A stretch of DNA of 64,000 bases from a virus: IMG/VR virus record IMGVR_UViG_3300007345_000033; one strand, 5' to 3'. The translations under genes and the position numbers were made by a program. Within the stretch, counting starts at the first letter, position 1; each line of letters opens with the position of its first letter. Positions 1 to 64,000 of the stretch are shown here, piece after piece. Under the pieces are notes generated by a model. The model did not search any database. It was not told the DNA's origin and saw only the letters and a list, made by a program, of their open reading frames with translations.

Positions 1-282
1 ACACGGGACATTTTTTACTCCTAATCGCCGTTTTCAATTTATACGCATATTATACCCTAACCCTATGTGAAAGTAAAGAAAGAAATTTATGAATTACCCT
101 TATTTTTATCTTTACTATCAGACATAACCTTAGTATAATAATCATGTGATTTGAAAGGTTAATATCATGAGTATCAAAAGAAACCCTATTGCTGCTGCTC
201 TTTGTAAGGGTCAGTTTAAGCATAAAATAGTTCGTAACAAAACTAAGTACACCAGAAAAGTAAAACATAAAAAGGGGTTGAC

Positions 283-1026
283 ATGACTAAGAAAATTGCT
301 TATTGTTCTGATATTCATTTAGAATGGACAAAGCTGTCCGAAGGACTTCAGAATGAAGAGGGGGCGGACCTATTAATCCTGGCCGGTGATATTTGTGTCG
401 CATTCGAGGCAGAAAAGTATCTAAAGTTCTTTGAGGAAACTTGTAGTAATTTTCATCAGGTTTTGTATATTCCTGGTAATCATGAACACTATATGGGTCA
501 TATTGATGATACAGTTAGAATTCTTCGGGAGAAGTTAGGTCACATTGGTAATTTGTGTATTGCCAACAACCATGAATACGATTATTATGGTATCAAAATT
601 TGGATGGGAACATTGTGGTCAGATATGAACCGTAATGACCCTTTAATCATGGAACAATGTAGGATGACGATTAATGATTACAATCGTATTTCTTGTGGGG
701 ATGGATATACAAGAAATCTATCACCAAGCGATACAGTTAAATTGTTTGAAGAAACGGTCAATTCAATTAATTATAATGCAGATATTGTGGTAACGCATCA
801 TGCTCCTAGTTATAAAGCGACGCATCCTCGTTTTAGATATAGTACTACTTCTGGTGCTTTTTATAGTAATTTAGACGAAAAGATTCATGATTCAAATATC
901 AAATATTGGATTTACGGGCATGTTCATTACAACACTGAATTTGAAATTGGTGGCACAAAAGTTATGTCAAATTGTTATTTGGATGATATGCGACCTGAAT
1001 TCAAAATGAAATATTTTGAGATTTAA
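283..1026 (+). CDS. calcineurin-like metallophosphoesterase
   Basis: Metallophosphatase motifs present in order: D-x-H (CSDIHLE), GDxxV/D (LAGDICV), GNHE (IPGNHEHY), downstream GHVH. Paralog of 1680..2435. Confidence 0.6.
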   Translation: MTKKIAYCSDIHLEWTKLSEGLQNEEGADLLILAGDICVAFEAEKYLKFFEETCSNFHQVLYIPGNHEHYMGHIDDTVRILREKLGHIGNLCIANNHEYDYYGIKIWMGTLWSDMNRNDPLIMEQCRMTINDYNRISCGDGYTRNLSPSDTVKLFEETVNSINYNADIVVTHHAPSYKATHPRFRYSTTSGAFYSNLDEKIHDSNIKYWIYGHVHYNTEFEIGGTKVMSNCYLDDMRPEFKMKYFEI

Positions 1027-1033
1027 AAAAACG

Positions 1034-1063
1034 CTTTACTTCTTAATAAAATTATTTTATAAT
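1034..1063 (+). promoter_or_regulatory. sigma70-like early promoter (-35 cTTTACT, 17-bp spacer, -10 TATAAT)
   Basis: ctttact 1034..1040. tataat 1058..1063. A-tract upstream. Conserved leader gtataatttgaatagga downstream. Confidence 0.6.
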
Positions 1064-1065
1064 AT

Positions 1066-1419
1066 GTGTATAATTTGAATAGGATGACTTTGATGAACAC
1101 ATATAACCCTGACTTTTGGGTAGTACTTAAAATTGCTAACCCATATCATGATGTTGACTATCGTGTACTAGGTGCCTGGGGCGGTAGTTATCTATACGGC
1201 GATTCCTGGCGTCTTAATTCAGGAATTGTTTCAGTGGAAGATGCTGGTGATTGCTATAACATCTGGGGTTCTTCTGGTAGTCGATATGTCTGTAATAAAG
1301 AACGGTATGGTTTAAAAATGGCGTCTGTTGGAATCTACCAAAAACTACTTGACAAATATCCAGGAACTGTTATGCTTGATGAAGATACTGACTGGTTAAA
1401 TTATGATTGGAGTAAATGA
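1066..1419 (+). CDS. hypothetical protein
   Basis: ORF begins just after a sigma70-like promoter plus AGGA RBS at 1027..1085. Gly/Trp-rich sequence with no recognisable motif. Confidence 0.4.
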   Translation: MYNLNRMTLMNTYNPDFWVVLKIANPYHDVDYRVLGAWGGSYLYGDSWRLNSGIVSVEDAGDCYNIWGSSGSRYVCNKERYGLKMASVGIYQKLLDKYPGTVMLDEDTDWLNYDWSK

Positions 1420-1669
1420 AATGAATGTAAAAGACTTTATCCAAATTTTGGAAACATATGATCCAGAAATGTTAGTTGTTATGAGTTCAGACAGCGAGGG
1501 TAATAATTATTCACCATTTTCTGATTTTGATGAAGGTTATTATATACCATATAGCACCTATTCTGGTGAGATGTATTTTGACCAGAATTTAGAAGAAGAG
1601 CCTGATGAATATGATGTTGATGAAATTCGTCAAGAACAAAGGGCATTAGTATTATTCCCTATTAATTAG
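1403..1669 (+). CDS. hypothetical protein (paralog of 10866..11120)
   Basis: Shares SxDxEGNxYSP...YYxPYS...EY motif with ORF 10866..11120. The 4-nt overlap with the upstream gene (ATGA) suggests translational coupling. Confidence 0.45.
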   Translation: MIGVNEMNVKDFIQILETYDPEMLVVMSSDSEGNNYSPFSDFDEGYYIPYSTYSGEMYFDQNLEEEPDEYDVDEIRQEQRALVLFPIN

Positions 1670-1679
1670 GAGAAAAACA

Positions 1680-2435
1680 ATGAAAATCGCTTATGCAAGT
1701 GATCTACATCTAGAACATCGGCTAATGAAGCCATTGGAAAACGATGGTGCGGATTTGTTAATCCTTGCTGGTGATATCACAATGGCAAGTACATTGAATA
1801 ATCGTGGTACAGGTGCAATGCACCAATGGTTCAAGGATACTTGTGCCAACTTTGGGAGCGTGATCTATATCATGGGAAACCATGAATATTATGACTCACG
1901 CTTTCCTGATGCGTTCTATCAAATTCAAGAACGTCTTGGTTACATCAGTAATCTTTTTGTCCTTGAAAATGAGGGCATGATTTTTGATGGTAAAACTTTC
2001 TGGTGTTCTACATTGTGGACTAATGCCAACAATCGAAACCCTATTGATATGTACTCTATTCATCATGGTATGAATGATTATAATTGGATTAGGGGCTCCG
2101 ATAAAGGCGAAAAATTCACTGTGGATGATATGGTGTCTTATCATGAATTAAGTATCAGAAACTTTGATAGAAGTGCGGATGTGGTTGTTACACATCATTG
2201 TCCGTCGCAATTGTCGATGGCACCACAACATGCGAATAGTAAGTTGAACTATGCTTTCCATTCAAATCTTGAAAACTTTGTTGCTGACTCAGATATCAAA
2301 CATTGGATTTGTGGCCATACACACTATAGTATAGGCTATCATTTGGGTAATACTCAGGTTCACATGAACTGTCGTGGTTATCCTCATGAGTTTGGCCATA
2401 ATAATTTTGAGTTGGCTTATTTTGATTTGGAGTGA
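1680..2435 (+). CDS. calcineurin-like metallophosphoesterase (paralog)
   Basis: ASDLHLEH, LAGDIT, MGNHEYY and GHTHY motifs. Collinear similarity to 283..1026. Confidence 0.6.
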   Translation: MKIAYASDLHLEHRLMKPLENDGADLLILAGDITMASTLNNRGTGAMHQWFKDTCANFGSVIYIMGNHEYYDSRFPDAFYQIQERLGYISNLFVLENEGMIFDGKTFWCSTLWTNANNRNPIDMYSIHHGMNDYNWIRGSDKGEKFTVDDMVSYHELSIRNFDRSADVVVTHHCPSQLSMAPQHANSKLNYAFHSNLENFVADSDIKHWICGHTHYSIGYHLGNTQVHMNCRGYPHEFGHNNFELAYFDLE

Positions 2436-2735
2436 AAATAGGGGGAGCGAAAGTTTCCCTATTTTTTTGTTGACATCTAAGATATGATTTGATATTATAA
2501 TCATAATGAGAACAAAGAGGTGATGTTATGTATCAGGTTTATCTAAACAACTTCAATTATTATCACTGGAAAATCTTTGATAATATCATTGATGCAATTC
2601 AATTCTCAAAGAAATTGGGTTTTGAGGCATCTGTCCACTATATGATGGACGACAAAGTAGTAGAGGTTATCTAATGTCTGAAGATCAGTATTATGACGAA
2701 CTAGCTGATATCTATGAATTGGAGAATGTAGAGTA

Positions 2736-2999
2736 ATGAAGTATTATACAATTACACTGAAGAAAATCCTTATTGATCTTGACGACCATAAGGATTTTCG
2801 TAATGTACTAATGACTCTGGTAACAGAGGGTGGTATGTATGTTGGTGACTTTGATCGTGATCCTACAGACCCATCATTGTATTACTTCACTCTCATTGCA
2901 GAGCATGAGCATCAATTAGTGTCCTTTCTAAAAGACGAAGAATATCCTGAGTCTTTGAAAGATACAATTGATGTTCTTGAAGTTACTATCCAAGAATAA
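2736..2999 (+). CDS. hypothetical protein
   Basis: ORF with an upstream AG-rich RBS and an acidic sequence. Confidence 0.35.
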   Translation: MKYYTITLKKILIDLDDHKDFRNVLMTLVTEGGMYVGDFDRDPTDPSLYYFTLIAEHEHQLVSFLKDEEYPESLKDTIDVLEVTIQE

Positions 3000-3069
3000 G
3001 TATTTTCCGATTGACAAAAAGTTCGATATCGGATATATTCAATTCATAAATTGAGAAAAGGAAATCAAA

Positions 3070-3339
3070 ATGAAACAGATTAAAGACGCACGTGGTTATG
3101 CATATGATCTAGTAGATAACAATTTGGTATCTGAAGAAACTATGTTGACTGCATGCTTGAAATATATGTCTCAGGATGAAGTCCTGGATATGTTGGAAAA
3201 GAATGAAATGATTCTTGAGGATGAAGAAGATGATCTTGATGCCGAGGATTGTTTTGATTATGAATTGGAAGCCGAAGTCTTTGCAGATGCAATGAAAGAA
3301 GCTTACTACAACTTTATGAAGGCTCGTGATGGCTCGTGA
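3070..3339 (+). CDS. hypothetical acidic protein
   Basis: RBS gaaaaggaaa upstream. Highly acidic C-terminal half. Confidence 0.4.
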   Translation: MKQIKDARGYAYDLVDNNLVSEETMLTACLKYMSQDEVLDMLEKNEMILEDEEDDLDAEDCFDYELEAEVFADAMKEAYYNFMKARDGS

Positions 3340-3853
3340 TATTTGGGTAATCTCTGATACCCACTTTAACCATGCCAATATTCTCAACTTTAATGATAGT
3401 ATTGGTAACCCAGTTCGATCTTTTGATAGTGTTCAAGAGATGAATGAAATCATGATTAGAAACTGGAATCAGGTTGTAAGACCTGGTGACGAAGTTTATC
3501 ATCTTGGTGATGTTCTCTTTGGCACTAACAAGAGAGATTGGATGGCTAAGAATTTCCCTAGACTAATGGGATCAAAACGGCTGATTGTTGGTAATCATGA
3601 TAATGTCAAGGAATTGACTTTGAGTGGTCACTTTCAAAAGGTCATGATGTGGCGTCAGTTTAAAGATTTAGGTCTTTTGCTGACGCATGTCCCAGTACAT
3701 CCTTCTACTCTTAAAGAAGGACGATTTGGTGATTTAACACCCATTAATGTACATGGTCATATCCACCAAAATAAAAGTCCTGAAGGACCGTACAAATGTG
3801 TTTGCGTCGAGCAGACTAATTACACACCAGTAAACATTGAGGAACTGAAATAA
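3326..3853 (+). CDS. metallophosphoesterase (short form)
   Basis: ISDTHFNH (D-x-H), LGDVLFG (GDxxD-like), VGNHDN (GNHD) and HGHIH motifs in canonical order. Confidence 0.55.
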   Translation: MMARDIWVISDTHFNHANILNFNDSIGNPVRSFDSVQEMNEIMIRNWNQVVRPGDEVYHLGDVLFGTNKRDWMAKNFPRLMGSKRLIVGNHDNVKELTLSGHFQKVMMWRQFKDLGLLLTHVPVHPSTLKEGRFGDLTPINVHGHIHQNKSPEGPYKCVCVEQTNYTPVNIEELK

Positions 3854-4165
3854 ATGGCACACTATAGAAAAATCAACAAAATCACACGCGATACGCACCC
3901 AGAGATTTTTGAATACTTTGATAATGATGATTGGGACTGGGACGAACAGCTTGATGAAGTACATGTTAAGCATGACATCACCAGTTACCAAATTCGAATG
4001 GTTATTGATGAAAATGTAACCAAAGACGAATCCCTATGGGGTAGTTGGGTTGGTTGGTATGATAATAGCTACGCATATGGATCAGAGCCCGAAGATTATC
4101 CGCAAGAACTTTGGCGTGTTGAACAAAAAGAAGTAACCAAAATTGAATGGGTTGTTGTGGAATGA
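3854..4165 (+). CDS. hypothetical protein
   Basis: ORF immediately after the previous stop (TAAATG). Trp-rich. Confidence 0.35.
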   Translation: MAHYRKINKITRDTHPEIFEYFDNDDWDWDEQLDEVHVKHDITSYQIRMVIDENVTKDESLWGSWVGWYDNSYAYGSEPEDYPQELWRVEQKEVTKIEWVVVE

Positions 4166-4572
4166 GTATTACTAAAACAGTAAAAGTGATGATGAAAGCT
4201 GGAGTACCGTGTGTATCTGGTAGAATCTATAATACGGATGTGCTTCAAAATGCTATTGATGAAGCGCTTACCAATGAATTGTTTGTTGAATTAGATGGCC
4301 CAGAAAATATTTCCGAGACAACGTTTTTATCGGAAGTTGTGCTTGACAAAGTAATTGGTAAGATTAATTCAATCGTGATCGATGGCGAAGACGTATTTGT
4401 GGAATTTACAACATTCCAAACGCCTCTGTCTGAAGCGTATAAACAGCTATTAGAATCTGACGTGCCATTGATATACAATCTTATCGGTTGCGGTGCGGTT
4501 GATAAAAACACCTTAGAAGTATCTGAATATACAATTGGAAAAATGTCTGTTTACTTGGATAGGAATGAATAA
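4163..4572 (+). CDS. hypothetical protein
   Basis: ORF 4147..4572; likely start at internal Met (MSITK). ATGA overlap with the next gene. Confidence 0.35.
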
Positions 4573-5669
4573 TGTTTAGTACGAACGTAATCTATAAATT
4601 GGATACAAAGGGTAAAATCAGAACATGGCAAGCGTTTGCGGATGGTAATTCTTGGTACACCGTTGCTGGTTTAATTGATGGTAAAAAAGTTACCAGCGAG
4701 CCTAAGATTGTGGAAGCCACAAATGTTGGTCGATCCAACGAACGTAATGAAGAAGAGCAAGCAATTTTTGAAGCCACAGCTGATATGGAAAAGAAACTGA
4801 CTCGTGGATATTTTTTGAATATTGATGATGTCGGTAAGTTCGATAAATTCAAACCGATGCTAGCAAACGATTATACCAAACTAAAGGCTCCTTTAGTGTA
4901 TCCAGTATGGTCTCAGCCTAAGCTGGATGGCATCAGATGCATTTATATGAATGGTAAATTGTGGACAAGAGCAGGTAAAGAAATTGTATCTTGTCCACAT
5001 ATCGTTCAGGCTTTGATGGGGTTGGATAAGGACATTATTCTGGATGGAGAATTGTATAATCACGAACTTCGGGATGACTTTAACGAGATCACTTCCATTG
5101 TTCGTAAAACAAAACCAAAAACTGAAGATTATCTTAAATCCGAAGAATTAATTCAATTCCATGTTTATGATCAATACAGCGCTGAACCTTTCTGGACACG
5201 ACTACAGAAATTGTTTGCACGATTAAAAGATAACGATATTGATCGGAATTATATCAAACCTGTTGATACTCAATATGTATCTTCCGATGAAGAATTGAAC
5301 GAACTTTACGGACGTTATTTGAATGATGAGTATGAAGGTCAAATGGTTAGACTTAACGAGAAATATGAGAACAAACGTTCGAAGTATTTGTTGAAGCGCA
5401 AGGAGTTTTTGTCTGACGAATATACTGTTTTGGATGTTGAAGAAGGTTTGGGTAACTGGTCAGGGGCCATTAAACGGTTTCATTTCAAAACTGAAGACGG
5501 TCAAGATTTTTCGGCTGGTGTCCGTGGGACTTATGAAAAACTTAGCGGTTTGCTTGAATCTGGTAAAAAGCCTGACTGGGCAACTGTTCGTTACTTCACA
5601 CCAACACCTGATGGCATTCCAAGGTTCCCTGTTGTTACGGATTACGGATGGGGTAAGAGGGAAGATTAA
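4572..5669 (+). CDS. ATP-dependent DNA ligase (T7-like size)
   Basis: Adenylation motif I K-x-D-G present (PKLDGIRC). Length of 365 aa is typical of small phage ligases. A downstream OB-fold region is plausible. Confidence 0.7.
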   Translation: MFSTNVIYKLDTKGKIRTWQAFADGNSWYTVAGLIDGKKVTSEPKIVEATNVGRSNERNEEEQAIFEATADMEKKLTRGYFLNIDDVGKFDKFKPMLANDYTKLKAPLVYPVWSQPKLDGIRCIYMNGKLWTRAGKEIVSCPHIVQALMGLDKDIILDGELYNHELRDDFNEITSIVRKTKPKTEDYLKSEELIQFHVYDQYSAEPFWTRLQKLFARLKDNDIDRNYIKPVDTQYVSSDEELNELYGRYLNDEYEGQMVRLNEKYENKRSKYLLKRKEFLSDEYTVLDVEEGLGNWSGAIKRFHFKTEDGQDFSAGVRGTYEKLSGLLESGKKPDWATVRYFTPTPDGIPRFPVVTDYGWGKRED

Positions 5670-5675
5670 AACCTC

Positions 5676-5704
5676 TTTACTTTCCGTATAAATTAATATA
5701 TAAT
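5676..5704 (+). promoter_or_regulatory. sigma70-like early promoter
   Basis: tttact 5676..5681. 17-bp spacer. tataat 5699..5704. Confidence 0.55.
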
Positions 5705-5734
5705 AAGCTTCTAAATTGATAAAAGGATAAAATT

Positions 5735-6121
5735 ATGTTAATGACAACCGCAGCAATTTGCTTGGCTATGAATGTGTATTTTGAATCTCGTGGAGAATCG
5801 TACGATGGTCAGATGGCCGTTGCCGAAGTCACGATGAATCGAGTGACAAGTTCAAAATATCCAAATGATGTATGCTCGGTTGTCAAACAACGTAAGCAGT
5901 TTTCTTGGTATAAACCTGGTAAAAATGAATATAATATCAAAGATGAAAAAGCATGGGAACAAGCCATGGAAATCGCTAACCTTGCTTTGGATGGACTAGT
6001 ACCCAAAACAGGTGCTATGTTCTTTCATGCTTATTGGGTAAATCCCCGTTGGGCTCACTCCCCAAAACTTGAAAAGGTACAAACTATCGGAGTTCATACT
6101 TTCTACAAATATAAGGATTGA
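5735..6121 (+). CDS. SleB-like cell wall hydrolase domain protein
   Basis: Sequence pattern NVYFESRGE...VAEVTMNRV...KQFSWY resembles the Hydrolase_2 / SleB family. Confidence 0.5.
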   Translation: MLMTTAAICLAMNVYFESRGESYDGQMAVAEVTMNRVTSSKYPNDVCSVVKQRKQFSWYKPGKNEYNIKDEKAWEQAMEIANLALDGLVPKTGAMFFHAYWVNPRWAHSPKLEKVQTIGVHTFYKYKD

Positions 6122-6287
6122 TACTATGTATAAAGTTAATTACATGATTGTTAATAAAGATAACTTTGTTGTCGATAAAAACAAGAGTTTTAAAAACTTT
6201 GAAACTGCTTATGACTTTATGAACAAACTTAAGAATGATAAAACCATCAAACTTAAGACTTTACCTATCGTAGATCTTGGAGATTAA

Positions 6288-6590
6288 ATGACTAAGAAAA
6301 GCTTGATCAAATCCAAAATGGAACACGATAAGTGGCTCCGTAGTATGGGTCTACAACCATATAAGGGTCGCTTGAAGAAACGTGGAGTTACCAAAATTCC
6401 CGATTATTCTTGCGATCCATTACCCAATAATGTGAGTATGAGTAATAGTGTTGGTTCTTGTGAGTTAAAAACCAAACCAAAATATACGGGAACTTACATT
6501 AAAGGTGTTGTTACATCTCATAAATCAAACCTTATTCCAATCACTTCTAATAAACAAGCTGTTGATGCAGCTCAAATGCGGAGAAATTAA
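6288..6590 (+). CDS. hypothetical protein
   Basis: ORF with a basic N-terminus. Confidence 0.3.
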   Translation: MTKKSLIKSKMEHDKWLRSMGLQPYKGRLKKRGVTKIPDYSCDPLPNNVSMSNSVGSCELKTKPKYTGTYIKGVVTSHKSNLIPITSNKQAVDAAQMRRN

Positions 6591-6820
6591 TGAAACAAAC
6601 TTATTTTAACGACTATTCTTCCGAATATTTTGAATTGACTAAAGATCCTCAATACGAACTAAATTCGTCTGAAAATTCATTTAAGACTAGTTTATCTTTA
6701 ACAGAATTTAACAAAGTGTCTAGAAAAATAAGATCAAATTTAAAACTTTCTTCTGATGAAGGTTCAATTAAGGGATTTGTCCAAACTCCAAAATTGAAAT
6801 ACAATACGGTTGTAATGTAA
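6590..6820 (+). CDS. hypothetical protein
   Basis: ORF overlapping neighbours by ATGA and TAATG junctions. Confidence 0.3.
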   Translation: MKQTYFNDYSSEYFELTKDPQYELNSSENSFKTSLSLTEFNKVSRKIRSNLKLSSDEGSIKGFVQTPKLKYNTVVM

Positions 6821-7035
6821 TGATAATGATTGATCCCCCATTTGGATGGTTGTATGGGTTTCCAAAGGTATGTCCCGATGATCGTTTAGGGAATGTAAAT
6901 GAATGGCTTGTAGAAGAAGGATATCCAAAGGAAGAGATAGAATCTTACGGACAACATTTCTATTATCGAACTATTTCGGTTGTGAATGGAATTGACTATA
7001 ATGAAAAAGAAAAAGTTCAACCATCAGCTAGTTGA
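6820..7035 (+). CDS. hypothetical protein
   Basis: Short ORF coupled to its neighbours. Confidence 0.3.
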   Translation: MIMIDPPFGWLYGFPKVCPDDRLGNVNEWLVEEGYPKEEIESYGQHFYYRTISVVNGIDYNEKEKVQPSAS

Positions 7036-7660
7036 ACACTTAGACCTAAAAACTGAAACCATTAACGGAAAACGACATTATGTTTTGCCTGATGGAAAAA
7101 CTAAACTCAAATCAGTTACTTCCATTCTTTCTGAAGTTTTAGATAACTCTTGGGTTGAAGAATGGAAGTCGAGGGTTGGGGAAGAAGAGGCAAAAAAAAT
7201 ATCTACCCAATCCACTAACAGGGGTAGTTCTATTCATGACATAGCGGAGAAGTATGTAAAAAATGACGAAAACTTCTTAGATGGCCAAATGCCATTTAAT
7301 GTTTATCAATTTAAGCCTATCAAAAAGATATTAAATAAACACGTAGATAATATTCGTGGAGTGGAAATTGCTCTATATTCAAAAGCTTTAAAATGCGCTG
7401 GAAGGTCCGATTTGATTGCTGAGTATGATGGAGTGACTTCAGTAATTGACTATAAAACGTCAAAGAAAATTAAAACTGATGATGATATTAAAAGTTATTT
7501 TCTACAATCCACAATCTATTCTATGATGTTCGAGGTAATGTATAAAATACCGGTTCCTCAAATTGTAATTATTATGACCGTTGATTTTGAAGATGAGCCA
7601 TTAGTATTTGTGAAAGATAGGGGAAATTATATTAATGAAATACTTAGATTATTAGCTTGA
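6986..7660 (+). CDS. PD-(D/E)XK family nuclease (RecB/Cas4-like fold)
   Basis: Motif GRSDLIAEYDGVTSVIDYKTSKK matches the D...(D/E)-x-K core. The true start may be the internal Met at 7001. Confidence 0.45.
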   Translation: MELTIMKKKKFNHQLVEHLDLKTETINGKRHYVLPDGKTKLKSVTSILSEVLDNSWVEEWKSRVGEEEAKKISTQSTNRGSSIHDIAEKYVKNDENFLDGQMPFNVYQFKPIKKILNKHVDNIRGVEIALYSKALKCAGRSDLIAEYDGVTSVIDYKTSKKIKTDDDIKSYFLQSTIYSMMFEVMYKIPVPQIVIIMTVDFEDEPLVFVKDRGNYINEILRLLA

Positions 7661-7715
7661 CTTCTAATAAAATTTAGTATATAATAAAAATGAAAATTGA
7701 ATAAAGGAAAAGAAT

Positions 7716-7991
7716 ATGGGTTTTTGGAGCACACTTGGTGATGTTTTGATGGCAATTGGTTCGGGCACTAATCCATCACAGAATCAAAATACAGACGTTC
7801 CGGCAAATGTCATCCGTGATATGACTGTTCAGATTCAGATTCAAGATGGATTTAATTGGCGAACTGTTCAAACAATTATGGATGGTAATGCTTCTGTTGT
7901 GAATTTTTCCATGCAAAGTGTATCTCGCATGCACCCTAATTATAGGGTAAGGGCCATTGATGCCAATGTCCGAATTGTAGATATGCTGTAG
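7716..7991 (+). CDS. hypothetical protein
   Basis: ORF with an upstream AAGGAAAAG RBS. Confidence 0.35.
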   Translation: MGFWSTLGDVLMAIGSGTNPSQNQNTDVPANVIRDMTVQIQIQDGFNWRTVQTIMDGNASVVNFSMQSVSRMHPNYRVRAIDANVRIVDML

Positions 7992-8035
7992 GCAAACAAT
8001 TCTCCTATGGTGTATCATAGCCATAGGAGAAACAC

Positions 8036-8737
8036 ATGCGCAGAAGTATTACAAGGGAACAACAGCAATATTTAAAAGACCTAGGACTATATCACGGTTC
8101 CATTGATGGACTTTGGGGAAGATTATCAGAAACAGCGGTAATGGCCTTTCAGGAAATGAATGGTTTAACTGCTGACGGTATTATCGGACCAAATACTCGT
8201 CGTGCTATGTCTGAACATTTAGACAATGAATGGCGGGATAAAATAGAAAAACCTGCCAGTAAAAACCACTGGCCGAAAGAATCTACTGCATCTTTGATTG
8301 AATTTTATGGACAACCTGGATCCAGTAGAGTTAAATTAAAACTGCCTTATCAGATGAGATTATCTTGGGATAAGGGTGTCATAATTAATTCAATGTCATG
8401 TCACGAAAAAGTAGCCCCATCTTTGAAAAGAATCTTCAATGATATCAAGAAAAACTATAGTATGGACGAGATCAGAAAACATGGTTTTGATCTGTATGGT
8501 GGTTGTTATGTTGTCCGAAAGATCCGTGGCGGGAGCCGTTGGTCTACGCATTCTTGGGGATGTGCCATTGACCTTGATCCGGCCAGGAATGGGCTAAGGA
8601 CAAAATGGAAAGATGCTTATTTTAGCAGACCTGAATGTGCTAAATTTGTGGAAGCCTTCGAGAAAGAAGGATGGTATTCTTTAGGTAAAAATAGAAACTA
8701 TGATGCAATGCATTGGCAGGCGGCGTATCGTAATTAA
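8036..8737 (+). CDS. endolysin: peptidoglycan-binding domain + peptidase M15 (VanY-like) domain
   Basis: N-terminal PG_binding_1-like repeat (LGLYHGSIDGLWG...ADGIIGPNTRRAM). C-terminal zinc D-Ala-D-Ala carboxypeptidase signature SRWSTHSWGCAIDLD. Confidence 0.7.
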   Translation: MRRSITREQQQYLKDLGLYHGSIDGLWGRLSETAVMAFQEMNGLTADGIIGPNTRRAMSEHLDNEWRDKIEKPASKNHWPKESTASLIEFYGQPGSSRVKLKLPYQMRLSWDKGVIINSMSCHEKVAPSLKRIFNDIKKNYSMDEIRKHGFDLYGGCYVVRKIRGGSRWSTHSWGCAIDLDPARNGLRTKWKDAYFSRPECAKFVEAFEKEGWYSLGKNRNYDAMHWQAAYRN

Positions 8738-8757
8738 CTACTTATGAGAGTAATTTT

Positions 8758-9054
8758 ATGGTAGGAATAGGTGTAAATTCTGGTAAAGATATTCATACAA
8801 TCGGCAAACCAAATACTGCTGATGCCGTGGTAATATCTACCAAACAATCTACTGTATTTGCAGGTGGGCAATTAGTGGCCACCGATGGCGATCCGGTAGA
8901 GCCTCATGGGGTTGGTGAGCATGCTGACCCCGAAACCGATAATGGAAGCTCAACAGTATTTTGTGTTGGAGTTCCCGTAAATAGAAAGGGTGATCCAGAT
9001 ACTTGTGGTCATCCCAGAGCAACAGGTGTAACAACAGTTACGGTTGGTCCATAG
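8758..9054 (+). CDS. PAAR-like spike-tip protein (gp5.4-like)
   Basis: About 98 aa and Gly-rich, with repeated GDPxxxHG / GDPDTCGH motifs typical of PAAR-repeat proteins. Confidence 0.35.
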   Translation: MVGIGVNSGKDIHTIGKPNTADAVVISTKQSTVFAGGQLVATDGDPVEPHGVGEHADPETDNGSSTVFCVGVPVNRKGDPDTCGHPRATGVTTVTVGP

Positions 9055-9073
9055 AAAAATTAGGAGATAGAAT

Positions 9074-9844
9074 ATGGAATTGAGTAGGCGAACGTTTATT
9101 GCAGGATTATTTGGAGGAGCCACGGCCACCTTTGTTAGACCTGTGGTGGCATCAACCCCGATTGCCGGGATGGACAATATTTTGGATGCATTCCCTGTTA
9201 TGAAAATGGAGGATTCTACTTCAAAATTAAATTTCTTTATGAGACATTTGGTTCGTGAGGGTGATGACGAAGAATCCATTTTAGGTGGAGGCTTTCAGAT
9301 CGATAAAGTATCAACAGATGATGCGGTTGATAGGGAAACAATTACTTCGTATTTGAAAGAAAAAATCCCGTATATTGATGATGTGGGTGAAATTAAATCT
9401 ATCAATGATGTTTATATGAGTATTCTTAGATGCAAAAACAATATTGTAAAAGCTTGCAGAAGAAAAATGGGCAATTACTACTTTTATAATGAAGAAGATG
9501 AAGAAATGGTCATTTTCTATGCAGGAAATACTATTATGGATTCTCCTATTCTAGCAAATGACAAAACGGGATATAATGTCAATCCATTTGAAGGTGGATA
9601 TGAGAAATATTTCTGTCGATTTAAGCTTAAAAAGGAATTGTATGAAGAATGGTTGAATAGTGAAGACGCTTTGGAAAAGGCTAATTTACGACCGCACAGT
9701 CATTTATTTCCAGTAATTGAAAAATATGCCAATGAACAAAGACAAAATCTTGCCAAACATGGACACGTAGGATCTCCGTCGGTAAAGAGTAATATTCCGC
9801 CTTTAAGTGATAGTTACAAATCTGCTATTAATACCGGAGTTTAG
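9074..9844 (+). CDS. Tat-signal secreted protein of unknown function
   Basis: N-terminus MELSRRTFIAGLFGGATATFVRPVVAS is a twin-arginine motif (SRRxFI) followed by a hydrophobic h-region and an AxA-like cleavage site. Confidence 0.45.
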   Translation: MELSRRTFIAGLFGGATATFVRPVVASTPIAGMDNILDAFPVMKMEDSTSKLNFFMRHLVREGDDEESILGGGFQIDKVSTDDAVDRETITSYLKEKIPYIDDVGEIKSINDVYMSILRCKNNIVKACRRKMGNYYFYNEEDEEMVIFYAGNTIMDSPILANDKTGYNVNPFEGGYEKYFCRFKLKKELYEEWLNSEDALEKANLRPHSHLFPVIEKYANEQRQNLAKHGHVGSPSVKSNIPPLSDSYKSAINTGV

Positions 9845-9847
9845 ATA

Positions 9848-10405
9848 GTGAAACTAATGGTTGTGGGTCATGGTCGTCATGGCAAAGATACAGTATCCGA
9901 AATTCTTCGAGATCACTTTGGATTAACATTTCAAAGTAGTTCTCAGTTTTGTTGTGATTTATTTATTTTTGACGAACTGAAAGATAAGTATGGATACAAA
10001 ACTTCGAAAGAATGTTATGACGACCGCCACAATCATAGATCTGAATGGTTTGATTTGATTTGCGATTATAATAAAAATGATCTGGCCCGTTTGGGTAAGG
10101 CTTTATACGAACAATATGATGTATATTGTGGGTTAAGGAACAAACATGAGTTAGGTTCTTTAAAAAGAACAGGAATTATTGATGCAGTAATTTGGGTTGA
10201 CCGCTCAAAACGAGAACCGCTTGAATCAAATAAAAGTATGACAATAACTAAAGATATGGCCGATTATTGTATTAATAATAACGGAACCCTAGAAGAATTA
10301 CAAGTTAATGTATATAATTTAATGTTTATGCTTTCTTTAGAAAAAGAGATTAATTATGGTATTTACCGAAAAACAACTAAACGAAATAATCGAACTTTTA
10401 ACTGA
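9848..10405 (+). CDS. 1: deoxynucleoside monophosphate kinase (T4 gp1-like)
   Basis: N-terminus MKLMVVGHGRHGKDT parallels T4 gp1 MKLIFLSGVKRSGKDT (Walker A). C-terminal NNNGTLEEL parallels T4 TNDGSLEEL. Confidence 0.65.
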   Translation: MKLMVVGHGRHGKDTVSEILRDHFGLTFQSSSQFCCDLFIFDELKDKYGYKTSKECYDDRHNHRSEWFDLICDYNKNDLARLGKALYEQYDVYCGLRNKHELGSLKRTGIIDAVIWVDRSKREPLESNKSMTITKDMADYCINNNGTLEELQVNVYNLMFMLSLEKEINYGIYRKTTKRNNRTFN

Positions 10406-10862
10406 GTATGATAATAATACAAAAATTTATCTAGGTTGCGATTCTGTGGTAAACAATACTGAAGATAAAAAGAAAATGGGAAAATACGCAACTGTCGCTA
10501 TTATTCATCTAAATGGTAAAAATGGTTGTAAAATCTTCTCAAGCATTTCGTATGAGCCTGATTATGACCTTAAAAAGAATCGTCCAAAAATGCGTATGAT
10601 GAACGAAGTTATGAAAGTTTGCGAATTGTATAATCAATTGGCACCTTTGGTGGATGAGTATGATATTTCTATTCACTTGGATATTAATGAGGATGAAAAA
10701 CATGGATCTTCCTGCGCAATAAAAGAAGCGGCAGGATATGTTCTTGGAGTCACTGGCTTAACCGAAGATAAGATTAAGTTCAAGCCGCATTCTTGGGCAA
10801 GTTCATTCGGCGCTGACCGTGTTGCCAACAAGGGTCATACAGTTTATAGAAAGGCTGCTTGA
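10356..10862 (+). CDS. hypothetical protein
   Basis: 168 aa ORF overlapping the preceding gene. Confidence 0.4.
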   Translation: MVFTEKQLNEIIELLTEYDNNTKIYLGCDSVVNNTEDKKKMGKYATVAIIHLNGKNGCKIFSSISYEPDYDLKKNRPKMRMMNEVMKVCELYNQLAPLVDEYDISIHLDINEDEKHGSSCAIKEAAGYVLGVTGLTEDKIKFKPHSWASSFGADRVANKGHTVYRKAA

Positions 10863-10865
10863 TTT

Positions 10866-11120
10866 ATGAAAGTTAAAGATTTACTAGAACAACTAAATCA
10901 TTATAATGATATTAGTCCTGATATGGAAATCATTATTAGTTGTGACGCCGAAGGAAATAAATATTCACCGCTTTGTCAAGTAGATGACGCATATTATGTG
11001 CCATATTCGTCATGTTCTGGAGATGTTTATTATGAGTATAATCTTCAGGAAGAATATGACGATTATGCTGATGAAATTCGCAGCAATCCATTGGCATTGA
11101 TACTCTATCCTAATAACTAA
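10866..11120 (+). CDS. hypothetical protein (paralog of 1403..1669)
   Basis: Shares the CDAEGNKYSP...YYVPYSSCSGDVYYEYNLQEEYDDY motif with 1403..1669. Confidence 0.45.
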   Translation: MKVKDLLEQLNHYNDISPDMEIIISCDAEGNKYSPLCQVDDAYYVPYSSCSGDVYYEYNLQEEYDDYADEIRSNPLALILYPNN

Positions 11121-11520
11121 AGGAATAAACATGAACAAAAGCAATGTACTAATGTTAAAGCAGATGCTCAAAGAAGCAAACAAACAACTAAAAGAATATA
11201 CTGCTTTTCATGACGAATCAAATATTCTGAAAACTCAAACTGAAATTGAAACTCTACAAAAAGAACTGAAGAAATACGGATGATGTGTGTAAATCAAGAA
11301 TTAATTCAAAACATTTTTAATGTAATGAGTATTACTTCTGAGAAGGCCACTAATTACAAATTAGTTGAAACTCAAAGTCATATTGGACAGGTCTTTTTTC
11401 TAACCTTTGATATGGTAGGATGTACATGCGAAGTTGATGTTACCCCGAAAAATTAATGAAATTCATAAAAACTTCTTTACTTTTTAACCTAAATAAACTA
11501 CAATAATGAAAATTAAATAA

Positions 11521-11606
11521 GGGTGTGCGGTGAAGTTGGAGAGTCGCGGTGGGCTGTAAACCCACCCCTTTATGGTGAGTAGGTTCGAATCCTTCCACAC
11601 CCACCA
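11521..11606 (+). tRNA. tRNA-Tyr (anticodon GTA), type II
   Basis: Acceptor gggtgtg/cacaccc. Anticodon loop ctGTAaa. Long variable arm. T-arm aggttcgaatcct. CCA encoded. Confidence 0.7.
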
Positions 11607-11624
11607 TAATTCTAGGAGGCTAAT

Positions 11625-11807
11625 ATGCATACTATCTATATCCTATTAGGTGGTCATGAATACGAAAGCACTCATGTAATTGCAGTATTTGATGATAAAG
11701 ATTTGGCATATAAAGAATTAGAAGTTGCCAATAAGCAAGAAGAATGTTATGGGTATGACTATTGTTATATCGATAAAAAGGTCTTGAATAAAAGACCGGA
11801 AGTATAA
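11625..11807 (+). CDS. hypothetical small protein
   Basis: RBS taggagg 8 nt upstream of the ATG. Confidence 0.4.
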   Translation: MHTIYILLGGHEYESTHVIAVFDDKDLAYKELEVANKQEECYGYDYCYIDKKVLNKRPEV

Positions 11808-11836
11808 TGCGCCAGTAACGTCGTTAGTCGGAATTT

Positions 11837-11910
11837 GGGGCTGGTCTATGGGTAGCGGTTGATCCTTGCAAGATCGACGTCAGAGGGTTCGATTCCCTCC
11901 AGCTCCACCA
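11837..11910 (+). tRNA. tRNA-Ala (anticodon TGC)
   Basis: Acceptor ggggctg/cagctcc with G3:U70 (Ala identity pair). Anticodon loop ctTGCaa. T-arm gagggttcgattccctc. CCA encoded. Short D-arm. Confidence 0.55.
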
Positions 11911-12110
11911 AACAAAGGGATACCATAATATGGCAACCGGTTGCTGGTATCTAACGACCGAACTCCCTGGCATGGTCTAGTCACCATGTTATAGTTCGGT
12001 CCTCTAATGAGAGGGTAATATTAGGGCATGGTTAGACGGGGCCTTATGGTCTCGTGAGGTGTTATCGCCATCGGGTGAATGTAACGGGGTCTAATCAAAT
12101 TATACTTGGT

Positions 12111-12189
12111 CTGGGCGTAGTTCAGTCTGGTCAGAATGCTCGCCTTGGAAGCGAGTGGTCGGAGGTTCGAATCCTCCCGCCCAGACCAA
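12111..12189 (+). tRNA. tRNA-Pro (anticodon TGG)
   Basis: Acceptor ctgggcg/cgcccag. AC stem ctcgc/gcgag with loop ctTGGaa. T-arm ggaggttcgaatcctcc. CCA encoded. Confidence 0.75.
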
Positions 12190-12202
12190 GTATAATAAAT
12201 TG

Positions 12203-12276
12203 CAGTTGTAGTATAATGGCTATTATGTCTGGCTTCCAACCAGAGGATGAGGGTTCGATTCCCTCCAGCTGCTCCA
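12203..12276 (+). tRNA. tRNA-Gly (anticodon TCC)
   Basis: Acceptor gcagttg/cagctgc. D-arm gtataatggctatta (as in T4 tRNA-Gly). Loop ctTCCaa. T-arm gagggttcgattccctc. Confidence 0.75.
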
Positions 12277-12370
12277 AGGCACGGGTTAGCACACTTAGCC
12301 TCTTAATCGAGGAAGATTGTTCTTTCTAGATAAGTTCAATCAAGGTGGAAAGGGCTAACCCTAAATAAAT

Positions 12371-12446
12371 GCTCGTGTAGCTCAATCGGGAGAGCGTCGG
12401 TCTGTCGAACCGAAGGCAGTGGGATCGAAACCCATCACGAGCGCCA
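12371..12446 (+). tRNA. tRNA-Asp (anticodon GTC)
   Basis: Acceptor gctcgtg/cacgagc. D-arm gctcaatcgggagagc. Loop ctGTCga. CCA encoded. Confidence 0.75.
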
Positions 12447-12452
12447 TTTTAT

Positions 12453-12529
12453 GTTGGCCGTAGCTCAGTTGGTAGAGCGCCAGTTTGTGGTACTGGACGT
12501 CGCGGGTTCGAGCCCCGTCGGTCACCCCA
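12453..12529 (+). tRNA. tRNA-His (anticodon GTG) with extra 5' G(-1)
   Basis: Canonical D-arm gctcagttggtagagc. AC stem ccagt/actgg with loop ttGTGgt. G(-1) opposite C73. One acceptor mismatch. Confidence 0.65.
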
Positions 12530-12544
12530 AATGAAAGTTATGAT

Positions 12545-12913
12545 ATGAACAGTGGTAAATATAAAATTGGAATTGATTATGACTTCTACAAAGAAAGTAT
12601 CTACAAAGTAGAATTTAACGATTTTTTATCTGAACATCATCCAGATAGTCTATTGGAAACCGATGGTTATCAATTGTTCGAGATTCATACCGGTGAATAT
12701 GCCGGTCTTATTTTTGGCGTTAAAAACCTAGAAGTTATTGAGGTCGAAGGTCAGGCCGATGATATGGTAACTTTTGAGTATGATACAATCATTCCTCATA
12801 ACCCATATCCTGGTATAGATACTGGACCTATTGTGGAAGAATATTTGAAGCATTTTGTTTTGAATACTCTTGAAAATGAAGCGAATAGAATGAAAGATTT
12901 AATGCAGGATTAG
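12545..12913 (+). CDS. hypothetical protein
   Basis: Tracked ORF 12485..12913 overlaps tRNA-His. The likely real start is the internal Met (MNSGKYK) after the tRNA. Confidence 0.4.
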   Translation: MNSGKYKIGIDYDFYKESIYKVEFNDFLSEHHPDSLLETDGYQLFEIHTGEYAGLIFGVKNLEVIEVEGQADDMVTFEYDTIIPHNPYPGIDTGPIVEEYLKHFVLNTLENEANRMKDLMQD

Positions 12914-12978
12914 CTCAGGGGTAGAGCGTCTGTTTTACACGCAGAATGTCAGTGGTTCGATTCCACTATCCTGTACCA
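12904..12978 (+). tRNA. tRNA-Val (anticodon TAC)
   Basis: Acceptor gcaggat/atcctgt. D-arm gctcaggggtagagc. Loop ttTACac. CCA encoded. Confidence 0.75.
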
Positions 12979-12982
12979 AATT

Positions 12983-13058
12983 GCTAAGATAGCTCAGTTG
13001 GTAGAGCACCTGATTAAAGATCAGGGTGTCGGAGGTTCGATTCCTCCTTTTAGCACCA
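12983..13058 (+). tRNA. tRNA with anticodon loop ttAAAga (formally Phe-AAA; unusual A34)
   Basis: Canonical cloverleaf: acceptor gctaaga/ttttagc, D gctcagttggtagagc, AC stem cctga/tcagg, T ggaggttcgattcctcc, CCA. Positions 34-36 read AAA. Confidence 0.5.
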
Positions 13059-13181
13059 TATTAAAGGAGTCGGGGCAGGATGGTAATGCAGCGGATTGAA
13101 ATTTCATTTGTATAAATAGTAATGTAGGTCACGATGTTGGCGCATCTACCTACTCTAGAAATACAAAGGGAGATTTCCAGC

Positions 13182-13790
13182 ATGAAACTATTTATTTGTC
13201 AATTCTGCGGCAGGGAAACAACTAATCCTGGTGCCAATAAAAAACATGAGATTGGTTGTAGGAATAACCCAAATTCAAAAATTTGTGGCGGTAATAAAAA
13301 AGGGTATGTTCCTTGGAATACTGGAAAAGTGGGTGTACAAACTGCTTGGAATAAGGGTAAACCTGGAACATTTAGAGGTAAGAAACACACAGCAGAAACC
13401 AAAAGAAAGATGTCTGAGAGCAAAAAAGCATTATACGCTACTGGATGGGAGTGTATCGCTGGAAGATGTCCAAAATATGATTATGAGTCCCCTATTGCCG
13501 GAAAGATAAAGGTAGATGGTAGTTGGGAATTGGCATTTTGTGAATTTGCTGATAAAATGCAATTAAACTGGGAAAGAAATAAAAAACGTTTTCCGTACAC
13601 TAAACCAGATGGAACTAAATCTACGTATCAACCAGATTTCTATGTAAAAGAATTAAAGTCTTATATTGAAGTCAAAGGATATGAAACAGATTTAGATAAG
13701 GCTAAATGGGAACATTTTCCCGAAAATCTGATAGTGCTTCGAAAGAAAGAAATCGGTGGGTTGGATGAGTGGTTTGCTAAACCGTCATAG
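13182..13790 (+). CDS. homing-endonuclease-like protein: NUMOD3 motifs + gp4-like PD-(D/E)XK nuclease domain
   Basis: N-terminal Cys pairs (CQFCG...CRNNP) and NUMOD3-like GKKHTAETKRKMSESKK. C-terminus YQPDFYV...YIEVKG (PD...ExK) aligns with ORF 54493..54939. RBS agggag before the Met at 13182. Confidence 0.55.
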   Translation: MKLFICQFCGRETTNPGANKKHEIGCRNNPNSKICGGNKKGYVPWNTGKVGVQTAWNKGKPGTFRGKKHTAETKRKMSESKKALYATGWECIAGRCPKYDYESPIAGKIKVDGSWELAFCEFADKMQLNWERNKKRFPYTKPDGTKSTYQPDFYVKELKSYIEVKGYETDLDKAKWEHFPENLIVLRKKEIGGLDEWFAKPS

Positions 13791-13806
13791 GATTAAAAGT
13801 TCTATC

Positions 13807-13834
13807 GAGGGTTCGAATCCCTCACTCACCGCCA
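13807..13834 (+). other. tRNA 3'-half fragment (T-arm + acceptor 3' strand + CCA)
   Basis: gagggttcgaatccctc + actcacc + g + cca. The upstream partner ggatgagt forms an acceptor only with a bulge. The inferred anticodon loop would be 9 nt. Confidence 0.4.
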
Positions 13835-13841
13835 AGGTTCA

Positions 13842-13869
13842 CTGGGTTCGACTCCCAGCGGCTCCGCCA
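13842..13869 (+). other. tRNA 3'-half fragment (T-arm + acceptor 3' strand + CCA)
   Basis: ctgggttcgactcccag + cggctcc + g + cca, with no adjacent 5' half. A perfectly complementary ggagtcg lies at 13066..13072 upstream of the HEG-like gene. Confidence 0.4.
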
Positions 13870-13874
13870 AAATT

Positions 13875-13968
13875 GGATGATTAACCAGAGCGGCCTCTGG
13901 ACCTGTCTTGAAAACAGTGTGGTCGGGTTAGAAGCCCGATTGGGGATCGACACCTCAATCATCCGCCA
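13875..13968 (+). tRNA. type II tRNA with selC-like architecture, anticodon loop ctTGAaa (Ser-TGA by anticodon)
   Basis: 8-bp acceptor ggatgatt/aatcatcc. 6-bp D-stem with 4-nt loop (ccagag cggc ctctgg). Long variable hairpin cgggttagaagcccg. T-arm tggggatcgacacctca. G73 + CCA. Confidence 0.45.
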
Positions 13969-14056
13969 ACTTCTAAAATAGGAAAATAGATAATGGAAAC
14001 TGGAGATATAATTCTTGTTTTAATTTTAACATCGGCTATTTTCTATATTATGTTTT

Positions 14057-14131
14057 GGAGCACAGGCTGACTGAGTAGGCGGTGGATTGCAAATCCACAT
14101 TAGGTAGGTTTGATTCCTACGTGTTCCTCCA
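14057..14131 (+). tRNA. tRNA-Cys (anticodon GCA)
   Basis: Acceptor ggagcac/gtgttcc. AC stem gtgga/tccac with loop ttGCAaa. T-arm gtaggtttgattcctac. CCA encoded. Confidence 0.6.
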
Positions 14132-14144
14132 ACATAAAAAACGC

Positions 14145-14173
14145 TTGACTTCGCTTTTGATATAAACTATAAT
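14145..14173 (+). promoter_or_regulatory. sigma70-like early promoter (-35 TTGACT)
   Basis: ttgact 14145..14150. 17-bp spacer. tataat 14168..14173. Leader gtataaattgataagga. Confidence 0.6.
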
Positions 14174-14201
14174 ATGAGTATAAATTGATAAGGAGTGATA
14201 A

Positions 14202-14396
14202 ATGTTTTTCGGTTCGTATAAAGGAACCAGTATCGAAACGTCTTATTCTGTAAGACGAGTTGGGGAACTTTATTACGTTGTTATGTGTTACGAAGATGGA
14301 TCATTTGACGAAGACCAAATTCAAAACGCTCCATCGTTTGATACGTTTGATGATGCATTAAAAGCGGCTCAAGCTCTAAAGGCATTGGAGAATTAA
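14202..14396 (+). CDS. hypothetical small protein
   Basis: Preceded by promoter 14145..14173 and RBS aaggag. Confidence 0.45.
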   Translation: MFFGSYKGTSIETSYSVRRVGELYYVVMCYEDGSFDEDQIQNAPSFDTFDDALKAAQALKALEN

Positions 14397-14401
14397 TAAT
14401 T

Positions 14402-14478
14402 GCCTGTGTAGTCCAATTGGAAGAGATGCTTGATTTAGATTCAAGAGGTTGTGGGTTCGAATCCCACCATGGGCACCA
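14402..14478 (+). tRNA. tRNA with Leu anticodon TAG but short variable arm
   Basis: Acceptor gcctgtg/catgggc. AC stem cttga/tcaag with loop ttTAGat. T-arm gtgggttcgaatcccac. CCA encoded. 5-nt variable loop. Confidence 0.45.
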
Positions 14479-14479
14479 T

Positions 14480-14552
14480 GACTGTACAAGTGGTCTTGAC
14501 AGTGGTTTCATAAGCCACCAGGGATAGTTCGATTCTATCTACAGTCACCAAA
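14480..14552 (+). tRNA. tRNA-Met/Ile2 (anticodon CAT)
   Basis: Acceptor gactgta/tacagtc. AC stem gtggt/gccac with loop ttCATaa. CCA encoded. Confidence 0.6.
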
Positions 14553-14558
14553 TTATGG

Positions 14559-14633
14559 ACCTGTAGCTCAGTTGGACAGAGCGTGTGGCTACGAACCACA
14601 AGGTCGAGGGTTCGAATCCTTCCAGGTTCACCA
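14559..14633 (+). tRNA. tRNA-Arg (anticodon ACG)
   Basis: Acceptor ggacctg/caggttc. D-arm gctcagttggacagagc. Loop ctACGaa. T-arm gagggttcgaatccttc. CCA encoded. Confidence 0.75.
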
Positions 14634-14692
14634 AATAAAATCAGATACATAGAGTGTCTGTATAAGTAAAATACTAAAGGAGTTTTAGTAAG

Positions 14693-15760
14693 ATGAGTAA
14701 AAAAGAATTTGACCTGTTGGTCTTTATCGGTCGTTTTCAACCATTTCATAATGGACATCAGGCCGTTATTGATGAAGCTCTAAAGAGAGCGGACGAAGTA
14801 TTAGTTATCATTGGTTCATGTGGTGGACCAAGAACAATACGAAATCCATTTACATACGGAGAACGACATGCGATGATTCGTGCATCCAATGATGATGCTT
14901 ACGAAGATGGTCGTTTATGTATTGATGGTGTGGATGATTATCCATATAATGACAGTAAATGGCTATCAGAAATTCAATTGATTATTGATGATGATACTAA
15001 CCTTTCTAATTGTAATCGTAATCTAAATAACCTTGACAATCCTAAATGGATTAAGAAGGTCGGGTTGATCGGTCATTCAAAAGATAATACTTCATACTAT
15101 TTGAAAATGTTCCCAGGAATGGATTCGGTTGCAGTTTCTGATTACAAAGGCATCAATGCAACTAACATTCGTGAAGACTTGCTATCCTTCCCCAATGAAA
15201 AATATTACAAACGTGATATGCCAAATCCTGCACAAAAAGTGATTGAGAATATTATCAATAAAGACTATTGGGCACTTTTAAAGCAAGAATATGAAATGAT
15301 CCAAGAGTATAAGGATTCATGGAAATATGCACCTTATCCTCCTACATTCGTTACCACTGATGCGGTAGTAATTCAATCTGGACACATTCTACTTGTACGC
15401 CGAGGTCATGCACCAGGAATTGGTCAATGGGCTTTGCCTGGCGGATTTTTAAATCAAACAGAAACTCTACTTGACGGATGTATTCGAGAACTGCGAGAAG
15501 AAACTCGTTTGAAAGTTCCTGCACCAGTATTGAAAGGTTCTATCAAGGGACAACATACGTTTGATGACCCAAATCGTTCATCACGTGGACGCACTATCAC
15601 TAATGCTTTTTACTTTGAATTAACACCTATGGAAGAATTACCAAAGGTCAAGGGTTCAGATGATGCAATTGAAGCCAAATGGTTTAAATTGAGTGAACTG
15701 GATAGTAAGGTGATGTTTGAGGATCACTACGGAATTATTGACTACTTTGTTGGTCTTTAA
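14693..15760 (+). CDS. natV: bifunctional NMN adenylyltransferase / Nudix hydrolase (NadM-Nudix, NatV-like)
   Basis: N-terminal nucleotidyltransferase signature LVFIGRFQPFHNGH. C-terminal Nudix box GFLNQTETLLDGCIRELREETRL (GX5EX7REUXEEXGU). Confidence 0.8.
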   Translation: MSKKEFDLLVFIGRFQPFHNGHQAVIDEALKRADEVLVIIGSCGGPRTIRNPFTYGERHAMIRASNDDAYEDGRLCIDGVDDYPYNDSKWLSEIQLIIDDDTNLSNCNRNLNNLDNPKWIKKVGLIGHSKDNTSYYLKMFPGMDSVAVSDYKGINATNIREDLLSFPNEKYYKRDMPNPAQKVIENIINKDYWALLKQEYEMIQEYKDSWKYAPYPPTFVTTDAVVIQSGHILLVRRGHAPGIGQWALPGGFLNQTETLLDGCIRELREETRLKVPAPVLKGSIKGQHTFDDPNRSSRGRTITNAFYFELTPMEELPKVKGSDDAIEAKWFKLSELDSKVMFEDHYGIIDYFVGL

Positions 15761-15810
15761 TAAAAATCCTAACAAAGAGTTAGGTAACATAAACTTTAGA
15801 GGAGTTCTAA

Positions 15811-17127
15811 ATGAAACAATCAATTTTATTGAATACTGATAGCTATAAAGCATCAATGTTTGTACAATATCCACCAAAAACCGAGGCGGTATATTCTTAT
15901 ATTGAATCTCGTGATGGAAAATATAATGAGCTAGTATTCTTTGGCCTACAGGCTTTTATTAAAGAATACTTGTCAGATCCAATTACACAAGAAGATATTG
16001 ACGAAGCAGAAGCAATTTGGACTGCACATGGAGAACCTTTCAACCGTTCTGGTTGGGAGTATATCCTAAATGAACATGATGGATATTTGCCAGTGGAAAT
16101 CAAGGCTGTTCCCGAAGGAATGCCAGTCGCTATTCATGATGTGATGCTCACTATTGAAAACACAGACCCAAATTGCTTTTGGTTGACTACTTATCTTGAG
16201 ACCGCACTTCTTCGTGCTATCTGGTATCCAACTACAGTTGCTACCAACTCGCGAGAAATTAAGAAGCTGATCGCAAGTTATATGGATAAGACTTCTGATA
16301 GCCGTGAAGGATTGGTGTTTAAACTCCATGACTTTGGTGCAAGAGGAGTGTCGTCAAATGAAAGCGCAATGCTTGGTGGTATGTCACACTTGATTAACTT
16401 CATGGGTACAGATACCATTGTTGCCACTCTTGGTGCCAGAAAATACTATGGCGCAGATATGGCTGGATTTTCTATTCCGGCGGCTGAACACTCTACTATC
16501 ACTTCGTGGGGTAAAGAGAATGAAGTCGAAGCATATCGCAATATGGTAAAACAGTTTGGTAAACCTGGAGCGTTAGTGGCAGTGGTATCGGATAGCTATG
16601 ATATCTATAATGCCGTGGAAAATCTCTGGGGCGAAAAACTAAGGCAAGAAGTTATTGATTCAGGTGCGACAGTTGTTGTTCGCCCCGACTCTGGTATTCC
16701 TTGGAAAGTTGTCCGTGATACCGTTAAACTTTTAGATAAGAAATATGGGAGTACAAAAAACTCAAAGGGATATCGTGTGTTAAATAACGTCCGTGTAATT
16801 CAGGGTGATGGTGTTGATTATGAGGCTATTGATAAAATTCTACAGACACTATTCGTCAATAGGTATTCTGCCGATAATGTGGCATTTGGTATGGGTGCAA
16901 ACCTTTTAAGTACATCTCAAAGAGATGATCAGAAGTTTGCCATGAAGTGTTCTGCTGCAAAGGTTGATGGCGTATGGCGAGACGTATTCAAAGACCCTAT
17001 TACCGATCCTGGTAAGAAGTCTAAAAAAGGTCGATTTGATGATCCAAGACTTAAGCGTGTATTCTATAATGGAAAACTTGTTCGTGAAACCACTTTTGAT
17101 GAGGTTCGACAAAATGCCATGCTATAA
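15811..17127 (+). CDS. nadV: nicotinamide phosphoribosyltransferase (NadV/NAMPT-like)
   Basis: 438 aa. N-terminus LLNTDSYK. Conserved FGARGVSS, GTDT and AAEHST segments characteristic of NAMPT. Adjacent to the NMNAT gene, as in the vibriophage KVP40 NAD salvage pair. Confidence 0.8.
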   Translation: MKQSILLNTDSYKASMFVQYPPKTEAVYSYIESRDGKYNELVFFGLQAFIKEYLSDPITQEDIDEAEAIWTAHGEPFNRSGWEYILNEHDGYLPVEIKAVPEGMPVAIHDVMLTIENTDPNCFWLTTYLETALLRAIWYPTTVATNSREIKKLIASYMDKTSDSREGLVFKLHDFGARGVSSNESAMLGGMSHLINFMGTDTIVATLGARKYYGADMAGFSIPAAEHSTITSWGKENEVEAYRNMVKQFGKPGALVAVVSDSYDIYNAVENLWGEKLRQEVIDSGATVVVRPDSGIPWKVVRDTVKLLDKKYGSTKNSKGYRVLNNVRVIQGDGVDYEAIDKILQTLFVNRYSADNVAFGMGANLLSTSQRDDQKFAMKCSAAKVDGVWRDVFKDPITDPGKKSKKGRFDDPRLKRVFYNGKLVRETTFDEVRQNAML

Positions 17128-17246
17128 AAACACAAAATCAAAAAATATGTTGTTTGGATGGTCAAAGTTTGGAAATTAAATTGGAAAATCAAAGTAAACC
17201 AAAAGTATAAATAGAAGTATGACATAAACATCTAGGAAGGAAACGT

Positions 17247-17456
17247 ATGACTCTTCTAGAGACTATACTTGCTTGTACTCTACTTTGGGTTTATTACATA
17301 GGTGGGGTTGCAATATCTAATTTGTTGCAATTTCCACCTGATTATGAAGGGGAAAGGCCAAATGGTTTGTATTTCGTATTTTGGCCTTTGGTTTTGACGA
17401 TTGAGTTGTTTATGTTATTCGTAATCAATCCTGGTCATGGAGATGATGAAGAATAA
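17247..17456 (+). CDS. small membrane protein
   Basis: Two hydrophobic segments. ATGTCA overlap with the next gene. Confidence 0.35.
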   Translation: MTLLETILACTLLWVYYIGGVAISNLLQFPPDYEGERPNGLYFVFWPLVLTIELFMLFVINPGHGDDEE

Positions 17457-17707
17457 TGTCAGCCAGATTCAGAAATAAATCGATGTTGACCGAAAGAGTA
17501 AGAACTCTGGAGTTTAAGAACTATTCTCAGTTAGATTTTGATATAAAATATCATGCTTTTGAAAATGGGGAAATTACACTGGAGGATGCATTTCCTGATA
17601 TTTCTGTCGAAGCTCAAGAATTTATTCTTTACGGAACAACCCGTCAAGAATGGGAAGATCTTAATAAAACTCCTGAAAGATCAGATTTTATCAGTGTGAC
17701 GACTTAA
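17456..17707 (+). CDS. hypothetical protein
   Basis: Coupled ORF. Confidence 0.3.
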   Translation: MSARFRNKSMLTERVRTLEFKNYSQLDFDIKYHAFENGEITLEDAFPDISVEAQEFILYGTTRQEWEDLNKTPERSDFISVTT

Positions 17708-17716
17708 TACGTCCGC

Positions 17717-17962
17717 GTGGGTCAATGGTTAGCCCACAATTCAAGGAGTTCTATAATGAAATTAATTTATCTTTTAGTCGCTATTGTGTTGCCCGGAGAA
17801 ACTAAACCTTTGGAGCAAAATATTCTGACGATACCAGTTCCGAATATGGCACTTTGTAAAGCATTACAGTCAGAGACTTTTATAACAGAACCTGACGATA
17901 AATTCTTTTATGCAACCAATTGTGTCGATTTATCTGATATATTGGATAAAGAAAGTTTTTGA
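17717..17962 (+). CDS. hypothetical protein with N-terminal signal/TM
   Basis: N-terminus MKLIYLLVAIVLPG is hydrophobic. Confidence 0.3.
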   Translation: MGQWLAHNSRSSIMKLIYLLVAIVLPGETKPLEQNILTIPVPNMALCKALQSETFITEPDDKFFYATNCVDLSDILDKESF

Positions 17963-18189
17963 TGTTAATAGAATTAGTATTATCTTTTGCATTAAAATCT
18001 AATCCTGATCCAATGGATATTACATTTATGTCTTTTGAAATGCCTTCTATGGAAGAATGCATGGAAGAAGAATCTAAATTAAAAGAAAGAAGAAAATTTC
18101 TTCCGGAATATGATATAATAATTGTTTGTATTGAGACGGAAAAAGTCTTTACTTCTAAGCTTAAATAAGCTATACTATGTAAATAATAA

Positions 18190-18268
18190 AGCGAATATAG
18201 TCCAACCGGTAGGAGACAACGAACTTAAAATTCGTACAGTGTGGGTTCGAATCCCACTATTCGCACCA
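18190..18268 (+). tRNA. tRNA with Leu anticodon TAA but short variable arm
   Basis: Acceptor gcgaata/tattcgc. 3-bp D-stem as in Leu tRNAs. AC stem acgaa/ttcgt with loop ctTAAaa. T-arm gtgggttcgaatcccac. CCA encoded. Confidence 0.5.
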
Positions 18269-18286
18269 ATTCTTTGGAGATATATT

Positions 18287-18805
18287 ATGAAGCGTGTTTG
18301 TACTATTATGGTTGGGATGCCTTATTCAGGTAAGTCTACTTTGGTTGAGAAATTTCGACTTATGGATCCGAATGCATTTGTGTACAGCACGGACCGGTAT
18401 ATTGAAGATAAAGTGCAAAAACTGGGTTCAACGTATAACGATATCTTTGCCGATACGATTAAAGAAGCCACGAATTTTTGTGATGACCGTTTGGATGATG
18501 CATTTAATTATACGTCAAACAACATTATTTGGGATCAAACCAATCTTTCGCGCAAAAAGCGTGGGAAAATTACTTCAAAGATTTTATCATCTAGTGATGA
18601 TGAATGGACGTTTAACGCATGTTTTATCACCATTGATGATTTAGATGTTTGGAACCGTCGAATTACAAAACGGGTGTATAAGAAAATTCCCCAAGAAGTC
18701 TTGTTTAAGATGGAACGTAGTTTTCAGATGCCAACAATAAACGAAGGATTTGATAAAATTTCGGTATACAATATTAATGGTGAATTAAAAAGGGTGTATC
18801 CATGA
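18287..18805 (+). CDS. P-loop NTPase (putative kinase)
   Basis: Walker A GMPYSGKST near the N-terminus. The tracked ORF begins inside the upstream tRNA; start reassigned to the Met after the tRNA. Confidence 0.45.
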   Translation: MKRVCTIMVGMPYSGKSTLVEKFRLMDPNAFVYSTDRYIEDKVQKLGSTYNDIFADTIKEATNFCDDRLDDAFNYTSNNIIWDQTNLSRKKRGKITSKILSSSDDEWTFNACFITIDDLDVWNRRITKRVYKKIPQEVLFKMERSFQMPTINEGFDKISVYNINGELKRVYP

Positions 18806-19128
18806 GCGTAAAACGATATCGTAAAAAACCAGTTGAAGTAACTGCGGTTCAGTGGAATGGTGACAACTATCAAGAAATTATTGATTTCTTTGGGTCCAGT
18901 AATTCTTGGCGTGTATCTAAAAATTACTCCCCAAAAAGTTTGAGTATTCAGACCCTTGAAGGGACGATGAATGCTAGTCTTGGGGATTATATTATTTGCG
19001 GGGTACAAGGCGAATTTTATCCTTGTAAACCCGATATTTTTGATAAGACGTACTATGCCCTTGTAGAAGATCGCGAAGACCTTACTGTGGGCGAAGTCGT
19101 GCAAAATCTAAAAAATATTTCTGTGTAA
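18802..19128 (+). CDS. hypothetical protein
   Basis: ATGA-coupled to the kinase gene. Confidence 0.4.
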   Translation: MSVKRYRKKPVEVTAVQWNGDNYQEIIDFFGSSNSWRVSKNYSPKSLSIQTLEGTMNASLGDYIICGVQGEFYPCKPDIFDKTYYALVEDREDLTVGEVVQNLKNISV

Positions 19129-19138
19129 AAAGTTTAAT

Positions 19139-19215
19139 GGCCCCTTAGCTCAGCGGATTAGAGCATGGAGTTTCTACCTCCAGGGTCGTGGGTTCGAATC
19201 CTACAGGGGCCACCA
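19139..19215 (+). tRNA. tRNA-Arg (anticodon TCT)
   Basis: Acceptor ggcccct/aggggcc. D-arm gctcagcggattagagc. AC stem tggag/ctcca with loop ttTCTac. CCA encoded. Confidence 0.7.
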
Positions 19216-19233
19216 ATTTTATAGGATGATACA

Positions 19234-19572
19234 ATGAAAGTAAATATTGGTAAATATAAAAAAGATAACAATTCCCGTAAAAAAGTTAAGGTAGAATTTG
19301 ATGGAGAAGATTTCTATTCTTTGGATTCAACTTTGGCCATTATCATTCTTCCTGCTTTGAAACAATTCAAAGATATCAAATATAAATATGTCCTAGATAA
19401 AGAAACCGAGGATGGTATGATGACAGATATTCTGGACAAGATGATTTATTCCTTTGAAATTTATGCCAAGCATGAGAATTGTGGTATGTATTGGGAAAAA
19501 AGCGAAAAGGCCGATAAATTCTTTGAAGGATTGGAATTGTTTGGTAAATATTATACGAGTTTGTGGTACTAA
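19234..19572 (+). CDS. hypothetical protein
   Basis: ORF with RBS ggatga upstream. Confidence 0.4.
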   Translation: MKVNIGKYKKDNNSRKKVKVEFDGEDFYSLDSTLAIIILPALKQFKDIKYKYVLDKETEDGMMTDILDKMIYSFEIYAKHENCGMYWEKSEKADKFFEGLELFGKYYTSLWY

Positions 19573-19898
19573 TGATTATACATAAGTTTGAAAACGAAGA
19601 AATATTTGAGGCTCTGTATAAAGGCGGACAAGACGACTTTATTAAAGGGGTTGGTTCACAAACAACAGCTCCTGGTTATGTGCAATGCCATTTTGTTATA
19701 GATAAGTATATTACTGACAAAGAAGAGTATTGGGGAGATTGGATATCTTGTTTTGAATGGAATTCAGAAACTGGTATGAATTACCGAACATTTCAAGAAC
19801 TAAGTAGCATTGAGAAACATGAATGCTGGTTTTATTCCAATACGGAATTAGTAGTAGGAAAGACAAATGAAAAGATATACAGCAAAGGAACTGATTGA
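19563..19898 (+). CDS. hypothetical protein
   Basis: Coupled ORF. Confidence 0.4.
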   Translation: MVLMIIHKFENEEIFEALYKGGQDDFIKGVGSQTTAPGYVQCHFVIDKYITDKEEYWGDWISCFEWNSETGMNYRTFQELSSIEKHECWFYSNTELVVGKTNEKIYSKGTD

Positions 19899-20082
19899 AG
19901 AAATTAAGACAGCGGATTTTGTACGAGGAGAAGTTCACCTGAATGCGGCAGAAACGGTCACTGCCAGAATTAAAAAGAAATCTTTGATTGAGAAATTGGA
20001 GAAAAAGGATCAAAACGATAGTGATTATTTTGCATCAGTGTATATTGATGATAAAGGTCGAAAGCATATTAAATTTGTCTAA
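19867..20082 (+). CDS. hypothetical protein
   Basis: Coupled ORF with a basic C-terminus. Confidence 0.35.
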   Translation: MKRYTAKELIEEIKTADFVRGEVHLNAAETVTARIKKKSLIEKLEKKDQNDSDYFASVYIDDKGRKHIKFV

Positions 20083-20096
20083 ATCATAAAAAACTC

Positions 20097-20125
20097 TTTA
20101 CTTTCAGTTTGAAATAAACTATAAT
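20097..20125 (+). promoter_or_regulatory. sigma70-like early promoter
   Basis: tttact 20097..20102. 17-bp spacer. tataat 20120..20125. Leader gtataaattgaatagga. Confidence 0.6.
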
Positions 20126-20153
20126 ATATGTATAAATTGAATAGGAAGTTTAA

Positions 20154-20390
20154 ATGGAAATTAATTGGAATAAAATTGCAGAGCCTAGTGATAAGGAATT
20201 AATTTATTGGGAAATGATTGATAATTTAGCATCGGATATTAAAAAAACTTCAATTATGGCCTTTGGAGAAATTGAAAATGATGAGGAAATTTCTAAAGAA
20301 AGTTATGATCGTTTGATTTCAGTTGTTAACCAACTTAACAGTATTTCGTCAAATTTAATTAAAGCAAATTTTATTGGTGTTAGCCAATAA
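20154..20390 (+). CDS. hypothetical protein
   Basis: Preceded by promoter 20097..20125 and the conserved leader ending aatagga. Confidence 0.45.
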   Translation: MEINWNKIAEPSDKELIYWEMIDNLASDIKKTSIMAFGEIENDEEISKESYDRLISVVNQLNSISSNLIKANFIGVSQ

Positions 20391-20397
20391 AAACTTC

Positions 20398-20427
20398 TTT
20401 ACTTTTTATGCTAGATATACTATAATA
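20398..20427 (+). promoter_or_regulatory. sigma70-like promoter driving the tRNA / structured-RNA block
   Basis: tttact 20398..20403. 18-bp spacer. tataat 20422..20427. No ORF follows; tRNAs and structured RNA lie downstream. Confidence 0.5.
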
Positions 20428-20550
20428 TATCTATAAGTTGATAAAAAAGGAAATTAGCAAGGTAAGCTCGCAAGTTAGATACTCGGTTAGAGTGAAGGAT
20501 GCGGGAGATTGTTAGGGATGAGTGGACGGGATCGCCTAGCAAATTATTAT

Positions 20551-20624
20551 TGCCCTATAGCTTAATGGGAAAGCATTCGACTGATAATCGAAAGACCGAG
20601 GATCGTTACCTCGTAGGGCAACCA
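20551..20624 (+). tRNA. tRNA-Ile (anticodon GAT)
   Basis: Acceptor tgcccta/tagggca. D gctt/aagc. AC stem ttcga/tcgaa with loop ctGATaa. T cgagg/cctcg. CCA encoded. Confidence 0.7.
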
Positions 20625-20629
20625 AGTAT

Positions 20630-20705
20630 GGACCCTTAGCTCAGTTGGAAGAGCATCTGACTTTTAATCGGAAGGCCGTGAGTTCGAATCTCACAGGGTC
20701 TACCA
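20630..20705 (+). tRNA. tRNA-Lys (anticodon TTT)
   Basis: Acceptor ggaccct/agggtct. D gctcagttggaagagc. Loop ctTTTaa. T gtgagttcgaatctcac. CCA encoded. Confidence 0.75.
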
Positions 20706-20710
20706 ATTTT

Positions 20711-20784
20711 TGATTCGTGGTGAAGTGGTATCATAGCTGACTTTGACTCAGTTGTCGGAGGTTCGAATCCTCCCGAATCATCCA
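20711..20784 (+). tRNA. tRNA-Gln (anticodon TTG)
   Basis: Acceptor tgattcg/cgaatca. AC stem gctga/tcagt with loop ctTTGac. T ggaggttcgaatcctcc. CCA encoded. Confidence 0.65.
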
Positions 20785-20922
20785 AAAATAATGGGCGGAA
20801 GGATTGAGATGGGAAAGGCTACGTATAAACATTGCGTATGTGAATTGTGTGGTAAAAAAGTTGTTTTGGATAAACATAATTTAGATTGGGAAAATATAAA
20901 GAAGTTAATTTGATTGTTTTGT

Positions 20923-21013
20923 AGTCCCTTAGTTTAATGGTAAAACACCCGTCTTATAAGCGGCACCGTCTCCAGATTAGAGAGCGATATGGGTTCGAAT
21001 CCCATAGGGACTA
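20923..21013 (+). tRNA. type II tRNA-like gene, anticodon loop ctTATaa (assignment unclear; TAT or shifted TTA), no encoded CCA
   Basis: Acceptor agtccct/agggact. D gttt/aaac. 4-bp AC stem. About 21-nt variable arm. T atgggttcgaatcccat. Confidence 0.4.
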
Positions 21014-21117
21014 CAAAACAATTAAAAGCGACAGATCGTAACCCAGGTCGCCTACCAAAATACGAAAGAGAAAAATGCATATAACTTGAAATGATTTGTC
21101 AATATAAATAAAGTTGA

Positions 21118-21193
21118 CGCAGCGTGGAGAAGTGGTTATCTCGCCATCCTCATAAGTTGGAGATCGTAGGTTCAAATCCTACCGCTGCCCCCA
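21118..21193 (+). tRNA. tRNA (anticodon CAT; Met/fMet/Ile2)
   Basis: D gaga/tctc. Loop ctCATaa. T gtaggttcaaatcctac. Acceptor cgcagcg/cgctgcc. CCA encoded. Confidence 0.6.
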
Positions 21194-21201
21194 AAAAATA
21201 T

Positions 21202-21277
21202 GTTGGTGTAGTGTTAATGGCTAGCACGTCAGTCTCCAAAACTGAAAGTTCGGGTTCGAGTCCTGGCACCTTCGCCA
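21202..21277 (+). tRNA. tRNA-Trp (anticodon CCA)
   Basis: AC stem tcagt/actga perfect with loop ctCCAaa. T-arm ttcgggttcgagtcctgg. Acceptor has 2 mismatches. CCA encoded. Confidence 0.55.
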
Positions 21278-21307
21278 TTTTTTTAATAAGAATTTTGTTC
21301 GTTTTGC

Positions 21308-21379
21308 TGGATAGTAGCACAATGGCAGTGCAGCTGACTGTTAATCAGCAGGTTGTTGGTTCGAGTCCAACCTATCCAG
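21308..21379 (+). tRNA. tRNA-Asn (anticodon GTT), CCA not encoded
   Basis: Acceptor tggatag/ctatcca. D gcac/gtgc. AC stem gctga/tcagc with loop ctGTTaa. T gttggttcgagtccaac. Confidence 0.65.
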
Positions 21380-21394
21380 CAAAACGAATAATTC

Positions 21395-21470
21395 GCTGTT
21401 ATAGCTCAATTGGAAGAGCAGCTGTTTTGTAATCAGCAGGTTGTGGGTTCGATTCCTACTAACAGCACCA
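21395..21470 (+). tRNA. tRNA-Thr (anticodon TGT)
   Basis: Acceptor gctgtta/taacagc. D gctcaattggaagagc. Loop ttTGTaa. T gtgggttcgattcctac. CCA encoded. Confidence 0.65.
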
Positions 21471-21475
21471 TAAAT

Positions 21476-22480
21476 AAATTGCGAGGTATAGCTCGCTTGT
21501 CCCATGATCTTCGGGTCATGGGAATAGGGTAAGACTGGTAACAGTCCCAAAGGCAGGTTTCCTATAAACTGCCGCCAGCAATGGTCCTTCTATACAAGCT
21601 CAGAGTGGAGTTGACTCGGTTGATAGCCGAAAGCAACTCGTTGTCAGTAGAATGGCAATAGTGGAGCAAGGTAGAATTGTAGTCCGAAAGGATGTGACCG
21701 GAGCCAATCGGTGAGGTCTAATTGACTGTGGTGGTGAAGCTACGATTAACCAAACTACCGAATCTTACACTCAATGAGTAGTTACTGAGTTTGACCATTA
21801 GCGTGGAAAGGCAAAGTAGCATTACAAGAGTTGAAAGGGTAGGACCTGGAAACTTGAAGTATCGTTTAGTATCCCGCAAGGAGAAAGACAGGTGATGTGT
21901 TGTATTTTGTATCCCAAAAGGATATGAAGCAACTGGAGTGGCACATCACAGTAGGTTCGCAAATTAGCTCATTTGGTAGAGCAAAAGACGCATAATCTTT
22001 AGGTAGTGGGTTCAAATCCTGCATTTGTTTAAAAAGCAAAGTCTACTCCGGTACGTCATTAAAGACGCTTAATACCATACTCGTAAGGGAATATGGTGCA
22101 TTGAAGCTCGCAAGGCGGATGTGTTTGTTTGGAAAGAAAACGTAAACTCTTAGCGGAGTTGAACTGCTCGCAAGGCAGGCGGAAGATTGAAAGACGAGTA
22201 GTGACGTATGACACAGGAAATGCCACCTGTATAAAAAGGCAGCGTTGGAAGATACTGTATTAGTGTTCCACACAATGCAGTGGATACGTAGAGAACGTGG
22301 CTCGCAAGGCTTACGATAATGCTACAAAAGACTTCCATCTTATGCTATAATCTCAGGCTAGGCAAAACTATCTTAAAAGATACACTGTGGGCTAACTAGT
22401 AACGCCGTTGCAGTAAAATGCGAGACGATAACGATTGTAAGTGCAAATCTTACCAGTGTATCTCTTAAGATAGTTTTAAA
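21476..22480 (+). ncRNA. candidate large structured ncRNA (about 1 kb, ORF-free, GNRA/UUCG tetraloop hairpins, repeated gctcgcaaggc motif)
   Basis: No credible ORF in about 1 kb of an otherwise gene-dense phage. Hairpin cccatgatc-UUCG-ggtcatggg at 21500. Multiple c-GCAA-g and GAAA loops. Motif gctcgcaaggc at about 22105, 22160 and 22300. Flanked by tRNAs, with an embedded tRNA-like element. Confidence 0.5.
21958..22028 (+). tRNA. tRNA-like element (anticodon CAT, G33, no CCA) embedded in the structured RNA
   Basis: D gctcatttggtagagc. AC stem aaaga/tcttt with loop cgCATaa. T gtgggttcaaatcctgc. Weak acceptor (6 bp). Possibly a pseudo-tRNA or a structural domain. Confidence 0.35.
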
Positions 22481-22554
22481 GCGGAATGGTGTAGTAGTAA
22501 CATTTCTGTCTCATAAGCAGAAGATCGTAGGTGCAAATCCTACTTCCGCATCCA
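22480..22554 (+). tRNA. tRNA (anticodon CAT)
   Basis: Acceptor agcggaa/ttccgca. AC stem tctgt/gcaga with loop ctCATaa. T gtaggtgcaaatcctac. CCA encoded. Confidence 0.5.
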
Positions 22555-22634
22555 AAAAATAAAACGATAAAAAGGGGTTTACTTTCAGCCCCTTTTCATA
22601 TATAATCAACTTATAAATTGAAATAAGGTTTGTT

Positions 22635-22895
22635 ATGAAAGTTGAACACGTTGTTTGGAAATTTGGTAATAAGATGCCAACCACTGGCTTAATTCGAGCC
22701 AAAATTACATTTTACACAATAGATGTAATGGGACAATACGAGTCTATGAATTTGGTCGTTACCGGTTCTATTAACCATGGCGATTATCCATACGACAGAG
22801 CACAAAGGATTACCTTTCCTGGTGGAAAGGTAGAAATCGATACTAATGGAGTAAAATCTATTCAGATTTTGGCTGTTGGTGAAATTACTGAATAA
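22635..22895 (+). CDS. hypothetical protein
   Basis: Follows a promoter/hairpin at 22570..22600 and RBS taaggtt. Confidence 0.4.
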   Translation: MKVEHVVWKFGNKMPTTGLIRAKITFYTIDVMGQYESMNLVVTGSINHGDYPYDRAQRITFPGGKVEIDTNGVKSIQILAVGEITE

Positions 22896-22906
22896 GGAAA
22901 ATATAA

Positions 22907-23179
22907 ATGACTAAAATTGAAAAATGGATGGTGATGCCTCCTTACCATATGATGATAGCTATCGTTCCACAATCAATCCGTAAAGGTAAAACCAACGAAG
23001 AGTTGTGGGTTGAAATGAACATGGAAAATGCTGGCGATACCAAAAAGGAAGCCTGGAAGAAATTTATGGAATGCGCCGGAGACGGAAACAAATCAAATAT
23101 TGGTTCGTTTGGTCTGACAGAAAAAGAGCAATTTAAAGCTTTTGGTTTTAATGTGCAACAGGTACTGGTAATCGCATAA
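22907..23179 (+). CDS. hypothetical protein
   Basis: ORF with an RBS. Confidence 0.4.
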   Translation: MTKIEKWMVMPPYHMMIAIVPQSIRKGKTNEELWVEMNMENAGDTKKEAWKKFMECAGDGNKSNIGSFGLTEKEQFKAFGFNVQQVLVIA

Positions 23180-23196
23180 ACTGAAAGGGTTTAAAA

Positions 23197-23472
23197 ATGT
23201 ATAAGATTGTTTTTGGTGTCGTTGGTGGTATTGTTGCTGGTGCGTTGATCGGCGCTGCAACTGCTAGTCAGGCTGGTGTTTGGGGTGCAATCGCTACTTC
23301 CGGATGGCCCACGCAAAAGAGCGAAGCTTTTAAAGTAGAAGCATTTGGTTTTGATTTTCGAGTTTATGAATGGAAATCTAAAACTGATCCTGATACTATT
23401 TGTACTGTTGCTATTGGCAACGTTAAACATGCCCCGTATATGGGCCTAAATTGTTTCCGCAAATCAAATTAA
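23197..23472 (+). CDS. Gly-rich small membrane protein
   Basis: N-terminal GxxxG-rich hydrophobic segment VVGGIVAGALIGAATA. Confidence 0.4.
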   Translation: MYKIVFGVVGGIVAGALIGAATASQAGVWGAIATSGWPTQKSEAFKVEAFGFDFRVYEWKSKTDPDTICTVAIGNVKHAPYMGLNCFRKSN

Positions 23473-23522
23473 AGTTGATAATTGTGGTTATTAATGTTGG
23501 GTACGATTATAATTGATGTTAC

Positions 23523-23843
23523 TTGGGTAGAATCATTGTCAAAATTATCATGATTGAAATCTTAAGATATACCTTATTGGCCTGTCAATTGGGCTTACTA
23601 TGGGTAGCAATGCGTAGGGCTTTTGTTTTTATGAAGTTTTATATCGGAATTAATTCCTTGACAGAAGCCGAGTGTTACCGCCAGTGGTCCGAGTTACTCG
23701 GTTCAAAAAAACTAAAAAATACCAAAATAAATGAAAAACATGCTGGGTTGATTAAATCTTTATACCTGATTGATATCAATAAAAAGATTAATACCAATCT
23801 AATCTATGCTTTAATCCTAACGGCGATGATTGTGATGTGGTGA
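23523..23843 (+). CDS. membrane protein
   Basis: Hydrophobic N- and C-terminal segments. Confidence 0.3.
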   Translation: MGRIIVKIIMIEILRYTLLACQLGLLWVAMRRAFVFMKFYIGINSLTEAECYRQWSELLGSKKLKNTKINEKHAGLIKSLYLIDINKKINTNLIYALILTAMIVMW

Positions 23844-23999
23844 TGACTTACAAAGAAATACTACGATATGTCAACGAGGCATATTATGATTTAGATTATG
23901 GTCGGTCTGATAATGCAAAATTAAAAGACGACACCAGAAAATATCTTAACCAATCTATGTATTGGTTAGAAGAACTACGTTCAAAACTGAAAAAGGAAA

Positions 24000-24905
24000 T
24001 TGATAATGAAAAAGATCCTGCTACCTCTAATTCCCGTGGGAATGATTCTTAGCCTATCAGGCTGTGTGGGAGAACGAGTGGAAGTGCCGCCTGCATCGGT
24101 AGGTATGATTCTTGGTAAAAATGGATATCAAGGAGATTTAATTCCACCGAGTCGGTTTCGTCTACCTTTCTGTTGGGTAAATTGTGATAAACTTGTTGTG
24201 GTTGAAGCTTCTGACGTTGGTATGAAAGAAGAAATGACTGTGCTTATGCCGCAAGATAACTTGGACTTGGGAATTGATGTTCGTTTCACTCTTGCCTTGA
24301 CTGAAGATAAAACACAGATTATCTCGGTGTTTGATCGAGTTGTACCTGTCCGTTTGGACAGTGGAAATTACGGCACAACCCTGGCCAATATCTATACAGT
24401 ATACGGCCAATCAGTGGTTCGTAATGTTGTTCGTTCAACTCTTTCGGAATATTCAATCGCTGAAATCGCTGCTAACCAATCAGCAGTATCTGAACGACTT
24501 CGACAAGAAGTATCAGGTGCCCTGAAGAAAACTCCCCTGGAAGTTAAACAATTCGGGCTGGCAAATATCAAATTTCCATCAGTAATTACCCAGGCTCGTG
24601 AAGCCGCTCAATCCCGTAAGATTGACGTAGAACGTGCTGAAGCTGACGCTCAGGTTAAAATTCGTGAGGCCCAGGCTCGTCTTGAAGTAACACGAGCGGA
24701 ACGGGAAGCTGACCTATTGGCAGCACAAACAATTGCCGAACAAAATCAAATTTTGGCCGAAGGTGTGACACCAGAAGTTCTTCGCTATATGGAGTTAGAA
24801 GTTTTGAAAGAAATGGCCAAAAATAAGAATGCGGTATTCTTCCCTGTTGATATGATGGGATCGATTGGTCTTCAAAATAAAATCTTTAATGGAGCTAAAC
24901 AGTAA
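24000..24905 (+). CDS. SPFH (band 7 / stomatin-prohibitin) domain lipoprotein
   Basis: Lipoprotein signal with lipobox LSGC. C-terminal Ala/Glu/Arg-rich coiled coil (QAREAAQSRKIDVERAEADAQVKIREAQARLEV...) typical of SPFH proteins. Confidence 0.65.
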   Translation: MIMKKILLPLIPVGMILSLSGCVGERVEVPPASVGMILGKNGYQGDLIPPSRFRLPFCWVNCDKLVVVEASDVGMKEEMTVLMPQDNLDLGIDVRFTLALTEDKTQIISVFDRVVPVRLDSGNYGTTLANIYTVYGQSVVRNVVRSTLSEYSIAEIAANQSAVSERLRQEVSGALKKTPLEVKQFGLANIKFPSVITQAREAAQSRKIDVERAEADAQVKIREAQARLEVTRAEREADLLAAQTIAEQNQILAEGVTPEVLRYMELEVLKEMAKNKNAVFFPVDMMGSIGLQNKIFNGAKQ

Positions 24906-25279
24906 TGTTTAATCTTGAATTTATGACGGGAGCGGCATCCTTTGCCGCACTTAACTTTTTGATGTTTTTATTGGTGCTGGTGGTTGGTTTATTTATCGTA
25001 TATCAATTTTTAACAGTTACTTGGGTTAGCACCATAAATCATTACGAAAAAACTGGAAAGTTTAAAATTATTGGAAAACGATATATCATTTTTCTTATCT
25101 TGTTTGCGGGTTCCTTACTTTTCTTCGGTTCGAACGTTCAACCAAAAGTAGCTATTAAAACACCAGTTAATCGCGAACTGATGGAATACCAAGAAAAGAA
25201 CGAACCAGTTGTTATTGTTACCCCCAAACCACGAACACAAAACCTTAACGGATTCTCTCCACTAAAAGAAGGAAATTAA
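24905..25279 (+). CDS. membrane protein (possible NfeD-like partner of the SPFH protein)
   Basis: ATGA-coupled to the SPFH gene. Two TM helices followed by a soluble C-terminal tail. Confidence 0.35.
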   Translation: MFNLEFMTGAASFAALNFLMFLLVLVVGLFIVYQFLTVTWVSTINHYEKTGKFKIIGKRYIIFLILFAGSLLFFGSNVQPKVAIKTPVNRELMEYQEKNEPVVIVTPKPRTQNLNGFSPLKEGN

Positions 25280-25280
25280 A

Positions 25281-26243
25281 ATGAAAACAATCCTAGCAAC
25301 AATCCTACTAACAACTACTGCATTGACCGCAAGTGCGAATGATATTCGTATTGTTGGATCATCTACAGTATTCCCCTTTGCTTCGGCCGTGGTCGAACAG
25401 TTTTCTAACAAAACTGGAATGAAAGCAACAATTGAATCTACTGGTTCCGGAGGAGGATTCAAACTATTTTGTTCCGGTGTTGATGAAGATACTCCTACCA
25501 TTACCAATGCTTCTCGACGTATCAAAGATAAAGAGGTAGCACTTTGTCGGGATAATGGCGTGACCGAAGTAACTGAATATAAAATTGGTTATGACGGTAT
25601 TGTTTTGATCGGAAATATCGGCGGTTATGATATGGAGATTACCAACGAAGATTTGTTCTTTGCCCTGAACTCAACGATCAAATATGCCGGAGAAACCGTA
25701 CCAAATCCCTATACCAATTGGAGTGATGTTCGACCAGGCCTGCCCGATATTCCAATTGCTGTTATGGGCCCACCACCTTCGTCTGGTACACGAGATGCCT
25801 TTGAAGAATTGGTGATGGAACCAATTGCCAAGGCTTTTGACCTACATGTTGAACTTCGAGAAGATGGTGCCTATATTGAAGCCGGAGAAAACGATAATCT
25901 TATTGTCGAGAAAATCTCAAAAGATGACAATCTTTTTGGTATTGCTGGATTTTCATTCTTAGATCAAAATTATGAGAAAATTAAAGGTGCGGTTATCAAT
26001 GGTGTTGAACCAACCTACGATAATATTGCCGACGGCATTTATCCTGTTTCTCGTTCGTTGTGGTTTTATGTAAAAAATGATCATAATACCGTTATAGATG
26101 GTGTTGAAGATTACGTAAATGAATTTACTGATGAATCTACGTGGGGGCCTGATGGATATCTCGCTGACCTTGGATTGATTAGTCTTCCAGATGCAGAACG
26201 TGTTGCTCCTGAATTTGGTGTCACTAACGGTAAATTCCAATAA
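25281..26243 (+). CDS. pstS: phosphate-binding protein PstS family
   Basis: Signal peptide followed by IRIVGSSTVFPF...ESTGSGGGF, matching the PstS/PBP motif (GSSTV.P...GSG.G). Terminator hairpin gggagcttcggctccc at 26251..26266. Confidence 0.7.
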   Translation: MKTILATILLTTTALTASANDIRIVGSSTVFPFASAVVEQFSNKTGMKATIESTGSGGGFKLFCSGVDEDTPTITNASRRIKDKEVALCRDNGVTEVTEYKIGYDGIVLIGNIGGYDMEITNEDLFFALNSTIKYAGETVPNPYTNWSDVRPGLPDIPIAVMGPPPSSGTRDAFEELVMEPIAKAFDLHVELREDGAYIEAGENDNLIVEKISKDDNLFGIAGFSFLDQNYEKIKGAVINGVEPTYDNIADGIYPVSRSLWFYVKNDHNTVIDGVEDYVNEFTDESTWGPDGYLADLGLISLPDAERVAPEFGVTNGKFQ

Positions 26244-26250
26244 CTATGAT

Positions 26251-26266
26251 GGGAGCTTCGGCTCCC
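26251..26266 (+). terminator. rho-independent terminator hairpin
   Basis: gggagcttcggctccc followed by a T-rich tract, directly after the pstS stop. Confidence 0.6.
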
Positions 26267-26327
26267 ATCTTTATATTCTCCGGTCATGAGCGTTGAGTTC
26301 ACATCAGTTTATAAAAAAACATAAAAA

Positions 26328-26358
26328 AACCTCTTTACTATCATACCGGCTTAGCTTA
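26328..26358 (+). promoter_or_regulatory. sigma70-like early promoter (canonical copy)
   Basis: aaaaaacctCTTTACTatcataccggcttagctTATAATacgtgtataaattgataagga. Near-identical copies near 26985, 27995 and 29352. Confidence 0.65.
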
Positions 26359-26364
26359 TAATAC

Positions 26365-26781
26365 GTGTATAAATTGATAAGGAGTTATATCATGGGTTTA
26401 GATATGCATTTGGTTACTGTTAGTGAAGGGGAGTTTCCTCGCTACGAGAATTCTGGTTGTAACTATATTGAAGAAGCGTATTGGCGTAAGGCCAATGCTA
26501 TCCATAAATATTTTGTGGACCTGGCAGGAGTCGATAATTGTGAACCATTCTTGGTCACCAAAGAGATTCTGGAAAATCTACAAGATATTTGTCAGAAAAT
26601 TTTGGCCGACCGACAGCTAGCAGAAGATCTTCTTCCCTCACAAAGTGGTTTCTTTTTTGGTAATACGTCATACGACGATTACTACTACGACCAATTGGAA
26701 TATACTGTTGAACGAATTGAAAACCTTTTTGGGAACAAAGTTTTTGAGGGCAATGATGTTTACTATTGGGCGAGCTGGTGA
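26365..26781 (+). CDS. hypothetical protein
   Basis: Preceded by a canonical promoter (tttact-N17-tataat) and the leader gtataaattgataagga. Confidence 0.45.
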   Translation: MYKLIRSYIMGLDMHLVTVSEGEFPRYENSGCNYIEEAYWRKANAIHKYFVDLAGVDNCEPFLVTKEILENLQDICQKILADRQLAEDLLPSQSGFFFGNTSYDDYYYDQLEYTVERIENLFGNKVFEGNDVYYWASW

Positions 26782-26978
26782 TGGTTGAAATAACAGAAGA
26801 AGAATATAAATTATTTAATCTTTATCGTAAAATATTTAAACATTTAAGGCCAGAAGTATCGGGAACATATTTTATTTGCGGAGAAAGCGGCGAAAAAGAT
26901 GTGAATGGCCTCCCAGAGAAAATAACTGTATGCCCTGCCATGGGAGTTGGGTTCACATCAGTTTATAAAAAAACATAA
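26766..26978 (+). CDS. hypothetical protein
   Basis: Coupled ORF. Confidence 0.35.
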   Translation: MGELVMVEITEEEYKLFNLYRKIFKHLRPEVSGTYFICGESGEKDVNGLPEKITVCPAMGVGFTSVYKKT

Positions 26979-27045
26979 AAAACCTCTTTACTATCATGCC
27001 AGCTTAGCTTATAATACGTGTATAAATTGATTAAAGGTTTATAAG

Positions 27046-27831
27046 ATGATTTATGATCTGACCAAAGTTCCCTCTAAAATCCGGGAGCAAATTGAAACAA
27101 CTCCGAAATACCGAGAGTTGTTCTCCAAGAAACCTGAACAACTTTTGGCGATTGATGGTAATGCGAAAACCATCAAAGGTCAGAAAAAAGGTTTCAAGAC
27201 TGCTATCATGTATCTGACTCCCGGGCGTGGTTCCGGTGAGAATATGTGCCCGACAGCAGCTTTGGCTCAGTGTGAGGCTCCGTGTTTGAACACCGCTGGC
27301 ATGGGCGCCATGTCCAACGTTCAAATTGGTCGCCTCCGTAAAACCCTATTCTTCCAACAATATCGTGACGAATTTCTGGTACTCCTTCGCAAGGAAATTC
27401 GTCGTTGTGTCAAGTCTATCACGAAGAGCGGATATGTTCCTTTGATCCGCTTGAACGGCACGAGCGATATTCGTTGGGAGAATTTTGGTATTCCTCAGGA
27501 GTTTCCTGAAGTTCAGTTCTACGATTATACCAAACTCACTAATCGTAAGAATATCCCATCAAACTACGATTTGACTTTTTCCTATTCCGGTGTTCCCCTT
27601 TATCAACACGTGAACGAACAAGCTGTCAGCGCTGGCTATCGTATTGCTGTCGTGTTTCGTGAGCGTGCTATTGTGCAGCGTTTGTTAGAGAACGGGGAAA
27701 CTTTCATGGGACTTCCTGTGGTGGACGGTGATGATACGGATATCCGTCACCTTGATCCTCATGGCTCTATCGTGGCTTTGTACGCCAAGGGTAAAGCTCG
27801 TAAAGACACTTCTGGTTTTGTGGTTGATTGA
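27046..27831 (+). CDS. conserved hypothetical protein (Cys-rich)
   Basis: 261 aa. Preceded by a promoter copy at about 26985..27040. CPTAALAQCEAPC motif. Confidence 0.45.
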   Translation: MIYDLTKVPSKIREQIETTPKYRELFSKKPEQLLAIDGNAKTIKGQKKGFKTAIMYLTPGRGSGENMCPTAALAQCEAPCLNTAGMGAMSNVQIGRLRKTLFFQQYRDEFLVLLRKEIRRCVKSITKSGYVPLIRLNGTSDIRWENFGIPQEFPEVQFYDYTKLTNRKNIPSNYDLTFSYSGVPLYQHVNEQAVSAGYRIAVVFRERAIVQRLLENGETFMGLPVVDGDDTDIRHLDPHGSIVALYAKGKARKDTSGFVVD

Positions 27832-27832
27832 T

Positions 27833-27988
27833 ATGGATTATACGTTGTTTAAGGAACGAGTCTGGTTCCTTCCTGGCCGTGGGAAATACCTTTACTATGT
27901 GAGACAAAACGGTCGGTTTGTGGGCGGACCGTTTCGGTCAAAAAAAGCCGCCATCGAAGACCTGCGAGTCAGGAAAAATAATTTATAA
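27833..27988 (+). CDS. hypothetical small basic protein
   Basis: Internal Met of tracked ORF 27728..27988 located just after the upstream stop. Confidence 0.3.
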   Translation: MDYTLFKERVWFLPGRGKYLYYVRQNGRFVGGPFRSKKAAIEDLRVRKNNL

Positions 27989-28065
27989 AAAACCATAAAA
28001 AACCTCTTTACTATCATACGATCTTAGCCTATAATACGTGTATAAATTGATAAAGGTTTTATATC

Positions 28066-28281
28066 ATGTCTAAAAAAATCGATCCTGAAGTTTTGGCCTC
28101 CTTTCACGCTTGGGTCAATGACGGCCAAGAAGAGCGTTACGACGAAAACGGTTTTCTGAAACCCGAGTATGAAGACGAATACGAAAACGAAGAAGACGAG
28201 CCTTTCCAGTTTATGGGTTGGTTCGAGAATCAAAATGTTTCTGACGAAGTTTTGGCCCTGGAGGATTCTCTGTATGACTGA
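28066..28281 (+). CDS. acidic small protein
   Basis: Promoter copy at about 27990..28050. Highly acidic sequence. Confidence 0.4.
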   Translation: MSKKIDPEVLASFHAWVNDGQEERYDENGFLKPEYEDEYENEEDEPFQFMGWFENQNVSDEVLALEDSLYD

Positions 28282-28525
28282 ACGAGATAAAGCTATTTCC
28301 CGCCTTCTTAATCATATCTATATGTTAAACGAATATCGCATAGATATTGACGGAAATATGGATTATAAGGAATGGATAAAAACAAACCGTGATCCTTCGG
28401 CGGTAATGAACAAGTACCGTATCGAAGAATGCGAGGATGAAATCGAGGATTTACTCCTATCAATTGAGCTACGTATTCGTAAATGTATGGAATGGTTTAA
28501 GGAAGAAAATGATGAATGTGAATGA
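28274..28525 (+). CDS. hypothetical protein
   Basis: Internal Met of ORF 28169..28525 overlapping the upstream stop (ATGACTGA). Confidence 0.35.
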   Translation: MTERDKAISRLLNHIYMLNEYRIDIDGNMDYKEWIKTNRDPSAVMNKYRIEECEDEIEDLLLSIELRIRKCMEWFKEENDECE

Positions 28526-28823
28526 AATTTTTGAATCCCTACAAGATCTAGAATATAGTATTCTGGAGCAAACTGAAAAAGTTTCGGCCAGAGACCTGGG
28601 CCTTGATCCTCGTTGTGGAATTTTTCATGTGGATAAAGATGGCGAGTTCGTGATGGTGGATAAACATGATCGTCGTAGAGTGGACTACTACGGTGGCCTG
28701 GAATATGTCGATGAAGAAAACATCTTAACCCTGAACGAATACGTTTTGTATATGGCAGATCACGGGCGGATCGCCAGAATGATTAAATTTTATCATGAGA
28801 ATAAAGAATCCGATAATGTATAA
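28509..28823 (+). CDS. hypothetical protein
   Basis: Internal Met of ORF 28437..28823, coupled. Confidence 0.35.
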   Translation: MMNVNEIFESLQDLEYSILEQTEKVSARDLGLDPRCGIFHVDKDGEFVMVDKHDRRRVDYYGGLEYVDEENILTLNEYVLYMADHGRIARMIKFYHENKESDNV

Positions 28824-29417
28824 GCTTCTGAAAGATCATAGCATGGAGGAAATCTACGCTATGATGGCCTCCCATAAAAACGGCAAGACCATTGAGATGC
28901 TGGTGAACGGCAAATGGCAAACAGCAGTTATGCCTCTTTGGTGGCCGAATTGTACCTATAGAGTCAAACATTAAAACCGATAGTTGACTCATAAGTATTC
29001 TTGATTAGAGGAGAATAAATTTATTATGTATATAATGGAAAACAGGAGATTATGTATATGTGTTTGAAAATGAAAAAAACTTCAGAGACGCCATGGCCAT
29101 GACCACACAAAATTATTCTGGCTTTTCTTTGACTCTTTACTCCGTATTTGTCCTGAGAAAGAACGAAAGGGTAAAACATGGCAGTACACTATCATAAAAG
29201 ACATTACTGGTTTCTTCGATAAACAAATCAAAATTTATGGAAACCCCAGAAAAAATGTTATCTTAAAAATGGTTGAGGTGTATTATAAAGCTTGACCACT
29301 ATAGAATAGTATATAATATTGAACTAAAATGAAACGGCCCCAAGCCAATAAAAAGCTCTTTACTTTCATAAAGGCCTAGGCTATAATACGTGTATAAATT
29401 GATAAAGGGAATATACT

Positions 29418-30236
29418 ATGTCAAGAAATAAAACCCGTTTGCCGGTGATGACCGTTTCCTCCAAGCCCGTTGTTCATGAAGAAACTGACGAGCAAGTAAG
29501 TCAGCGTATTTACGACCGTTTCGACGTCCTTGGACTTCTGGCCGAGGCCTGTATTCTAGGTACGGCTCGCTCACTAATCGTTTCTGGTCCGGCTGGCCTG
29601 GGTAAGTCATATACGGTTGAGGAAAAGCTAGCCGGGCATACCAATAGTAGTTTGATTGTGAAGGGTTACGTTCGAGCAACCGGTCTGATTAAACTTCTAT
29701 ACAACTATCGTAATGAGGGGCAGGTTCTTGTATTCGACGACGCCGATACTATCTTTCATGACGATACCTCACTCAATATTCTGAAGGCCGTTTGTGATAC
29801 AACCGAGCAACGCCGAGTATCCTGGCTCTCCGAAGGCACTTTAATTGATGATGAAACCGGCGAGGAAGTTCCCAAGAGCTTCGACTTCAACGGCACAATT
29901 ATCTTTATCACAAACCTTGACTTCGACGCCATGATTAATAAGCGTCATAAACTCACTCCACACCTGGAAGCACTTGTATCACGTAGTCACTATATTGACT
30001 TGTCACTTAAAACACGCCGTGACTACTTGATTCGTATCAAACAAGTGGTAAGCCAGGGTATGCTAAACAACTTTCTCTCGGACACTAATAAAGAAAAAGA
30101 GGTAATGGACTTCATTGAAGAAAACCAAAACAGCCTCCGAGAGCTTTCACTTCGTATGGCAATCAAAGTAGCCAACCTAAGAGCCGGCAATCCTCAGAAC
30201 TGGCAACGCATCGCCCGTGTAACTTGTTGTAAGTAA
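29418..30236 (+). CDS. AAA-family P-loop ATPase
   Basis: Walker A GPAGLGKS. Walker B VLVFDDAD. Promoter copy at 29352..29400. Confidence 0.55.
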   Translation: MSRNKTRLPVMTVSSKPVVHEETDEQVSQRIYDRFDVLGLLAEACILGTARSLIVSGPAGLGKSYTVEEKLAGHTNSSLIVKGYVRATGLIKLLYNYRNEGQVLVFDDADTIFHDDTSLNILKAVCDTTEQRRVSWLSEGTLIDDETGEEVPKSFDFNGTIIFITNLDFDAMINKRHKLTPHLEALVSRSHYIDLSLKTRRDYLIRIKQVVSQGMLNNFLSDTNKEKEVMDFIEENQNSLRELSLRMAIKVANLRAGNPQNWQRIARVTCCK

Positions 30237-30606
30237 AGGAATATAGACTAATGACTCCCTTCGGAAAACTCCCCAAAGACGTACAACGTACCATGCAAAA
30301 AGAACTGGAAAAAGGCCAGACCTTTGAAATGTTTGAATTAAACTTCCAACAATGGTTTCCGTTGAATAATATAACAAAATTTGATGATAGTCTAATATAC
30401 CGTAAGACTAAGTGATAGTGAAAAGATCGTATAGTTTTTTATGTAGTTTAAACTGTACGGTCTAACCCTAAACAATAACATATGTTATATAATAAGTGTT
30501 AAAAAAACGAATGATTAAAAATCCCCAAAAATAAACCTCAGCGAATCAACGATTGTATCAGTCGTGTACGGCGATGTATGGCCTTGAAATGGAGACTAGA
30601 AAAACA

Positions 30607-31005
30607 ATGAAATTCCACGAAATTATCCCTGGATTGATTGATGGTAAAAGGTATCGTCGCCGGAATTGGAAAGACGCCACCAGATATATCTATGCTGATG
30701 TATATACTGATGGTAGCTATGACATATGCGATAACGATTCTTTTGTTGTTGACTCATCAATTGGTAACTGGCTTACTAGCGGTTATGATGAATGGGAAGA
30801 ATACAAAGAATATCCCAAAAATCTAAGCTTTATTGAGGCATGTCGTATGGCAAAAGAAGATGGTGCTGTTGTTAGCACGGGCAGCCGTTCTAATTATGAA
30901 TGGGATGATGGTGCACTGAGAATGCAACATTCAGTATATGTTATTTTTACAGATGAATGTGTTTTTGACAAATGGCATGTTGTTTATTATAAAGGAGAAA
31001 AGTAA
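30607..31005 (+). CDS. hypothetical protein
   Basis: Internal Met of ORF 30553..31005. Confidence 0.35.
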   Translation: MKFHEIIPGLIDGKRYRRRNWKDATRYIYADVYTDGSYDICDNDSFVVDSSIGNWLTSGYDEWEEYKEYPKNLSFIEACRMAKEDGAVVSTGSRSNYEWDDGALRMQHSVYVIFTDECVFDKWHVVYYKGEK

Positions 31006-31418
31006 TGACTGTACGTAATGAAAGCAAGCTAGCACTAGGTGATATGCATGCAGCTCATGTTCGTCATCTTATGATGGCTGAACGGGATGGTAAGACAATT
31101 CAACGTTATACTAATGGTTGGCATGATGTTCGCGAAAAATGCAATTGGTATCTAGATAATGTTTATCGTGTCAAGCCAAATATTGAATTGCGTATTCCAT
31201 GGGAAGTGATCGACCGGAGATGGCAATGGGCAGCTATGGATCGGAATCTAGAAGTGTTTATGTACCCGGAAAAACCAAAAATTAGTGAAAACTACGACGA
31301 CATGTGGGTTTCTGGTGGGGAAGATTATCGGCGGATTGATCATATCGTATTGTTCGATAATCTACCAGACCATAGCGATTGGAAGTTCACACTAACAAAG
31401 CGACCAAATGATGTTTGA
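31005..31418 (+). CDS. hypothetical protein
   Basis: ATGA-coupled. Trp-rich. Confidence 0.4.
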   Translation: MTVRNESKLALGDMHAAHVRHLMMAERDGKTIQRYTNGWHDVREKCNWYLDNVYRVKPNIELRIPWEVIDRRWQWAAMDRNLEVFMYPEKPKISENYDDMWVSGGEDYRRIDHIVLFDNLPDHSDWKFTLTKRPNDV

Positions 31419-31875
31419 TTTTAATAATTTGAAAATTGGTGATACTGTTTATCGGGTTATCGAAGAGTGCCGGATGTTTGATGATACCCCTGACAAAGAA
31501 TTCGCTGAGTTTGATGGTAAGGTGTGGTTTCGGTATACAGCCAAAACGTGGGTTGGAAAGATAAAAGAACTAACAGTGACTGGCAAAACCGCAACAAACA
31601 TTGAAGGTGATATTGGTAATTCTGGGGATAAATATGAACTTCTTGATCGGGTTTATCTAGTTGACGATAAATGTGATTATCAGTATATCACAATTGAAGA
31701 TATTAACGAACATGGAACTGTTGAGTATTTCACTGATAGAAAAGAAGCTGAGGAAAAAGTATCAAAGATTAATCGAATGCATGATCGAAATTTCTCAACA
31801 TTGAAAGAAGCTGAGGAACATCAGAAAAACGGTAGATTGTTAAAAATGAATATTCTAAAGTCTCTGGGAGATTGA
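31408..31875 (+). CDS. hypothetical protein
   Basis: Coupled ORF. Last plus-strand early gene before the repeat blocks. Confidence 0.4.
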   Translation: MMFDFNNLKIGDTVYRVIEECRMFDDTPDKEFAEFDGKVWFRYTAKTWVGKIKELTVTGKTATNIEGDIGNSGDKYELLDRVYLVDDKCDYQYITIEDINEHGTVEYFTDRKEAEEKVSKINRMHDRNFSTLKEAEEHQKNGRLLKMNILKSLGD

Positions 31876-32000
31876 TATGTGTAACGTACCAACATGGCTG
31901 ACCAACTCTCGTGACCAACATGGCTGACCAACTCTCGTGACCAACATGGCTGACCAACTCTCGTGACCAACTTCCTTGACCAACTTCCTTGACCAACTTC
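31876..32000. repeat. tandem direct repeats (23-bp unit x3, then 13-bp unit caacttccttgac x3)
   Basis: ccaacatggctgaccaactctcgtga repeated three times, then gaccaacttcc(t/c)t three times. Confidence 0.8.
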
Positions 32001-32254
32001 CCTGACAACATGGTGTAAAAAAAGGCGGTCAAAAGCCGCCCATACTTTTCTATTATAACAATGATTCCGGAAGTGTAATATACAATCCACTATACGTTTT
32101 TAATAATTTCTAAAATTAAGTTTTCATAATTCAATTCAATAGTAATGTATGTTTAATGCATAATGGGTATAATAAGGTCTAATGATAATTGCCTAACAGC
32201 TAGACCTTATTATACATTGTAATATAGTGTGTTGTATTGTATAATATGTTGGAT

Positions 32255-32400
32255 TCTTGGTTGCGCATTCTTGGTTCTAGAATCTTGGTTGCGCATTCCT
32301 GTTAGATTCCTGGTTGTAGATTCTTGGTTGCGCATTCTTGGTTCGCGAATCCTGGTTCCGGATTCTTGGTTCTCGATCGTTAAACGCTGGGTTAGGAAGG
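32255..32400. repeat. tandem degenerate repeats of about 14-16 bp (attcttggttgcgc / atcctggttc family, about 9 copies)
   Basis: Visible periodic reiteration of (a)ttc(t/c)tggtt(g/c/t)(c/t)(g/a) units. Confidence 0.75.
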
Positions 32401-32565
32401 ATCCGTTACATCGAAAGGATATTTCGGAAATGAGTTGTTTTCTTTCTTCGAACACGATGGAACCGATTAGTTCATTTCGAAACTCGTGGCGTTTAACTTA
32501 GTTTTATATCTTAACCGTTTAGGGGCTGAAAGTAAAGGGGTAATCCGTTGAATTCATTAATTTTT

Positions 32566-32814
32566 TTATGGCGATCGCGCGCTTCGGTCATAAAATATGA
32601 ATATGCCGACGGCGCGCCCAAGCACCTTATGAACTTGACCCATGATATCCGCAGCTAGCAAAGCGTCTCCGTTTGAAACTTTTAAGGCCACAGACATTAA
32701 AGTGCTGTTGGCATTAATCCGTTCAAATAAATCTGAACTGGTTTCCAAAGTTTTTAATGAAGGTTCAATTTCAGGCTGCCAAGAAAAAGTTTCCATTACA
32801 TCGCCGAGTTTCAT
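32566..32814 (-). CDS. small protein in a PeSL-like cassette
   Basis: Minus-strand ORF with the cassette promoter (revcomp ctttact-N17-tataat) immediately upstream at about 32830..32880. Confidence 0.4.
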   Translation of the reverse strand: MKLGDVMETFSWQPEIEPSLKTLETSSDLFERINANSTLMSVALKVSNGDALLAADIMGQVHKVLGRAVGIFIFYDRSARSP

Positions 32815-32915
32815 AAAACTTCTCCATAAGATTAAACCCCATTATACCCTAAGCTGCCATGGAAGTAAAGAGGTTTTTTATGGCCTGGCGCGCTGGGAGC
32901 CGAAGCTCCCATTTC

Positions 32916-33137
32916 TCATTTATTTTTAACCCATGGAATTTTCTCCAAATCTTTTCCAATCGCCTGCTCAATACGATCAATTGCATCATACTCATTATCA
33001 GCTACGCATAAAATGCCATAACCATCACCAATGGCGATAAACGGCCCGAGACGACCAACCAATCGTTCACAAACCAACGTACCATTCTCATAGGCACGAC
33101 GTATATTAATATCATTCAAACACATCAGCAAACCCAT
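32916..33137 (-). CDS. cassette small protein
   Basis: Minus-strand ORF flanked by a cassette promoter (33150..33200) and a terminator. Confidence 0.4.
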   Translation of the reverse strand: MGLLMCLNDINIRRAYENGTLVCERLVGRLGPFIAIGDGYGILCVADNEYDAIDRIEQAIGKDLEKIPWVKNK

Positions 33138-33520
33138 AGATTTAACTCCTTATTACCTATAGGTATGTTATACCCTAAGCTGCCATGGAAGTAAAGAGGT
33201 TTTATATGGCCTGGCGCGCTGGAGGAAATCCCTCCAGCTTTACGTTTATTTTTCTCGGTAATTGATATCAATCAATAGCATTACGGCGATCCCGATAAAC
33301 AAAACGGTGAAATAGACAAACACTCCAGCATAAGTCATTAATAGTTCTCCAGTACAAACAGATCATAAGCTACAAGGCCAATGATAACGAACACGAAAAA
33401 AGTAGTCATAGCGAACCCCTAAAAGCTATAGGTACATTATACCCTAAGCTGCCATGGAAGTAAAGAGGTTTTCTATGGCCCAGCGCGCGATGGAGAAAAG
33501 GGGGCCGAAGCCCCCTTAAA

Positions 33521-33769
33521 TCAGGCTACCTCAATTTCGGGTTCGGAGGCTTTGGCCTTAGTATCGGCAAAGCTTTCACCGGTTGCCCGGCCATTACGGA
33601 CAGCCGAACGATAAGCACGGGTAGCTTCCTTAATACCGAATCCATCCTTTTCCAAGTTTTCGGAATGGATAGCTTCCACGATCAGGGGAAGGACATCTTC
33701 CATAGCCTTGTCGGTGTTAGCGTTCATTACTCCAGCGACAACCGAACGGCGAGTAGGGCGATTCCACAT
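33521..33769 (-). CDS. cassette small protein, MWNRPTRRSVVA family (copy 1)
   Basis: 82 aa. Near-identical to 33901..34149, 36967..37215 and the N-terminus of 36054..36563. Own promoter, RBS (ggagttaaagctATG) and gggggccgaagccccc terminator. Confidence 0.6.
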   Translation of the reverse strand: MWNRPTRRSVVAGVMNANTDKAMEDVLPLIVEAIHSENLEKDGFGIKEATRAYRSAVRNGRATGESFADTKAKASEPEIEVA

Positions 33770-33900
33770 AGCTTTAACTCCTTATTAACTATACCCCATT
33801 GTACCCTAAGCTGCCATGGAAGTAAAGAGGTTTTCTTAGGTTTTTTAAGAATCCTCCGGCGCGCTCTGGCAAAAGAAAAGGGGGCCGAAGCCCCCTTAAA

Positions 33901-34149
33901 TCAGGCTACCTCAATTTCGGGTTCGGCAGCCTTAGCTTTAGAATCAGCATAGCTTTCACCAGGAGCACGACCGTTGCGAACAGCCGAACGATAGGCACGG
34001 GTAGCTTCCTTAATGCCAAAGCCATCTTTCTCTAAGTTTTCGGAATGGATAGCTTCCACGATCAAAGGCAAAACGGCTTCCATAGGCTGGCCTTCGTTAG
34101 CAGACATAACAGAGGCAACAACCGAACGGCGAGTAGGACGATTCCACAT
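33901..34149 (-). CDS. cassette small protein, MWNRPTRRSVVA family (copy 2)
   Basis: Paralog with the same flanking cassette elements. Confidence 0.6.
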   Translation of the reverse strand: MWNRPTRRSVVASVMSANEGQPMEAVLPLIVEAIHSENLEKDGFGIKEATRAYRSAVRNGRAPGESYADSKAKAAEPEIEVA

Positions 34150-34549
34150 AGCTTTAACTCCTTATTAACTATAGGTATGTTATACCCTAAGCTGCCATGG
34201 AAGTAAAGAGGTTTTCTTAAGTTTTCTTAAAAAATCCGCGAGCGCGCTGGGGAGCCGAAGCTCCCCGTTGGATCATGCTATGCTAGTATGGATTCTACGA
34301 AGGGATTCTTCGTCGATACCTTTCAATTCTTGTAGTGTACGTTTACGGATAGTCATCCGGTCCGAATCCTTGTGCATCGGATTGCTCATAATTTTGTCAG
34401 TGATGTGATTTGTAATCTCACGGCGGATGGCGGCAATGGTTTTCATAGCAGAACTCCTTAAAAGCTATAGGTACATTATACCCTATGCTGCTATGGAAGT
34501 AAAGAGGTTTTCTATGGCCAGCGCGCTGGGAGCCGAAGCTCCCCTTTCC

Positions 34550-34747
34550 TTATTCTTTCAACATACGTATTAGCATTTTTACTACGGCTGGATTATCCAT
34601 TTTAAAGATTTTGGTATTTTGGCCTGTATTCTGTGGTGGCACATATTCAAACCACGCACCGCTCTCATCCCGGCGAAAGCGAAGGCACTCCCCGGCTGGA
34701 CGGTCGATATCACCTAACACTAGATTGCCGTAATTATTTTTATTCAT
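34550..34747 (-). CDS. cassette small protein
   Basis: ORF with a cassette promoter and terminator. Confidence 0.4.
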   Translation of the reverse strand: MNKNNYGNLVLGDIDRPAGECLRFRRDESGAWFEYVPPQNTGQNTKIFKMDNPAVVKMLIRMLKE

Positions 34748-34864
34748 CAGCAGGTCTCCTTAAAAGCTATAGGTACATTATACCTTAAACGGGCATGGAA
34801 GTAAAGAGGTTTTTTATGGCCAAGCGCGCGATCGCGAAAAAAGGGAGCCGAAGCTCCCCTTTCC

Positions 34865-35038
34865 TTACTCATCAATATTAGCTAGAGCAGCTGGGCGCCA
34901 ATCATAATCAAACGCAGCGAGTTGACGGGCAAGCTCACACAAAAACGTCCAGTCGTCACCGTAGACCCGGCACTCTTTAATATAACGGTCATAAACGGCA
35001 GAAGCGGCTTCAAAGGCAACACGAGTGGTAATCATCAT
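34865..35038 (-). CDS. cassette small protein, MIKTR/MMITTR family (copy 1, 57 aa)
   Basis: Below the ORF-track cutoff. Manually translated MMITTRVAFEAASAVYDRYIKECRVYGDDWTF... Paralog of 35503..35682 and 35791..35937. Confidence 0.45.
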   Translation of the reverse strand: MMITTRVAFEAASAVYDRYIKECRVYGDDWTFLCELARQLAAFDYDWRPAALANIDE

Positions 35039-35156
35039 TTAAGGCTCCTTATTAACTATAGGTCATTATACCCTAAGCTGCCGTGGAAGTAAAGAGGTTT
35101 TCTTAGAATTCTTCGGCGCGCTTCGGGTAAGAAAAAAGGGGCCGAAGCCCCTTTCC

Positions 35157-35387
35157 TCAAAGTTCTTTTTCAACTATTTCAATATATTCGTTCAGAATAT
35201 CACGAACATTTTTTACATCATAAAGATCGGCGAAAGTAAAAGTTGGGGAATTATAAGAATCTCCAGGGATAACTTCTAACTCAATAGTTAGCTGGGTAGA
35301 ATTATCAGCAAATTCCTCAATATATATTCCCATTTTTTCGTGGCTAAGGTCGAAGCCTTCAGAAATATAAGAATTTTTGATAGACAT
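35157..35387 (-). CDS. cassette small protein
   Basis: ORF with a cassette promoter and terminator. Confidence 0.4.
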   Translation of the reverse strand: MSIKNSYISEGFDLSHEKMGIYIEEFADNSTQLTIELEVIPGDSYNSPTFTFADLYDVKNVRDILNEYIEIVEKEL

Positions 35388-35502
35388 AATTTGCTCCTTT
35401 AAGTTATAAGAGTATATTACCCTAAGCTACCGTGGAAGTAAAGAGGTTTTCTTAGAATCCGTGAGCGCGCCATCGCGAAAAAGGGGCCGAAGCCCCTTTC
35501 CT

Positions 35503-35682
35503 TATGTAAAGTCGTATCCTAGTGCTTTTAATAAAGCCTCGGCGCATCTACGGTCATAATCGGCGAGTTGACGGGATATCTCAGACAAAAACTTCGAGTC
35601 GTCACCGGACGTCCGGCCCTCAGCAATATATTTGTCATAAACGGCACAAGCGGCCTCGTAGGCAAGACGGGTCTTAATCATA
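35503..35682 (-). CDS. cassette small protein, MIKTR family (copy 2, 59 aa)
   Basis: Manually translated MIKTRLAYEAACAVYDKYIAEGRTSGDDSKFLSEISRQLADYDRRCAEALLKALGYDFT. Confidence 0.45.
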
Positions 35683-35790
35683 GTAGAACTCCTTAGTAAC
35701 TATAGGTATGTTATACCCTAAACGGGCATAGAAGTAAAGAGGTTTTCTTAGAATTCTTCAGCGCGCTGGGGAGCCGAAGCTCCCCGTTGA

Positions 35791-35937
35791 TCATTTCAGA
35801 TAGGTACGTTCGTATTCACCGATTTGATAAGCAAGCTCAAACAAAAACTTGAAATCGTTACCAGACGTCCGGCCCAAATCCTGATAGGACTGATAAACGG
35901 CTAGAGCAGCTTCGTAGGCAACACGGGTCTTAATCAT
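35791..35937 (-). CDS. cassette small protein, MIKTR family (copy 3, 48 aa)
   Basis: Manually translated MIKTRVAYEAALAVYQSYQDLGRTSGNDFKFLFELAYQIGEYERTYLK. Confidence 0.45.
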   Translation of the reverse strand: MIKTRVAYEAALAVYQSYQDLGRTSGNDFKFLFELAYQIGEYERTYLK

Positions 35938-36053
35938 AGCAGAACTCCTTATTAACTATAGGTCATTGTACCCTAAGACGCCATGGAAGTAAAGAGGTTT
36001 TCTTAGAATTCTTCAGCGCGCTGGCAAAAGAAAAGGGGCCGAAGCCCCTTTAA

Positions 36054-36563
36054 TCAGTATCCAGTAAGGTTAGAAACTTGTTCTACAGAAAGCGAACTAG
36101 GGGAAGCATAAGGATCGTCAAACGAAGTATCGTAATCGTCCGAACGTTTTTGTTCTTGGGCTTCTTTTTTGATTTCTTCGTCTTGTTCCTTAGCTTTTAG
36201 CTTTGCTCGGTAATCCATTAGACGCTTCATATTAGCCTGGACAACAGCATCCTTTTCCTGATCGGTAATAGTTTCTTTTGTCTCAGACTTTTTCTGTTTT
36301 GGGCTTGCTGTAGTAGCTACCTCAATTTTAGTTTTCTTTTTACGGGGTTTTGGGCTAGCTACTTTACGTTCCGGCATTACTCCGGTTGCTCGACCGTTAC
36401 GGACAGCCGAAGCATAATGACGACGAGCGACTTTAAGGTCACATTCAAAACCGGCTTCCAATTCAGCTTCTACGATCAGGGGAAGGACGTCTTCCATAGC
36501 CTTATCGGTGTTAGCGTTCATTACTTCGGCAACAACCGAGCGACGGGTTGGTTTGTTCCACAT
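36054..36563 (-). CDS. cassette protein: MWNRPTRRSVVA-family N-domain + Lys/Glu-rich C-terminal extension
   Basis: N-terminus MWNKPTRRSVVAEVMNANTDKAMEDVLPLIVEA is homologous to the 82-aa family. The C-terminal half is low-complexity and charged. Confidence 0.5.
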   Translation of the reverse strand: MWNKPTRRSVVAEVMNANTDKAMEDVLPLIVEAELEAGFECDLKVARRHYASAVRNGRATGVMPERKVASPKPRKKKTKIEVATTASPKQKKSETKETITDQEKDAVVQANMKRLMDYRAKLKAKEQDEEIKKEAQEQKRSDDYDTSFDDPYASPSSLSVEQVSNLTGY

Positions 36564-36667
36564 AGCTTTAACTCCTTAGTAACTATAGGTATGTTATACC
36601 TTAAACGGGCATGAAAGTAAAGAGGTTTTCTTAGAATTCTTCTGGCGCGCTGGCAAAAAGATCCTTC

Positions 36668-36850
36668 CTATTGTTTCCAGGCGTGTTTGATATCGTCGTA
36701 AAACTCTTCAAGTTGAGCTTTCCAATAAGCACGATATGCCGCAAAAGGACTATTGAACGATAGATTATTTTCCGCACACCATACTCTAACGTCAGCCTCA
36801 ACCATAGCTTCTAGATCAGAATGCATTGAGCAAATTTTAGGATATTCCAT
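36668..36850 (-). CDS. cassette small protein
   Basis: ORF with flanking cassette elements. Confidence 0.35.
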   Translation of the reverse strand: MEYPKICSMHSDLEAMVEADVRVWCAENNLSFNSPFAAYRAYWKAQLEEFYDDIKHAWKQ

Positions 36851-36966
36851 ATTCTCTCCTTTAATATATTTTTAAAGTATAGCCTATAAGATCATGATAG
36901 TAAAGAGGTTTTCTTAGAATTCTTCGGCGCGCGAAGCGAAAAAAAGGGGGCCGAAGCCCCCTTAAA

Positions 36967-37215
36967 TCAGGCTACCTCAATTTCGGGTTCGGTAACCTTA
37001 GCCTTGGTATCAGCATAGCTTTCACCAGGAGCACGTCCATTACGAACGGCAGAACGGTATGCACGGGTAGCTTCCTTCATACCAAAACCGTCTTTCTGGA
37101 GATCGTTAGAATAAATAGCTTCAACGATCAGGGGAAGGACAGCTTCCATAGGCTGACCTTCGTTAGCAGACATAACAGAGGCGACGACAGAGCGACGGGT
37201 TGGTTTATTCCACAT
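36967..37215 (-). CDS. cassette small protein, MWNRPTRRSVVA family (copy 3)
   Basis: Paralog. Terminator gggggccgaagccccc at 36945..36960. Confidence 0.6.
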   Translation of the reverse strand: MWNKPTRRSVVASVMSANEGQPMEAVLPLIVEAIYSNDLQKDGFGMKEATRAYRSAVRNGRAPGESYADTKAKVTEPEIEVA

Positions 37216-37295
37216 AGCTTTAACTCCTTATTAACTATACCCCATTGTACCCTAAGATGCCCTGGAAGTAAAGAGGTTTTCTTAAGAATCTTCGC

Positions 37296-37420
37296 GCGCT
37301 GGACCAACCAACTGCCAACCAACTATATACTAACCAACCAACTGCCAACCAACTATATACTAACCAACCAACTGCCAACCAACTATATACTAACCAACCA
37401 ACAACTAACCAACCAACTAA
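37296..37420. repeat. tandem direct repeats (30-bp unit x3 plus partial)
   Basis: ccaaccaactgccaaccaactatatactaa repeated three times, followed by degenerate ccaacc units. Confidence 0.8.
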
Positions 37421-37799
37421 CGATAAAATACTCAAATTGTATGCGAGCGCGGTGCCCGTATAATAATTTGAATTTCGTAGAAAAGTTCTTTCGGTTCCCC
37501 GTAAAATACGGTATAATGTAAATAATATAAAAGTTTCTTAGGAGATACGTTATGGAATCCCATTTCTTCGTGGTTCGTTTCTTTATTATGATGGGCTGTA
37601 TTTTGGGTAGTATTCTTATTCTCGCCCATATAGCTGATACTTTTATTATATATTAGTATACACGAGTAACGCTTGAGCGGTAGCGCTGCGCTAGCGCTAT
37701 ACTTAAAGCTTACGAACGAATCATGCGCTAGGGTCATTTTTATTCTAACCCCCCCCCACCATTAATACATATGGTTCGGGGGTTTAGGAGTTTTTGAGT

Positions 37800-37920
37800 A
37801 TAAGCATCGCCAACGAGAGTCAACGAGAAGGAAGAGTCTTCAACGAGAGTCAACGAGAAGGAAGAGTCTTCAACGAGAGTCAACGGGAAGGAAGGGTCGC
37901 CAACGAGAGTAAACGAAAAG
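37800..37920. repeat. tandem direct repeats (31-bp unit x3 plus partial)
   Basis: caacgagagtcaacgagaaggaagagtcttc repeated with minor variants. A C8 homopolymer at about 37750 lies just upstream. Confidence 0.8.
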
Positions 37921-38143
37921 CAAGGCGATAAACGATTTTCTTTTAACTAAAGCCTTACCTCATCTTTAAGGGATTTCGCTTTGCCTTATATATAAAAAAA
38001 CCGCCGGGAAATTTTTTGGTATCAAAAGGTCGATTAATAATAGTTTATTATAAAAACCAAGGGTCTATACTATACTAAAAGTTTTGTATCAAGCTTTAGC
38101 TATTTGTTGAATTATTACCTAAGACAAGATTACCGTACCCTTT

Positions 38144-38527
38144 TCATTCATCTGCTAAAATTTCTCCAATAATATCTTCTAGGTCAAAGTTCTTGTAAGC
38201 AACCTTCTTGCCAGTTCTATGATCAACAACACGATTATCAGGTTCATTGTAAGTCCTAACAATATCCGTGGCATTGAACCGATTTTTTTGATCCTCTCCA
38301 TAATACCACTGAACAACCTTCTTGGCAAGTATATTAAACGCTTCCTTTAGATTTCGTGATCTTTCTCTATGGTTCTGTCCGATTACAGTAATACCTGACT
38401 CAATATGAGTGATACGAACGCAGTTTTGGTGCTTATTTCGATGTTGACCACCAGCACCAGTTCCTGAAAACCAGTCTAGCTTAAAATCCTTTTTGGTCCA
38501 AGACTTATCTGGAATTTTATTAGTCAT
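38144..38527 (-). CDS. GGQ-motif peptidyl-tRNA hydrolase domain protein (ArfB/YaeJ/ICT1-like class I release factor domain)
   Basis: SGTGAGGQHRNKHQNCVRITHIESGITV matches the RF-1 domain SGxGGQxVNKxxSAVRxTHxPTGIVV, including the catalytic GGQ. 127 aa, as in ArfB. Confidence 0.6.
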   Translation of the reverse strand: MTNKIPDKSWTKKDFKLDWFSGTGAGGQHRNKHQNCVRITHIESGITVIGQNHRERSRNLKEAFNILAKKVVQWYYGEDQKNRFNATDIVRTYNEPDNRVVDHRTGKKVAYKNFDLEDIIGEILADE

Positions 38528-38838
38528 TATTCACTCATCTTTTTCACATCAAGTGGGATTGCGTTATGTAAAGCCATAAATCCACAATTCATTCCCATTA
38601 TATATGCATCTGCATCAAAGCCAAATACGTTATATAAAACGTAACGATATGATCCCTGGTCTTCTAGTTCACCTTTTACAATACGGCTAACTACCGAGTA
38701 GAATGCCTTCATTTGGTCTTCCTTCGAAAGACTTTCCCACCAGGCGTCCATTTCTTGTTTTTCTTGTTCGATTAATGCTTGAAATTCTTGAGTTTGATCA
38801 GACAATTTTTGCATAATATTTTCTTTATCATTAGTCAT
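38527..38838 (-). CDS. hypothetical protein
   Basis: Coupled ORF (ATGA). Confidence 0.4.
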   Translation of the reverse strand: MTNDKENIMQKLSDQTQEFQALIEQEKQEMDAWWESLSKEDQMKAFYSVVSRIVKGELEDQGSYRYVLYNVFGFDADAYIMGMNCGFMALHNAIPLDVKKMSE

Positions 38839-39461
38839 CTAACAAAAGCTCCTATTCTCCCATTTAACTCTTTTGAATCAATAAACTTATACCCCATCGG
38901 TGGAACTTTATTTTGACCTTCCCATACAGGTATAAACTCCTTTATTCCATTATCAAAGTCAACATTTCTTCTGAAATGCACTTCAATTAGTTTGCCACCA
39001 ATAAATTCACAGTTAATAATTTCTTTATTAGAAAACTGATTTAGAATAGACGGGAACGGTATGGTTTTGTCTGTTTTAATCCAACGATCCCAACGGGTCA
39101 TTGTATTTTCTTTTTTGATACCTTTGACACACAACGTCTGCTTTCCATAAACATAATCTACACTTAGATGATCACCTTCGAAGAACTCTGACCAAAAATG
39201 TCCCACAGGCATGTTATCCGTTGTGTTTTCTATCCAAACCTTTTTGGCCCCCATACCAAGGCCGAGTGCATTAACACAAGGTCTGACGATATACCAATCT
39301 GGTTTCGGCACCCTTTGTCCCACAGGACCGCAGATGTAATTTAGTTTTCTGGATAGAATAAGTTTATCCATAACCCACATTTCATCTGGATCGGCATTCA
39401 TCCAGTAGTATTCTTCTGGACAAGGTTCTGGAAGATCAAATTTCATATCCCTTAACACCAC
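38835..39461 (-). CDS. hypothetical protein
   Basis: 208 aa, coupled ORF. Confidence 0.4.
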   Translation of the reverse strand: MVLRDMKFDLPEPCPEEYYWMNADPDEMWVMDKLILSRKLNYICGPVGQRVPKPDWYIVRPCVNALGLGMGAKKVWIENTTDNMPVGHFWSEFFEGDHLSVDYVYGKQTLCVKGIKKENTMTRWDRWIKTDKTIPFPSILNQFSNKEIINCEFIGGKLIEVHFRRNVDFDNGIKEFIPVWEGQNKVPPMGYKFIDSKELNGRIGAFVR

Positions 39462-39724
39462 CAGTTTATTTGGTCAAACTGATTTTCCTCTTTATCAATT
39501 TTATTTTCCAGCTCCACCGCCAAATTTCTCATTTTATATTTAAAGTTTTTATAATAATCCATCATCATATAATGAATATCTTCAACTAACTTGGGATTGG
39601 TCACCAGGATCAGAGTATCGGAAACTGTAAGTATGATATATTCTTCTCCAATTTCAGGTTCAGTAATCTCTCCGCATATCTTTCCCGGAAAATATGTTAA
39701 ATCATCTATATATGGATAAATCAC
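39452..39724 (-). CDS. hypothetical protein
   Basis: Coupled ORF. Confidence 0.35.
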   Translation of the reverse strand: MIYPYIDDLTYFPGKICGEITEPEIGEEYIILTVSDTLILVTNPKLVEDIHYMMMDYYKNFKYKMRNLAVELENKIDKEENQFDQINWWC

Positions 39725-40035
39725 CGAAGGTGATAATCCGTCGTCATAGTTCGTTCCGTAGGTTCTTACCTACGCCGAATACTTTCTTGGTTCGTTAGTT
39801 ACCTTACCCAAAATTTTTAGTTTCTTTATTTCAATCATAAATCAATCATATTTCTTGATACCATATTAAGTATGATGTAACTGAAAATCATTCCCAATAT
39901 GAATCCCGTGACTAGGCCTAAAAATAATCCAATAAAAAATACCATCAATCGTCCTTAAAAAAATCCAGGTAAATTAACGTAAATGCCGCGCCAAATAATA
40001 TTGTATAGTATATAATAAGGAAAATAATACCCATA

Positions 40036-40410
40036 TTATCTCAGGGCTTCTTCATAATATCGAATAACATCATTTTGTTGTGATACATAAGCCTTTAATT
40101 TGGCCAAATTCACCGAAAGCCTTTCATAGTCCTTGACCGTGATAGCAACATATGAAGCCTTTGGATCCTTAACCAAATAGGTTTCAAAAAACTCTTTATA
40201 GTTACCACCGTTAATAACTTTGATTCTTGGTGGGGTTAAATTTGGAATCTCTGGCCTAACCGCCAATGGTACTTGAATTGGTACGGCCTTCTCAATAACT
40301 ACTGGAGGGCTTGCTAATGCCGTCCCTTGGGGTTTGTTGGTAGCCACTCCACAGCTAGTTAGAAGGGCCAGTGAAATCAAAGAAATTATTAAAAGTTTCA
40401 TTCGTTGCAT
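40036..40410 (-). CDS. lipoprotein (candidate o-spanin)
   Basis: Signal peptide with lipobox LLTSCG. Start lies inside the 3' end of the upstream membrane/coiled-coil gene. Confidence 0.4.
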   Translation of the reverse strand: MQRMKLLIISLISLALLTSCGVATNKPQGTALASPPVVIEKAVPIQVPLAVRPEIPNLTPPRIKVINGGNYKEFFETYLVKDPKASYVAITVKDYERLSVNLAKLKAYVSQQNDVIRYYEEALR

Positions 40411-40768
40411 TTTGCATTCTCTTTTCGATTAGTGTTGGTTTCTTAATGGATAAATCAGTCAAATCGTGTTTATTTAATTTTTCTTGTAAAACTCTAACCC
40501 TTCCATTGGAAGCCGTCAAATTTTGTTGCAATTTATTGTTTAGCTCTTCATATTTTTCAATTGAGTCTTTGAGGCTGTTGATAGTCTCTACACTACTCTC
40601 AACATTTCTGACCAAAACTCCATTGTCACTTAAGAGTTGAAGATATTGCGACTTTAAGTTTTTGGTTGTGACCTGATTATAAACATTCCAGCCTGTCATT
40701 CCAATTAACAGTGTTATTAATACTTTTGTGAAGACTCCACTGAAAACTTGCTTTAAGAGTAAAAGCAT
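40355..40768 (-). CDS. N-terminal TM + coiled-coil protein (candidate i-spanin)
   Basis: TM segment VFTKVLITLLIGMTGWNVY followed by a heptad-rich periplasmic region. Overlaps the downstream lipoprotein gene. Confidence 0.4.
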   Translation of the reverse strand: MLLLLKQVFSGVFTKVLITLLIGMTGWNVYNQVTTKNLKSQYLQLLSDNGVLVRNVESSVETINSLKDSIEKYEELNNKLQQNLTASNGRVRVLQEKLNKHDLTDLSIKKPTLIEKRMQNATNETFNNFFDFTGPSN

Positions 40769-40990
40769 TTTCTTTTTCCTTATTTGAAAATTAAGTATAT
40801 TATAATTTATATAAAGTGAAATGTAAAGATATTTTTATGTACTCTTGATTGTTTTTTTGGGTTCTGATGCTTTTTGAGTTCTCCTTAAAATTTATTTTAA
40901 TTTTTTTCTGATTATATCTATTTTTTTCTTTACTTTTCTCCAAAGCTTTAGTATAATCACTTTGTGGTAAATGAAATAATAGATTAGGAG

Positions 40991-41224
40991 TTGCTGATAA
41001 TGATATATGAGACTGATGTTGAAGTTGAGATTGATGACGAGGAAATGATTGAGTATCTTCAGTGTAACGGATACGTAATCTTGAGAGAAGGGTTTAACCG
41101 TCTAAACAAAGATGATATACGTTTCTTGATGGATTTGGTTGATGCCACCATCGAATTACGGAGCAATGATAAGACTCGAATTTATGACGCATTGCAAGAA
41201 ATGTATCGAGTCAAAAGATATTAA
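40991..41224 (+). CDS. hypothetical acidic protein
   Basis: ORF with RBS taggag. Confidence 0.4.
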   Translation: MLIMIYETDVEVEIDDEEMIEYLQCNGYVILREGFNRLNKDDIRFLMDLVDATIELRSNDKTRIYDALQEMYRVKRY

Positions 41225-41297
41225 AATTAAATCTTTACTTTTTTAAAAAGTTTTATTATAATATGATTATGGTTGAGTTAACGAAAGGAATTATATT

Positions 41298-42224
41298 ATG
41301 GCTCATAATGTTGAAACTATGGCATATGCTGGAGAAGTTCCATGGCATGGTCTGGGTAAAGAAGTAATTGCTGATTTATCTCCCGAGCAAATGCTCCGCG
41401 AAGCGGGGATTGATTGGACAGTTAAAAAATATCCTGCAATGATCGTTCTTAATGATGATGTGAAAGAAATTGGTCGTAATGCACTGGTTCGTAGTTCGGA
41501 TAATAGCATCCTTGATGTTGTTACTGATGATTGGAATCCGGTGCAGAATCAAGAAGCCTTTGAGTTTTTTAATGAGTATGTAAATGCCGGTGACATGGAA
41601 ATGCATACTGCTGGTTCTCTTCAGGAAGGTCGGATCGTTTGGGGCTTGGCTAAAGTAAAGGAGTCTTTTGAGTTGTTTAAAAGCGACCGTATTGATTCTT
41701 ATCTCTTGTTCACTAACTTCCACAAGTATGGTTTTTCTACCGATATTCGATTCACTCCGATTCGAGTGGTTTGTAACAATACCCTAACCCTTTCGTTGAA
41801 TGGTAAGGTTGATCGGATGGCAAAGTTCTCTCACCGTCGAGAGTTTGATCCTGAACAGGCCAAGGAAGTACTGGGTATTGCCACTGATAAGTTACAGAAG
41901 TATAAAGAGATGGCTGAATTTTTGGGAAGTAAACGGGCCAAGGGCGAACATGTTGTTGATTACTTCAAGCGCCTATTTCCTACAAATGGCGCTAAAGATA
42001 TGTCCAAAAATGCTTCTACTGCTTTGTCGGTAGTTGATAGTCAACCAGGTGCGGAATATGCTCAAGGTACTTGGTGGCCAGTATTTAATGCTGTTACCTA
42101 TACCACAGATCACCTTATGGGTCGAACTCAGGAAGGTCGAATTACTTCTTCTTGGTATGGTCCAAACAAGAAGTTGAAGACCAAAGCCCTGGAGCTAGCA
42201 GTTGAAATGGCAGAGGCGTCATAA
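41298..42224 (+). CDS. hypothetical protein
   Basis: 308 aa, preceded by promoter 41229..41265 and RBS aaggaa. Confidence 0.45.
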   Translation: MAHNVETMAYAGEVPWHGLGKEVIADLSPEQMLREAGIDWTVKKYPAMIVLNDDVKEIGRNALVRSSDNSILDVVTDDWNPVQNQEAFEFFNEYVNAGDMEMHTAGSLQEGRIVWGLAKVKESFELFKSDRIDSYLLFTNFHKYGFSTDIRFTPIRVVCNNTLTLSLNGKVDRMAKFSHRREFDPEQAKEVLGIATDKLQKYKEMAEFLGSKRAKGEHVVDYFKRLFPTNGAKDMSKNASTALSVVDSQPGAEYAQGTWWPVFNAVTYTTDHLMGRTQEGRITSSWYGPNKKLKTKALELAVEMAEAS

Positions 42225-42290
42225 AAAAAGGCTTGACCTCTGGCCTAAAACCTAGTATAATTACACCTGTAACGAATAAAGGAATTAAAC

Positions 42291-43424
42291 ATGGCCAGAG
42301 GTCTTACTGTTCGAAAGAAAAAGAAAGTATCGTTGACTAAGACTCAAGCAAGTCTGATTAACGCAAAATACTTCGGTGAAGAACCAGTCTTGAAAGAAGG
42401 TTATTCGCAATCTGATTATATCGGCGCGCTTAACTGGTATACGTATATGTGTTCGGCCGCAGAAGCTCGTAAATTTATTGAGGAGTTTTTGAAAGAAACT
42501 GATCTCAATACTGAATTGCGTAAATTCAGAAAAGTTCCTGATGTATGGGTTCCAAATACTGCAGCATGGGTAGCTCGCATGCTATCTCGTGGTATGCCCC
42601 TTGCGGAATCCTCTTTTGAATATATGATGGAAGAGATTAATAAATCTTTTAATAAAATTCCTTCCAATGAAAATACTAAAAAAGAAAAGAAACCAGTAGC
42701 TCCGGTAATTTCGATTCAAGATCGAATGAGAGAAAAAGCCAACGATATTATCGGAGAGATTGAGTCTATTGTTGATGATCGTGAAAATCAACCGGAATTC
42801 TCTTTGTATAATTGGTTAAAAGAGCAGGATATTCCTGCGGCTTACGCCAAACATATTGTTGACTTTTATACGCCTGTTATGATTGAATATTTGGAAGTAG
42901 AGGAAGGCAAAGACAAAGATCTTAACGAAGCTTATGCATATTTGAAAAAACGTCAGCTAGCCAAAGAAATTAAGTTCTTTATGATGTTGGTTGATGATGC
43001 TACTCGTTATGGGGAAGTAACCAAAAAAGTTCGTAAGCCCCGTAAACCAAAATCTATTCCGGCGGCCAAAAAGATTAAATCTCTGAAATATCAAAAAGAA
43101 GATACGAATTACAAAATTGCTTCTGTTGACCCGGAAAAGATTATTGGAGCCACCGAGTTATGGACTTTTAACACTAAGTACAAAGTCATGACGGTATTCA
43201 GGGCTTTGAATCGAGAAGGTTTGCAAGTTAAAGGTACTAGCATCATTAATTATGATGAACAAAATTCTCATACTAAACGAACTGGTCGCAAACCGGATTA
43301 TTTTGTTGAACGAGTACTTAAAGGTGGTAAAATCGTCCTCCGTAAGCTGATGGACGAGATGGACAAAGAAACAACCTTGGCTCATCGTATTAATGATAAC
43401 ACAATTTTATTGAGGGTGACGTAA
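42291..43424 (+). CDS. hypothetical protein
   Basis: 377 aa with RBS aaaggaa. Confidence 0.45.
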   Translation: MARGLTVRKKKKVSLTKTQASLINAKYFGEEPVLKEGYSQSDYIGALNWYTYMCSAAEARKFIEEFLKETDLNTELRKFRKVPDVWVPNTAAWVARMLSRGMPLAESSFEYMMEEINKSFNKIPSNENTKKEKKPVAPVISIQDRMREKANDIIGEIESIVDDRENQPEFSLYNWLKEQDIPAAYAKHIVDFYTPVMIEYLEVEEGKDKDLNEAYAYLKKRQLAKEIKFFMMLVDDATRYGEVTKKVRKPRKPKSIPAAKKIKSLKYQKEDTNYKIASVDPEKIIGATELWTFNTKYKVMTVFRALNREGLQVKGTSIINYDEQNSHTKRTGRKPDYFVERVLKGGKIVLRKLMDEMDKETTLAHRINDNTILLRVT

Positions 43425-43651
43425 TGATTGTATATTGTGTATGGGCTGGGGATCAATATTACCCAACTGGGCCCGGAGATCTTAAAGGTATTTTTGAAAC
43501 TAGGGAAGAAGCTCAACAATTGATAAATAAACTTAATGAAGAATATGAATATGGTTTTCGTAAACGGTGGGATTGGGTTGAAATTACGAAAGAAACAGTT
43601 CAATCAGAAAAATATCAAGACGAAGAGAATATAGACGATGAAGATGAATAA
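43424..43651 (+). CDS. hypothetical acidic protein
   Basis: ATGA-coupled. Confidence 0.35.
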   Translation: MIVYCVWAGDQYYPTGPGDLKGIFETREEAQQLINKLNEEYEYGFRKRWDWVEITKETVQSEKYQDEENIDDEDE

Positions 43652-43994
43652 AGCGCAAGAAATACGTAAAATTACATTTGAACAATATAAATTAAGTTCT
43701 GTGAATGATGTTTATAATATGTTAACTAAACGCATAGAAAATGAAGCCGAAAAAGGCAGTTTTGGATTAACGCATTTTTTCACGGAACTTGATAAAGAGC
43801 ATTCAAAAGAATTAGGTAAAGAAAAATATTATACTTATACCAGCAGTTCTTGTTATGATAAAGTTAATAATAGATGGACAATTTCAAATCATATTGTAAC
43901 CGGAAAGACGATAAAAGAAGTTATGGATTTATTACGTAAAGATGGCTTTAGTATTAAATCTGAACAAAATTGTCAGTACATAATAACTTGGTAA
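43638..43994 (+). CDS. hypothetical protein
   Basis: Coupled ORF. Confidence 0.35.
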   Translation: MKMNKAQEIRKITFEQYKLSSVNDVYNMLTKRIENEAEKGSFGLTHFFTELDKEHSKELGKEKYYTYTSSSCYDKVNNRWTISNHIVTGKTIKEVMDLLRKDGFSIKSEQNCQYIITW

Positions 43995-44385
43995 AAAAAA
44001 CAGTTGATAACTTATAAAAATTCCTTTACTTCTAAACTAAAATTAAATATACTATATAAATAATAAGCGGATTTGATTATCAGATTCTAAAAGTTATTCA
44101 GGACACGGGGGCAGTTCCCGTCGTCTCCACCAGAAGAGTATTGGTTATCAGGGTTGGAATAAACCTGGTGTAATAGATTTTCCAAACGTCCAGTACTCTT
44201 TTGATGGGGACGATTCAGGTTCGACTGGTAATAAGTAAGTTCTCTGTAGAATACGCTATTTAAAAATAAATGCTAACGATAACTTCAAAGCATTTGATTA
44301 CGCCTTAGCTGCGTAATCATTGGGCGGCCACTGCCTCGAAACAGAAGTGTGGCATTATTTCCTAAAATTTTATGAAAGGTTTAAC

Positions 44386-44754
44386 ATGAAAACATTTTTG
44401 ATTGCAACTACTGCATTGGTAGTTTCAACAACAGCAGCCTTGGCTGGTGGAATGCAACCAGGCGTTTGGTCTGGTGAGGCTTTTGCAGAATATGGGGTAA
44501 ATGCCCAAGATGTAACACTTGGAGGCGGTGTTGCTTATGATATCAACTCAGTTAGCTTGTGGACTGAAACTGAACTTCAAGTAGCTCAAGAAGTTGATTT
44601 GACTTTGAGTGATGTTACCTTTGGTGCAGATTATGCAATTCTACCTCAAGTAGATGCGTATATGGCATTTGAGTTTGCTGGTAATCCAGATGCAGCTAAT
44701 GGTCTTGGGGTTGAATATAATGAAACTTCAATTGGCCTTCGCTACGAGTGGTAA
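44386..44754 (+). CDS. secreted small beta-barrel outer-membrane-like protein
   Basis: Signal peptide MKTFLIATTALVVSTTAALA. Alternating hydrophobic pattern. C-terminal ...GLRYEW (terminal aromatic, typical of OM beta-barrels). Terminator ggggagcttcggctcccc at 44762..44779. Confidence 0.45.
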   Translation: MKTFLIATTALVVSTTAALAGGMQPGVWSGEAFAEYGVNAQDVTLGGGVAYDINSVSLWTETELQVAQEVDLTLSDVTFGADYAILPQVDAYMAFEFAGNPDAANGLGVEYNETSIGLRYEW

Positions 44755-44808
44755 ATTATCACAGGGGAGCTTCGGCTCCCCTTTCACCTAAAGATTGTTA
44801 ATAATATT

Positions 44809-45033
44809 ATGGTACCAACTGACAAAAATAAATTCGTTGATGAAATAGAACTTCTATGTAAAGAAAAGAAAATGGAATATATTGATGCTGTCATTGAATG
44901 GTGTGATAAAAATAATTTAGAAGTTGAAACTGCTGCTTATTGGATTAAACGAGATCGAACAATGAAATCTAAAATTCAAACTGAAGCAGAAAATCTTAAT
45001 ATCTTGAAACGTGGGGCGCAATTGCCAATTTAA
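44809..45033 (+). CDS. 33: late transcription accessory protein gp33-like
   Basis: C-terminal KIQTEAENLNIL resembles T4 gp33 KIQSEAIDENLL. Sits immediately upstream of gp59/gp32, as in T4. Confidence 0.45.
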   Translation: MVPTDKNKFVDEIELLCKEKKMEYIDAVIEWCDKNNLEVETAAYWIKRDRTMKSKIQTEAENLNILKRGAQLPI

Positions 45034-45036
45034 ATT

Positions 45037-45621
45037 ATGAATGGTTATGAAGCTTATAAAGAATATCTTGCTTTAAAGCAACATTTTACTAAACCTACAT
45101 ACGATTATATTAAGTATAACGGCAAAGTAAGATCTAATCAAGATTCGTTTAATAAAAGAAAAGATAAAGTCTTTTTTGATAAACTAGCCAAACATGAAAA
45201 TGTTCACAATTTCTTAATCGCAAATCTAGTTAAAGATCCTAAAGTATGGGTCAAAGAATTGGCGTATAGTGAAAATGCAGAACAGATTTATTTGGAATGG
45301 AAAAAAAGGCAACAATCTTTATCTTATCATTTTAAGACGGAGTTGGGTAAATTAGATGAAGAATTTAATTCTAATTTTAAACCCACTAAAAACGAATCTC
45401 ATCCATTTCTTTTTAGGTTATATTTGGCTGAAGTTATTAGCCTTGAAACATTATGTATTTTATTGAAAGTAACCAAATCGAAAAAATACTGGGATGATAT
45501 TATGGAATATGATCCTATTTACGAAACTATAAAATTGACTATCGAAAAATATACGCCATTAATTAAGTTTGACGAAGATAAATATAAAAAGATAGTCCTT
45601 GAATTCTTCACAAATTTATAG
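45037..45621 (+). CDS. 59: helicase loader gp59-like
   Basis: YKEYLALKQH...YDYIKYN...RKDKVFFDKL parallels T4 gp59 YKLYLMIKQH...YDVIKYN...RRDKYFFQKL. Confidence 0.6.
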   Translation: MNGYEAYKEYLALKQHFTKPTYDYIKYNGKVRSNQDSFNKRKDKVFFDKLAKHENVHNFLIANLVKDPKVWVKELAYSENAEQIYLEWKKRQQSLSYHFKTELGKLDEEFNSNFKPTKNESHPFLFRLYLAEVISLETLCILLKVTKSKKYWDDIMEYDPIYETIKLTIEKYTPLIKFDEDKYKKIVLEFFTNL

Positions 45622-45705
45622 TAATATAAATACACTTGCGGATACGGAAGTATCCAATACATATACAACAATATAAAATATACATTATATAAGGAATATA
45701 CTAAT

Positions 45706-46611
45706 ATGGATTTTTCAAAACTTAAATCTCAGTCATCTAAATCTATGGATGATTTGACCAAAAAACTAGCGGCTGTATCTGGCAACGAACGTTCTTCTGA
45801 TGATCGTTTTTGGTCCCCAACTGTTGATAAAGCAGGTAACGGTTACGCAGTTATCCGATTTCTCCCAGCACCTAATGATGAAGACGTACCATTTGTACGT
45901 TTGTTTGATCATGGCTTTCAAGGCCCAGGCGGTTGGTATATCGAAAACTCTTTGACCACAATTGGTCAAAATGATCCTGTATCAGAATATAATTCAAAGC
46001 TTTGGAACAGTGGTATTGATGACAATAAAGCAATCGCCCGTAAGCAAAAACGTAGACTTCATTTTATTTCTAACATCTACGTAGTTGAAGACCCGGCTAA
46101 CCCTGCAAATGAAGGTAAAGTATTTCTTTATAAGTACGGTAAAAAGATTTTTGATAAGCTTAATGATGCAATGAATCCTCAATATCAAGACGAAACGCCA
46201 ATTAACCCGTTTGATTTTTGGAACGGCGCGAACTTTAAACTTAAAATTCGTAATGTAGAAGGATACCGAAACTATGATAAATCTGAGTTTGCTTCTCCTG
46301 GTGCTCTTTTGGATGATGACTCTGAATTGGAAGCAATCTGGAAACAAGAAGCTAGTTTGGCTGACTTCCTAAAACCAGATAACTTCAAAAGCTATGATGA
46401 ATTGAAGCGTAAATTGGCCAAAGTTCTGGCCGAAGATTTGGAAACGGATCGTTCTAGTCGAGCAGAAACTATTGAGGAATTACAACCTAAACCTCAACGA
46501 GAAATGGCAGCCCCTTCTATTGAAGAAGATGAAACCCCGCCATTTAGTATGAGTGGCGATGATGATGAGGATGATTCGTTAGAGTTTTTTGAAAACTTGG
46601 CAAATAAGTAA
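45706..46611 (+). CDS. 32: single-stranded DNA-binding protein gp32
   Basis: KAGNGYAVIRFLPAPNDEDVPFVRLFDHGFQGPGGWYIEN parallels T4 gp32 [39 protein letters not shown]. 301 aa, as in T4. Acidic C-terminus (GDDDEDD). Terminator at 46618..46640. Confidence 0.85.
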   Translation: MDFSKLKSQSSKSMDDLTKKLAAVSGNERSSDDRFWSPTVDKAGNGYAVIRFLPAPNDEDVPFVRLFDHGFQGPGGWYIENSLTTIGQNDPVSEYNSKLWNSGIDDNKAIARKQKRRLHFISNIYVVEDPANPANEGKVFLYKYGKKIFDKLNDAMNPQYQDETPINPFDFWNGANFKLKIRNVEGYRNYDKSEFASPGALLDDDSELEAIWKQEASLADFLKPDNFKSYDELKRKLAKVLAEDLETDRSSRAETIEELQPKPQREMAAPSIEEDETPPFSMSGDDDEDDSLEFFENLANK

Positions 46612-46617
46612 AACTAA

Positions 46618-46640
46618 AGGGAGCTTTCGCTCCCTTTTTT
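46618..46640 (+). terminator. rho-independent terminator after gene 32
   Basis: gggagctttcgctccc followed by tttttt. Confidence 0.65.
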
Positions 46641-46658
46641 GTTAATTCTATTAAATAT

Positions 46659-48767
46659 TTACCCAACTTTCGTACTTACCGAACCTCTATGTGTTGGCGA
46701 TGGTTCTATATTTCTGGCCGTCTGCGTAAATGATGGCGGTCTTCCTTTACCAGAGATTGAATCCGAAGGTCCGTTATCAGGGCCAGTATTACGACTATCT
46801 TCTGAACTTTGTTGTCTTATAAGTTCCATGTTTTTAGCTGCATCATTTGCGGCGACCTTCTGTCCAGCAGTAGGATCTACTAGTTCACTTGAATCTGTAA
46901 CTGGTGGTTGATTAGCCATTTCTGCATTCAATGATAACGGTGTATCTTTAGTTGGAGAATTAACTTCAATGGCTTCAGCACTACCCCCAGCGGGCTGTAC
47001 TGGAGTTGGCATTGTATTTAATTGTTCGGAAGATAAAGGTAAAGTTGTTTCTGATAATGTAGGGAGTTTTGGTATCGATAATGGAGAACTAGAAGAATTC
47101 TCCGTAGCAGACGACCCGACTCCATTAACTTGGGCTCTTGATGGGGTTATTGGAATTTCTCCGGTTGTGGATTTTGTTGTATTAGAAATTCGCGGCCCGC
47201 TATATAAAGTTCTATCAAATATATCATTAAGAATATCAGGAGACTCAGTTCCCGGCGGAGCTGGATACAATTTTGAAAAATTAGAAACAGCTGGCCCCAA
47301 TGGTCCTCCATTATCGGGGGTTGTTTGTTGTGGTGTTTGTTGTCGTTGCGGCGTATTTGTTTGTTGTGGTGTTTGTTGTGGTTGCGGGGGTTGATTCATA
47401 ACATTAATTTCTTCGAAGATGGTTTCTCCAAGCTCTTTAACTGGCTTTATCCATGCTCCGCTTAAATCTTTACTAATACTAAGAGCCCCTTCTCTTATAT
47501 ATGGGTCTTGTAATACAGATCTTAATCTTTCAGCTCGTTCTTGTGGGTCTAAATCTGAACTAAATAAGCCAGCATTTTTCATTTCTTCTAGAGCTTTGAT
47601 TTCTGCTTCTGAAAGGTTTCCAACAAAAGGGCCTTTTCCATCTTTTATAAATCTATTCACTATAGATTCAAAGGTAGAAATATTTTTCGGATCTGCGGCT
47701 TCGAAATAATTTGCTAATTTATCAGGTGTGCTGGGTTCTTGCTCTTGTTGAGTTTGAGTTGCTGACGAAGCTTGAGTTGGTGCCGCAGGAGTACTATTTT
47801 CAATCCCAGTCGAAGATTCAATAGATTTCTTAACAGCATCTACTCGTTGATTAGTAAGATTAGTATCCAAATATTCAGATAAAAAATTATCTTTTTTCGC
47901 AAAAGGAAGCGGTGAGGTATAATCATTACTGAAAGTTTCCAAAATATCAGGTTGTTTTGACATACTGAAATTACTTATCGGATCATTTTCATCTTTTATT
48001 TGTTGATTAATTGCGGCTTTAATCGGGTCAACTGCTGGTCTTGTTTGCGGATTGGATATTGTTGTACTTGGTGTACTTGGTGTAGATAATGTTTGTGCTG
48101 TTGAAGATCCGGTCGCAGCGCCTCTTCCGAGGTTAGAAAAGAGTGAAGATCCTGTCGCAGCGCCTCCTCCGAGGTTGGGAAGAAGTGAAGAACCTAATGA
48201 TCTTACTCCGGATACAAAATTACCAAGAGATCCTAATCCGGAATTTCCTCTGAAATTACTACTTCTACTATTTCCACCAGAATTCCCTCCAAAAAAACTA
48301 TTTACCGGAAAAGACTTTTGAATTAAATTTGGAACTAATGGAGCCATTAAAGCTGTTCCTGTCGATAATCCACTAATCACTCCGCCCATACCAAATGATG
48401 ATAAAATATTATCAAGTCCGCTTTGAATTGGTGAAGGGGTCGTCGATTGTGATTGTGTTCCAGCAGAAAAATTACCAAAACTGCTAATTGAACGAGTTAT
48501 TCCTTCCGCAAATTCTTTTAGATTTTTGGTTAATGAAACTATTTCTTTTAGAATTTGGCCTTGAGATAATAAAGATTGCTGAGTAGAATTGTTTAAATTT
48601 TTAACTTCTTCTGAAATAGAAGAACCTTTATTTGCTATTTTTTCTAAACTAGGTTTTAGTTTTAAGCTGTTGGATTCTCGAATAGTTTCTATTAAATCTC
48701 CAACCCCCAATTCGAAAGGATTTATATTTTCCGAGATTTCTATGTTTTGTGATGTGTTATTTTGCAT
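46659..48767 (-). CDS. large low-complexity (Ser/Thr/Gly/Pro/Gln-rich) protein
   Basis: 702 aa, with reiterated TPQQ and GGNS motifs. Coupled to the downstream 1197-aa gene. Confidence 0.45.
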   Translation of the reverse strand: MQNNTSQNIEISENINPFELGVGDLIETIRESNSLKLKPSLEKIANKGSSISEEVKNLNNSTQQSLLSQGQILKEIVSLTKNLKEFAEGITRSISSFGNFSAGTQSQSTTPSPIQSGLDNILSSFGMGGVISGLSTGTALMAPLVPNLIQKSFPVNSFFGGNSGGNSRSSNFRGNSGLGSLGNFVSGVRSLGSSLLPNLGGGAATGSSLFSNLGRGAATGSSTAQTLSTPSTPSTTISNPQTRPAVDPIKAAINQQIKDENDPISNFSMSKQPDILETFSNDYTSPLPFAKKDNFLSEYLDTNLTNQRVDAVKKSIESSTGIENSTPAAPTQASSATQTQQEQEPSTPDKLANYFEAADPKNISTFESIVNRFIKDGKGPFVGNLSEAEIKALEEMKNAGLFSSDLDPQERAERLRSVLQDPYIREGALSISKDLSGAWIKPVKELGETIFEEINVMNQPPQPQQTPQQTNTPQRQQTPQQTTPDNGGPLGPAVSNFSKLYPAPPGTESPDILNDIFDRTLYSGPRISNTTKSTTGEIPITPSRAQVNGVGSSATENSSSSPLSIPKLPTLSETTLPLSSEQLNTMPTPVQPAGGSAEAIEVNSPTKDTPLSLNAEMANQPPVTDSSELVDPTAGQKVAANDAAKNMELIRQQSSEDSRNTGPDNGPSDSISGKGRPPSFTQTARNIEPSPTHRGSVSTKVG

Positions 48768-48785
48768 ATACGAAGTTACCTTGGT

Positions 48786-51700
48786 TTACCAAAAGTCATT
48801 TCCTCTTGGATCGTGTTTATCCGGATCATATGGTTCTTCTTTGTCGACAGGATCGGGATCGTTCCTTGATGTGGCGGCATCAATGCGCGCATTTGGCCAA
48901 TCTCTATCATCTGAAGTATCTCCAGGTGTCTGTTCGCTGTTGTCAGTTGATTGTTGTTCTTCAGGTTGTTTTTCAGGTTCTTCAACCAACCCATCAGTTC
49001 CAGATATATCTGGTGGATTAAACAACTCATAATTGATTTGTTCTAATGGTTCTTCTTCGATCTTTGAAGGCAATTCAAGCGGTTTTCCTAGGGTTACAGA
49101 AACAAGTTCTTTATGCGTATTTTCACTAATTTCGCCATTTTCGTATTTTTCATTCAAAATTTTAATAATAGCTGAAACGGATGGATTTTCAACTAATCCT
49201 TTGGAACCTTTCCCTTCAACAATTTCAAATCCAAGGGCTTTTGCTGCATCTCTAAGTTGACCAGCAACACTCGCCCCTTGAGCAATTATTTTTTTCGCTC
49301 CTTCTGGAATAATTCCTTTATCTATTAATTCTTGAAATACTCTACTTGGTTCTACTACACTACCTTGCGCATAGCCTTGTCCGCGCAATCCCATATGTGT
49401 AGTATCTCTTTGTCCTTTATTGTTTAAGCCTTCGGCCTTAAATGTGACAATATTTTCTTTTTTTACGTCATTTGATTCTAGGAATTCCATAAAATCTTTT
49501 GACATTTTGTGACCTTCACGGCCCAATACTACAAAATCAACTCCCTTTGCTTTGGCAGCATTAATATACATTTTTGCTTCTTTTTCGCTGAAGTGCGGGA
49601 GTATAAATACCTTTGTGAAATCTTTTCCACTTTTTTTGATATTTGTTTGTATTAATTCTTCAATTTGTTCTTGCGTTTTAGCTCTTTTTCCAGTACCAGG
49701 TGCGATTTGGACCACCATTGCAAAATTAGGAGAACCTTTGCCTGTAGTTGCTACAGCAGGTTCTTGTAGTTTCATATCTACCATATCTTCGGCTTGGAAT
49801 GCCGAAAAGAGTGTAGATTTAGCTTTAGTGTATCCTCTTTCTAAATCTTTAATAAAATCAAATACACTAGCTGGATCTAAGAGTCCTCCTCCGTATTCTT
49901 TAGTTTCAAAATGTAAGTGTGGAGCGGTTATTTCTCCCCATCCATTTTCGTCAAGAAATTTAACAGTGTCATCTAGCGCCCTTTGATATATTTCTTGTTT
50001 TTTTTCGGTAGTTAATTTTTCTTTTCCAAATGATCTTTCAAATGCATCTAAATATTCACCATACCTTTTTTGCGCTGCTCTTCCAAAATAAGTTCCACTT
50101 CCGGTTACAGTAGAAATTTGATCTCCTTGAGTTACATCATCTCCTACTTTATATGGTTTACCAGTATTTGGGTTTATTATCGGACCACCGGTGTGTAGGA
50201 AACGGTATACGATCCCATCCTTTCCTTTTATCTTAATAACTTTTCCAGCCTTTGGGGAAACACTACTTGAAGCTTGAATTATTTTTCCGTTAACTGGTGC
50301 AAAAATAGGCGCATTTTGACCAATAAGTAACCTATTAGTTACTGGGTCAATTGCATACATATCAACTCCATAGTGTTTGCGGGTTCCGCCGGTCGCTGTT
50401 CGCCTAATATCAAAAGCTCCGGAAGTAATACCTTGAACATTTCCTTTTGGTGTTATATATGATAATGCTCCAGTTATTGGCGTAATTCTTCCAAATTTAT
50501 CGACATTAAGTTGAGCCCCTCCGGGCTTTCCATAAGGATAAAACTTTGTACCAACAACCTTTTGAGAGGTTTCGGTAACTCCTGTTTTTTTGGTTTGTTC
50601 AAATAATGATAAAACCGGTTGTGTTTTTTTCGTTGAAGGTATTTGTTGGCTTTGTTGCGTAGGCGATGTGATTGTAGAGGAAACTTCACCATTTTCCGCA
50701 ATCCATTTTTGATAAGCAGCATAAGCTTTTTTGGTTTTTTCGAGCCAAGCTTGTTCTTCTCTAACTATACCAGCTCCATGTATATTAGAATATTCTGATC
50801 TATCTTTTCTACTCCAAGTTTCTTTCGAGTTATACACTTTACCAGTTCCGGTAATAGTTTGGCTTCTTGCTGCACTTGCTGCAACAGATCCAGAAGAGTT
50901 TTGAGTTCCGAAATTACTATAATTTGAACCAGCTAATACTTGTTCTACAATTTTATCCATTTGGGCTTGTAACGCAGGATCGCCCATTAATTTATTATAA
51001 TTTTGATTAAACTTTCCACCCGAGTGAAATGGAGCGTAATAGCTACTATTTCCGCTTCCCATTGCATCCATTAACGAACTATAAGTTCCAGGGTGAGCAT
51101 TAACCCTATTCATTAAAGTTTCTATTAATCCCATTTGGGTTTCTTTATCTTTATATCCCACTTCTGATAAAGTCAATGCCTGCAATCTTTTAAGAACTTT
51201 GGGATCTTTAAGTTCTTCTCTAAATCTATCTCTTTTGAATGGATCTCGAATCTCGGCCGGCATTTGATTTGGTTGAATTGTATTTGTTGTTTGTGCGGCT
51301 GGTGTTGTTGGGGGAGCTTGAGAAGAAGTTGGTTGATTCGGATGTTCAGTATTGTATCTATTTATAAAACTTTTTATAACAGCTTCGCCACTATTCTGTA
51401 ATACGAACTGTAGCGTAGGGTCGGATGATGCCTCAGTTAACAAACCAGGGGGCCAGTTATAACCTGTTGGTAGACCTAAATTCTTAGCAAGTTGCTCGAT
51501 ATTTTGTGCGGCTGGTGTTGTTAGAGAAGTTTGAGAAGGAGACTGAGGAGTCTGCGTTATAGGCATATCGCCGCTAGATCCAAATCTTTCTTGTATTTCT
51601 TTTAACACATTACTGGTAAAATCAGCTGACCCTGAAGATACAGAAGAATCAGAATTTTCTGAAACATTACTGGGTGAAAATTGTTGTAAAACATTAACAG

Positions 51701-52379
51701 CGGCGTCTAAAGCTTGTCCAGCTGGACCAGCCTTTGGAATAAGACCATTAGTAGATGTATGCGCGTTTTTTGTATTTGATAAAGTGGCCCTACTAGCCCC
51801 CGCAGCGTTTGCAGCAAGAGCGGCGGCTGCTAAACCTGCAAATATAGGCTTTTTTAACATTGATCCAAACATACCACCAATATCCCCCCCTGTTGCAGTA
51901 GGTTGATGGAAAAGTTGACTTCCTCCATACCCAATTCCAGAAGTTTGGGTATATGTTGGTGAAGCTGAAGTCATCGACTTCATATATTTATTGATAGCAG
52001 ACAGACTGGTATTTAATGAAGAAGCAGAATCCGATGCTAATGTTGATGATGATACGTTTGGAGAGGCACCGGCGCTTGGTCCTTTTGGTGGTGTCGGCCT
52101 TCCGTAACTAGACATATTCCCATAGGATTTAAACGATGATCTAGATTGTTCGAGGAATGAATTTAGGGTTTTTAACGATTGAGATATTTCTTTTTGTAAC
52201 CGTATATTTTGTTGAGTTAAAGAATTATTGGTTTTAATACCACCCAAGGTTTGTATATTGTTACGTTCTATGGCATTGATTTGGGAATCAATATTAAGAT
52301 CATCGTTTTGTGAATTAGGCATAAATTGACCTAAATCTCCACCAATACCTTTTTCTGAAGCCGCTTCTCTGAAATTCAA
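48786..52379 (-). CDS. giant protein with peptidase M23 domain (probable virion-associated peptidoglycan hydrolase / structural protein)
   Basis: 1197 aa. M23 signatures HYGVDMYAIDPV...GDQISTVTGSGTYFG...APHLHFE (HxxxD...HxH). Extensive S/T/G/A/P low-complexity regions. Confidence 0.55.
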   Translation of the reverse strand: MNFREAASEKGIGGDLGQFMPNSQNDDLNIDSQINAIERNNIQTLGGIKTNNSLTQQNIRLQKEISQSLKTLNSFLEQSRSSFKSYGNMSSYGRPTPPKGPSAGASPNVSSSTLASDSASSLNTSLSAINKYMKSMTSASPTYTQTSGIGYGGSQLFHQPTATGGDIGGMFGSMLKKPIFAGLAAAALAANAAGASRATLSNTKNAHTSTNGLIPKAGPAGQALDAAVNVLQQFSPSNVSENSDSSVSSGSADFTSNVLKEIQERFGSSGDMPITQTPQSPSQTSLTTPAAQNIEQLAKNLGLPTGYNWPPGLLTEASSDPTLQFVLQNSGEAVIKSFINRYNTEHPNQPTSSQAPPTTPAAQTTNTIQPNQMPAEIRDPFKRDRFREELKDPKVLKRLQALTLSEVGYKDKETQMGLIETLMNRVNAHPGTYSSLMDAMGSGNSSYYAPFHSGGKFNQNYNKLMGDPALQAQMDKIVEQVLAGSNYSNFGTQNSSGSVAASAARSQTITGTGKVYNSKETWSRKDRSEYSNIHGAGIVREEQAWLEKTKKAYAAYQKWIAENGEVSSTITSPTQQSQQIPSTKKTQPVLSLFEQTKKTGVTETSQKVVGTKFYPYGKPGGAQLNVDKFGRITPITGALSYITPKGNVQGITSGAFDIRRTATGGTRKHYGVDMYAIDPVTNRLLIGQNAPIFAPVNGKIIQASSSVSPKAGKVIKIKGKDGIVYRFLHTGGPIINPNTGKPYKVGDDVTQGDQISTVTGSGTYFGRAAQKRYGEYLDAFERSFGKEKLTTEKKQEIYQRALDDTVKFLDENGWGEITAPHLHFETKEYGGGLLDPASVFDFIKDLERGYTKAKSTLFSAFQAEDMVDMKLQEPAVATTGKGSPNFAMVVQIAPGTGKRAKTQEQIEELIQTNIKKSGKDFTKVFILPHFSEKEAKMYINAAKAKGVDFVVLGREGHKMSKDFMEFLESNDVKKENIVTFKAEGLNNKGQRDTTHMGLRGQGYAQGSVVEPSRVFQELIDKGIIPEGAKKIIAQGASVAGQLRDAAKALGFEIVEGKGSKGLVENPSVSAIIKILNEKYENGEISENTHKELVSVTLGKPLELPSKIEEEPLEQINYELFNPPDISGTDGLVEEPEKQPEEQQSTDNSEQTPGDTSDDRDWPNARIDAATSRNDPDPVDKEEPYDPDKHDPRGNDFW

Positions 52380-52549
52380 TGCTATATCTTTCCGTTAATT
52401 TGATGATTTCTTTTCAATAAATGATTTTAACAATTCTACATAAATATCCCGTTCAAATGGGACCATATTCTCTAATTCACTTATTGAATATTTATGATGC
52501 TGAGCCATTGCAAAATTTACTTTAAAGTAATTTTCCAAGTTATTATGAC

Positions 52550-53254
52550 TCAGCGCCAAGAGAAAAAATCGTTTAGTGACCTAAGTACGATTTTCTTATC
52601 AATACCAGATGAATCTGTGTAAAACAATTCGTGCTTCATAGTGGGCGAATTTGATAGAAATTCCTGAACCTTTGAGAAAGTTTTTAGATCCAATGCTTCG
52701 AGAAAATCTCCAATTTCTTCTGGTGATAAATCTTCAGAATCATAGACCTCATCTCCATTATAAATTTGTTTTACACAACGAATAATAAGTTCAAACATAT
52801 GTTCTTTTTCAATATCCAAAAATGTATCATCACTATAAAGGGCTGCTGATGGGTATTTCATTATAAATCCGGAATTATCATCTATTTTAATATTTGGATC
52901 GTTTTGTTTCGGGAAAACAACTTTTATCGTATCAAGATCTATTTCAAAATCATATAATTGCCCGTCATCTACATCTCGGAATGAAATATTAACAATATTA
53001 TCAACCGAAAACGATCTAATTTTCAAAAATGTATATTCCAAATCAAAGATAGTCAATTCGTCTGTATCTAATTCATCAAGGCAGCAATTCGTGACAATTT
53101 GTTTAATAGCAACTAATATATCAGTTGGCTCTTCACTTTCTTTTGCAATTAACAGAAGTTTTTCTTCTTTAACTAAGAAAGGTCGAAATTTAAATTCTTT
53201 ATCCATAGATGGAATTTTTATAGTATGAATAGGGTGTTCAATTTTTGGTAACAT
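52550..53254 (-). CDS. hypothetical protein
   Basis: 234 aa, acidic. Confidence 0.4.
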   Translation of the reverse strand: MLPKIEHPIHTIKIPSMDKEFKFRPFLVKEEKLLLIAKESEEPTDILVAIKQIVTNCCLDELDTDELTIFDLEYTFLKIRSFSVDNIVNISFRDVDDGQLYDFEIDLDTIKVVFPKQNDPNIKIDDNSGFIMKYPSAALYSDDTFLDIEKEHMFELIIRCVKQIYNGDEVYDSEDLSPEEIGDFLEALDLKTFSKVQEFLSNSPTMKHELFYTDSSGIDKKIVLRSLNDFFSWR

Positions 53255-53296
53255 AATTACTCCATTAAAAGTTTAGTATAATCAAAATCAATTTAT

Positions 53297-53926
53297 TTAA
53301 TAAGTCACTAAAGGATCTTTCAATCCACCGCCTTCTATGGTAAACTGAGAATAAGTTATTGAGGTTGCAAGGCGTATTAAATCGCCTTTATCGTTCCATG
53401 CTAATGGCATTTCCAACAAAGAAGAAGGGAATGCTTCGTATAGATTTATCTTTTTAACAATATTTCCGACCTGGTCATATAAAAATATTTGCATGGTACT
53501 TGTGTATTCACTTTTATATTTTGAAACATATTTTGGTATTCTAATTCCGGATTCCGAACCATTAAATTCAAATATAGTTCTCATCCAATCATACCAAAAA
53601 TGTAATAGATCGGCCTTTTTATCTAATAAGATAGAAAAAGTTGTATCGTGATAATATGAATTGAATGGGATCTTTTGGGTTGGACCAAATCCGAATCTTT
53701 GTACTTCAGCGGAAAGTAAAGAAACCCCAGGTATTTTTACTTGATCAATTCTATATCGTAATATGTCATTGGTTACATTAAAGAGGGACTTTTCAGTTCC
53801 ATCATAACTTTCTAGTTTTTTATTTTGTAATATTGGCGGAATTGATAATGCAACCTCAAATGCATGAGGTTTTAAATAGCCATATCCGCTTATATTAGAT
53901 TTAAAATTGTTTAGGTTAAATCCCAT
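53297..53926 (-). CDS. hypothetical protein (gp3-like by position only)
   Basis: 209 aa. Occupies the position of gp3 in the T4 3-2-4 / 53-5 divergent arrangement. No motif verified. Confidence 0.3.
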   Translation of the reverse strand: MGFNLNNFKSNISGYGYLKPHAFEVALSIPPILQNKKLESYDGTEKSLFNVTNDILRYRIDQVKIPGVSLLSAEVQRFGFGPTQKIPFNSYYHDTTFSILLDKKADLLHFWYDWMRTIFEFNGSESGIRIPKYVSKYKSEYTSTMQIFLYDQVGNIVKKINLYEAFPSSLLEMPLAWNDKGDLIRLATSITYSQFTIEGGGLKDPLVTY

Positions 53927-54492
53927 TATCTTTTTCTTTTACTACTGTTATAAATCCAACGTTGTAATGGTAACACTGCTACTTTAGACCATTCAGAAGG
54001 AGCTACTAATTGAAATTTACTTTTTACATGACTATATAAATATCTTTTTATACACCCGTCAATTCCATCAAATCTAGTTGACATTTGTTTAAGCATTCTA
54101 TAAGTTACATTTATTTTAGTGGTTTTGTCAAATTTATTATTGTTAGTTATTTTACTTAATTCTTGAAGAAGTGCAATCCTCATTGTTTCTGGTAAGTAGT
54201 GTAAATTTATACCCAAGAAACCATTGGCATAATATTCAATCGGAATAACCAATGGAAATGCATCATAATAAGGCAATATATGTTTATATTTTGGATCATA
54301 TGAATATAAATACATTCTACCTAGTTCCGGAAATCCTACTTTTTGAAATGATTTGGCTTGTGGGTTTCTTGTAGTTGCGGTTTTTAATTTTAAAATTAAG
54401 TCTCGAATCCAATTGATTGCAGATTTTCTTTGTTCTTGTAGTTCGTAAGACGATTTGTTAAGTAAATCTTGAAAATTCGTATTCTTTGACAT
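53926..54492 (-). CDS. hypothetical protein (gp2-like by position only)
   Basis: 188 aa, basic C-terminus. Positional inference only. Confidence 0.3.
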   Translation of the reverse strand: MSKNTNFQDLLNKSSYELQEQRKSAINWIRDLILKLKTATTRNPQAKSFQKVGFPELGRMYLYSYDPKYKHILPYYDAFPLVIPIEYYANGFLGINLHYLPETMRIALLQELSKITNNNKFDKTTKINVTYRMLKQMSTRFDGIDGCIKRYLYSHVKSKFQLVAPSEWSKVAVLPLQRWIYNSSKRKR

Positions 54493-54939
54493 TTATAATA
54501 TACCTAATTCTTTTTCTGTGAAAATCTTAAAGCTCCAACCACGATCATTACAATACTGTTCGGCGGCTTCCCATTTTGCTTGATTCACTCCCCAATTTTT
54601 AACTTCGGTCAAATAACTTTTTGTTATTTTTGCTTTCTTTTTTGGCTCGGTTGTAAATTTTAATGGCTTCACTTCAATCAATATGGTTTCCTTCATTCCT
54701 TTACTATTTATTTTAGATACTATGAAGTCTGGAAAATAACGATGTATTTTATTGTCAATTGGAGAGCGATATGGAATAGATAGTTCTTCCGACGCCCAAG
54801 TAATTATTTCCTTTCTATTGTCTAAATACAACATTAATTTAAGCTCATATCCAGAACGATAAACAATATTTGTTGGATCTCCTTTGTATTTTTCTGGATA
54901 TTTCGGTTTAAAAAAACCTTGAGTGTATTTTTTCGACAT
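54493..54939 (-). CDS. PD-(D/E)XK nuclease-fold protein (gp4 head-completion-like by position)
   Basis: YFPDFIV...LIEVKP...QAKWEAAEQY motif. 148 aa. Divergently transcribed from the baseplate genes, as T4 gene 4 is. Homologous to the C-terminal domain of ORF 13182..13790. Confidence 0.45.
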   Translation of the reverse strand: MSKKYTQGFFKPKYPEKYKGDPTNIVYRSGYELKLMLYLDNRKEIITWASEELSIPYRSPIDNKIHRYFPDFIVSKINSKGMKETILIEVKPLKFTTEPKKKAKITKSYLTEVKNWGVNQAKWEAAEQYCNDRGWSFKIFTEKELGIL

Positions 54940-54997
54940 AATTCTACTAGATTACTTAATAAATAATAATTTAATATATTTATATAAAGGTAAAGAG

Positions 54998-55819
54998 ATG
55001 CCATTAGCGCCGACTTTAAACAAACCTCTTGTAACGAATTTTCCAACCCCTTTGGACACGGATCGTATCATAAAGAAAAGATTTCTCCCCAATGATCTAT
55101 TGTTGAATGGTGAAGAAGGGGGTAATAACTTTTATATGCAAATTGGATTTCAGGAATATAGTTTCGGAGAGCGTAATCAAATTGGATTGACTGGGTCCGA
55201 TTTGTTATACCTACCAATTCCTCAAAAAGTCAATGATAGTTTACTTGTTGGTTGGTCCGAACATAGTACGGTAAGTTTTAATGGCTTTAATACAAATACG
55301 GGAGCTGGTAAATCCCCGGTCAAAAATGCCGTAAAAAATGCAGGAACCGCTATTGTTGCTAATCCAACGGTTCAAAACATTACTGGATTTCAAATAAATC
55401 CATATTTGATTTTGTACTTTCAAAGGCCGTTTTTTAGACAATTTTCATTTAGTTGGACATTTGCACTGAGAACAGAGCAAGAATCAAAAACTTTGAGATA
55501 TATGGTAAATACATTGAAAGATAATGCTTCTCCAGTTATAGGTGCGGCAACTATGGGATATCCCAACGTGGCGTTAATTAATCTATTTCCAAATGACATG
55601 TTTAATATGTTACGATTTAAACCATGCGCAATTATGGGAGTTACAGTTGATCATACTCCAGTTGGCCCGGCATTTGTAGAAAACGGTTCTCCGGTATTAG
55701 CTTCCCTTAGACTAGATTTAAAAGAAGTTGGCGTTTGGAGCCAAGGTGAATTTACGGAAAGTCAACAACAAGGTGGAATTGACGATGTCGGAATAGAAGA
55801 TGGCGGATTCGGAGAATAA
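54998..55819 (+). CDS. baseplate/structural protein
   Basis: First gene of the plus-strand baseplate operon. RBS aaggtaaagag. Confidence 0.4.
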   Translation: MPLAPTLNKPLVTNFPTPLDTDRIIKKRFLPNDLLLNGEEGGNNFYMQIGFQEYSFGERNQIGLTGSDLLYLPIPQKVNDSLLVGWSEHSTVSFNGFNTNTGAGKSPVKNAVKNAGTAIVANPTVQNITGFQINPYLILYFQRPFFRQFSFSWTFALRTEQESKTLRYMVNTLKDNASPVIGAATMGYPNVALINLFPNDMFNMLRFKPCAIMGVTVDHTPVGPAFVENGSPVLASLRLDLKEVGVWSQGEFTESQQQGGIDDVGIEDGGFGE

Positions 55820-56714
55820 AATGGCAAATAGATTAATTACTGAAAAATATTTCGATAAATTTCCAATAATACAATATTCTAATACAGAAGTTGTGGATAT
55901 AACCCGTAGGACAACCCTACTTGATACTATTTCTAAAAATCCTTATAACTTTTATTCTTACGATATATCAAATGCGGAAAGAGCGGATCATCTAAGTTAT
56001 AGATATTATAAAGATTCATATTTTAGTTGGTTAATATACCTTTCGAATAATATCATTGATCCATATTATGAATGGTTTTTGGATAGCGAAGAATTCGAGA
56101 ACTTTCTAATAAAAAAATATGGTTCCATTGAAGAATCTTTGAGAAAGGTTCACCATTATCAAAATGATTGGGAATTTAAGGAAAAGATATCTATAAGTTC
56201 TTATGAAGCGTTAGTGGATTCTCAGAAAAAGTATTGGGAACCAGAATATGCATTCAACAATATAAAGCAATATAAAAGAAAGGAAATTGACTGGAAGTCT
56301 AATACAAATAAAGTTATTTCTTATGAAGTTTCCTCTAATTCGTTCATAGAAGGGGAAGTTTGCAAAATTGTATTTAACCCAGAAGTAGAAGAATTCGGTA
56401 AAGGAGAAGTAACTACTATATCTAATAATATGATTTACATCAATAACGTATCGGGTACATTCTATACAGACGATGATGTTTCAGTTCTCCCAACAAGTTA
56501 TATTTACGGGATAGAAAGTCAAACAAATACAATTTTTACTGATGTATCTTCTGTGTCTAATAATATTTCGGAAGAAGAATTAGTATATTGGAAAGAAGTC
56601 ACTAACTATGAATATGAATATAATAAGAATCAATTCAACTCAACTATAAGATTGATTGATTCTAAATTTTCCAGACAAGCCGCAGAAGAACTTAATGAAT
56701 TAATGGGAAATTGA
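55800..56714 (+). CDS. structural protein
   Basis: Coupled ORF in the baseplate operon. Confidence 0.4.
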   Translation: MADSENKMANRLITEKYFDKFPIIQYSNTEVVDITRRTTLLDTISKNPYNFYSYDISNAERADHLSYRYYKDSYFSWLIYLSNNIIDPYYEWFLDSEEFENFLIKKYGSIEESLRKVHHYQNDWEFKEKISISSYEALVDSQKKYWEPEYAFNNIKQYKRKEIDWKSNTNKVISYEVSSNSFIEGEVCKIVFNPEVEEFGKGEVTTISNNMIYINNVSGTFYTDDDVSVLPTSYIYGIESQTNTIFTDVSSVSNNISEEELVYWKEVTNYEYEYNKNQFNSTIRLIDSKFSRQAAEELNELMGN

Positions 56715-56717
56715 TAT

Positions 56718-57902
56718 ATGGCGTTTACAAAAGAAATTGGTATAGGGGATTGTATAGCTGATGTTACTTATAATGGAGAATATCTGCCAATAATGTCTAT
56801 AGACATTAAAGAAAATATATTGGATCCATTTGGCCCAAAGGCAAGTATATATTTAAGAGATGTTTTTAATAACTTTGCGTTTCTTCCTGGGAACGAGAAA
56901 GATAAAATCATAATAACATTTACGGATCATTTAAATAATAAAGTTGTATTTGACATGAGGCCGTTTAAACATGTTAATATGCACGACGCCACCAAAAATA
57001 ATAAAGGTAGCGGAAAATATCAAGTTTCTGAATTGATAGTAGTTACTCCGGAATATTTGGCAAATTTAAAAAATCCAGTACAGGGGAAGAAAGAAGGTCC
57101 AAGTACCACAACTGCAAAAAGTATATTACAAGGAAACCTGGGGACTACGAAAAATGTGATAATTGGGGATTCGTCCACGTCCCCTCAACAAATAAATTTT
57201 ACTTTAGATAAACCTTCAGATGCAATTGGAAGTAAATTGAACGGTCTTGGATCATCAAGTTCTAGCGGTTCTGCGTTTTATGTATTTTTTCAATCTGTTG
57301 TTAATGGGATTGCTTCTTATACAATTACCACCTTTAATAAATTGATGCAACAAAAACCTCAATTTGAATACGTTAAAAGATCAGATGCCGGTACGGGAAA
57401 TATTTCTAAGCAAGATTTAATTTATTCTATAATGGGTTTAAACGTCGATTCTTCCTTTGACCTGGAAAGAAGAATTGATGGGCAATTGTCAGGTAAGTCA
57501 TTTAATCTATCAACTGGTCAGACTTATACTATGGGTCCAATTGCACCGGCAACTAAACCCGAAGATCCAACTGTAATTGATAGAACTGTTGAAATGCCTA
57601 ACCCAGTTTATATAAATATTTTGTACGATAAGGTTAATACTAAAAACAAGACAAATGTGGTTAAAGCGCAATTACAAAAAGCATGGGAATTAGCAAAGTA
57701 TTCAGAAGTAAACGGTATGATAAGAATTTATGGTAATGGCGGAATACAATTGGGGAGTTTGATAGATATTGACCCAGGAGATACACCAAATAGACTTCAA
57801 GGGAAAGGTTTGGTTACGGCCATTCAACACCAAATAGCAGACGAAGGAATTAGTCCTAGATATGTGCAAAATGTTGCTGTTGTCCCAATTCCTAAATCAT
57901 AA
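56718..57902 (+). CDS. baseplate hub-associated protein (gp27-like by size and position)
   Basis: 394 aa, immediately upstream of the gp5-like gene. T4 gp27 is 391 aa. No motif verified. Confidence 0.35.
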   Translation: MAFTKEIGIGDCIADVTYNGEYLPIMSIDIKENILDPFGPKASIYLRDVFNNFAFLPGNEKDKIIITFTDHLNNKVVFDMRPFKHVNMHDATKNNKGSGKYQVSELIVVTPEYLANLKNPVQGKKEGPSTTTAKSILQGNLGTTKNVIIGDSSTSPQQINFTLDKPSDAIGSKLNGLGSSSSSGSAFYVFFQSVVNGIASYTITTFNKLMQQKPQFEYVKRSDAGTGNISKQDLIYSIMGLNVDSSFDLERRIDGQLSGKSFNLSTGQTYTMGPIAPATKPEDPTVIDRTVEMPNPVYINILYDKVNTKNKTNVVKAQLQKAWELAKYSEVNGMIRIYGNGGIQLGSLIDIDPGDTPNRLQGKGLVTAIQHQIADEGISPRYVQNVAVVPIPKS

Positions 57903-57911
57903 GGTGATATA

Positions 57912-59486
57912 ATGAGATTTAAATTTGCTGAAGTAAGGAATATCGAAAATGATCCTTCTCAATCCGGAAGGGTTTCGGTTAGATCTTATGGCGATCAAGA
58001 TAACGAGAAACTAACACCTGACAGTGCTTTACCTTGGGCAATTCCACTCCAATCCAGTACTTCTGCCGCAACCAGTGGATTGGGAGAAACGCCAACTGGA
58101 TTAGCAGTGGGTTCAAGGGTAATGATAGGTTATATGCCCGAAGATAAAGCCGAACAATTTCCCATAATTATGGGATCGTTTAGTAGGGCAGAAACCCCTT
58201 CATCCCAAGGGCCACAAGTGGGAGCTGACCCCAATAGTGGCGGTAAAATTGGCGCTCCCGCTCCAGATTTTCCTGGTGGTATTTTACCTAAGTCCGATGG
58301 AACCTTAGTTGAATATAATGATCCTGCGGATGGTTCGCCGAAGCCAAATATTTCCAAAAATCCGGCCGCAAATTTGATTATGAATAGGGATAATTTGATT
58401 AAAGCCTTTGTTGATAATTCATATTGTGCATCTCCGACAGCTGGCGATATTGGAAGAGAAGAAAATGGTACTGCTGGTTTGAGGGAAAAATATGCCCCAA
58501 ATGCGGATGGGCCCAGTACAGCTGCAGCTAAACCAGGTAAGGATATATTGAAGGTTTCGGAAGAAGTTGGTTTAGTACCAATTTTGCCTAACGTATATCA
58601 AGATTTACAAAAGGCGGATATGATGTTAGCGGCATATTCGGAAAAATCTCATCTAGACATGTTAAGTGAATCTTATTTTAATGTATTGAAATTATTCACC
58701 ATACAATATTCGTATCAATATACTATTGATGTTTTGACAAAAGCTTTATCTGGACCGAAATCAAAATTATTGAGTGAGAAATATAAGAAAATAATAAATG
58801 ATGCTCATGAACAATTTTCGGAGGAATATTTAAAAACCGGAGGTAATCTAAAAACTATTTCGTATAACGTAGTGGTAAATTCTGACTTCGATACAATCCC
58901 GGAAAGGAATATAGTCACAAAAGTTCCGGATTTGTATATACAAGATTATTATCATTATTCTAGATCAAAATTTCCAGGTTATAAAACATGGATTAAACCA
59001 GAATCTAATACGATTTTTTACACAAAAAGAAATCTTGGGGAAACATATTATGAGACTTCCGAAGAAGAAATATTACAACGTAGTATTGATAGATTATATA
59101 ATGCCTTGAATGAATACTTTTTAAATAAAACTCTCGCGGTGAATATCTTAATAGATATATTCGATGCTGAAATTAGTAATATTAAGATTGACTATATTGA
59201 AATATCTTTGGGAAAAAACTTCAAGAATTATTCTTCTAGTTCACCAAAAACCTTATTGGGATCAATGGCCGATAATATCAATAATCAAATATCAACTCAT
59301 TTACCTAGATCGGTAATAGATACAGATAAAGCCACAACGATTATTAAGGATTTTTCAGAAAAGATTTCTATTGCCAAAAACATGAGAAAAATTACCAAAA
59401 ACGCAATTAATAAATATTCTACTAAATTAAATAACTCGTCCAATACAAGCCCCTTGACATCAGAGGGAATACGTTTATTTGAATGA
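57912..59486 (+). CDS. 5: baseplate hub / central spike protein gp5-like (N-terminal OB-fold domain)
   Basis: SGRVSVRSYG...LPWAIPLQSSTSAATSGLGETPTGLAVGSRVMIGY parallels T4 gp5 AGRVRVRVHG...LPWMSVIQPITSAAMSGIGGSVTGPVEGTRVYGHF. Confidence 0.6.
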   Translation: MRFKFAEVRNIENDPSQSGRVSVRSYGDQDNEKLTPDSALPWAIPLQSSTSAATSGLGETPTGLAVGSRVMIGYMPEDKAEQFPIIMGSFSRAETPSSQGPQVGADPNSGGKIGAPAPDFPGGILPKSDGTLVEYNDPADGSPKPNISKNPAANLIMNRDNLIKAFVDNSYCASPTAGDIGREENGTAGLREKYAPNADGPSTAAAKPGKDILKVSEEVGLVPILPNVYQDLQKADMMLAAYSEKSHLDMLSESYFNVLKLFTIQYSYQYTIDVLTKALSGPKSKLLSEKYKKIINDAHEQFSEEYLKTGGNLKTISYNVVVNSDFDTIPERNIVTKVPDLYIQDYYHYSRSKFPGYKTWIKPESNTIFYTKRNLGETYYETSEEEILQRSIDRLYNALNEYFLNKTLAVNILIDIFDAEISNIKIDYIEISLGKNFKNYSSSSPKTLLGSMADNINNQISTHLPRSVIDTDKATTIIKDFSEKISIAKNMRKITKNAINKYSTKLNNSSNTSPLTSEGIRLFE

Positions 59487-59498
59487 TAAGGAAGCAAA

Positions 59499-60242
59499 AT
59501 GGCAACCGATGATAACAAAACTTTACCTATACCTATGTGGGCGGACCCGGATAGTGGTATAGTTCCAAAGTATCCTTATTTTTATGGTAAAAGGGATCCT
59601 TCTGGTAGATATGAATTTTCATATAGTAACCCAAAGGAACTTGATAAGAGTAGTGTTGAACGGTATGAGGCTTCTGGAAGTTTTGAAACTATTCATTCCC
59701 ATCCGGATAAAAAAGAAATTAGGACTAAATTTAATGCTGGACAAAGCTTTGAATATACTGCCGGTGGATCGAGTAAACAAGTAGACGGTAATGTATTTGA
59801 ATCAACTTCTTCCACAAAACATGAAAATATTTCCGGAGATTCTGGTAAAATAACAGGTGGAAAATCCATTAATGTGTCCGGCGGTTCTCAAATAAATATG
59901 GGTAAGAACGTTCTTATCGCATCGGCCGGAGATAGTAATTCAATTGGGATGGGTACTACTTCCGGAGAATCAATAACGGACCATGTTGGTAATGTATATC
60001 AGAGTTTTGAAGGAAACTTTGTAAAGAGCGTAATTGGCACCGAATTGAAACTTGTGGTAGGAGATTACGGAATACAAGTTCAGGATGGAAATTATGATGT
60101 TGATGTTTCAGGAAACTTAAGAATATTTTCCGAACAAAATGTAACTATTGAATCCGATACTCAAATTGTAATAAAAATAGGAAATACCGAAGTAATTATT
60201 GATGAGAGTAATATAGGAACGCTTAAAGCGCTATTGTCATGA
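59499..60242 (+). CDS. Gly-rich beta-helix-like spike/baseplate protein
   Basis: Repetitive GxSxxxxG and V/IxxG periodicity (GGKSINVSGGSQINMGKNVLIASAGDSNSIGMG). Confidence 0.4.
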   Translation: MATDDNKTLPIPMWADPDSGIVPKYPYFYGKRDPSGRYEFSYSNPKELDKSSVERYEASGSFETIHSHPDKKEIRTKFNAGQSFEYTAGGSSKQVDGNVFESTSSTKHENISGDSGKITGGKSINVSGGSQINMGKNVLIASAGDSNSIGMGTTSGESITDHVGNVYQSFEGNFVKSVIGTELKLVVGDYGIQVQDGNYDVDVSGNLRIFSEQNVTIESDTQIVIKIGNTEVIIDESNIGTLKALLS

Positions 60243-60263
60243 TAAATATAATAACGAGGACAA

Positions 60264-60716
60264 ATGGCTAGATTAACAAGGGCGGACTTTTTTCGAAAAG
60301 ATCCTAATAAAAAATTTGAATTTTATTCGGATTTTACTAATAATTTCAAAACCCTTCCTGGTGGTAAACATCTTGCTAGGGCTTTGGATGAGAGATCAAT
60401 ACAACAATCCCTAAAAAATATAATATTAACTGGAATTGGAGAAAGGCCATTTCAACCATTAGTCGGTTGTCAAATAGCCAAGATGTTATTTGATCCCAAT
60501 AACCAAGGCGAAAAATCATCATTAGAATTTTTCATTCAATCTGCAATAGAACTAAATGAACCAAGGGTCATTTTAGTTGATATCATAGTAGATAACGGCG
60601 AGACAATTAATAGATATCATAGAGATTCTAACGAAGTAGTGATCACTATAAAATATAAAACAATAAATGATTCCACGACGAAATCATTTACACAAATCCT
60701 TAAAAGAGTTCGATAA
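60264..60716 (+). CDS. 25: baseplate wedge protein gp25 / GPW family
   Basis: SIQQSLKNIILTGIGERPFQPLVGCQI matches the GPW/gp25 signature (IxQSIxxILxTxxGERxxxPxFG). 150 aa. Confidence 0.7.
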   Translation: MARLTRADFFRKDPNKKFEFYSDFTNNFKTLPGGKHLARALDERSIQQSLKNIILTGIGERPFQPLVGCQIAKMLFDPNNQGEKSSLEFFIQSAIELNEPRVILVDIIVDNGETINRYHRDSNEVVITIKYKTINDSTTKSFTQILKRVR

Positions 60717-62554
60717 TGGCAGCAAATACAAATAGTACATTAACTTTAAGTTCTTTGGATTTTGATACACTCAAAGATAATTTTAAAAGTTTTCTTCAAT
60801 CTCAAGATAAATTTAAAGATTATGATTATAACGGATCTAATATTAGTGTTCTGTTAGATATTTTGTCATATAATTCATATTTAAATTCATTTTATTTGAA
60901 TATGGCAGTATCAGAAATGTTTCTAGATTCGGCTCAATTATATGATTCAGTTATTTCTCACTCAAAGGAACTGAATTATGTTCCTGCCAGTGCAAGGTCT
61001 AGTTCCGCCAAAATTAATTTTACCGTTGATGTATTAGGTCAAGATGGTATTTTAACTTTACCCAAAGGAACCAGATTCAGGGGTTATAACTCTAATAGTT
61101 CATATATATTCACCACGAATAATACATTAACAATTCTTTCTTCAAATGATACATTTTCTACTTCTAATTTGGAAATATTTGAAGGAGAATATTATCAAGA
61201 TACATATATTGTAAATTATAACGAAGAAAATCAAAAATTTTTACTAACAAACCAAAAATCTGATATTAATAGTGTTGTGGTTAATGTAACTGAAGATTCT
61301 TCAAGTAAAGATTATAAGAGAAAAGATCACTTATTTGGTCTAAACGGTAATTCAGAAATATACTTTATACAACCTTCAAGAGACAATTTATACGAAATTG
61401 TATTTGGGGATGGGCTTTTTGGTAAAAAGCCAAAACATGGCGCGACTGTAAAAATAAGTTATAGAGTTACATTCGGAGAAGAAGCAGATAACATTAATGC
61501 ATTCGATTTTGTGGAAGATTATTATTTTGATATTCCTAACATAGAAGTTGTGGAAATTTCTTCCGGGGGGGCTGAACAAGAATCTATTGAAAGTGTTAAA
61601 TTTGCGGCCCCGAGGTATTTTGCCACTCAACAAAGAGCGGTCAGTTCGGACGATTATTCTTCATTGGTATTTTCGCAATTTAGTAACGAAGTTTCTGACG
61701 TAAATGTATACGGTGGACAGGAAGTAGTTCCTAAACAATATGGTAAAGTAATGTTAGCGATCAAACCTTCGGTTGGGGTGATTGCATCTCAATATTTAAA
61801 AGATAGCATCTATAATTATTTGCAAGAATATATCGCATTACCCAACAGAATTGTCATTGAAGATCCGGATTATTTCTATTGTTCGGTTATTTCCAAAGTA
61901 CAATACGACCAGGCAATATCAACTAAATCTCCTTCAGAACTTCAATCAGATTGTATTTCTTCCATCGTTACATATAGTAAAAATAATCTAGAATTATTTG
62001 GCAAAGATTTGAGATATAGTAAACTCGTTAAACAAATTGATGATAGTGATGCCAGTATTACAAGTAATGACACAGAAATTAGAATTGTTAAGAAATTAAC
62101 ACCAGCTATTGGCACAGATACATCTTACAATATTCAAACTGGTAACGAAATTTATTACAATTCAACAGTATATGTATCAAATACAGTTCATGAATCGTAT
62201 CATACAAGTAGTTATGACTTGCATTCCGAACATACTTCTATTCTTTCTTCTCGATTTACGTATAATTCCAATGATGGAAAAACATACCCATTGAGTTTTA
62301 TTGAAGAAGATCAAAAAGGTAATTTAGTGGTGTTCGTCACTGTTGCAGATCAATTAGTCAAAAATGACATAGTTGGTTCAGTTGATTATGCAACTGGAGA
62401 AATTAATATTGAAAATATTAATGTGGCAGATTATACCGGAAGTATTAATTTGTATATTAAAACTGATACTAAAGATATTCTTTCCAAACAAAATAAAATT
62501 CTTATTATTGATCCCGCCGATATCACTGTAGATATTATAGAGCAATTAGTATAA
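60716..62554 (+). CDS. baseplate wedge protein (gp6 / baseplate J-like)
   Basis: 612 aa, ATGA-coupled directly after gp25, as gp6 is in T4-like phages. Confidence 0.5.
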   Translation: MAANTNSTLTLSSLDFDTLKDNFKSFLQSQDKFKDYDYNGSNISVLLDILSYNSYLNSFYLNMAVSEMFLDSAQLYDSVISHSKELNYVPASARSSSAKINFTVDVLGQDGILTLPKGTRFRGYNSNSSYIFTTNNTLTILSSNDTFSTSNLEIFEGEYYQDTYIVNYNEENQKFLLTNQKSDINSVVVNVTEDSSSKDYKRKDHLFGLNGNSEIYFIQPSRDNLYEIVFGDGLFGKKPKHGATVKISYRVTFGEEADNINAFDFVEDYYFDIPNIEVVEISSGGAEQESIESVKFAAPRYFATQQRAVSSDDYSSLVFSQFSNEVSDVNVYGGQEVVPKQYGKVMLAIKPSVGVIASQYLKDSIYNYLQEYIALPNRIVIEDPDYFYCSVISKVQYDQAISTKSPSELQSDCISSIVTYSKNNLELFGKDLRYSKLVKQIDDSDASITSNDTEIRIVKKLTPAIGTDTSYNIQTGNEIYYNSTVYVSNTVHESYHTSSYDLHSEHTSILSSRFTYNSNDGKTYPLSFIEEDQKGNLVVFVTVADQLVKNDIVGSVDYATGEINIENINVADYTGSINLYIKTDTKDILSKQNKILIIDPADITVDIIEQLV

Positions 62555-64000
62555 TGCCATATCAAATTCCAACTCATATTTCGAATTTAATCGAAAGTCA
62601 ATTTCCTAATATCTATAAAGAAGATGGGCCCAATTTCGTTCTATTCATGAAAGCATATTATGAATGGATGGAATCGGCGTGGGATAACGAGTTCAACGGA
62701 TATGGTGGTCCAATTCGCGAATCAAGAGAACTTTTGGAATATAGAGATATCGACCAAACTATTGTTAAGTTTCTTGAATATTTTCAAAAGAAATATCTAT
62801 ACGGTATTCCGTTTGAGGTAATTTCAAATAAAAGATTTCTTCTAAAACATATTCTGGATGTTTACAGGTCAAAGGGTAGCATTCAATGTTATCGTTTGTT
62901 ATTTAAATTACTATATGATGAAGATATTGAAGTTTATATCCCTGGGCGCGACTTATTGCGCCCATCAGAAGGTATCTGGAGACAACCAAAATATTTGGAA
63001 GTAACCGGAAATAGTTTACTTGAAAGTTATGTTGGTCAGACAATTATCGGAAGTTCTTCTCGAATTACAGGTATTGTTGAAAGCTATTCCAAAGAATATT
63101 TTAATGATGATATTATTCACATTTTACACTTGTCAAACACCAGCACCAGAGATAAAGATTTTGAAGTTGGCGAAAAAGTTGTTCTTTACGGCGAACAATC
63201 TGATACTTCTAAAATTGAAGCAGCTCCTGCTATTAAAGGTTCTTTACAATCATTAGAAATTACCAATGGTGGGCAAGGTTTTAGCGTCGGCGATATAATC
63301 AAGATTGTTCATAAAGATTTGGATACTAATGATGTAATTTCTTATGGATCTGAAGGGGTTCTTAGGGTTTCATCTGTTAGTAACGAATTCGGAACAGTTA
63401 ATTTCTTAATCCTTGATAGTGGTACTGGGTTTACCAATACCGCTCAAACGTTTGTTTATAGATCTTCAGATCAAGGAGAAGGTGCATCTTTTGAAATAGG
63501 AAATTTATCTTCCACACGGATTATTGAATATAATACTGACATTCTTGGGAATTATTTGACGGTTCCTTTAGATGCAACGGCTTATGGATTACCGAAAGAT
63601 GTTTCGGCCAATTTATCATCAACTATTGGATCTTCTTTAGAAAAAGAATCTCAAACTTTTGGTTCTATTTTGACCTTGGATAATATTTTCACGGGTAATA
63701 ACTATGCAGCAGAACCTTACGTATTTGCAAGACCAGTTCAAACTTCATTACCGATGTATGGTAATGTGGCTTATTCAACTACATCAAATACTATCGTTGG
63801 AACAAATACTAATTTTGATTATTTCTTTTCCAATGATGATGTAATAGGTTTAAAATATTCTTCAACTGTATCGGAAGCTGGATACGAATACGCTGTTATC
63901 AAAGAAGTGGTTTCTAATACAGAAATTACATTGTATGGACCACCGTCAACAAACTCAATGGCAAACGCTCAATATATGGTAGCGCCAACCATTCTTCCTT
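62554..64000 (+). CDS. baseplate/tail fibre-associated structural protein (partial, continues beyond window)
   Basis: ATG overlaps the upstream stop (TAATG). Open frame to the end of the window (MPYQIPTHISNLIESQFPNIYKEDGPNF...). Confidence 0.45.
   Translation, partial: MPYQIPTHISNLIESQFPNIYKEDGPNFVLFMKAYYEWMESAWDNEFNGYGGPIRESRELLEYRDIDQTIVKFLEYFQKKYLYGIPFEVISNKRFLLKHILDVYRSKGSIQCYRLLFKLLYDEDIEVYIPGRDLLRPSEGIWRQPKYLEVTGNSLLESYVGQTIIGSSSRITGIVESYSKEYFNDDIIHILHLSNTSTRDKDFEVGEKVVLYGEQSDTSKIEAAPAIKGSLQSLEITNGGQGFSVGDIIKIVHKDLDTNDVISYGSEGVLRVSSVSNEFGTVNFLILDSGTGFTNTAQTFVYRSSDQGEGASFEIGNLSSTRIIEYNTDILGNYLTVPLDATAYGLPKDVSANLSSTIGSSLEKESQTFGSILTLDNIFTGNNYAAEPYVFARPVQTSLPMYGNVAYSTTSNTIVGTNTNFDYFFSNDDVIGLKYSSTVSEAGYEYAVIKEVVSNTEITLYGPPSTNSMANAQYMVAPTILP

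Follow-up and report, generated by a model that had tools for sequence, protein, structure and literature searches.

The analysed window is a 64-kb stretch of viral DNA (IMG/VR record IMGVR_UViG_3300007345_000033) from a T4-type phage encoding gp5, gp6, gp32, and gp59. At 32566..37300, its minus strand carries an array of about 14 small genes of the promoter-early stem-loop (PeSL) type, cassettes that were reportedly described by Arbiol in 2010 for the hyperplastic regions of T4-type phages. Every cassette combines a TTTACT-17-TATAAT/TACAAT promoter with an AGGAG ribosome-binding site and a GC-rich hairpin; three of the products are paralogues with 82 aa each, joined by a long form with 169 aa. 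Every cassette region encodes a conserved three-helix protein whose tail is rich in Lys and whose structural matches were weak only, mostly to winged-helix DNA binders. With its small ORFan genes, promoters, ribosome-binding sites, and GC hairpins, this region fits the PeSL description of Comeau 2014 (PMC4122927), in which the PST/T4 consensus is TTTACW-N17-TAYWAT.

A preliminary description had placed four blocks of tandem repeats (A to D) on both flanks of the cassettes, and all four were confirmed at these places. Their TRF scores were 171, 123, 201, and 179 for A, B, C, and D, respectively; the sole other array scoring above 60 in the 64 kb (139; 48102-48195) lies within a long ORF, so that by score the four blocks take ranks 1, 2, 3, and 5 among the arrays of the window. 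The blocks are not PeSLs themselves and contain neither a -10 element nor a stem-loop; in a search by term, PMC4122927 described no flanking word arrays. The intergenic DNA, put earlier at about 850 bp, comprises an upstream stretch of about 690 bp (31876-32565) and a downstream one of about 930 bp (37216-38143), the latter including a 34-aa ORF.

Block A (31888..32010, plus strand) consists of 9-10 units of 13 bp, each comprising TGACCAAC and 5 variable nt, in the layout (ACCAACATGGCTG/ACCAACTCTCGTG) x3 followed by ACCAACTTCCTTG x3; it begins with a 26-bp unit x3, not the 23-bp unit x3 described before. The word TGACCAAC lies on the plus, gene-sense strand, and all eight of its forward sites in the window fall in this block. 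Block A starts 12 bp past the stop codon of the last plus-strand gene (31408-31875) and is followed by a bidirectional intrinsic terminator hairpin (32023..32041; GGGCGGC/GCCGCCC) that carries a T7 run on the minus strand, the T run of the plus strand being weaker. The block thus sits between stop codon and terminator. It forms the second strongest C>G bubble on the plus strand of the window, has the form [(YC)N11]x9, and yields an unstructured RNA (z +2.55).

An AT-rich spacer of 209 bp (32042..32250, GC 0.24) separates blocks A and B. Within it lie an inverted repeat with perfectly matching 15-bp arms (32167-32181 / 32201-32215), a plus-strand promoter-like site (TTGTAA-17-TATAAT, 32217-32245), and two minus-strand promoter-like sites (32243..32216 and 32079..32052), and it may encode a small RNA on the minus strand. 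Block B (32252..32375, minus strand; GC about 0.46) is made of about 8.7 imperfect 14-bp units of ATTCTTGGTTGCGC, in line with the earlier count of about nine. On the minus strand the block reads GCGCAACCAAGAAT, with an ACCARGA word (AACCARG) every 14 nt; this is the sense strand of the cassette genes, and block B lies downstream of the last of them.

At the opposite edge, block C (37303..37421, plus strand) lies between the first cassette promoter (37272..37244, minus strand) and a plus-strand promoter-like site (TTGTAT-16-TATAAT, 37437-37464), which precedes the 34-aa hydrophobic ORF (37552-37656, plus strand) with its AGGAG ribosome-binding site. Its 30-bp unit was as described, present in 3.7 copies and composed of 15-bp half units with the word AACCAACCAAC. 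Block C is the strongest C>G bubble on the plus strand of the window, and the structure of its RNA is essentially nil (-0.4 kcal/mol). Small hydrophobic ORFs occupy the equivalent position in the relatives L013 and L141. Between the small ORF and block D lies a hairpin region (37676..37787) with a GC palindrome (37676-37698) and a run of nine C (37749-37757; formerly given as C8), which is about 50 bp left of block D and able to pair with GGGGG at about 37779; L013 (about 5220-5390) and L141 (about 7935-7975) have G/C-run hairpins in the corresponding position. Block D (37806..37924) has a 30-bp unit x3.8, not a 31-bp unit x3, and reads CAACGAGAGT CAACGAGAAG GAAGAGTCTT. It is purine-rich on the plus strand and pyrimidine-rich on the minus strand (C/G 1.65), the latter being the sense strand of the upstream genes at 38144-40768. 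A search of IMG/VR found no counterpart of block D.

The view that each block has a sequence of its own proved wrong, as words are shared between A and C, B and C, and A and D. ACCAAC(T) is common to blocks A and C on the same strand, TTGGTTG of block B occurs inverted in block C, and ACGAGAGT is common to blocks A and D, also inverted. Words of the ACCAA type thus underlie three of the four blocks, every 13 nt in A, every 14 nt in B, and every 15 nt in C. We also checked whether the repeats could be coding, and this is unlikely for any block, because periods of 13 and 14 bp cannot be divided by three, the sense strand of block A has stops in all three frames, the ORFs that run into the blocks use TTG or GTG as start codons and lack a ribosome-binding site, and relatives keep the word while the spacers vary freely. 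One of these ORFs also overlaps a cassette promoter. In L081 and L050, the first array unit overlaps the last codons of the upstream gene.

Strains more than 99.9% identical to each other differ in blocks A, C, and D by whole units; such units are gained and lost quickly. The alleles are 128 or 102 nt for A, 123 and 63 nt for C, and 122 and 92 nt for D; contigs often break at the blocks. Block B was identical in 10 strain contigs, but this constancy is uninformative on constraint because these contigs show hardly any variation anywhere in the left region. The variants showed unit slippage only, with no cassette exchange seen at the blocks. Of the two outcomes in related phages that had been named as speaking against the earlier interpretation, absence and variation without phenotype, absence was never seen, and variation in unit number was found in A, C, and D among near-identical strains.

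The A-type word T-G-ACCAA-C-W recurs in T4-type relatives whose sampled proteins are 35-85% identical, with arrays in L013/L085, L074/L081, L147, L164, and L136. In 12 arrays with 63 distinct units in total, G at -1 and C at +5 carry 0.98 and 1.06 bit, respectively, T at -2 and W at +6 are preferred, and the information in the spacer is about 0 bit. Of 58 intervals, 33 have a register of 13 nt, 9 of 12 nt, and 6 of 14 nt. Six arrays were found in 1.06 Mb against about 0.001 expected by chance, all on the strand of the DUF932 gene. The word is gene-sense wherever flanking genes could be read (the window, L013, L050, L074/L081, L141, L147, and L164), and in L136, L143, and L148 the strand was called from the orientation of the hit to a 72-aa gene; the sense orientation is partly inherited by synteny, so that only about seven placements are independent. 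The C/G ratio of the sense strand is 1.3-7.5 in the arrays versus 0.75-0.84 for the genome. In seven of eight lineages the array abuts the ATG of the conserved 72-aa gene, which has no Shine-Dalgarno sequence, and no DNA- or RNA-binding fold was detectable in its product. Five arrays have a same-strand promoter-like site at most 31 nt downstream (the site scores 12/12 in L050 and 11/12 in L081). The arrays thus stand at transcription-unit junctions: past the last gene of an operon, before a sigma70-type promoter, or abutting a start codon. ACCAAC-type arrays also bracket the cassette regions of L050 (head and tail of the gene block) and L141 (left and right edges), indicating that the placement on both flanks, considered suggestive before, is not a chance feature of this genome alone.

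The blocks had been interpreted as iterons, titration sites, or recombination hot spots. A conserved word with freely varying spacers is what multi-copy recognition sites would show, and this part of the interpretation stands. A recombination hot spot may stand as well, whereas features specific to a replication origin were not borne out. Iteron origins include the lambda ori inside gene O, plasmid oriV, the octamers of P4 ori/crr, and T4 oriE. By analogy with P4 ori/crr or T4 oriE, A and B would be opposed initiator-site arrays flanking an AT-rich, promoter-bearing unwinding region, and C and D a second cis site. Like the locus, such origins have one word directly repeated several times next to AT-rich DNA and, in P4, two repeat sets several kb apart. 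Here, nine ACCAA-type words lie in inverted orientation on each side of the spacer with its promoter-like sites, and the word is found nowhere outside the arrays, as would befit a cis site present in one copy. The block B word ACCAAGA also forms heptad arrays inside lambda-O-like DUF1376/YdaU replication genes (57 arrays in IMG/VR contigs), whose variation ignores codon positions, as in iterons. The window also encodes gp59 and gp32, so that T4-type replication is to be expected. An origin is nevertheless unlikely. The periods of 12-15 bp are helically unphased and vary even within arrays; a scan of the 20 largest ORFs, those on either side of the region, and 10 cassette ORFs gave no initiator, DUF1376, Rep, or partition gene; tblastn with two DUF1376 proteins as queries hit nothing in the entire window outside block B; and DnaA boxes sought in both intergenic regions were absent. 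The spacer, AT-rich but ordinary, is only the seventh least stable 200-bp stretch of the window. In T4 oriF/G, the unwinding element lies downstream of the promoter, a position occupied here by block B. The array of most relatives lies between two genes that are transcribed together, abutting an ATG, and the uniform sense-strand polarity is not expected of an origin.

Alternatively, the blocks may be recombination boundaries, hot spots or conserved linkers through which phages exchange, invert, or delete the cassette region as a whole. Three lineages have arrays on both sides of the hyperplastic region; with relatives whose neighbouring gene is 78-85% identical, synteny stops at 31875-31886, where block A begins; the cassette region lies on the strand opposite to that in L013, L141, L164, and L050, flanked by the inverted words of B and C; and a conserved word with free spacing and strict polarity is expected of a polar signal read by a translocase, perhaps a Chi-like octamer recognized by a recombination enzyme (complement GTTGGTCA versus GCTGGTGG of E. 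coli Chi). PeSLs in these regions were proposed to mediate shuffling (PMC4122927). We consider this improbable, as an 8-nt word with differing spacers offers too little homology for homologous exchange between phages, the word is not enriched elsewhere in the window, the strain variants show slippage without cassette exchange, and no recombinase adjoined the arrays among the flanking ORFs scanned. Equally doubtful is that a sequence-specific protein coats the arrays as double-stranded operators activating or blocking early promoters, like omega/ParR heptads or the stoperators of mycobacteriophage L5, which depend on orientation. The conserved word with free spacers, the five arrays directly 5' of sigma70-type promoters, the position 5' of the small conserved gene in seven of eight lineages, and the three-helix protein with its weak, mostly winged-helix matches would agree with this; but a register shifting by ±1 bp inside an array would turn the sites about the axis of a rigid duplex, a significant DNA-binding match was found for neither candidate protein, the other promoters of the window lack the word, and no promoter follows block A. 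Polar multi-site elements such as the (G/U)AG repeat arrays bound by TRAP and the L5 stoperators likewise have a short word that is conserved, spacers that are not and that vary slightly, a fixed orientation to transcription, and a place at gene junctions or over start codons. They differ in that the TRAP word is a triplet rather than 8-10 nt, that single sites are dispersed instead of tandem, and that no TRAP-like or repressor protein was found in this lytic, T4-type phage. Finally, functionless, slippage-prone minisatellites accumulating where the region has its only non-coding DNA of any size would account for the whole-unit polymorphism, the contig breaks, the lack of relatives of block D, and the perfect 13-bp TGACCAAC repeats that occur as background in unrelated genomes. 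This is very unlikely for the blocks together and already disfavoured for A and C, as the same 9-10 nt word, register, and strand are kept across phages with sampled proteins 35-85% identical while spacers randomise, and recurrence at both cassette edges in three lineages would be unexpected.

Because relatives keep the ACCAA word at the same boundaries, the blocks look like binding platforms at transcription-unit edges rather than an origin. We therefore tentatively favour, at somewhat less than even chance, strand-polar arrays that bound or insulate early transcription units and are recognized by a putative sequence-specific factor. Nadiras 2018 (PMC6144790) defines Rho-utilization (rut) sites through C>G bubbles and motifs of the form [(YC)N9-13]n, and by sequence, blocks C and A on the plus strand fit these published Rho-loading criteria: they are the top two plus-strand C>G bubbles, unstructured, with YC in a 13-15 nt register in at least eight copies. 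Block A is moreover untranslatable in all three frames, and all A-type arrays with examined flanking genes lie on the sense strand, after or between genes. Natural rut sites are, however, loosely defined, non-repetitive, and free of a conserved word, whereas the arrays keep 9-10 nt that YC alone leaves unexplained; blocks B and D fit poorly, being unremarkable as C>G bubbles on the minus strand. An intrinsic terminator already follows block A, the array of the relatives directly precedes a gene requiring expression, and block C is upstream of and antisense to the cassette promoters, being sense only to the small plus-strand ORF. No reader emerged among the candidates, the 72-aa protein having no detectable binding fold and the three-helix protein only weak winged-helix matches. 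Block D, which had no relative anywhere searched, is presumed to belong to the architecture by position only.

On the boundary reading, the arrays would serve as boundaries or insulators that work in the direction of transcription. Nascent RNA of the A and C types would be long, unstructured, C-rich, and G-poor, with one CC per about 13 nt and, in block A, TGA in every reading frame, and could be a near-ideal platform onto which a ring-shaped reader of single strands, for example Rho, would load. Since Rho needs only YC, the conserved 9-10 nt word would imply an additional sequence-specific reader, phage- or host-encoded, that may act on RNA, single-stranded DNA, or double-stranded DNA. A Rho-like reader loaded in this way would halt read-through into and out of the cassette region.

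All four repeat blocks of the preliminary description were found in the window, where their TRF scores ranked 1, 2, 3, and 5. Block A (31888-32010) consists of 9-10 units of 13 bp, each composed of TGACCAAC and 5 variable nucleotides; its first part, described as a 23-bp unit, is a 26-bp unit repeated three times. Block B (32252-32375) contains about nine imperfect 14-bp units of ATTCTTGGTTGCGC. Block C (37303-37421) is a 30-bp unit repeated 3.7 times and built of 15-bp halves, and block D (37806-37924) is a 30-bp unit repeated 3.8 times. The adjacent homopolymer is C9 (37749-37757) rather than C8, and the non-coding DNA amounts to approximately 690 bp plus 930 bp instead of 850 bp in total. 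The blocks had also been regarded as different in sequence, but they share words: ACCAAC(T) is common to A and C, the same word is shared by B and C in inverted orientation (TTGGTTG), and ACGAGAGT is common to A and D, again inverted. All eight forward occurrences of the array word in the window fall within the arrays.

The claim that the blocks are non-coding was upheld. Their translation is implausible because neither the 13-bp nor the 14-bp period is divisible by 3, the overlapping ORFs use TTG or GTG starts without a ribosome-binding site, the spacers are free to vary in relatives, and stop codons interrupt every frame of the A sense strand. This closure arises because the word starts with TGA and is repeated at 13 bp; B and C, unlike A, leave some reading frames open. 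The densest GANTC (CcrM-site) clusters of the window coincided with B and D (6 and 5 sites per 150 bp). We dropped this clustering as a meaningful signal, since GANTC was not depleted genome-wide (201 observed vs 215 expected), and it may be a simple consequence of the repeat sequence. An 8-mer likeness of B and D to the 1100 region of 16S rRNA was likewise dropped, as several chance matches are expected by our estimate.

The cassette region between the blocks (32566-37300, minus strand) comprises about 14 small genes; in each, a ribosome-binding site and a GC hairpin accompany a promoter of the form TTTACT-17-TATAAT/TACAAT. PeSL denotes the architecture of hyperplastic regions of T4-type phages in which a sigma70-like early promoter with an upstream stem-loop, a ribosome-binding site, and an ATG recurs between small ORFs; the PST/T4 consensus is TTTACW-N17-TAYWAT (PMC4122927). 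The cassette region has this architecture, and the four blocks, which have neither a -10 element nor a hairpin, lie outside it. A term search of the text of the same report (PMC4122927) returned no mention of flanking tandem arrays.

On the left side, A begins 12 bp past the stop codon of the last plus-strand gene and is followed by a bidirectional terminator (32023-32041). The 209-bp spacer between A and B is AT-rich (GC 0.24); a perfect inverted repeat of 15 bp lies within it, and each strand bears promoter-like sites. The minus strand of 32023-32245, between B and A, possibly encodes a small RNA of about 190 nt: promoter-like sites lie at 32243..32216, the arms of a perfect 15-bp hairpin at 32167-32181 and 32201-32215, and a strong T7-run terminator at 32041..32023. 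The minus strand of 32020-32510 folded with a z of -3.9. The plus-strand transcript from the spacer promoter showed no excess structure (z -0.18), and no structured RNA was found from block B on the plus strand. On the right side, C sits between the first cassette promoter and a plus-strand promoter, TTGTAT-16-TATAAT, that precedes a 34-aa hydrophobic ORF. This ORF is followed by a GC palindrome, the C9 hairpin, D, and then minus-strand genes. The first of these encodes a protein with an RF-1/ArfB-like peptidyl-tRNA hydrolase domain (38144-38527, minus strand; E 4e-19); it flanks the array and cassette region on this side, and a Tad2-like (anti-Thoeris) domain (30553-31005, plus strand; E 5e-5, 24.2 bits, just under the Pfam cut-off of 25) flanks that region on the other. 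No known RNA family was detected by Rfam in 31700-38300, even at E <=1.

The window derives from a large T4-type myovirus rich in tRNA genes. Encoded on it are the baseplate proteins gp5 and gp6, gp32, and gp59, together with about 24 tRNAs, one GOLLD RNA, and one permuted alpha-type tmRNA. gp6 was approximately 35% identical to those of Caulobacter phage Cr30 and the Sinorhizobium phiM12 group, and no nucleotide-level relative of the window was found in INPHARED; the closest cultured relatives are distant. The tRNA genes cluster at 11.5-22.6 kb with an ORF carrying a NUMOD3 motif, possibly a homing endonuclease, among them. The GOLLD RNA (21892-22359, plus strand; Rfam RF02032, 224.5 bits) lies inside the cluster and encloses a tRNA-Met gene (21958-22030). 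The tmRNA is a two-piece molecule (44026-44407, plus strand) with the tag peptide ANDNFKAFDYALAA, and its gene type and tag hint at an alphaproteobacterial host. Auxiliary genes encode a NUDIX plus cytidylyltransferase protein (NadR-like; 14693-17127), NAMPT (25281-26243), and a PstS-like phosphate-binding protein (13134-13790).

Public collections were scanned for three TGACCAAC words at a 13-bp register. Syntenic relatives with the same word and different spacers were found in the database loci L013/L085, L050, and L074/L081; L050 carries two arrays, and in L074/L081 all five spacers differed. Eighty further loci were obtained via the neighbouring DUF932 gene (64-71% identity), of which L147 and L164 have arrays of about 6 and 9 units. 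The arrays of L136, L141, and L143 surfaced from the regions upstream of a conserved 72-aa gene, and word variants were observed in L148 (GACCTAAC) and in the second array of L141 (TGACCACC). When 1.06 Mb was scanned for three or more ACCAAC words lying 11-16 bp apart, six arrays were found against approximately 0.001 expected, and all six shared the strand of the DUF932 gene.

A position profile was built from 63 distinct units of 12 arrays, anchored on the pentamer. Beyond the pentamer, information was observed at -1 (G, 0.98 bit) and +5 (C, 1.06 bit), with preferences for T at -2 and W at +6, and the spacer held about 0 bit. The register was 13 nt in 33 of 58 intervals, with 12 and 14 nt tolerated even inside single arrays. 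A word that is kept while the spacer is free is the signature of a recognition word and not of drift. The arrays are unlikely to be slipped -35 boxes, a candidate that we rejected because the -35 consensus, read directly, changes by lineage (TTTACT in the window, TTGACA in L050, and TTGAYT in L013 and L141) and the array word is constant.

Other matches were not informative. Triple TGACCAAC matches in cellular genomes and many metagenome contigs were treated as background, since these repeats are perfect, have a 13-bp period, and come from unrelated taxa (mostly of high GC) or from contigs resembling giant viruses, such as one that encodes MORN and ankyrin proteins (L077). In IMG/VR, the cassette-promoter 17-mer gave chance matches only, the gene adjoining block A had no relative, the word of block C had no match, and that of block D had single chance matches without arrays or relatives. 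Relatives of the phrog_3577 gene (<=66% identity) were without comparable arrays.

The preliminary description had placed the repeats on both flanks of the cassette region, and this placement extends to the clade: both edges carry arrays in the window (A and C), in L050 (head and tail), and in L141 (left and right). Synteny with relatives, 78-85% identical in the neighbouring gene, stops at 31875-31886, where A begins. Beyond the right edge of L141, small hydrophobic ORFs, a further array specific to that lineage (TCGAGGTAAT x4.4), and a hairpin of G/C runs were observed, an order matching that of C, the hydrophobic ORF, the C9 hairpin, and D in the window. An array lies directly upstream of a same-strand sigma70-type promoter at the L050 head (12/12 match), in L081 (11/12), at the second L074 array, and at C and B of the window. 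In seven of eight lineages, the array reaches the ATG of the 72-aa gene, which lacks a Shine-Dalgarno sequence; this is not the case in the window lineage, whose copy of the gene lies at 17456-17707. The word was on the gene-sense strand in all arrays with flanking genes read (the window, L013, L050, L074/L081, L141, L147, and L164); for L136, L143, and L148, the strand was taken from the orientation of the 72-aa gene match. The C/G ratio of the sense strand was 1.3-7.5 in the arrays vs 0.75-0.84 in the genome.

The cassette region of the window is on the strand opposite to that of its counterparts in L013 (3420-5010), L141 (5795-7560), and L164 (from 6860), and the hydrophobic ORF and C-run hairpin to its right keep their orientation across lineages. 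This arrangement suggests an inversion that would be bounded by A/B and C. A non-coding word, AATCCCGTTTTAGAAATGC, is conserved downstream of the 72-aa gene in L013 (~3045-3065) and L164 (~6405-6425). Between it and the first cassette lie CA-rich repeats that differ by lineage (51 bp x3 in L164).

Many strain-level contigs, which share over 99.9% identity with the window across 29.2-42 kb, were gathered by exact-protein look-ups. The preliminary description had proposed a comparison of copy number across isolates, and variation was observed for three of the four blocks: the alleles were 128 or 102 nt for A, 123 or 63 nt for C, and 122 or 92 nt for D, whereas B was 130 nt in 10/10 contigs. Little can be read from the constancy of B, since the left region as a whole contains only 4 substitutions in 2.3 kb. 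Whole-unit indels were essentially the only structural polymorphism among the strains; the arrays slip quickly and are never lost.

The arrays were then compared with the features of Rho utilization sites, which comprise a C>G bubble on the non-template strand in a 78-nt window and [(YC)N9-13]n with n>=4 in untranslated RNA of low structure (PMC6144790); adjacent Rho subunits are spanned by 12-13 nt of RNA (PMC6144790). Among the plus-strand C>G bubbles of the whole window, C ranked 1 (maximum C-G 28 per 78 nt) and A ranked 2 (20); B and D were outside the top 12 on the minus strand. A has the form (CC N11) x9 with an MFE of -9.6 kcal/mol (z +2.55), and the MFE of the C RNA was -0.4 kcal/mol. 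A and C are essentially unstructured as RNA. By these features, A and C are candidate rut sites; Rho alone cannot explain a conserved word of 9-10 nt.

Two protein families were considered as readers of the word. The 72-83-aa protein (phrog_20898) is encoded in the window (17456-17707, plus strand), L013 (2769-2987), L164 (6138-6359), and L147 (2327-2542); the window copy follows a hydrophobic ORF and has no array before it. As a binder, it was set aside: Pfam, a PDB profile search, AlphaFold, and Foldseek were all uninformative, the model being all-helical (pLDDT 68.6) with no significant structural neighbour. The other family, predicted as a three-helix bundle (pLDDT 78.6) without a Pfam or PHROG family, was present within the cassette regions of all lineages examined. 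In the window, it is represented by three paralogues of 82 aa (33521-33769, 33901-34149, and 36967-37215) and by a long form of 169 aa that has a Lys-rich linker (36054-36563), all on the minus strand, and L013 (3936-4451) and L141 (6483-7103) carry long forms with such a linker. Its best structural matches, mostly to winged-helix DNA-binding domains, were weak and non-significant, and it was not retained as the reader. No reader protein could be named from the candidates examined.

The preliminary description had likened the repeats to the iterons of a replication origin. What stands of this likeness is that all four blocks consist of several direct repeats of one sequence. As to an exceptional AT-rich unwinding element beside the repeats, the A-B spacer has a GC of 0.24 but ranks only 7th among the least stable 200-bp stretches in the window, and the flanks of C and D have a GC of 0.38 and 0.30. 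Iteron origins are expected to show helical phase (~11 or 22 bp) and strict spacing, whereas the periods here were 13 bp (modal; 12 and 14 tolerated) for A-type arrays, 14 bp for B, and 15 bp for C. Scans of the 20 largest ORFs, of those flanking the region, and of 10 ORFs from the cassettes revealed no Rep, O, DUF1376, RepE-like, or partition gene. The DnaA box TTATCCACA with <=1 mismatch occurred 29 times in the window vs 22.7 expected, and none was located in 31876-32565 or 37216-38143. In T4 oriF and oriG, a promoter is followed downstream by an AT-rich unwinding element. Here, by contrast, the plus-strand promoter at 32217-32245 points into B (GC 0.44-0.50), and the AT-rich DNA lies upstream of it. 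One point in favour of the origin reading came from a scan of IMG/VR with the signature of B, in which ACCARGA occurs at every second heptad: the 68 matched contigs all had 7-bp heptad arrays (ACCAAGA 268, ACCAATA 37, and other variants such as ACCATTA). There were 57 such arrays in the IMG/VR loci L237-L304, e.g., at 5458-5493 of L250 inside the ORF 5072-5833. They were located mid-ORF in ORFs of 222-302 aa with similar N-termini (6/6 contigs inspected), and both heptad-bearing ORFs scanned against Pfam were DUF1376/YdaU, that is, replication-module genes. Since their variation ignores codon positions, these heptads are probably iterons of a lambda-O-like origin; no description of them was found in a literature search. 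B does not fit this type, (ACCANNA)n at a 7-bp period within a gene, as it is intergenic and the window is without DUF1376; in tblastn of DUF1376 proteins against the window, B was the sole match and no DUF1376 gene was found. The specific origin reading fails most of its defining tests, and we consider it unlikely that the arrays are origin iterons.

Centromere-type arrays (parC-ParR, omega heptads, and tubC-TubR) lie directly upstream of a gene for a small DNA-binding protein with a partner NTPase. The arrays here adjoin the 72-aa gene in seven of eight lineages but not in that of the window, the 72-aa protein had no significant fold or sequence match, and no partition NTPase was found among the ORFs scanned. 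It is improbable that the arrays act as recombination or exchange signals, of which a Chi-like form would concern the word GTTGGTCA; strain comparison was uninformative on breakpoints, the strains being too similar. Double-stranded operator arrays are a similarly doubtful explanation. L5-type stoperators share the fixed orientation relative to transcription, but they are dispersed, repressor-bound sites, whereas the word here occurs inside arrays only, and no repressor was found for such a reading. That the arrays are neutral minisatellites is very unlikely; this explanation would apply mainly to D and possibly to B, and the kept word with its free spacer speaks against drift.

Among these readings, most facts are accounted for if the arrays are strand-polar boundary or insulator arrays of early transcription units, read as single strands by an oligomeric factor for which Rho is the obvious candidate. 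We favour this reading tentatively, on the basis of the sense-strand polarity, the junction positions, the flexible 12-14 nt register, the extreme C>G, the lack of structure, and the stops in all frames; the conserved word implies a sequence-specific component. The more general notion, that arrays of binding sites have been placed deliberately on either side of the cassettes, is supported. A bolder proposal, which we regard as speculative and rather unlikely, casts the arrays as the cis component of a control system of T4-type phages that has not been described before and is both sequence-specific and strand-polar. Its reader would be an oligomer that forms rings or filaments and counts UGACCAAC words, at a register of about 13 nt, along the nascent transcript or along single-stranded DNA that has been displaced. 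Such a reader could work alone in a TRAP-like manner or serve as an adaptor, either loading Rho or blocking it; it would thereby fix where immediate-early transcription is bounded and govern how adjacent genes without a Shine-Dalgarno sequence are translated. In this proposal, the word would co-evolve with its reader, as the variants in L148 (GACCTAAC) and L141 (TGACCACC) suggest.

In T4-type phages, to our knowledge, it is poorly understood what keeps transcription confined to the plastic early-gene regions and how these regions are exchanged. A conserved strand-polar word array sits exactly at the boundaries of such regions. The arrays offer a concrete experimental handle: besides being conserved, they are of a length that can be synthesised, vary naturally in copy number, and lend themselves to pull-down, deletion, or inversion. 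If they load or block Rho or recruit a new reader, they would explain the boundary between immediate-early and delayed-early transcription in non-coli T4-type phages; if they are an origin or a recombination signal, they would be a new cis site for a large, environmentally abundant phage group.

Follow-up and report, generated by a model that had tools for sequence, protein, structure and literature searches.

A probable PeSL-type array of 14 small-gene cassettes in the hyperplastic region of a divergent, uncultured T4-like myovirus

Promoter-early stem-loop (PeSL) cassettes have been described in the T4-type phages RB49/phi1, T4/PST and KVP40/nt-1 (Arbiol et al. 2010, PMC2839356; Comeau et al. 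2014, PMC4122927). The promoter consensus of the T4/PST elements is TTTACW-N17-TAYWAT (PMC4122927), and PeSL crossovers map between the -10 element and the ATG, according to the earlier report (PMC2839356). Hyperplastic or hypervariable regions of cyanophages and pelagimyophages have been called the 'ORFanage' (PMC4503421; PMC7029224), and the density of PeSLs in them is reported as low (PMC4503421). Here, the 64,000-nt stretch of DNA that was analysed (the window) was found to carry a minus-strand locus that is probably a cassette array of the PeSL type, situated in a hyperplastic region of the genome of an uncultured and divergent T4-like myovirus. A PeSL-like architecture had been proposed in the initial annotation, and the module order (stem-loop, A-rich region, -35/-10, SD, ATG), the promoter consensus and a cassette order that differs in relatives all fit it. 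Judging from its gene content, the genome is that of a T4-like phage of this kind: PHROGs matches were found for gp6 (baseplate wedge) and gp5 (hub), gp6 being 35% identical to that of Caulobacter phage Cr30 and Sinorhizobium phage phiM12, and neighbouring genes match the Pfam families for gp32, gp59, gp33 (Trans_coact), T4 spanin and Y07C.

Table 1. Cassettes and neighbouring repeat elements, in window coordinates
Feature	Coordinates	Strand	GCGCGC box	Promoter core	ORF	Remarks
Whole array	32560..37300	-				14 intact regulatory-module + ORF cassettes and degenerate 3′ modules
Cassette 1	36933..37299	-	37294-37299	37267-37278 (-35 core)	A1 36967-37215, 82 aa	Family A, short form; G5C-UUCG hairpin + T-run
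Cassette 2	36651..36932	-	36927-36932	36899-36910	s60 36668-36850, 60 aa	Singleton; downstream hairpin absent; L151 orthologue 77%
Cassette 3	36022..36650	-	36645-36650	36616-36627	A4 36054-36563, 169 aa	Family A, full-length
Cassette 4	35767..36021	-	36016-36021	35988-35999	B1 35791-35937, 48 aa	Family B, helical hairpin; L151 orthologue 91%
Cassette 5	35471..35766	-	35761-35766	35733-35744	B2 35502-35681, 59 aa	Family B
Cassette 6	35122..35470	-	35465-35470	35437-35448	s76 35157-35387, 76 aa	Singleton; L151 orthologue 72%
Cassette 7	34830..35121	-	35116-35121	35088-35099	B3 34865-35038, 57 aa	Family B; L151 orthologue 79%
Cassette 8	34527..34829	-	34824-34829	34800-34811	s65 34550-34747, 65 aa	Singleton
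Cassette 9	34248..34526	-	34521-34526	34498-34509	s57 34273-34446, 57 aa	Singleton; L151 and L106 orthologues 84-89%
Cassette 10	33865..34247	-	34242-34247	34202-34213	A2 33901-34149, 82 aa	Family A, short; missing from variant L012
Cassette 11	33489..33864	-	33859-33864	33821-33832	A3 33521-33769, 82 aa	Mosaic of A1-, A2- and A4-like tracts; 26-nt deletion in L010/L011
Cassette 12	33220..33488	-	33483-33488	33459-33470	33338-33409 (23 aa) and 33246-33338 (30 aa)	Overlapping hydrophobic micro-ORFs; similar ones in L105/L106
Cassette 13	32894..33219	-	33214-33219	33190-33201	s73 32916-33137, 73 aa	Singleton; L151 and L105 orthologues 83-85%
Cassette 14	32566..32893	-	32888-32893	32864-32875	s82 32566-32814, 82 aa	L151 orthologue 60%
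Degenerate 15th module	32505..32565	-				ccataaaaaa...CCCCTTTACT-N17-TAAGAT; no ORF behind
Non-coding tandem repeat	37303..37419	.				15/30-nt unit, ACCAAC-rich; abuts first module; copy number differs among contigs
Non-coding 30-nt tandem repeat	37811..37924	.				Upstream of array; copy number differs among contigs
Non-coding 14-nt tandem repeat	32253..32371	.				Downstream of degenerate module
Tandem repeat and hairpin	31888..32041	.				13/26-nt repeat 31888-32006, bidirectional terminator-like hairpin 32023-32041; meeting point of minus-strand block and plus-strand genes

The count of about 14 minus-strand cassettes, each with its own promoter and ORF, that had been made at the outset was recovered here (Table 1). 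In each unit, a GCGCGC box precedes AAAACCTC-TTTACT-N17-TAYAAT; a ribosome-binding site (AGGAG) and a small ORF come next, and in most units a C(UUCG)G hairpin closes the series. In a motif count, AACCTCTTTACT was present 14 times without mismatch in the minus-strand interval 32864-37278, versus only four such copies, all on the plus strand, in the remaining 59 kb of the window. After each array copy come 17 nt and then TATAAT, TACAAT, TATAAC, TATACT or TAATAT, in agreement with the near-identical sigma70-type promoters that had been noted earlier; promoter and leader are 95-100% identical. The composite GCTTCGGC-N(3-25)-GCGCGC-N(8-32)-AACCTCTTTACT occurs 11 times, versus 0.00 in shuffled sequences. 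Elsewhere in the window, the AACCTCTTTACT-type -35/upstream core serves as promoter for other genes, for tRNAs and for the tmRNA region, there with neither hairpin nor GCGCGC box, and therefore represents the general promoter class of the phage. At the distal end of the array, the 3′ part of s82 passes through two more GCGCGC boxes (32612 and 32577) of decayed modules; the s82 orthologue in the related phage L151 stops at the box.

The cassette ORFs are real genes under selection. The initial annotation had named missing ribosome-binding sites or coding signal and absence from related phages as grounds for doubt; instead, an SD-like site lies 9-13 nt ahead of the ATG, with AGGAG in 12 of 15 ORFs, the pooled ORFs have GC1/GC2/GC3 values of 0.54/0.39/0.39, dN/dS is 0.08-0.11 in family A, and orthologues with 60-91% amino-acid identity are present in related phages. 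No cassette ORF had a match in Pfam, PHROGs or PDB; the products are probably early-expressed accessory proteins, and the host-takeover or anti-defence role suggested for them at first is hypothetical. As first described, two paralogous small-protein families stand beside unrelated singletons and hydrophobic micro-ORFs. That is, family A has three copies of 82 aa and one of 169 aa, family B has members of 48, 59 and 57 aa, and six cassettes with a single ORF plus the micro-ORF pair (23 and 30 aa) make up the rest, no cross-family BLASTP match with E < 0.01 being detected among the cassette ORFs.

The 169-aa A4 protein combines a 3-helix N-domain, a K-rich linker, an amphipathic helix and an acidic tail, and homologues of similar length and layout occur in other contigs. 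A4 is thus not the fusion, or 'fused longer version' of the 82-aa ORF, that it had been taken for, but the full-length member of a wider uncharacterised family, of which the 82-aa copies are N-domain-only versions. Since the N-domain is HTH-like and the linker basic, family A may tentatively be considered as nucleic-acid binding; Foldseek returned nothing below E = 1 for this family, with fold matches that were weak and generic for three-helix bundles. Synonymous divergence (dS) is 0.9-1.3 among the family A copies and 0.3-0.5 among those of family B, indicating that the paralogs are old, not freshly amplified, and the earlier suggestion of ongoing amplification is not sustained.

Folding predicted a strong hairpin (-12 to -20 kcal/mol) at 12 of the 13 junctions, the exception being junction 36564-36667, and the loop is UUCG in 11 of these 12. 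A GC hairpin in each unit had thus been recognized almost correctly, whereas its designation as a terminator holds less well: a T-run follows only seven of the 12 hairpins, the other five adjoining the GCGCGC box directly, and for these roughly 40% lacking a U-tract the label is not established. The array hairpins are best described as putative terminators or RNA stabilisers. C(UUCG)G tetraloop hairpins were reportedly found in T4 intercistronic regions by Tuerk et al. in 1988. The likeness lies in extra-stable GC stems, closed by UUCG, between phage genes; here, however, the hairpin is part of a repeated module together with a promoter and a GCGCGC box.

Metagenome contigs of several sampling projects, more than 20 in all, carry the same array with at least 99.5% identity and few SNPs. 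The array is almost invariant in the sampled population, so shuffling is rare on that time scale, and a locus that is both this stable and built of old paralogs lends no support to the rapid evolution initially attributed to it. One variant, L012, lacks 1012 bp corresponding to cassettes 10-12, and its junction falls within a 47-nt stretch identical in both promoters. L012 is a single 4.6-kb metagenome contig ending in another repeat, and could be an assembly chimera; this is made less likely by the repeat shared at its junction, which does not reach the length of the assembler's final k (141). Orthologous cassettes in a different order were found in the related phages L151 and L105-L108, represented by short contigs only (0.7-4.1 kb). 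The order in L151 is s73, A, micro-ORF, s57, s82, s60, B1, A, s76, B3, A, compared with A1, s60, A4, B1, B2, s76, B3, s65, s57, A2, A3, micro-ORFs, s73, s82 in the window. Repeats of about 100 nt can mislead short-read assemblers, and the relatives' contigs end in repeats, which might suggest a collapsed or chimeric region with spurious small ORFs. Such an artefact is nevertheless scarcely credible, given that the independent contigs, from JGI and ENA assemblies, agree in order and sequence, several showing 100% identity with the window along 3-10 kb, and that the ORFs are under purifying selection and have orthologues.

The GCGCGC box had been described as present in each unit and conspicuous, and the counts agree: of the 18 GCGCGC hexamers in the whole window, where 2.05 would be expected, 16 fall within 32577-37299. 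The box is a third, selectively maintained module component and a candidate regulatory or recombination element. It could be an operator through which a dimeric regulator, encoded by host or phage (family A being a candidate), would switch the whole array together. This is unlikely, as the box lies anywhere from 17 to 40 nt away from the -35, with no helical phasing, no extended palindrome surrounds the box in the 14 modules, promoters of the same class elsewhere in the window lack it, and the family A fold matches are only the generic ones mentioned above. Alternatively, hairpin and GCGCGC could form a recombination or nicking site at which a phage or host enzyme cuts and joins cassettes, in a dedicated, loosely integron-like system that does not use general homologous recombination. 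The hexamer is invariant in 14 of 14 modules, its flanks and spacing being variable, relatives retain it despite their different -35 hexamer, CGCG is otherwise depleted in the window (21 observed versus 45 expected), and the PeSL authors speculated on a stem-loop-targeting protein (PMC2839356). Even so, this mechanism is improbable: no integrase, recombinase or homing endonuclease was found among the Pfam-annotated genes within ~10 kb on each side, the one mapped crossover lies in a promoter, ~30 nt from the box, mosaic breakpoints are spread over module and ORFs, every cassette is equipped with a promoter, in contrast to those of integrons, and the hairpins are perfect stems, not attC-like.

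Under the PeSL reading, each unit would be a self-sufficient transcription unit, with a host-sigma70-type early promoter (TTTACT-N17-TAYAAT, A-rich upstream), a conserved leader that is A/U-rich and contains AGGAG, a single small ORF (or, in one case, two micro-ORFs) and a very stable C(UUCG)G hairpin. The seven U-tract hairpins should terminate transcription, and the five others more likely serve only 3′-end stabilisation or attenuation; the labels 'early' and 'terminator' follow from sequence consensus only. The modules, of ~100 nt, are near-identical, so they could act as homology patches for the phage recombination machinery, and module-module exchange would delete, duplicate, convert and re-order whole cassettes while leaving expression intact. 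Such exchange is supported by the deletion variant, the mosaic modules and paralogs, the permuted order in relatives and the concerted -35 difference between lineages (TTTACT in all window modules, TTGACT in those of relatives). Identical promoters could, alternatively, be kept by selection alone. A related explanation is plain tandem gene duplication and divergence, in which promoters and hairpins would be left from one ancestral unit and kept alike by selection for expression, with no cassette mobility. The two families do account for 7 of the 14 cassettes, neighbouring modules are alike (type I linkers in the 5′ half of the array, type II in the 3′ half) and the array is stable in the population. 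It is an improbable explanation all the same, because the ORFs of seven cassettes (the six with a single ORF and the one with the micro-ORF pair) are unrelated to one another while flanked by homologous modules, coding dS is ~1 versus 95-100% identity of promoter and leader, order is permuted in relatives with the ORFs still orthologous, and regulatory sub-elements are reassorted within modules as mosaics of other units.

The locus resembles PeSL cassettes in its T4-like myovirus setting and in its composite module, where a stem-loop closely precedes a sigma70-like early promoter with an A/T-rich upstream region, and an SD leads to the ATG of a small ORFan. Moreover, its promoter is that of the T4/PST consensus, the hairpin, of the form A3-4 G3-5-loop-C3-5 T3-4, is similar to the nt-1 type, and the modules are clustered in a variable region, with deletion and re-ordering junctions inside modules. 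It differs in having 14 uninterrupted units, compared with the six ORFs of nt-1, the densest run described in the available text of PMC2839356 and PMC4122927, and in the invariant GCGCGC box between hairpin and promoter; no such element was found described in these two papers, and 'palindrom' has 0 occurrences in PMC2839356. Furthermore, nearly all loops are C(UUCG)G, no U-tract follows five of the hairpins, two paralogous families supply half of the cassettes, and the gp6 of this phage is only ~35% identical to that of any sequenced phage. Like integron arrays, the locus is a linear array of small, mostly unrelated ORFs with a repeated hairpin-capable separator and with order and content varying among relatives, but no integrase (Pfam-annotated genes within ~10 kb) or attC architecture was found, each cassette has a promoter, and the mapped crossover lies in promoter homology. 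As in the 'ORFanage' of aquatic T4-like phages, blocks of small ORFans stand between conserved T4 core modules; the PeSL density is reported as low there (PMC4503421), versus one per gene in the present array.

Direct reading of the minus strand between 32000 and 38000 revealed a strictly repeated unit layout. The 12-mer AACCTCTTTACT, each array copy of which includes a -35-like TTTACT, is present in 14 copies, all on the minus strand, and only four exact copies, all on the plus strand, are found in the remaining 59 kb of the window. At a distance of 17 nt past this core lies a TATAAT, TACAAT, TATAAC, TATACT or TAATAT hexamer, so that by sequence match alone all 14 units carry TTTACT-N17-TA(Y/A)(A/T)(A/C)T, with AAAACCTC ahead of each. 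The -10 box is followed by a conserved leader, an SD-like site located 9-13 nt ahead of the ATG (AGGAG in 12 of the 15 array ORFs) and the ORF itself. The composite motif GCTTCGGC - 3-25 nt - GCGCGC - 8-32 nt - AACCTCTTTACT was found 11 times in the window versus 0.00 in shuffled sequences. The promoter copies, SD sites and composite motif counts thus confirm the repeated promoter/RBS/ORF layout proposed in the initial annotation. The coordinates of these and other features are listed in the table.

Positions of features in and around the cassette array and elsewhere in the window
Feature	Position	Strand	Remarks
Array copies of AACCTCTTTACT	32864-37278	-	14 copies
Family A, short form	36967-37215; 33901-34149; 33521-33769	-	82 aa, 3 copies
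Family A, long form	36054-36563	-	169 aa
Junction 36564-36667	36564-36667		hairpin absent
Decayed 15th module	boxes 32612, 32577; promoter ~32505-32542		past last ORF; CCCCTTTACT-N17-TAAGAT
Tandem repeat	31888-32006		non-coding; 13/26 nt
Tandem repeat	32253-32371		non-coding; 14 nt
Tandem repeat	37303-37419		non-coding; 15/30 nt
Tandem repeat	37811-37924		non-coding; 30 nt
Stretch without convincing ORF	32040-32560	-	~500 nt
Inverted repeat	roughly 32168-32214		14 bp
Bidirectional terminator-like hairpin	32023-32041
Hydrophobic ORF	37552-37656	+	34 aa
RF-1-domain protein gene	38144-38527	-	127 aa
TATAAATTGA, non-array promoters (examples)	26368, 27021, 28041, 29393, 20131, 22612	+
TATAAATTGA, non-array promoter (example)	14179	+
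TATAAATTGA, non-array promoter (example)	43	-
tRNA gene cluster	11521-22554	+	~24 genes
GOLLD RNA	21892-22359	+	full-length
tRNA-Met	21958-22030		nested in GOLLD RNA
tmRNA	44026-44407	+	permuted
Auxiliary metabolic genes	14693-17127; 24000-26243	+

The -35/upstream core of the array modules (AAAA.CTC TTTACT) also precedes other genes, the tRNA clusters and the tmRNA region, and must therefore belong to the general promoter class of the phage, presumably, by analogy with T4, its early class. The non-array copies come without hairpin and without GCGCGC box and have a different leader, TATAAATTGA, which in most of them is found ~5 nt past the -10; a conserved CTTAG stands just ahead of the -10 in these promoters. 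The array leader, TATAGTTAATAAGGAG, is related to, yet distinct from, TATAAATTGA. What sets the array apart is its hairpin, its GCGCGC box and its leader variant.

The array ORFs fall into family A, in its short and long forms, family B (three copies of 48, 59 and 57 aa), six ORFs of 57-82 aa that are unrelated to one another, and two hydrophobic micro-ORFs of 23 and 30 aa that overlap as a pair. In an all-against-all BLASTP, the array ORFs gave no cross-family match at E < 0.01, and the comparison agrees with the earlier description of two paralogous small-protein families accompanied by unrelated singletons and hydrophobic micro-ORFs. A coding signal was also recovered for these small ORFs: their pooled codon-position GC is coding-like (GC1/GC2/GC3 = 0.54/0.39/0.39), dN/dS among family A paralogs is 0.08-0.11 (0.7-0.8 among those of family B), and for seven cassettes related phages have orthologues that share 60-91% of their amino acids. 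The array ORFs are real genes. Their duplications, though, are old, with dS values of 0.9-1.3 in family A and 0.3-0.5 in family B, which does not bear out the ongoing paralog amplification that had been proposed. As a separate observation, GC3 is 0.39 both in the array and in the adjacent promoter-rich block (26365-31875) and 0.21-0.23 in structural genes (55800-62554 and 46659-52379), a contrast that might stem from codon adaptation having taken different courses in the early and late genes of this tRNA-rich phage.

A word-indexed search of 5.8 billion proteins with family A returned matches from its own phage population only, and an exhaustive HMM search retrieved 38 distant clusters. Since most of these are 150-180 aa long and align along the whole 169-aa protein, the latter is the full-length form and not, as initially described, a fusion; the 82-aa copies, like the 79-88-aa forms found elsewhere, are N-domain-only versions. 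The aligned length starts with an N-terminal helical domain, which is followed by a linker rich in Lys and Ala, a helix reading 'EEIE.IKAANL.R' and then an acidic stretch, and it closes with 'P.FLT..V..LV'. Family B is predicted to form a two-helix hairpin (pLDDT 94 for the best model, 65-69 for the other four). Pfam and PHROGs gave nothing credible for ten cassette proteins or for ten family A homologues, PDB sequence profiles gave no meaningful match with the cassette proteins, and Foldseek against the PDB gave no match below E = 1. Likewise, tblastn of one family A homologue (P0016) against phages found no match, and a homologous-protein search with the last array ORF returned only itself. 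A role of the cassette proteins in host takeover or anti-defence, as suggested in the initial annotation, would be no more than a reasonable prior for early T4-type ORFans.

RNA folding predicted a strong hairpin (-12 to -20 kcal/mol) at 12 of the 13 junctions between cassettes, 11 of them with a C(UUCG)G loop; five stems directly adjoin the GCGCGC box. A U/T-run follows the hairpin at seven junctions only, the U-tract typical of intrinsic terminators being absent at the other five. The earlier assignment of a terminator to each unit therefore holds in part, the label appearing justified for about half of the junctions.

Sixteen of the 18 GCGCGC hexamers of the window lie within 32577-37299, where ~2 would be expected for the entire window. 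There is one box per module, and the hexamer does not vary among the 14 modules of the window, while the bases next to it do, with no extended palindrome found around it in the array modules; it is located 0-17 nt from the hairpin and 17-40 nt from the -35. In contigs of related phages the box is exact in 9 of 11 modules of L151, with one or two changes in the other two, and in every module of L105/L106, although the promoters of these phages differ from those of the window. Moreover, CGCG is depleted outside 32000-38000 (21 observed vs 45 expected under a Markov model), whereas 24 of the 47 CGCG of the window fall in the 4.7-kb array. Taken together, the invariant hexamer, its variable flanks, its retention in relatives and the scarcity of CGCG elsewhere argue for selection on the hexamer itself. 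GTAC is also low outside 32000-38000 (ratio 0.66), and the low CGCG and GTAC outside the array may reflect restriction-site avoidance. GANTC (CcrM) sites showed no overall enrichment.

The conserved GCGCGC box is the one unexplained feature of the array, and no such element is described in the PeSL papers (PMC4122927, PMC2839356). Three roles are conceivable: the box may serve a dimeric regulator as operator, be targeted by a nicking or recombination factor, or mark a structural boundary prone to Z-DNA formation. We regard it as an unlikely, though conceivable, scenario that the box, possibly together with the adjoining C(UUCG)G hairpin, is a cis-site for a phage-encoded protein, which would make the locus self-regulated and perhaps actively self-shuffling. 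The obvious candidates for recognizing such a site would be the HTH-like family A proteins of the array itself. If true, a third, protein-targeted component would join the PeSL concept, and the question left open by the PeSL authors as to whether a 'helper' protein exists would be answered.

Within the population of this phage, the 169-aa protein was found on 21 contigs and the 73-aa protein on 19 (JGI and ENA assemblies). The aligned contigs show 99.5-100% identity to the window, an unchanged order of cassettes and very few SNPs. An assembly artefact was rejected in view of more than 20 concordant contigs. Two kinds of differences were seen in the array: A3, one of the short family A copies, is truncated by a 26-nt deletion in two samples, and contig L012, a single short-read contig, lacks 1012 bp corresponding to the cassettes A2, A3 and the micro-ORFs. 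The L012 junction carries on its upstream side the upstream region peculiar to the A2 promoter and on its downstream side the leader of the s73 (73-aa singleton) cassette, and in this one contig the switch falls within a 47-nt promoter stretch identical in both modules, as predicted for PeSL-PeSL exchange. This single mapped crossover is not at the GCGCGC box. Mosaicism is also apparent in the window itself: the modules combine two hairpin, two or three linker, two spacer and three leader types in various ways, and A3 is pieced together from A1-, A2- and A4-like tracts (A4 being the long form). The module cores are 95-100% identical while synonymous sites of the adjoining family A genes are near saturation, implying strong constraint, homogenization by gene conversion, or both.

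Related phages were reached by two routes, the exhaustive family A profile search, which turned up a short form of 79 aa on L105-L108, and a metagenome scan, which yielded the 4.1-kb contig L151, derived from a JGI sample that also gave one of the array contigs. Both relatives have the same kind of array, and their orthologous cassettes share 75-90% of nucleotides with those of the window, but cassette content as well as order differs. Genes flanking the array are likewise rearranged in relatives. The order is A1, s60, A4, B1, B2, s76, B3, s65, s57, A2, A3, micro-ORFs, s73, s82 in the window versus s73, A, micro-ORF, s57, s82, s60, B1, A, s76, B3, A in L151 (s, singletons by length in aa), collinearity being limited to two small blocks, s76-B3 and the part surrounding B1. 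The -35 is TTTACT (CTC-TTTACT) in all modules of the window, whereas it is TTGACT in nearly all modules of the relatives and TTGATT in one; the orthologous -10 boxes and leaders hardly differ. Such a lineage-wide difference amounts to a concerted promoter switch, and the modules of one genome therefore evolve together. Scanning IMG/VR for GCGCGC-N-AACCTCTTTACT gave five loci, all of them chance matches on unrelated or GC-rich contigs, and scanning it for hairpin plus GCGCGC gave 42 single matches, judged to be chance, and no arrays. The full composite motif, which does match the window, had no match in the metagenome contig collection, where the phage is apparently absent.

The array is bracketed by the only four long non-coding tandem repeats of the window. 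Those at 31888-32006 and 37303-37419 are ACCAAC-rich and that at 32253-32371 carries the complement GGTTG; the copy number of the two repeats on the 37-kb side (37303-37419 and 37811-37924) varies between population contigs. GACCAAC-type repeats of 12 nt also occur at 2905-2971 and 3302-3356 of L104, an unrelated 162-kb IMG/VR contig encoding a full-length family A protein. The stretch that separates the decayed 15th promoter from the bidirectional terminator-like hairpin has no convincing ORF and contains an inverted repeat; it may be a remnant or encode a non-coding RNA. It has no Rfam match, and Rfam at permissive E-values over 31800-38200 returned terminator-like fragments only. On the other side, a small hydrophobic ORF reads away from the array and is annotated as a gene in several of the source contigs; L151 has a similarly placed 35-aa hydrophobic ORF (505-612) on the opposite strand. 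Immediately upstream of the array region is the gene of an ArfB/peptidyl-tRNA-hydrolase-like RF-1-domain protein, which has 252 relatives in IMG/VR (best 65% identity, on L016), with no array downstream. A flanking 155-aa gene has relatives at 78-85% identity on L096-L098, short contigs that contain neither an array beside it nor any of the motifs.

The genome is that of a divergent T4-like myovirus: PHROG matches include the baseplate wedge gp6 and the hub/lysozyme gp5, gp6 is ~35% identical (tblastn) to its counterparts in Caulobacter phage Cr30, Sinorhizobium phiM12 and cyanomyoviruses, and precomputed Pfam annotation of neighbouring genes on the same contigs comprises gp32, gp59, the gp33 co-activator, the T4 spanin and Y07C. 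Megablast of the 6-kb array region against 50,697 phage records and tblastn of the neighbouring 1197-aa protein against phages found no match. The tRNA genes cover most amino acids, several standing behind the TTTACT-N17-TATAAT promoter class, and their cluster includes a GOLLD RNA (Rfam RF02032, 224 bits vs a gathering score of 150). The tmRNA, directly behind a promoter of the array's class, is of the alphaproteobacterial type (Rfam RF04321, RF01849; ARAGORN tag ANDNFKAFDYALAA), which suggests an alphaproteobacterial host; the phage probably infects an alphaproteobacterium in estuarine water. The RF-1-domain protein, tmRNA and tRNAs form a translation-rescue toolkit. The auxiliary metabolic genes encode an NMNAT-Nudix fusion and nicotinamide phosphoribosyltransferase (NAD salvage), a Band_7 protein and a PstS-like phosphate-binding protein.

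To our knowledge, PeSLs (promoter-early stem-loops) have been described only in a few cultured T4-type phage pairs. Two other repeat systems were considered and rejected. Integrons have a tyrosine-recombinase integrase, attC sites and promoterless cassettes; here no recombinase Pfam family was found in the genes ~10 kb either side of the array, each cassette has its own promoter, and the hairpins are perfect-stem UUCG hairpins. In a CRISPR-like array the repeats would not be promoters nor the 'spacers' translated ORFs, as they are here. The locus alone reveals no new kind of system. It does, however, bring an uncharacterized 38-cluster protein family with full-length and N-domain-only forms, and could serve as a test bed for a specific factor in PeSL exchange, for the role of the GCGCGC box and for that of small early proteins.

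A PeSL is a composite terminator/promoter motif in which a stem-loop is located just upstream of a sigma70-like early promoter; the motif further includes an AT-rich region, the -35 and -10 boxes, a Shine-Dalgarno site and the start codon of the gene that follows. PeSLs concentrate in hyperplastic regions beside ORFans that differ between close phages (Comeau et al. 2014, PMC4122927). In T4/PST the consensus reads TTTACW-N17-TAYWAT, and the stem-loop of phage nt-1 is A3-4 G3-loop-C3 T3-4 (PMC4122927). Neighbouring PeSLs exchange, with crossovers between the -10 and the ATG, and mini-circles are produced (Arbiol et al. 2010, PMC2839356). The array shares this design: in a T4-type myovirus genome (gp5/gp6 PHROGs, gp6 tblastn, Pfam neighbours), all 14 units have a putative sigma70-like promoter with a 17-nt spacer and an A/T-rich upstream region, and each module has at its 3' end an SD-like site and the ATG of a small ORF, which in PeSLs is usually an ORFan and here lacks Pfam and PHROG matches. 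A PeSL stem-loop would terminate the preceding gene; in the array a stable hairpin is predicted at 12 of 13 junctions, with a U-tract at only seven. The units cluster in a region whose ORFs differ between relatives (L151, L105-L108), and indel or replacement junctions fall in modules (the deletion in L012, a single short-read contig; A3 and the module mosaics). The PeSL-like structural reading of the initial annotation was thus correct, the modules matching the published layout and the T4 promoter consensus, and the locus is probably a PeSL-type cassette array, long and of unusual regularity, from a novel T4-like lineage. Its natural variation supports module-mediated shuffling: the re-ordering between relatives, the promoter crossover deletion and the concerted -35 difference provide natural comparative evidence for the proposed mechanism, and the same PeSL design recurs, unusually pure and long, in a very distant uncultured T4-like lineage.

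Follow-up and report, generated by a model that had tools for sequence, protein, structure and literature searches.

To our knowledge, every characterised GGQ release protein carries a ribosome-targeting module, and we know of no GGQ domain that acts anywhere but in the ribosomal peptidyl-transferase centre (RF1/2, ArfB, ICT1, PrfH and mtRF-R). The targeting modules are of several kinds. RF1 and RF2 carry a stop-codon reader, and their domain 4 normally packs on domain 2. ArfB and ICT1 carry a basic mRNA-channel probe; in ArfB a flexible linker is followed by a strongly basic C-terminal helix that probes the empty mRNA channel. PrfH (RF-H), the partner of the RNA ligase RtcB2, reads the damaged decoding centre and rescues ribosomes with cleaved 16S rRNA. 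Lastly, the mitochondrial mtRF-R (C12orf65) works with a split-subunit partner, and its basic C-terminal extension binds tRNA and MTRES1. Among rescue systems, tmRNA, ArfA and ArfB all require an empty mRNA channel, and stalls on intact mRNA are handled poorly.

Stand-alone RF-1-domain genes have already been annotated in phages, for instance McGee gp209 (PMC9583779), and are also carried in JGI and NCBI protein names. Morgado and Vicente (2018; PMC5966550) described RF-domain genes together with PTH2 and tmRNA in mycobacterial tRNA arrays and suggested that they provide extra rescue capacity. The huge-phage survey of Al-Shayeb (2020; PMC7162821) lists “RF1 and RF2”, Iyer et al. (2021; PMC7824862) set out the RNA-repair logic of jumbo phages, naming PTH2 and no RF domain, and Burroughs and Aravind (2019; PMC6514570) did not treat phage RF-domain proteins. 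The role proposed below follows the logic of Iyer et al., and in cells it has a parallel in PrfH-RtcB (PMC9304027). A full-text literature search returned annotation-level mentions only and no experimental work on stand-alone phage RF-1-domain proteins; in the same search we did not find the architecture or the quantitative linkage to tRNA arrays reported below described. Here we analyse one such gene from a 64-kb window (the whole stretch of viral DNA that was examined, 64,000 nucleotides) and the family to which it belongs.

Results

A GGQ-domain gene in a T4-like phage

The gene is a minus-strand open reading frame at 38144-38527 that starts with ATG and encodes 127 aa, stop codon included in the interval; the plus-strand frame across the same interval is riddled with stops. 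An earlier reading of this DNA, made from the sequence only, had given the exact interval, the length and the GGQ signature, to which the minus strand has to be added, and the motif that it quoted, SGTGAGGQHRNKHQNCVRITHIESGI, is present in the protein. It had also proposed a check for the RF-1 domain, and this came out clearly positive: Pfam PF00472 matches residues 12-104 with E=4.3e-19 and 69 bits, against a cutoff of 35, so the match is far beyond chance. Across several samples in ENA and JGI, 19 metagenomic contigs encode the protein unchanged, and its neighbours are always the same. Given the intact reading frame, the domain match and these 19 contigs, we conclude that this is a real gene of a natural phage population. 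In an AlphaFold2 model (mean pLDDT 83.8) the protein consists, in order, of three strands, a 21-residue helix, a 22-residue irregular linker (residues 77-98), a small hairpin and a C-terminal helix. Its parts map to the DNA as follows:

38300..38494, minus strand: GGQ domain, equivalent to RF1/RF2 domain 3 (three strands and a long helix), residues ~12-76
38452-38444, minus strand: codons GGT GGT CAA of the GGQ tripeptide, residues 26-28, read from the sequence
38147..38266, minus strand: RTYNEPDNRVVDH hairpin and acidic C-terminal helix, homologous to RF1/RF2 domain 4, residues ~88-127

The window covers part of the genome of a T4-like myovirus, including genes for gp32, gp59, gp5, gp6, gp53, DNA ligase, NadR-like and NAMPT proteins, PstS and Band-7, and its gp32 is about 60% identical to those of the cyanomyoviruses P-SSM2, P-SSM5 and S-SRM01. 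At the nucleotide level, a megablast of 30-50 kb of the window against 50,697 GenBank phage records returned no relative.

The protein corresponds to domains 3 and 4 of RF1/RF2

Judged by its alignments and fold matches, the 127-aa protein is domains 3 and 4 of an RF1/RF2-type factor minus domains 1 and 2. Across sequence profiles and fold searches the similarity is highest by far to RF1/RF2, then to mtRF-R, then to PrfH and, far below these, to ArfB/ICT1. Among NCBIfam models RF1 ranks best (8.9e-20, RF1 positions 212-321), followed by RF2 and PrfH. In a phmmer search of PDB sequences the single protein aligned to Thermotoga RF1 through RTYNxPxNRVxDHR, and a profile of 53 family sequences matched RF1/RF2 with E~1e-21, reaching their C-termini. 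The alignments end, by phmmer and by profile, at RF1 residue 322/333, and in RF2 they take in residues 236-362 of 365. With the same profile, mtRF-R/C12orf65 was matched at 3e-13, PrfH at 3e-10 and ArfB at 2e-4 in two fragments. Foldseek against the PDB placed RF1/RF2 (domain 3) at the top and PrfH and mtRF-R next, and neither ArfB nor ICT1 was among the best 50 matches.

At the N-terminal side the protein begins where domain 3 begins, and its alignment to RF1 starts from about residue 190-220. Domain 3 with the GGQ and domain 4 (RTYNFPxxRVTDHR and the C-terminal helix) are present according to the alignments and fold matches. Domains 1 and 2, with the PxT or SPF stop-codon motif, are missing, and a Pfam scan of the 127-aa protein gave no PCRF-domain match. 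Scores against the prfA models (71 bits versus cutoffs of 400 for NF001859 and 423 for TIGR00019) and the prfB model (56 bits versus 370) are far below threshold. Because the domains that carry PxT or SPF are absent, stop codons cannot be read by the phage protein. A split release factor, with domain 2 encoded by a separate PCRF gene, was also considered and rejected, as clustering of the neighbours in 82 loci turned up no such gene.

PrfH is likewise a poor fit. The PrfH model TIGR03072 gives 48.6 bits versus a cutoff of 166.65 and covers only PrfH residues 102-177. We also found no PrfH-RtcB-type pairing: no RtcB turned up in the neighbour clusters that were examined in the 82 loci or in those open reading frames of the window that were scanned; other RNA-repair genes recur.

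The sequence-only reading had assigned the protein to the ArfB/ICT1 type, and four independent tests (equivalog score, profile, insertions and tail charge) reject this. The ArfB equivalog NF006718 scores 15.9 bits versus a cutoff of 100, and the match is confined to the GGQ motif (residues 12-39). In an hhalign comparison with E. coli ArfB, the insertions of the ArfB GGQ domain appear as gaps of 6 and 17 residues in the phage family, and the alignment stops at ArfB residue 107, short of the basic tail. Charges over the last 30 residues add up to a net -2, versus +9 in E. coli ArfB; across the phage family the median is -1 (range -7 to +3). With a neutral or acidic tail and no insertions, the basic-tail, mRNA-channel mechanism of ArfB is not transferable to the phage protein. 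The size on which that assignment had drawn is indeed close (127 versus 140 aa), but size by itself is uninformative.

A family carried almost entirely by phages

The 127-aa protein fits a family, here called the phage short-RF family, whose signature is a stand-alone gene on viral contigs encoding about 120-150 aa with KDFxxxWFSGTGAGGQHRNKHQNC…RTYNxxxNRVxDH; it aligns to the other members over its full length at 47-90% identity and has the invariant core. A word-indexed search found 2616 homologs, of which the best 120 are all of 115-168 aa with a single RF-1 domain. An exhaustive profile search over 1.84 billion cluster representatives (50% identity) gave 10,400 matches at E<=1e-3, a number that includes ordinary release factors, and 29 at E<=1e-30. 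Of the 150 top-ranking cluster representatives, about 140 have a length of 65-200 aa. In IMG/VR, relatives lie on 270 viral contigs, many of them of 140-520 kb, and the architecture is constant in phages of 30-520 kb.

Cellular occurrences are rare. When 185,579 prokaryotic species, each represented by one genome, were scanned with a pattern as seed, at least 32 loci were confirmed, and the best cellular loci among the matches listed look like mis-binned phage on MAG contigs; one of these, L087, is 144,548 bp long, exactly as long as a viral contig in IMG/VR. The family is thus almost entirely phage-borne, with very few cellular genomes. Forms of intermediate length, with a remnant of domain 2, occur in Gemmobacter and Pararhizobium.

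Fifteen positions are invariant in the alignment of 53 sequences (47-90% identity). These include G26, Q28 and a family-specific Cys36, as well as R30, N31, N35, R38, R56, N59, A63 and R91; at least 90% of the sequences share G27. A close homolog, P0002, has GEQ in place of GGQ.

In PHROGs the name “RF-1 domain peptide chain release factor” is given to two families, which match the 127-aa protein over the GGQ core only (phrog_3122, E=1e-7, residues 9-69). In BFVD, stand-alone GGQ proteins of 64-83 aa occur in T4-like Acinetobacter phages and ones of 107-136 aa in Vibrio, Pseudomonas, Mycobacterium, Aeromonas and Rhodococcus phages. Among the 50,697 GenBank phage records there is no relative of the 127-aa protein closer than 41% identity.

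The gene and its surroundings in the window

The features of the window that bear on the gene are the following:

3326..3853, plus strand: gene for a small calcineurin-type phosphoesterase
10356-10862: window homolog of the RNaseH_like family PF04308
11521..22554, plus strand: tRNA array, 21 tRNAs by both ARAGORN and Rfam, up to 24 with single-method calls
18122..18805, plus strand: gene for an AAA_33 P-loop polynucleotide-kinase-like protein
38144..40827, minus strand: putative transcription unit ending in the RF gene, with a promoter-like site at 40827-40799 and a weak precomputed Phage_T4_Spanin match
38527..38838, minus strand: gene for a 103-aa protein upstream of the RF gene, its stop overlapping the RF start as TAATG
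38835-39461, minus strand: phrog_3577 gene of the same unit
39452-39724, minus strand: further gene of the unit
40036-40410, minus strand: gene for an o-spanin-like lipoprotein
40355-40768, minus strand: i-spanin-like gene
44026..44407, plus strand: permuted two-piece tmRNA with tag ANDNFKAFDYALAA, found by ARAGORN and by Rfam (RF04321, 94.7 bits; RF01849, 86.2 bits)

ARAGORN finds 24 tRNAs and the one permuted tmRNA in the window, and Rfam finds 22 tRNAs, namely 21 in common with ARAGORN and an extra one at 13755-13831. The ARAGORN-only calls at 11521, 11837 and 53538 are below the Rfam threshold, and that at 53538 lies inside an open reading frame. The count of 25 or more tRNA genes given earlier was therefore roughly right, if overstated. 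The statement that the gene is next to the tRNA set was loose: 15.6 kb separate it from the end of the array (22554), and the two are on opposite strands. The tmRNA, absent from the earlier account, adds another ribosome-rescue element at a distance of 5.5 kb from the RF gene. Interspersed in the array are the NadR-like, NAMPT and AAA_33 kinase genes, homing-endonuclease genes and a GOLLD RNA; the true start of the kinase gene is probably downstream of a tRNA-Leu at 18191-18268. SmpB, PTH2, RNA ligase, DSP phosphatase and HD_4 were not found in the 64-kb window, either among those of its open reading frames that were scanned or by tblastn with representatives of the neighbour clusters.

Around the RF gene itself is an accessory region full of small open reading frames. 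The RF gene looks translationally coupled to the 103-aa gene and is apparently co-transcribed with the spanin-like (lysis) genes. The promoter-like site is an 11/12 sigma-70-like match in a divergent intergenic region, where the total of such matches is not above the shuffled expectation. As conserved partners, both near neighbours were rejected. The 103-aa gene has a homolog in one other locus only (L032), 4.3 kb from the RF gene, and outside the same phage population the 103-aa and phrog_3577 genes occur at just one distant locus. Stop-codon recoding was likewise considered as a role. The genes of the window use the standard code and end in all three stops (TAA 40, TGA 29 and TAG 12), and there is no suppressor tRNA in the window, so such a role is unlikely.

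Linkage to tRNA arrays and RNA-repair genes across phages

For a wider view of genomic context we sampled 80 IMG/VR loci with 10 kb on either side of the RF gene and clustered the neighbours de novo in 82 loci. A tRNA gene lies within 10 kb in 55 of the 80 loci, within 1 kb in 29 and within 500 bp in 15. Nearly all of these tRNAs are co-oriented with the RF gene (696/734, 95%), and in many loci the gene is inside the array. On contigs of at least 100 kb a tRNA is within 10 kb in 19 of 23 cases versus about 15% expected (p~1e-12, binomial, under a crude random-placement null). tRNA arrays sit in hyperplastic accessory regions, so part of this linkage could reflect a pile-up of accessory genes rather than shared function.

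The recurrent neighbours include RNA-repair genes. A CX5R DSP-PTPase of the “Swiss Army Knife” RNA-repair type is found in 25 loci, an AAA_33 polynucleotide-kinase-like P-loop kinase family in 17 and a small calcineurin-type metallophosphoesterase family in 16, the latter two within 10 kb of the RF gene. Less frequent are an RNA-ligase-like gene, identified by motif only (9 loci), an HD_4 hydrolase (8 loci), the RNaseH_like family PF04308 (7 loci) and PTH2 (6 loci, plus L001 and L003). The commonest neighbour family is found in no more than roughly one locus in three. Among long relatives the closest is L001/L004 (210 kb, 65% identity), where the RF gene lies between T4 Rnl1 and two tRNAs, with PTH2, HAD_SAK_2, Macro, NADAR, NadR/NAMPT and Gad2 within 10 kb. 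Another locus (L003) has ribosomal protein S21, ClpS, Hsp20 and PTH2 as neighbours. In Gemmobacter caeni, an array of 23 tRNAs includes the gene for a related short RF with a domain-2 remnant, which follows immediately on a PTH2 gene. Lastly, 17 loci of a distant subclade have, next to the RF gene, a gene for a conserved protein of 76 aa whose C-terminus is basic. This linkage to tRNA arrays and to RNA-repair and PTH2 genes fits a role in translation stress or counter-defence.

Discussion

From the domain identity and architecture of the protein, its conserved catalytic motif, a family that is almost confined to phages and the genomic linkage of that family with tRNA arrays and with RNA-repair genes, we propose that the phage protein is a codon-independent, ribosome-dependent peptidyl-tRNA hydrolase in a toolkit for translation maintenance and counter-defence. 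We consider this reading somewhat likelier to be right than wrong; its hydrolase activity, substrate and timing are what we infer. That the GGQ domain is predicted to be catalytically competent is well supported. The GGQ loop would enter the peptidyl-transferase centre of a ribosome with a free A site, and its insertion would bring about peptidyl-tRNA hydrolysis with no need for a stop codon; as there is no decoding domain, any activity must be stop-codon-independent. Ribosomes stalled in infection, for example after host nucleases have cut tRNAs or mRNAs, might be freed in this way, and the release protein would belong to the same kit as phage tRNAs, tmRNA, PTH2, enzymes that heal and ligate RNA ends, and NAD+ salvage. 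The idea that the gene serves under translation stress had been put forward from the sequence before. It gains from the stand-alone GGQ domain, from the tRNA-rich phage genome with its tmRNA and from the linkage in the 80 loci, and it loses the ArfB/ICT1 type as its vehicle. Several observations weigh against our proposal: PTH2, DSP phosphatase and RNA ligase are missing from these 64 kb, the RF gene of the window is off the array, on the other strand and apparently with spanin-like genes, and P0002 departs from the GGQ motif.

A release factor that acts independently of codons and without regulation should do harm, so selectivity of some kind must exist. We found no ribosome-anchoring or stall-sensing element in the phage protein, the tail of which is neutral to acidic. 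Its targeting might involve a dock at the decoding centre that leaves the codon unread, a partner protein, or action on split 50S subunits.

The alternative that survives best, although we think it fairly unlikely, is that the protein is a partner-dependent release module, that is, a catalytic domain only, which a second factor would target. Such a factor could be a small basic-tailed adaptor, as ArfA or BrfA is for RF2, or a partner on split 50S subunits that still carry peptidyl-tRNA, as MTRES1 is for mtRF-R/C12orf65. The 76-aa protein of the distant subclade is a candidate adaptor. Its gene, however, is not in the 64-kb window, the coupled 103-aa gene is not conserved with the RF gene, and no neighbour accompanies the RF gene in more than about a third of loci.

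A further suggestion, which we regard as speculative and probably wrong, is that the protein is a new class of rescue factor for vacant-A-site stalls on intact mRNA (“hungry codon”). Such stalls would arise when host anticodon nucleases or other tRNA-depleting defences remove a tRNA. Domain 4 and the remnant of the switch loop might dock at the decoding centre, leaving the codon unread, and with phage tRNAs, PTH2 and tRNA repair enzymes the ribosomes could be cleared and reloaded.

It is quite improbable, in our view, that the protein manipulates host translation, whether by competing with RF1/RF2, by titrating PrmC or by premature release on host messages, so as to favour phage translation. 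Remodelling of host translation is common among phages, such a role would suit a catalytic domain that has no decoder, and the flank of the GGQ motif (GGQHRNKHQNC, with the invariant Cys36) diverges from cellular release factors. The genomic context, however, shows nothing specific to shut-off, the neighbours being PTH2, kinase and phosphatase, ligase and tRNAs, and the catalytic core is fully conserved, which argues for catalysis and against a decoy role.

We give very little credence to rescue of the ArfB/ICT1 type, in which ribosomes that have stalled at the 3' ends of truncated mRNAs would be entered, through their empty mRNA channel, by a basic C-terminal helix tethered to the GGQ domain. 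The similar size, the stand-alone GGQ domain and the rescue-themed genomic context are what one would look for, and the linker at residues 77-98 superficially resembles that of ArfB, but family membership is already refuted by the four tests above. Weakest of all, and close to negligible, is the view that the gene is a drifting, functionless fragment of a captured release-factor gene: it does look like a truncated release factor in an accessory region full of small open reading frames, yet there are thousands of homologs of similar length whose catalytic residues are invariant at 47-90% identity, the protein is unchanged on 19 contigs, and the architecture is constant in phages of 30-520 kb.

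The family is without the known targeting modules, yet its catalytic core is intact and it is found in tRNA arrays beside PTH2 and RNA-repair genes. Identifying the target of the family would reveal which translational damage large phages expect in infection, and it might show a new way of recognising stalled ribosomes. It would also supply the missing “release” step in the tRNA-supply-and-repair model of phage counter-defence. If the protein proves to be a plain codon-independent hydrolase, the outcome is an annotation correction, in that the RF1, RF2 and ArfB labels are wrong for these genes.

Compared with known systems, the phage short-RF protein is, by their defining features at the sequence level, not ArfB, RF1/2 or PrfH, although it very probably acts as a GGQ peptidyl-tRNA hydrolase. 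With RF1/RF2 (PrfA/PrfB), the closest by sequence and fold, it shares the GGQ domain, the long helix, RTYNxPxxRVxDH and the C-terminal helix. It differs from them in being one third of their length, in being shorter by 7-10 residues in the region of the post-GGQ helix and switch loop, in the GGQ flank (HRNKHQNC versus HVNTTDSA in RF1) and in missing domain 2, the surface on which domain 4 of RF1/2 packs. PrfH keeps a domain-2-like module that reads the damaged decoding centre, whereas the phage protein is without any. mtRF-R belongs to an organellar rather than a phage lineage, and we identified no MTRES1-like (S4-like) partner for the phage protein. In common with ArfB (YaeJ) and ICT1 it is a stand-alone GGQ protein of ~130-140 aa that is presumed to be codon-independent; outside the GGQ motif the similarity is marginal, and ArfB is widespread in bacteria whereas the phage short-RF family is almost restricted to phages. 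Lastly, the RF-1 families already annotated in phages and tRNA arrays likewise consist of a decoder-less GGQ domain, often with PTH2 and tmRNA, but many of them are just 64-83 aa long, and the phage short-RF family additionally retains an RF1/2-type domain 4.

Surroundings of the release-factor gene

The putative minus-strand unit that contains the gene for the stand-alone RF-1/GGQ domain protein (the RF gene) is headed by two overlapping genes (40036-40768) that, judged by their sequence features, look like an i-spanin and an o-spanin lipoprotein; a precomputed match to Phage_T4_Spanin is weak. Just downstream of the RF gene, in minus-strand sense, are two separate 30-bp repeat arrays that give rise to spurious repetitive ORFs.

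40355-40768, minus strand, i-spanin-like gene with an N-terminal transmembrane segment and a coiled coil
40036-40410, minus strand, o-spanin-like lipoprotein gene with lipobox LLTSCG
37811-37924, 30-bp tandem-repeat array, 3.8 copies, 90% matches
37303-37413, 30-bp tandem-repeat array, 3.7 copies, 96% matches

A series of small genes occupies 32.9-37.2 kb on the minus strand (for example, 36054-36563 and 36967-37215), and several of these are paralogs that start with MWNKPTRRSVVA…VLPLIVEA. Each of the two terminator-like hairpins in the scanned stretch (36963-36944 and 36051-36032) directly follows a gene of this series. In locus L116, four 82-aa copies of these paralogs are called.

Relatives of the RF gene in other genomes

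In a distant subclade, the RF-domain gene of 17 loci has as its direct neighbor the gene for a conserved protein (cluster 3; about 76 aa); among these loci are L035, L043, L046, L047, L057, L060, L062, L066, L068, L069, L076, L078, L080, L082, and L083. The protein has no Pfam match; it carries the pattern …VGxFGVDSxxDGxCPDGxxYxWxK, and its C-terminus is basic (ASRIGRVKKERV or RR). We propose it as a candidate adaptor for the RF-domain protein.

The chromosome of Gemmobacter caeni DSM 21823 has an array of 23 tRNA genes, all in one orientation (locus L089; NZ_QBKP01000002.1, 578-12623), which pairs an RF-like ORF with PTH2, a peptidyl-tRNA hydrolase type that recurs near the RF gene.

7189-7605 of L089, PTH2 gene within the tRNA array
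7890-8363 of L089, RF-like ORF of 157 aa, directly after PTH2, with a domain-2 remnant kept

This ORF looks like an intermediate between the PrfH-like form and the minimal phage form, and the tRNA/PTH2/RF array is possibly carried on a mobile element.

Some relatives bear bacterial labels. The sequence containing L001 and L004 (IMGVR_UViG_3300028603_000019; 210,571 bp) is named “MAG: Anaerolineaceae bacterium” at NCBI, as in the name of the protein homolog P0010. Because it shares T4-like phage genes with the window (NAMPT, 58% identity; Band_7, 66%; RF, 65%) and is classed as viral in IMG/VR, this contig probably belongs to a phage that was mis-binned. L087, from a “Melioribacteraceae” MAG, matches a viral contig of IMG/VR in length and looks like a second such case.

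tRNA array and accessory genes

The tRNA array of the window harbors a full-length GOLLD RNA, within which a tRNA-Met is enclosed, and a NAD+ salvage gene pair is embedded in the same array.

12983-13058, tRNA-Phe with the unusual anticodon AAA
14693-17127, plus strand, NadR-like (CTP_transf and NUDIX) and NAMPT genes
20923-21014, tRNA-Ile(UAU), 92 nt
21892-22359, plus strand, GOLLD RNA (Rfam RF02032, model positions 1-416; 224.5 bits, gathering score 150)
21958-22030, tRNA-Met inside the GOLLD RNA

The RF-bearing loci L055, L066, and L083 have tRNA-Ile(UAU) genes of similarly great length, and the NadR-like/NAMPT pair is also found near the RF gene in L001. One tRNA (13755-13831) is called by Rfam alone; the ARAGORN calls for tRNA-Tyr (11521-11606) and tRNA-Ala (11837-11910) are without Rfam support. 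The 95-nt tRNA-Lys called by ARAGORN at 53538-53632 is likely spurious, given that it falls inside an ORF and has no Rfam support. No tRNA for Ser or Glu was called in the window.

Three calcineurin-type metallophosphoesterase genes lie within 4 kb of each other.

283-1026, plus strand, paralog of the next, about 250 aa
1680-2435, plus strand, paralog of the preceding, about 250 aa
3326-3853, plus strand, member of a family repeatedly found close to the RF gene in other loci

At 30553-31005 (plus strand) there is a borderline match to the Tad2-like domain of Thoeris anti-defence (PF11195; 24.2 bits versus a cutoff of 25; E = 5e-5).

A phage-encoded tmRNA

The window also encodes a tmRNA of its own.

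44026-44407, plus strand, permuted (two-piece) tmRNA with tag ANDNFKAFDYALAA; best Rfam matches tmRNA_permuted and alpha_tmRNA

No SmpB was found among the window ORFs scanned. In L064, another RF-bearing locus, a tmRNA lies 4 kb downstream. The tag of the window's tmRNA is alphaproteobacterial in style, in contrast to the gp32 of the same window, which is cyanomyovirus-like.
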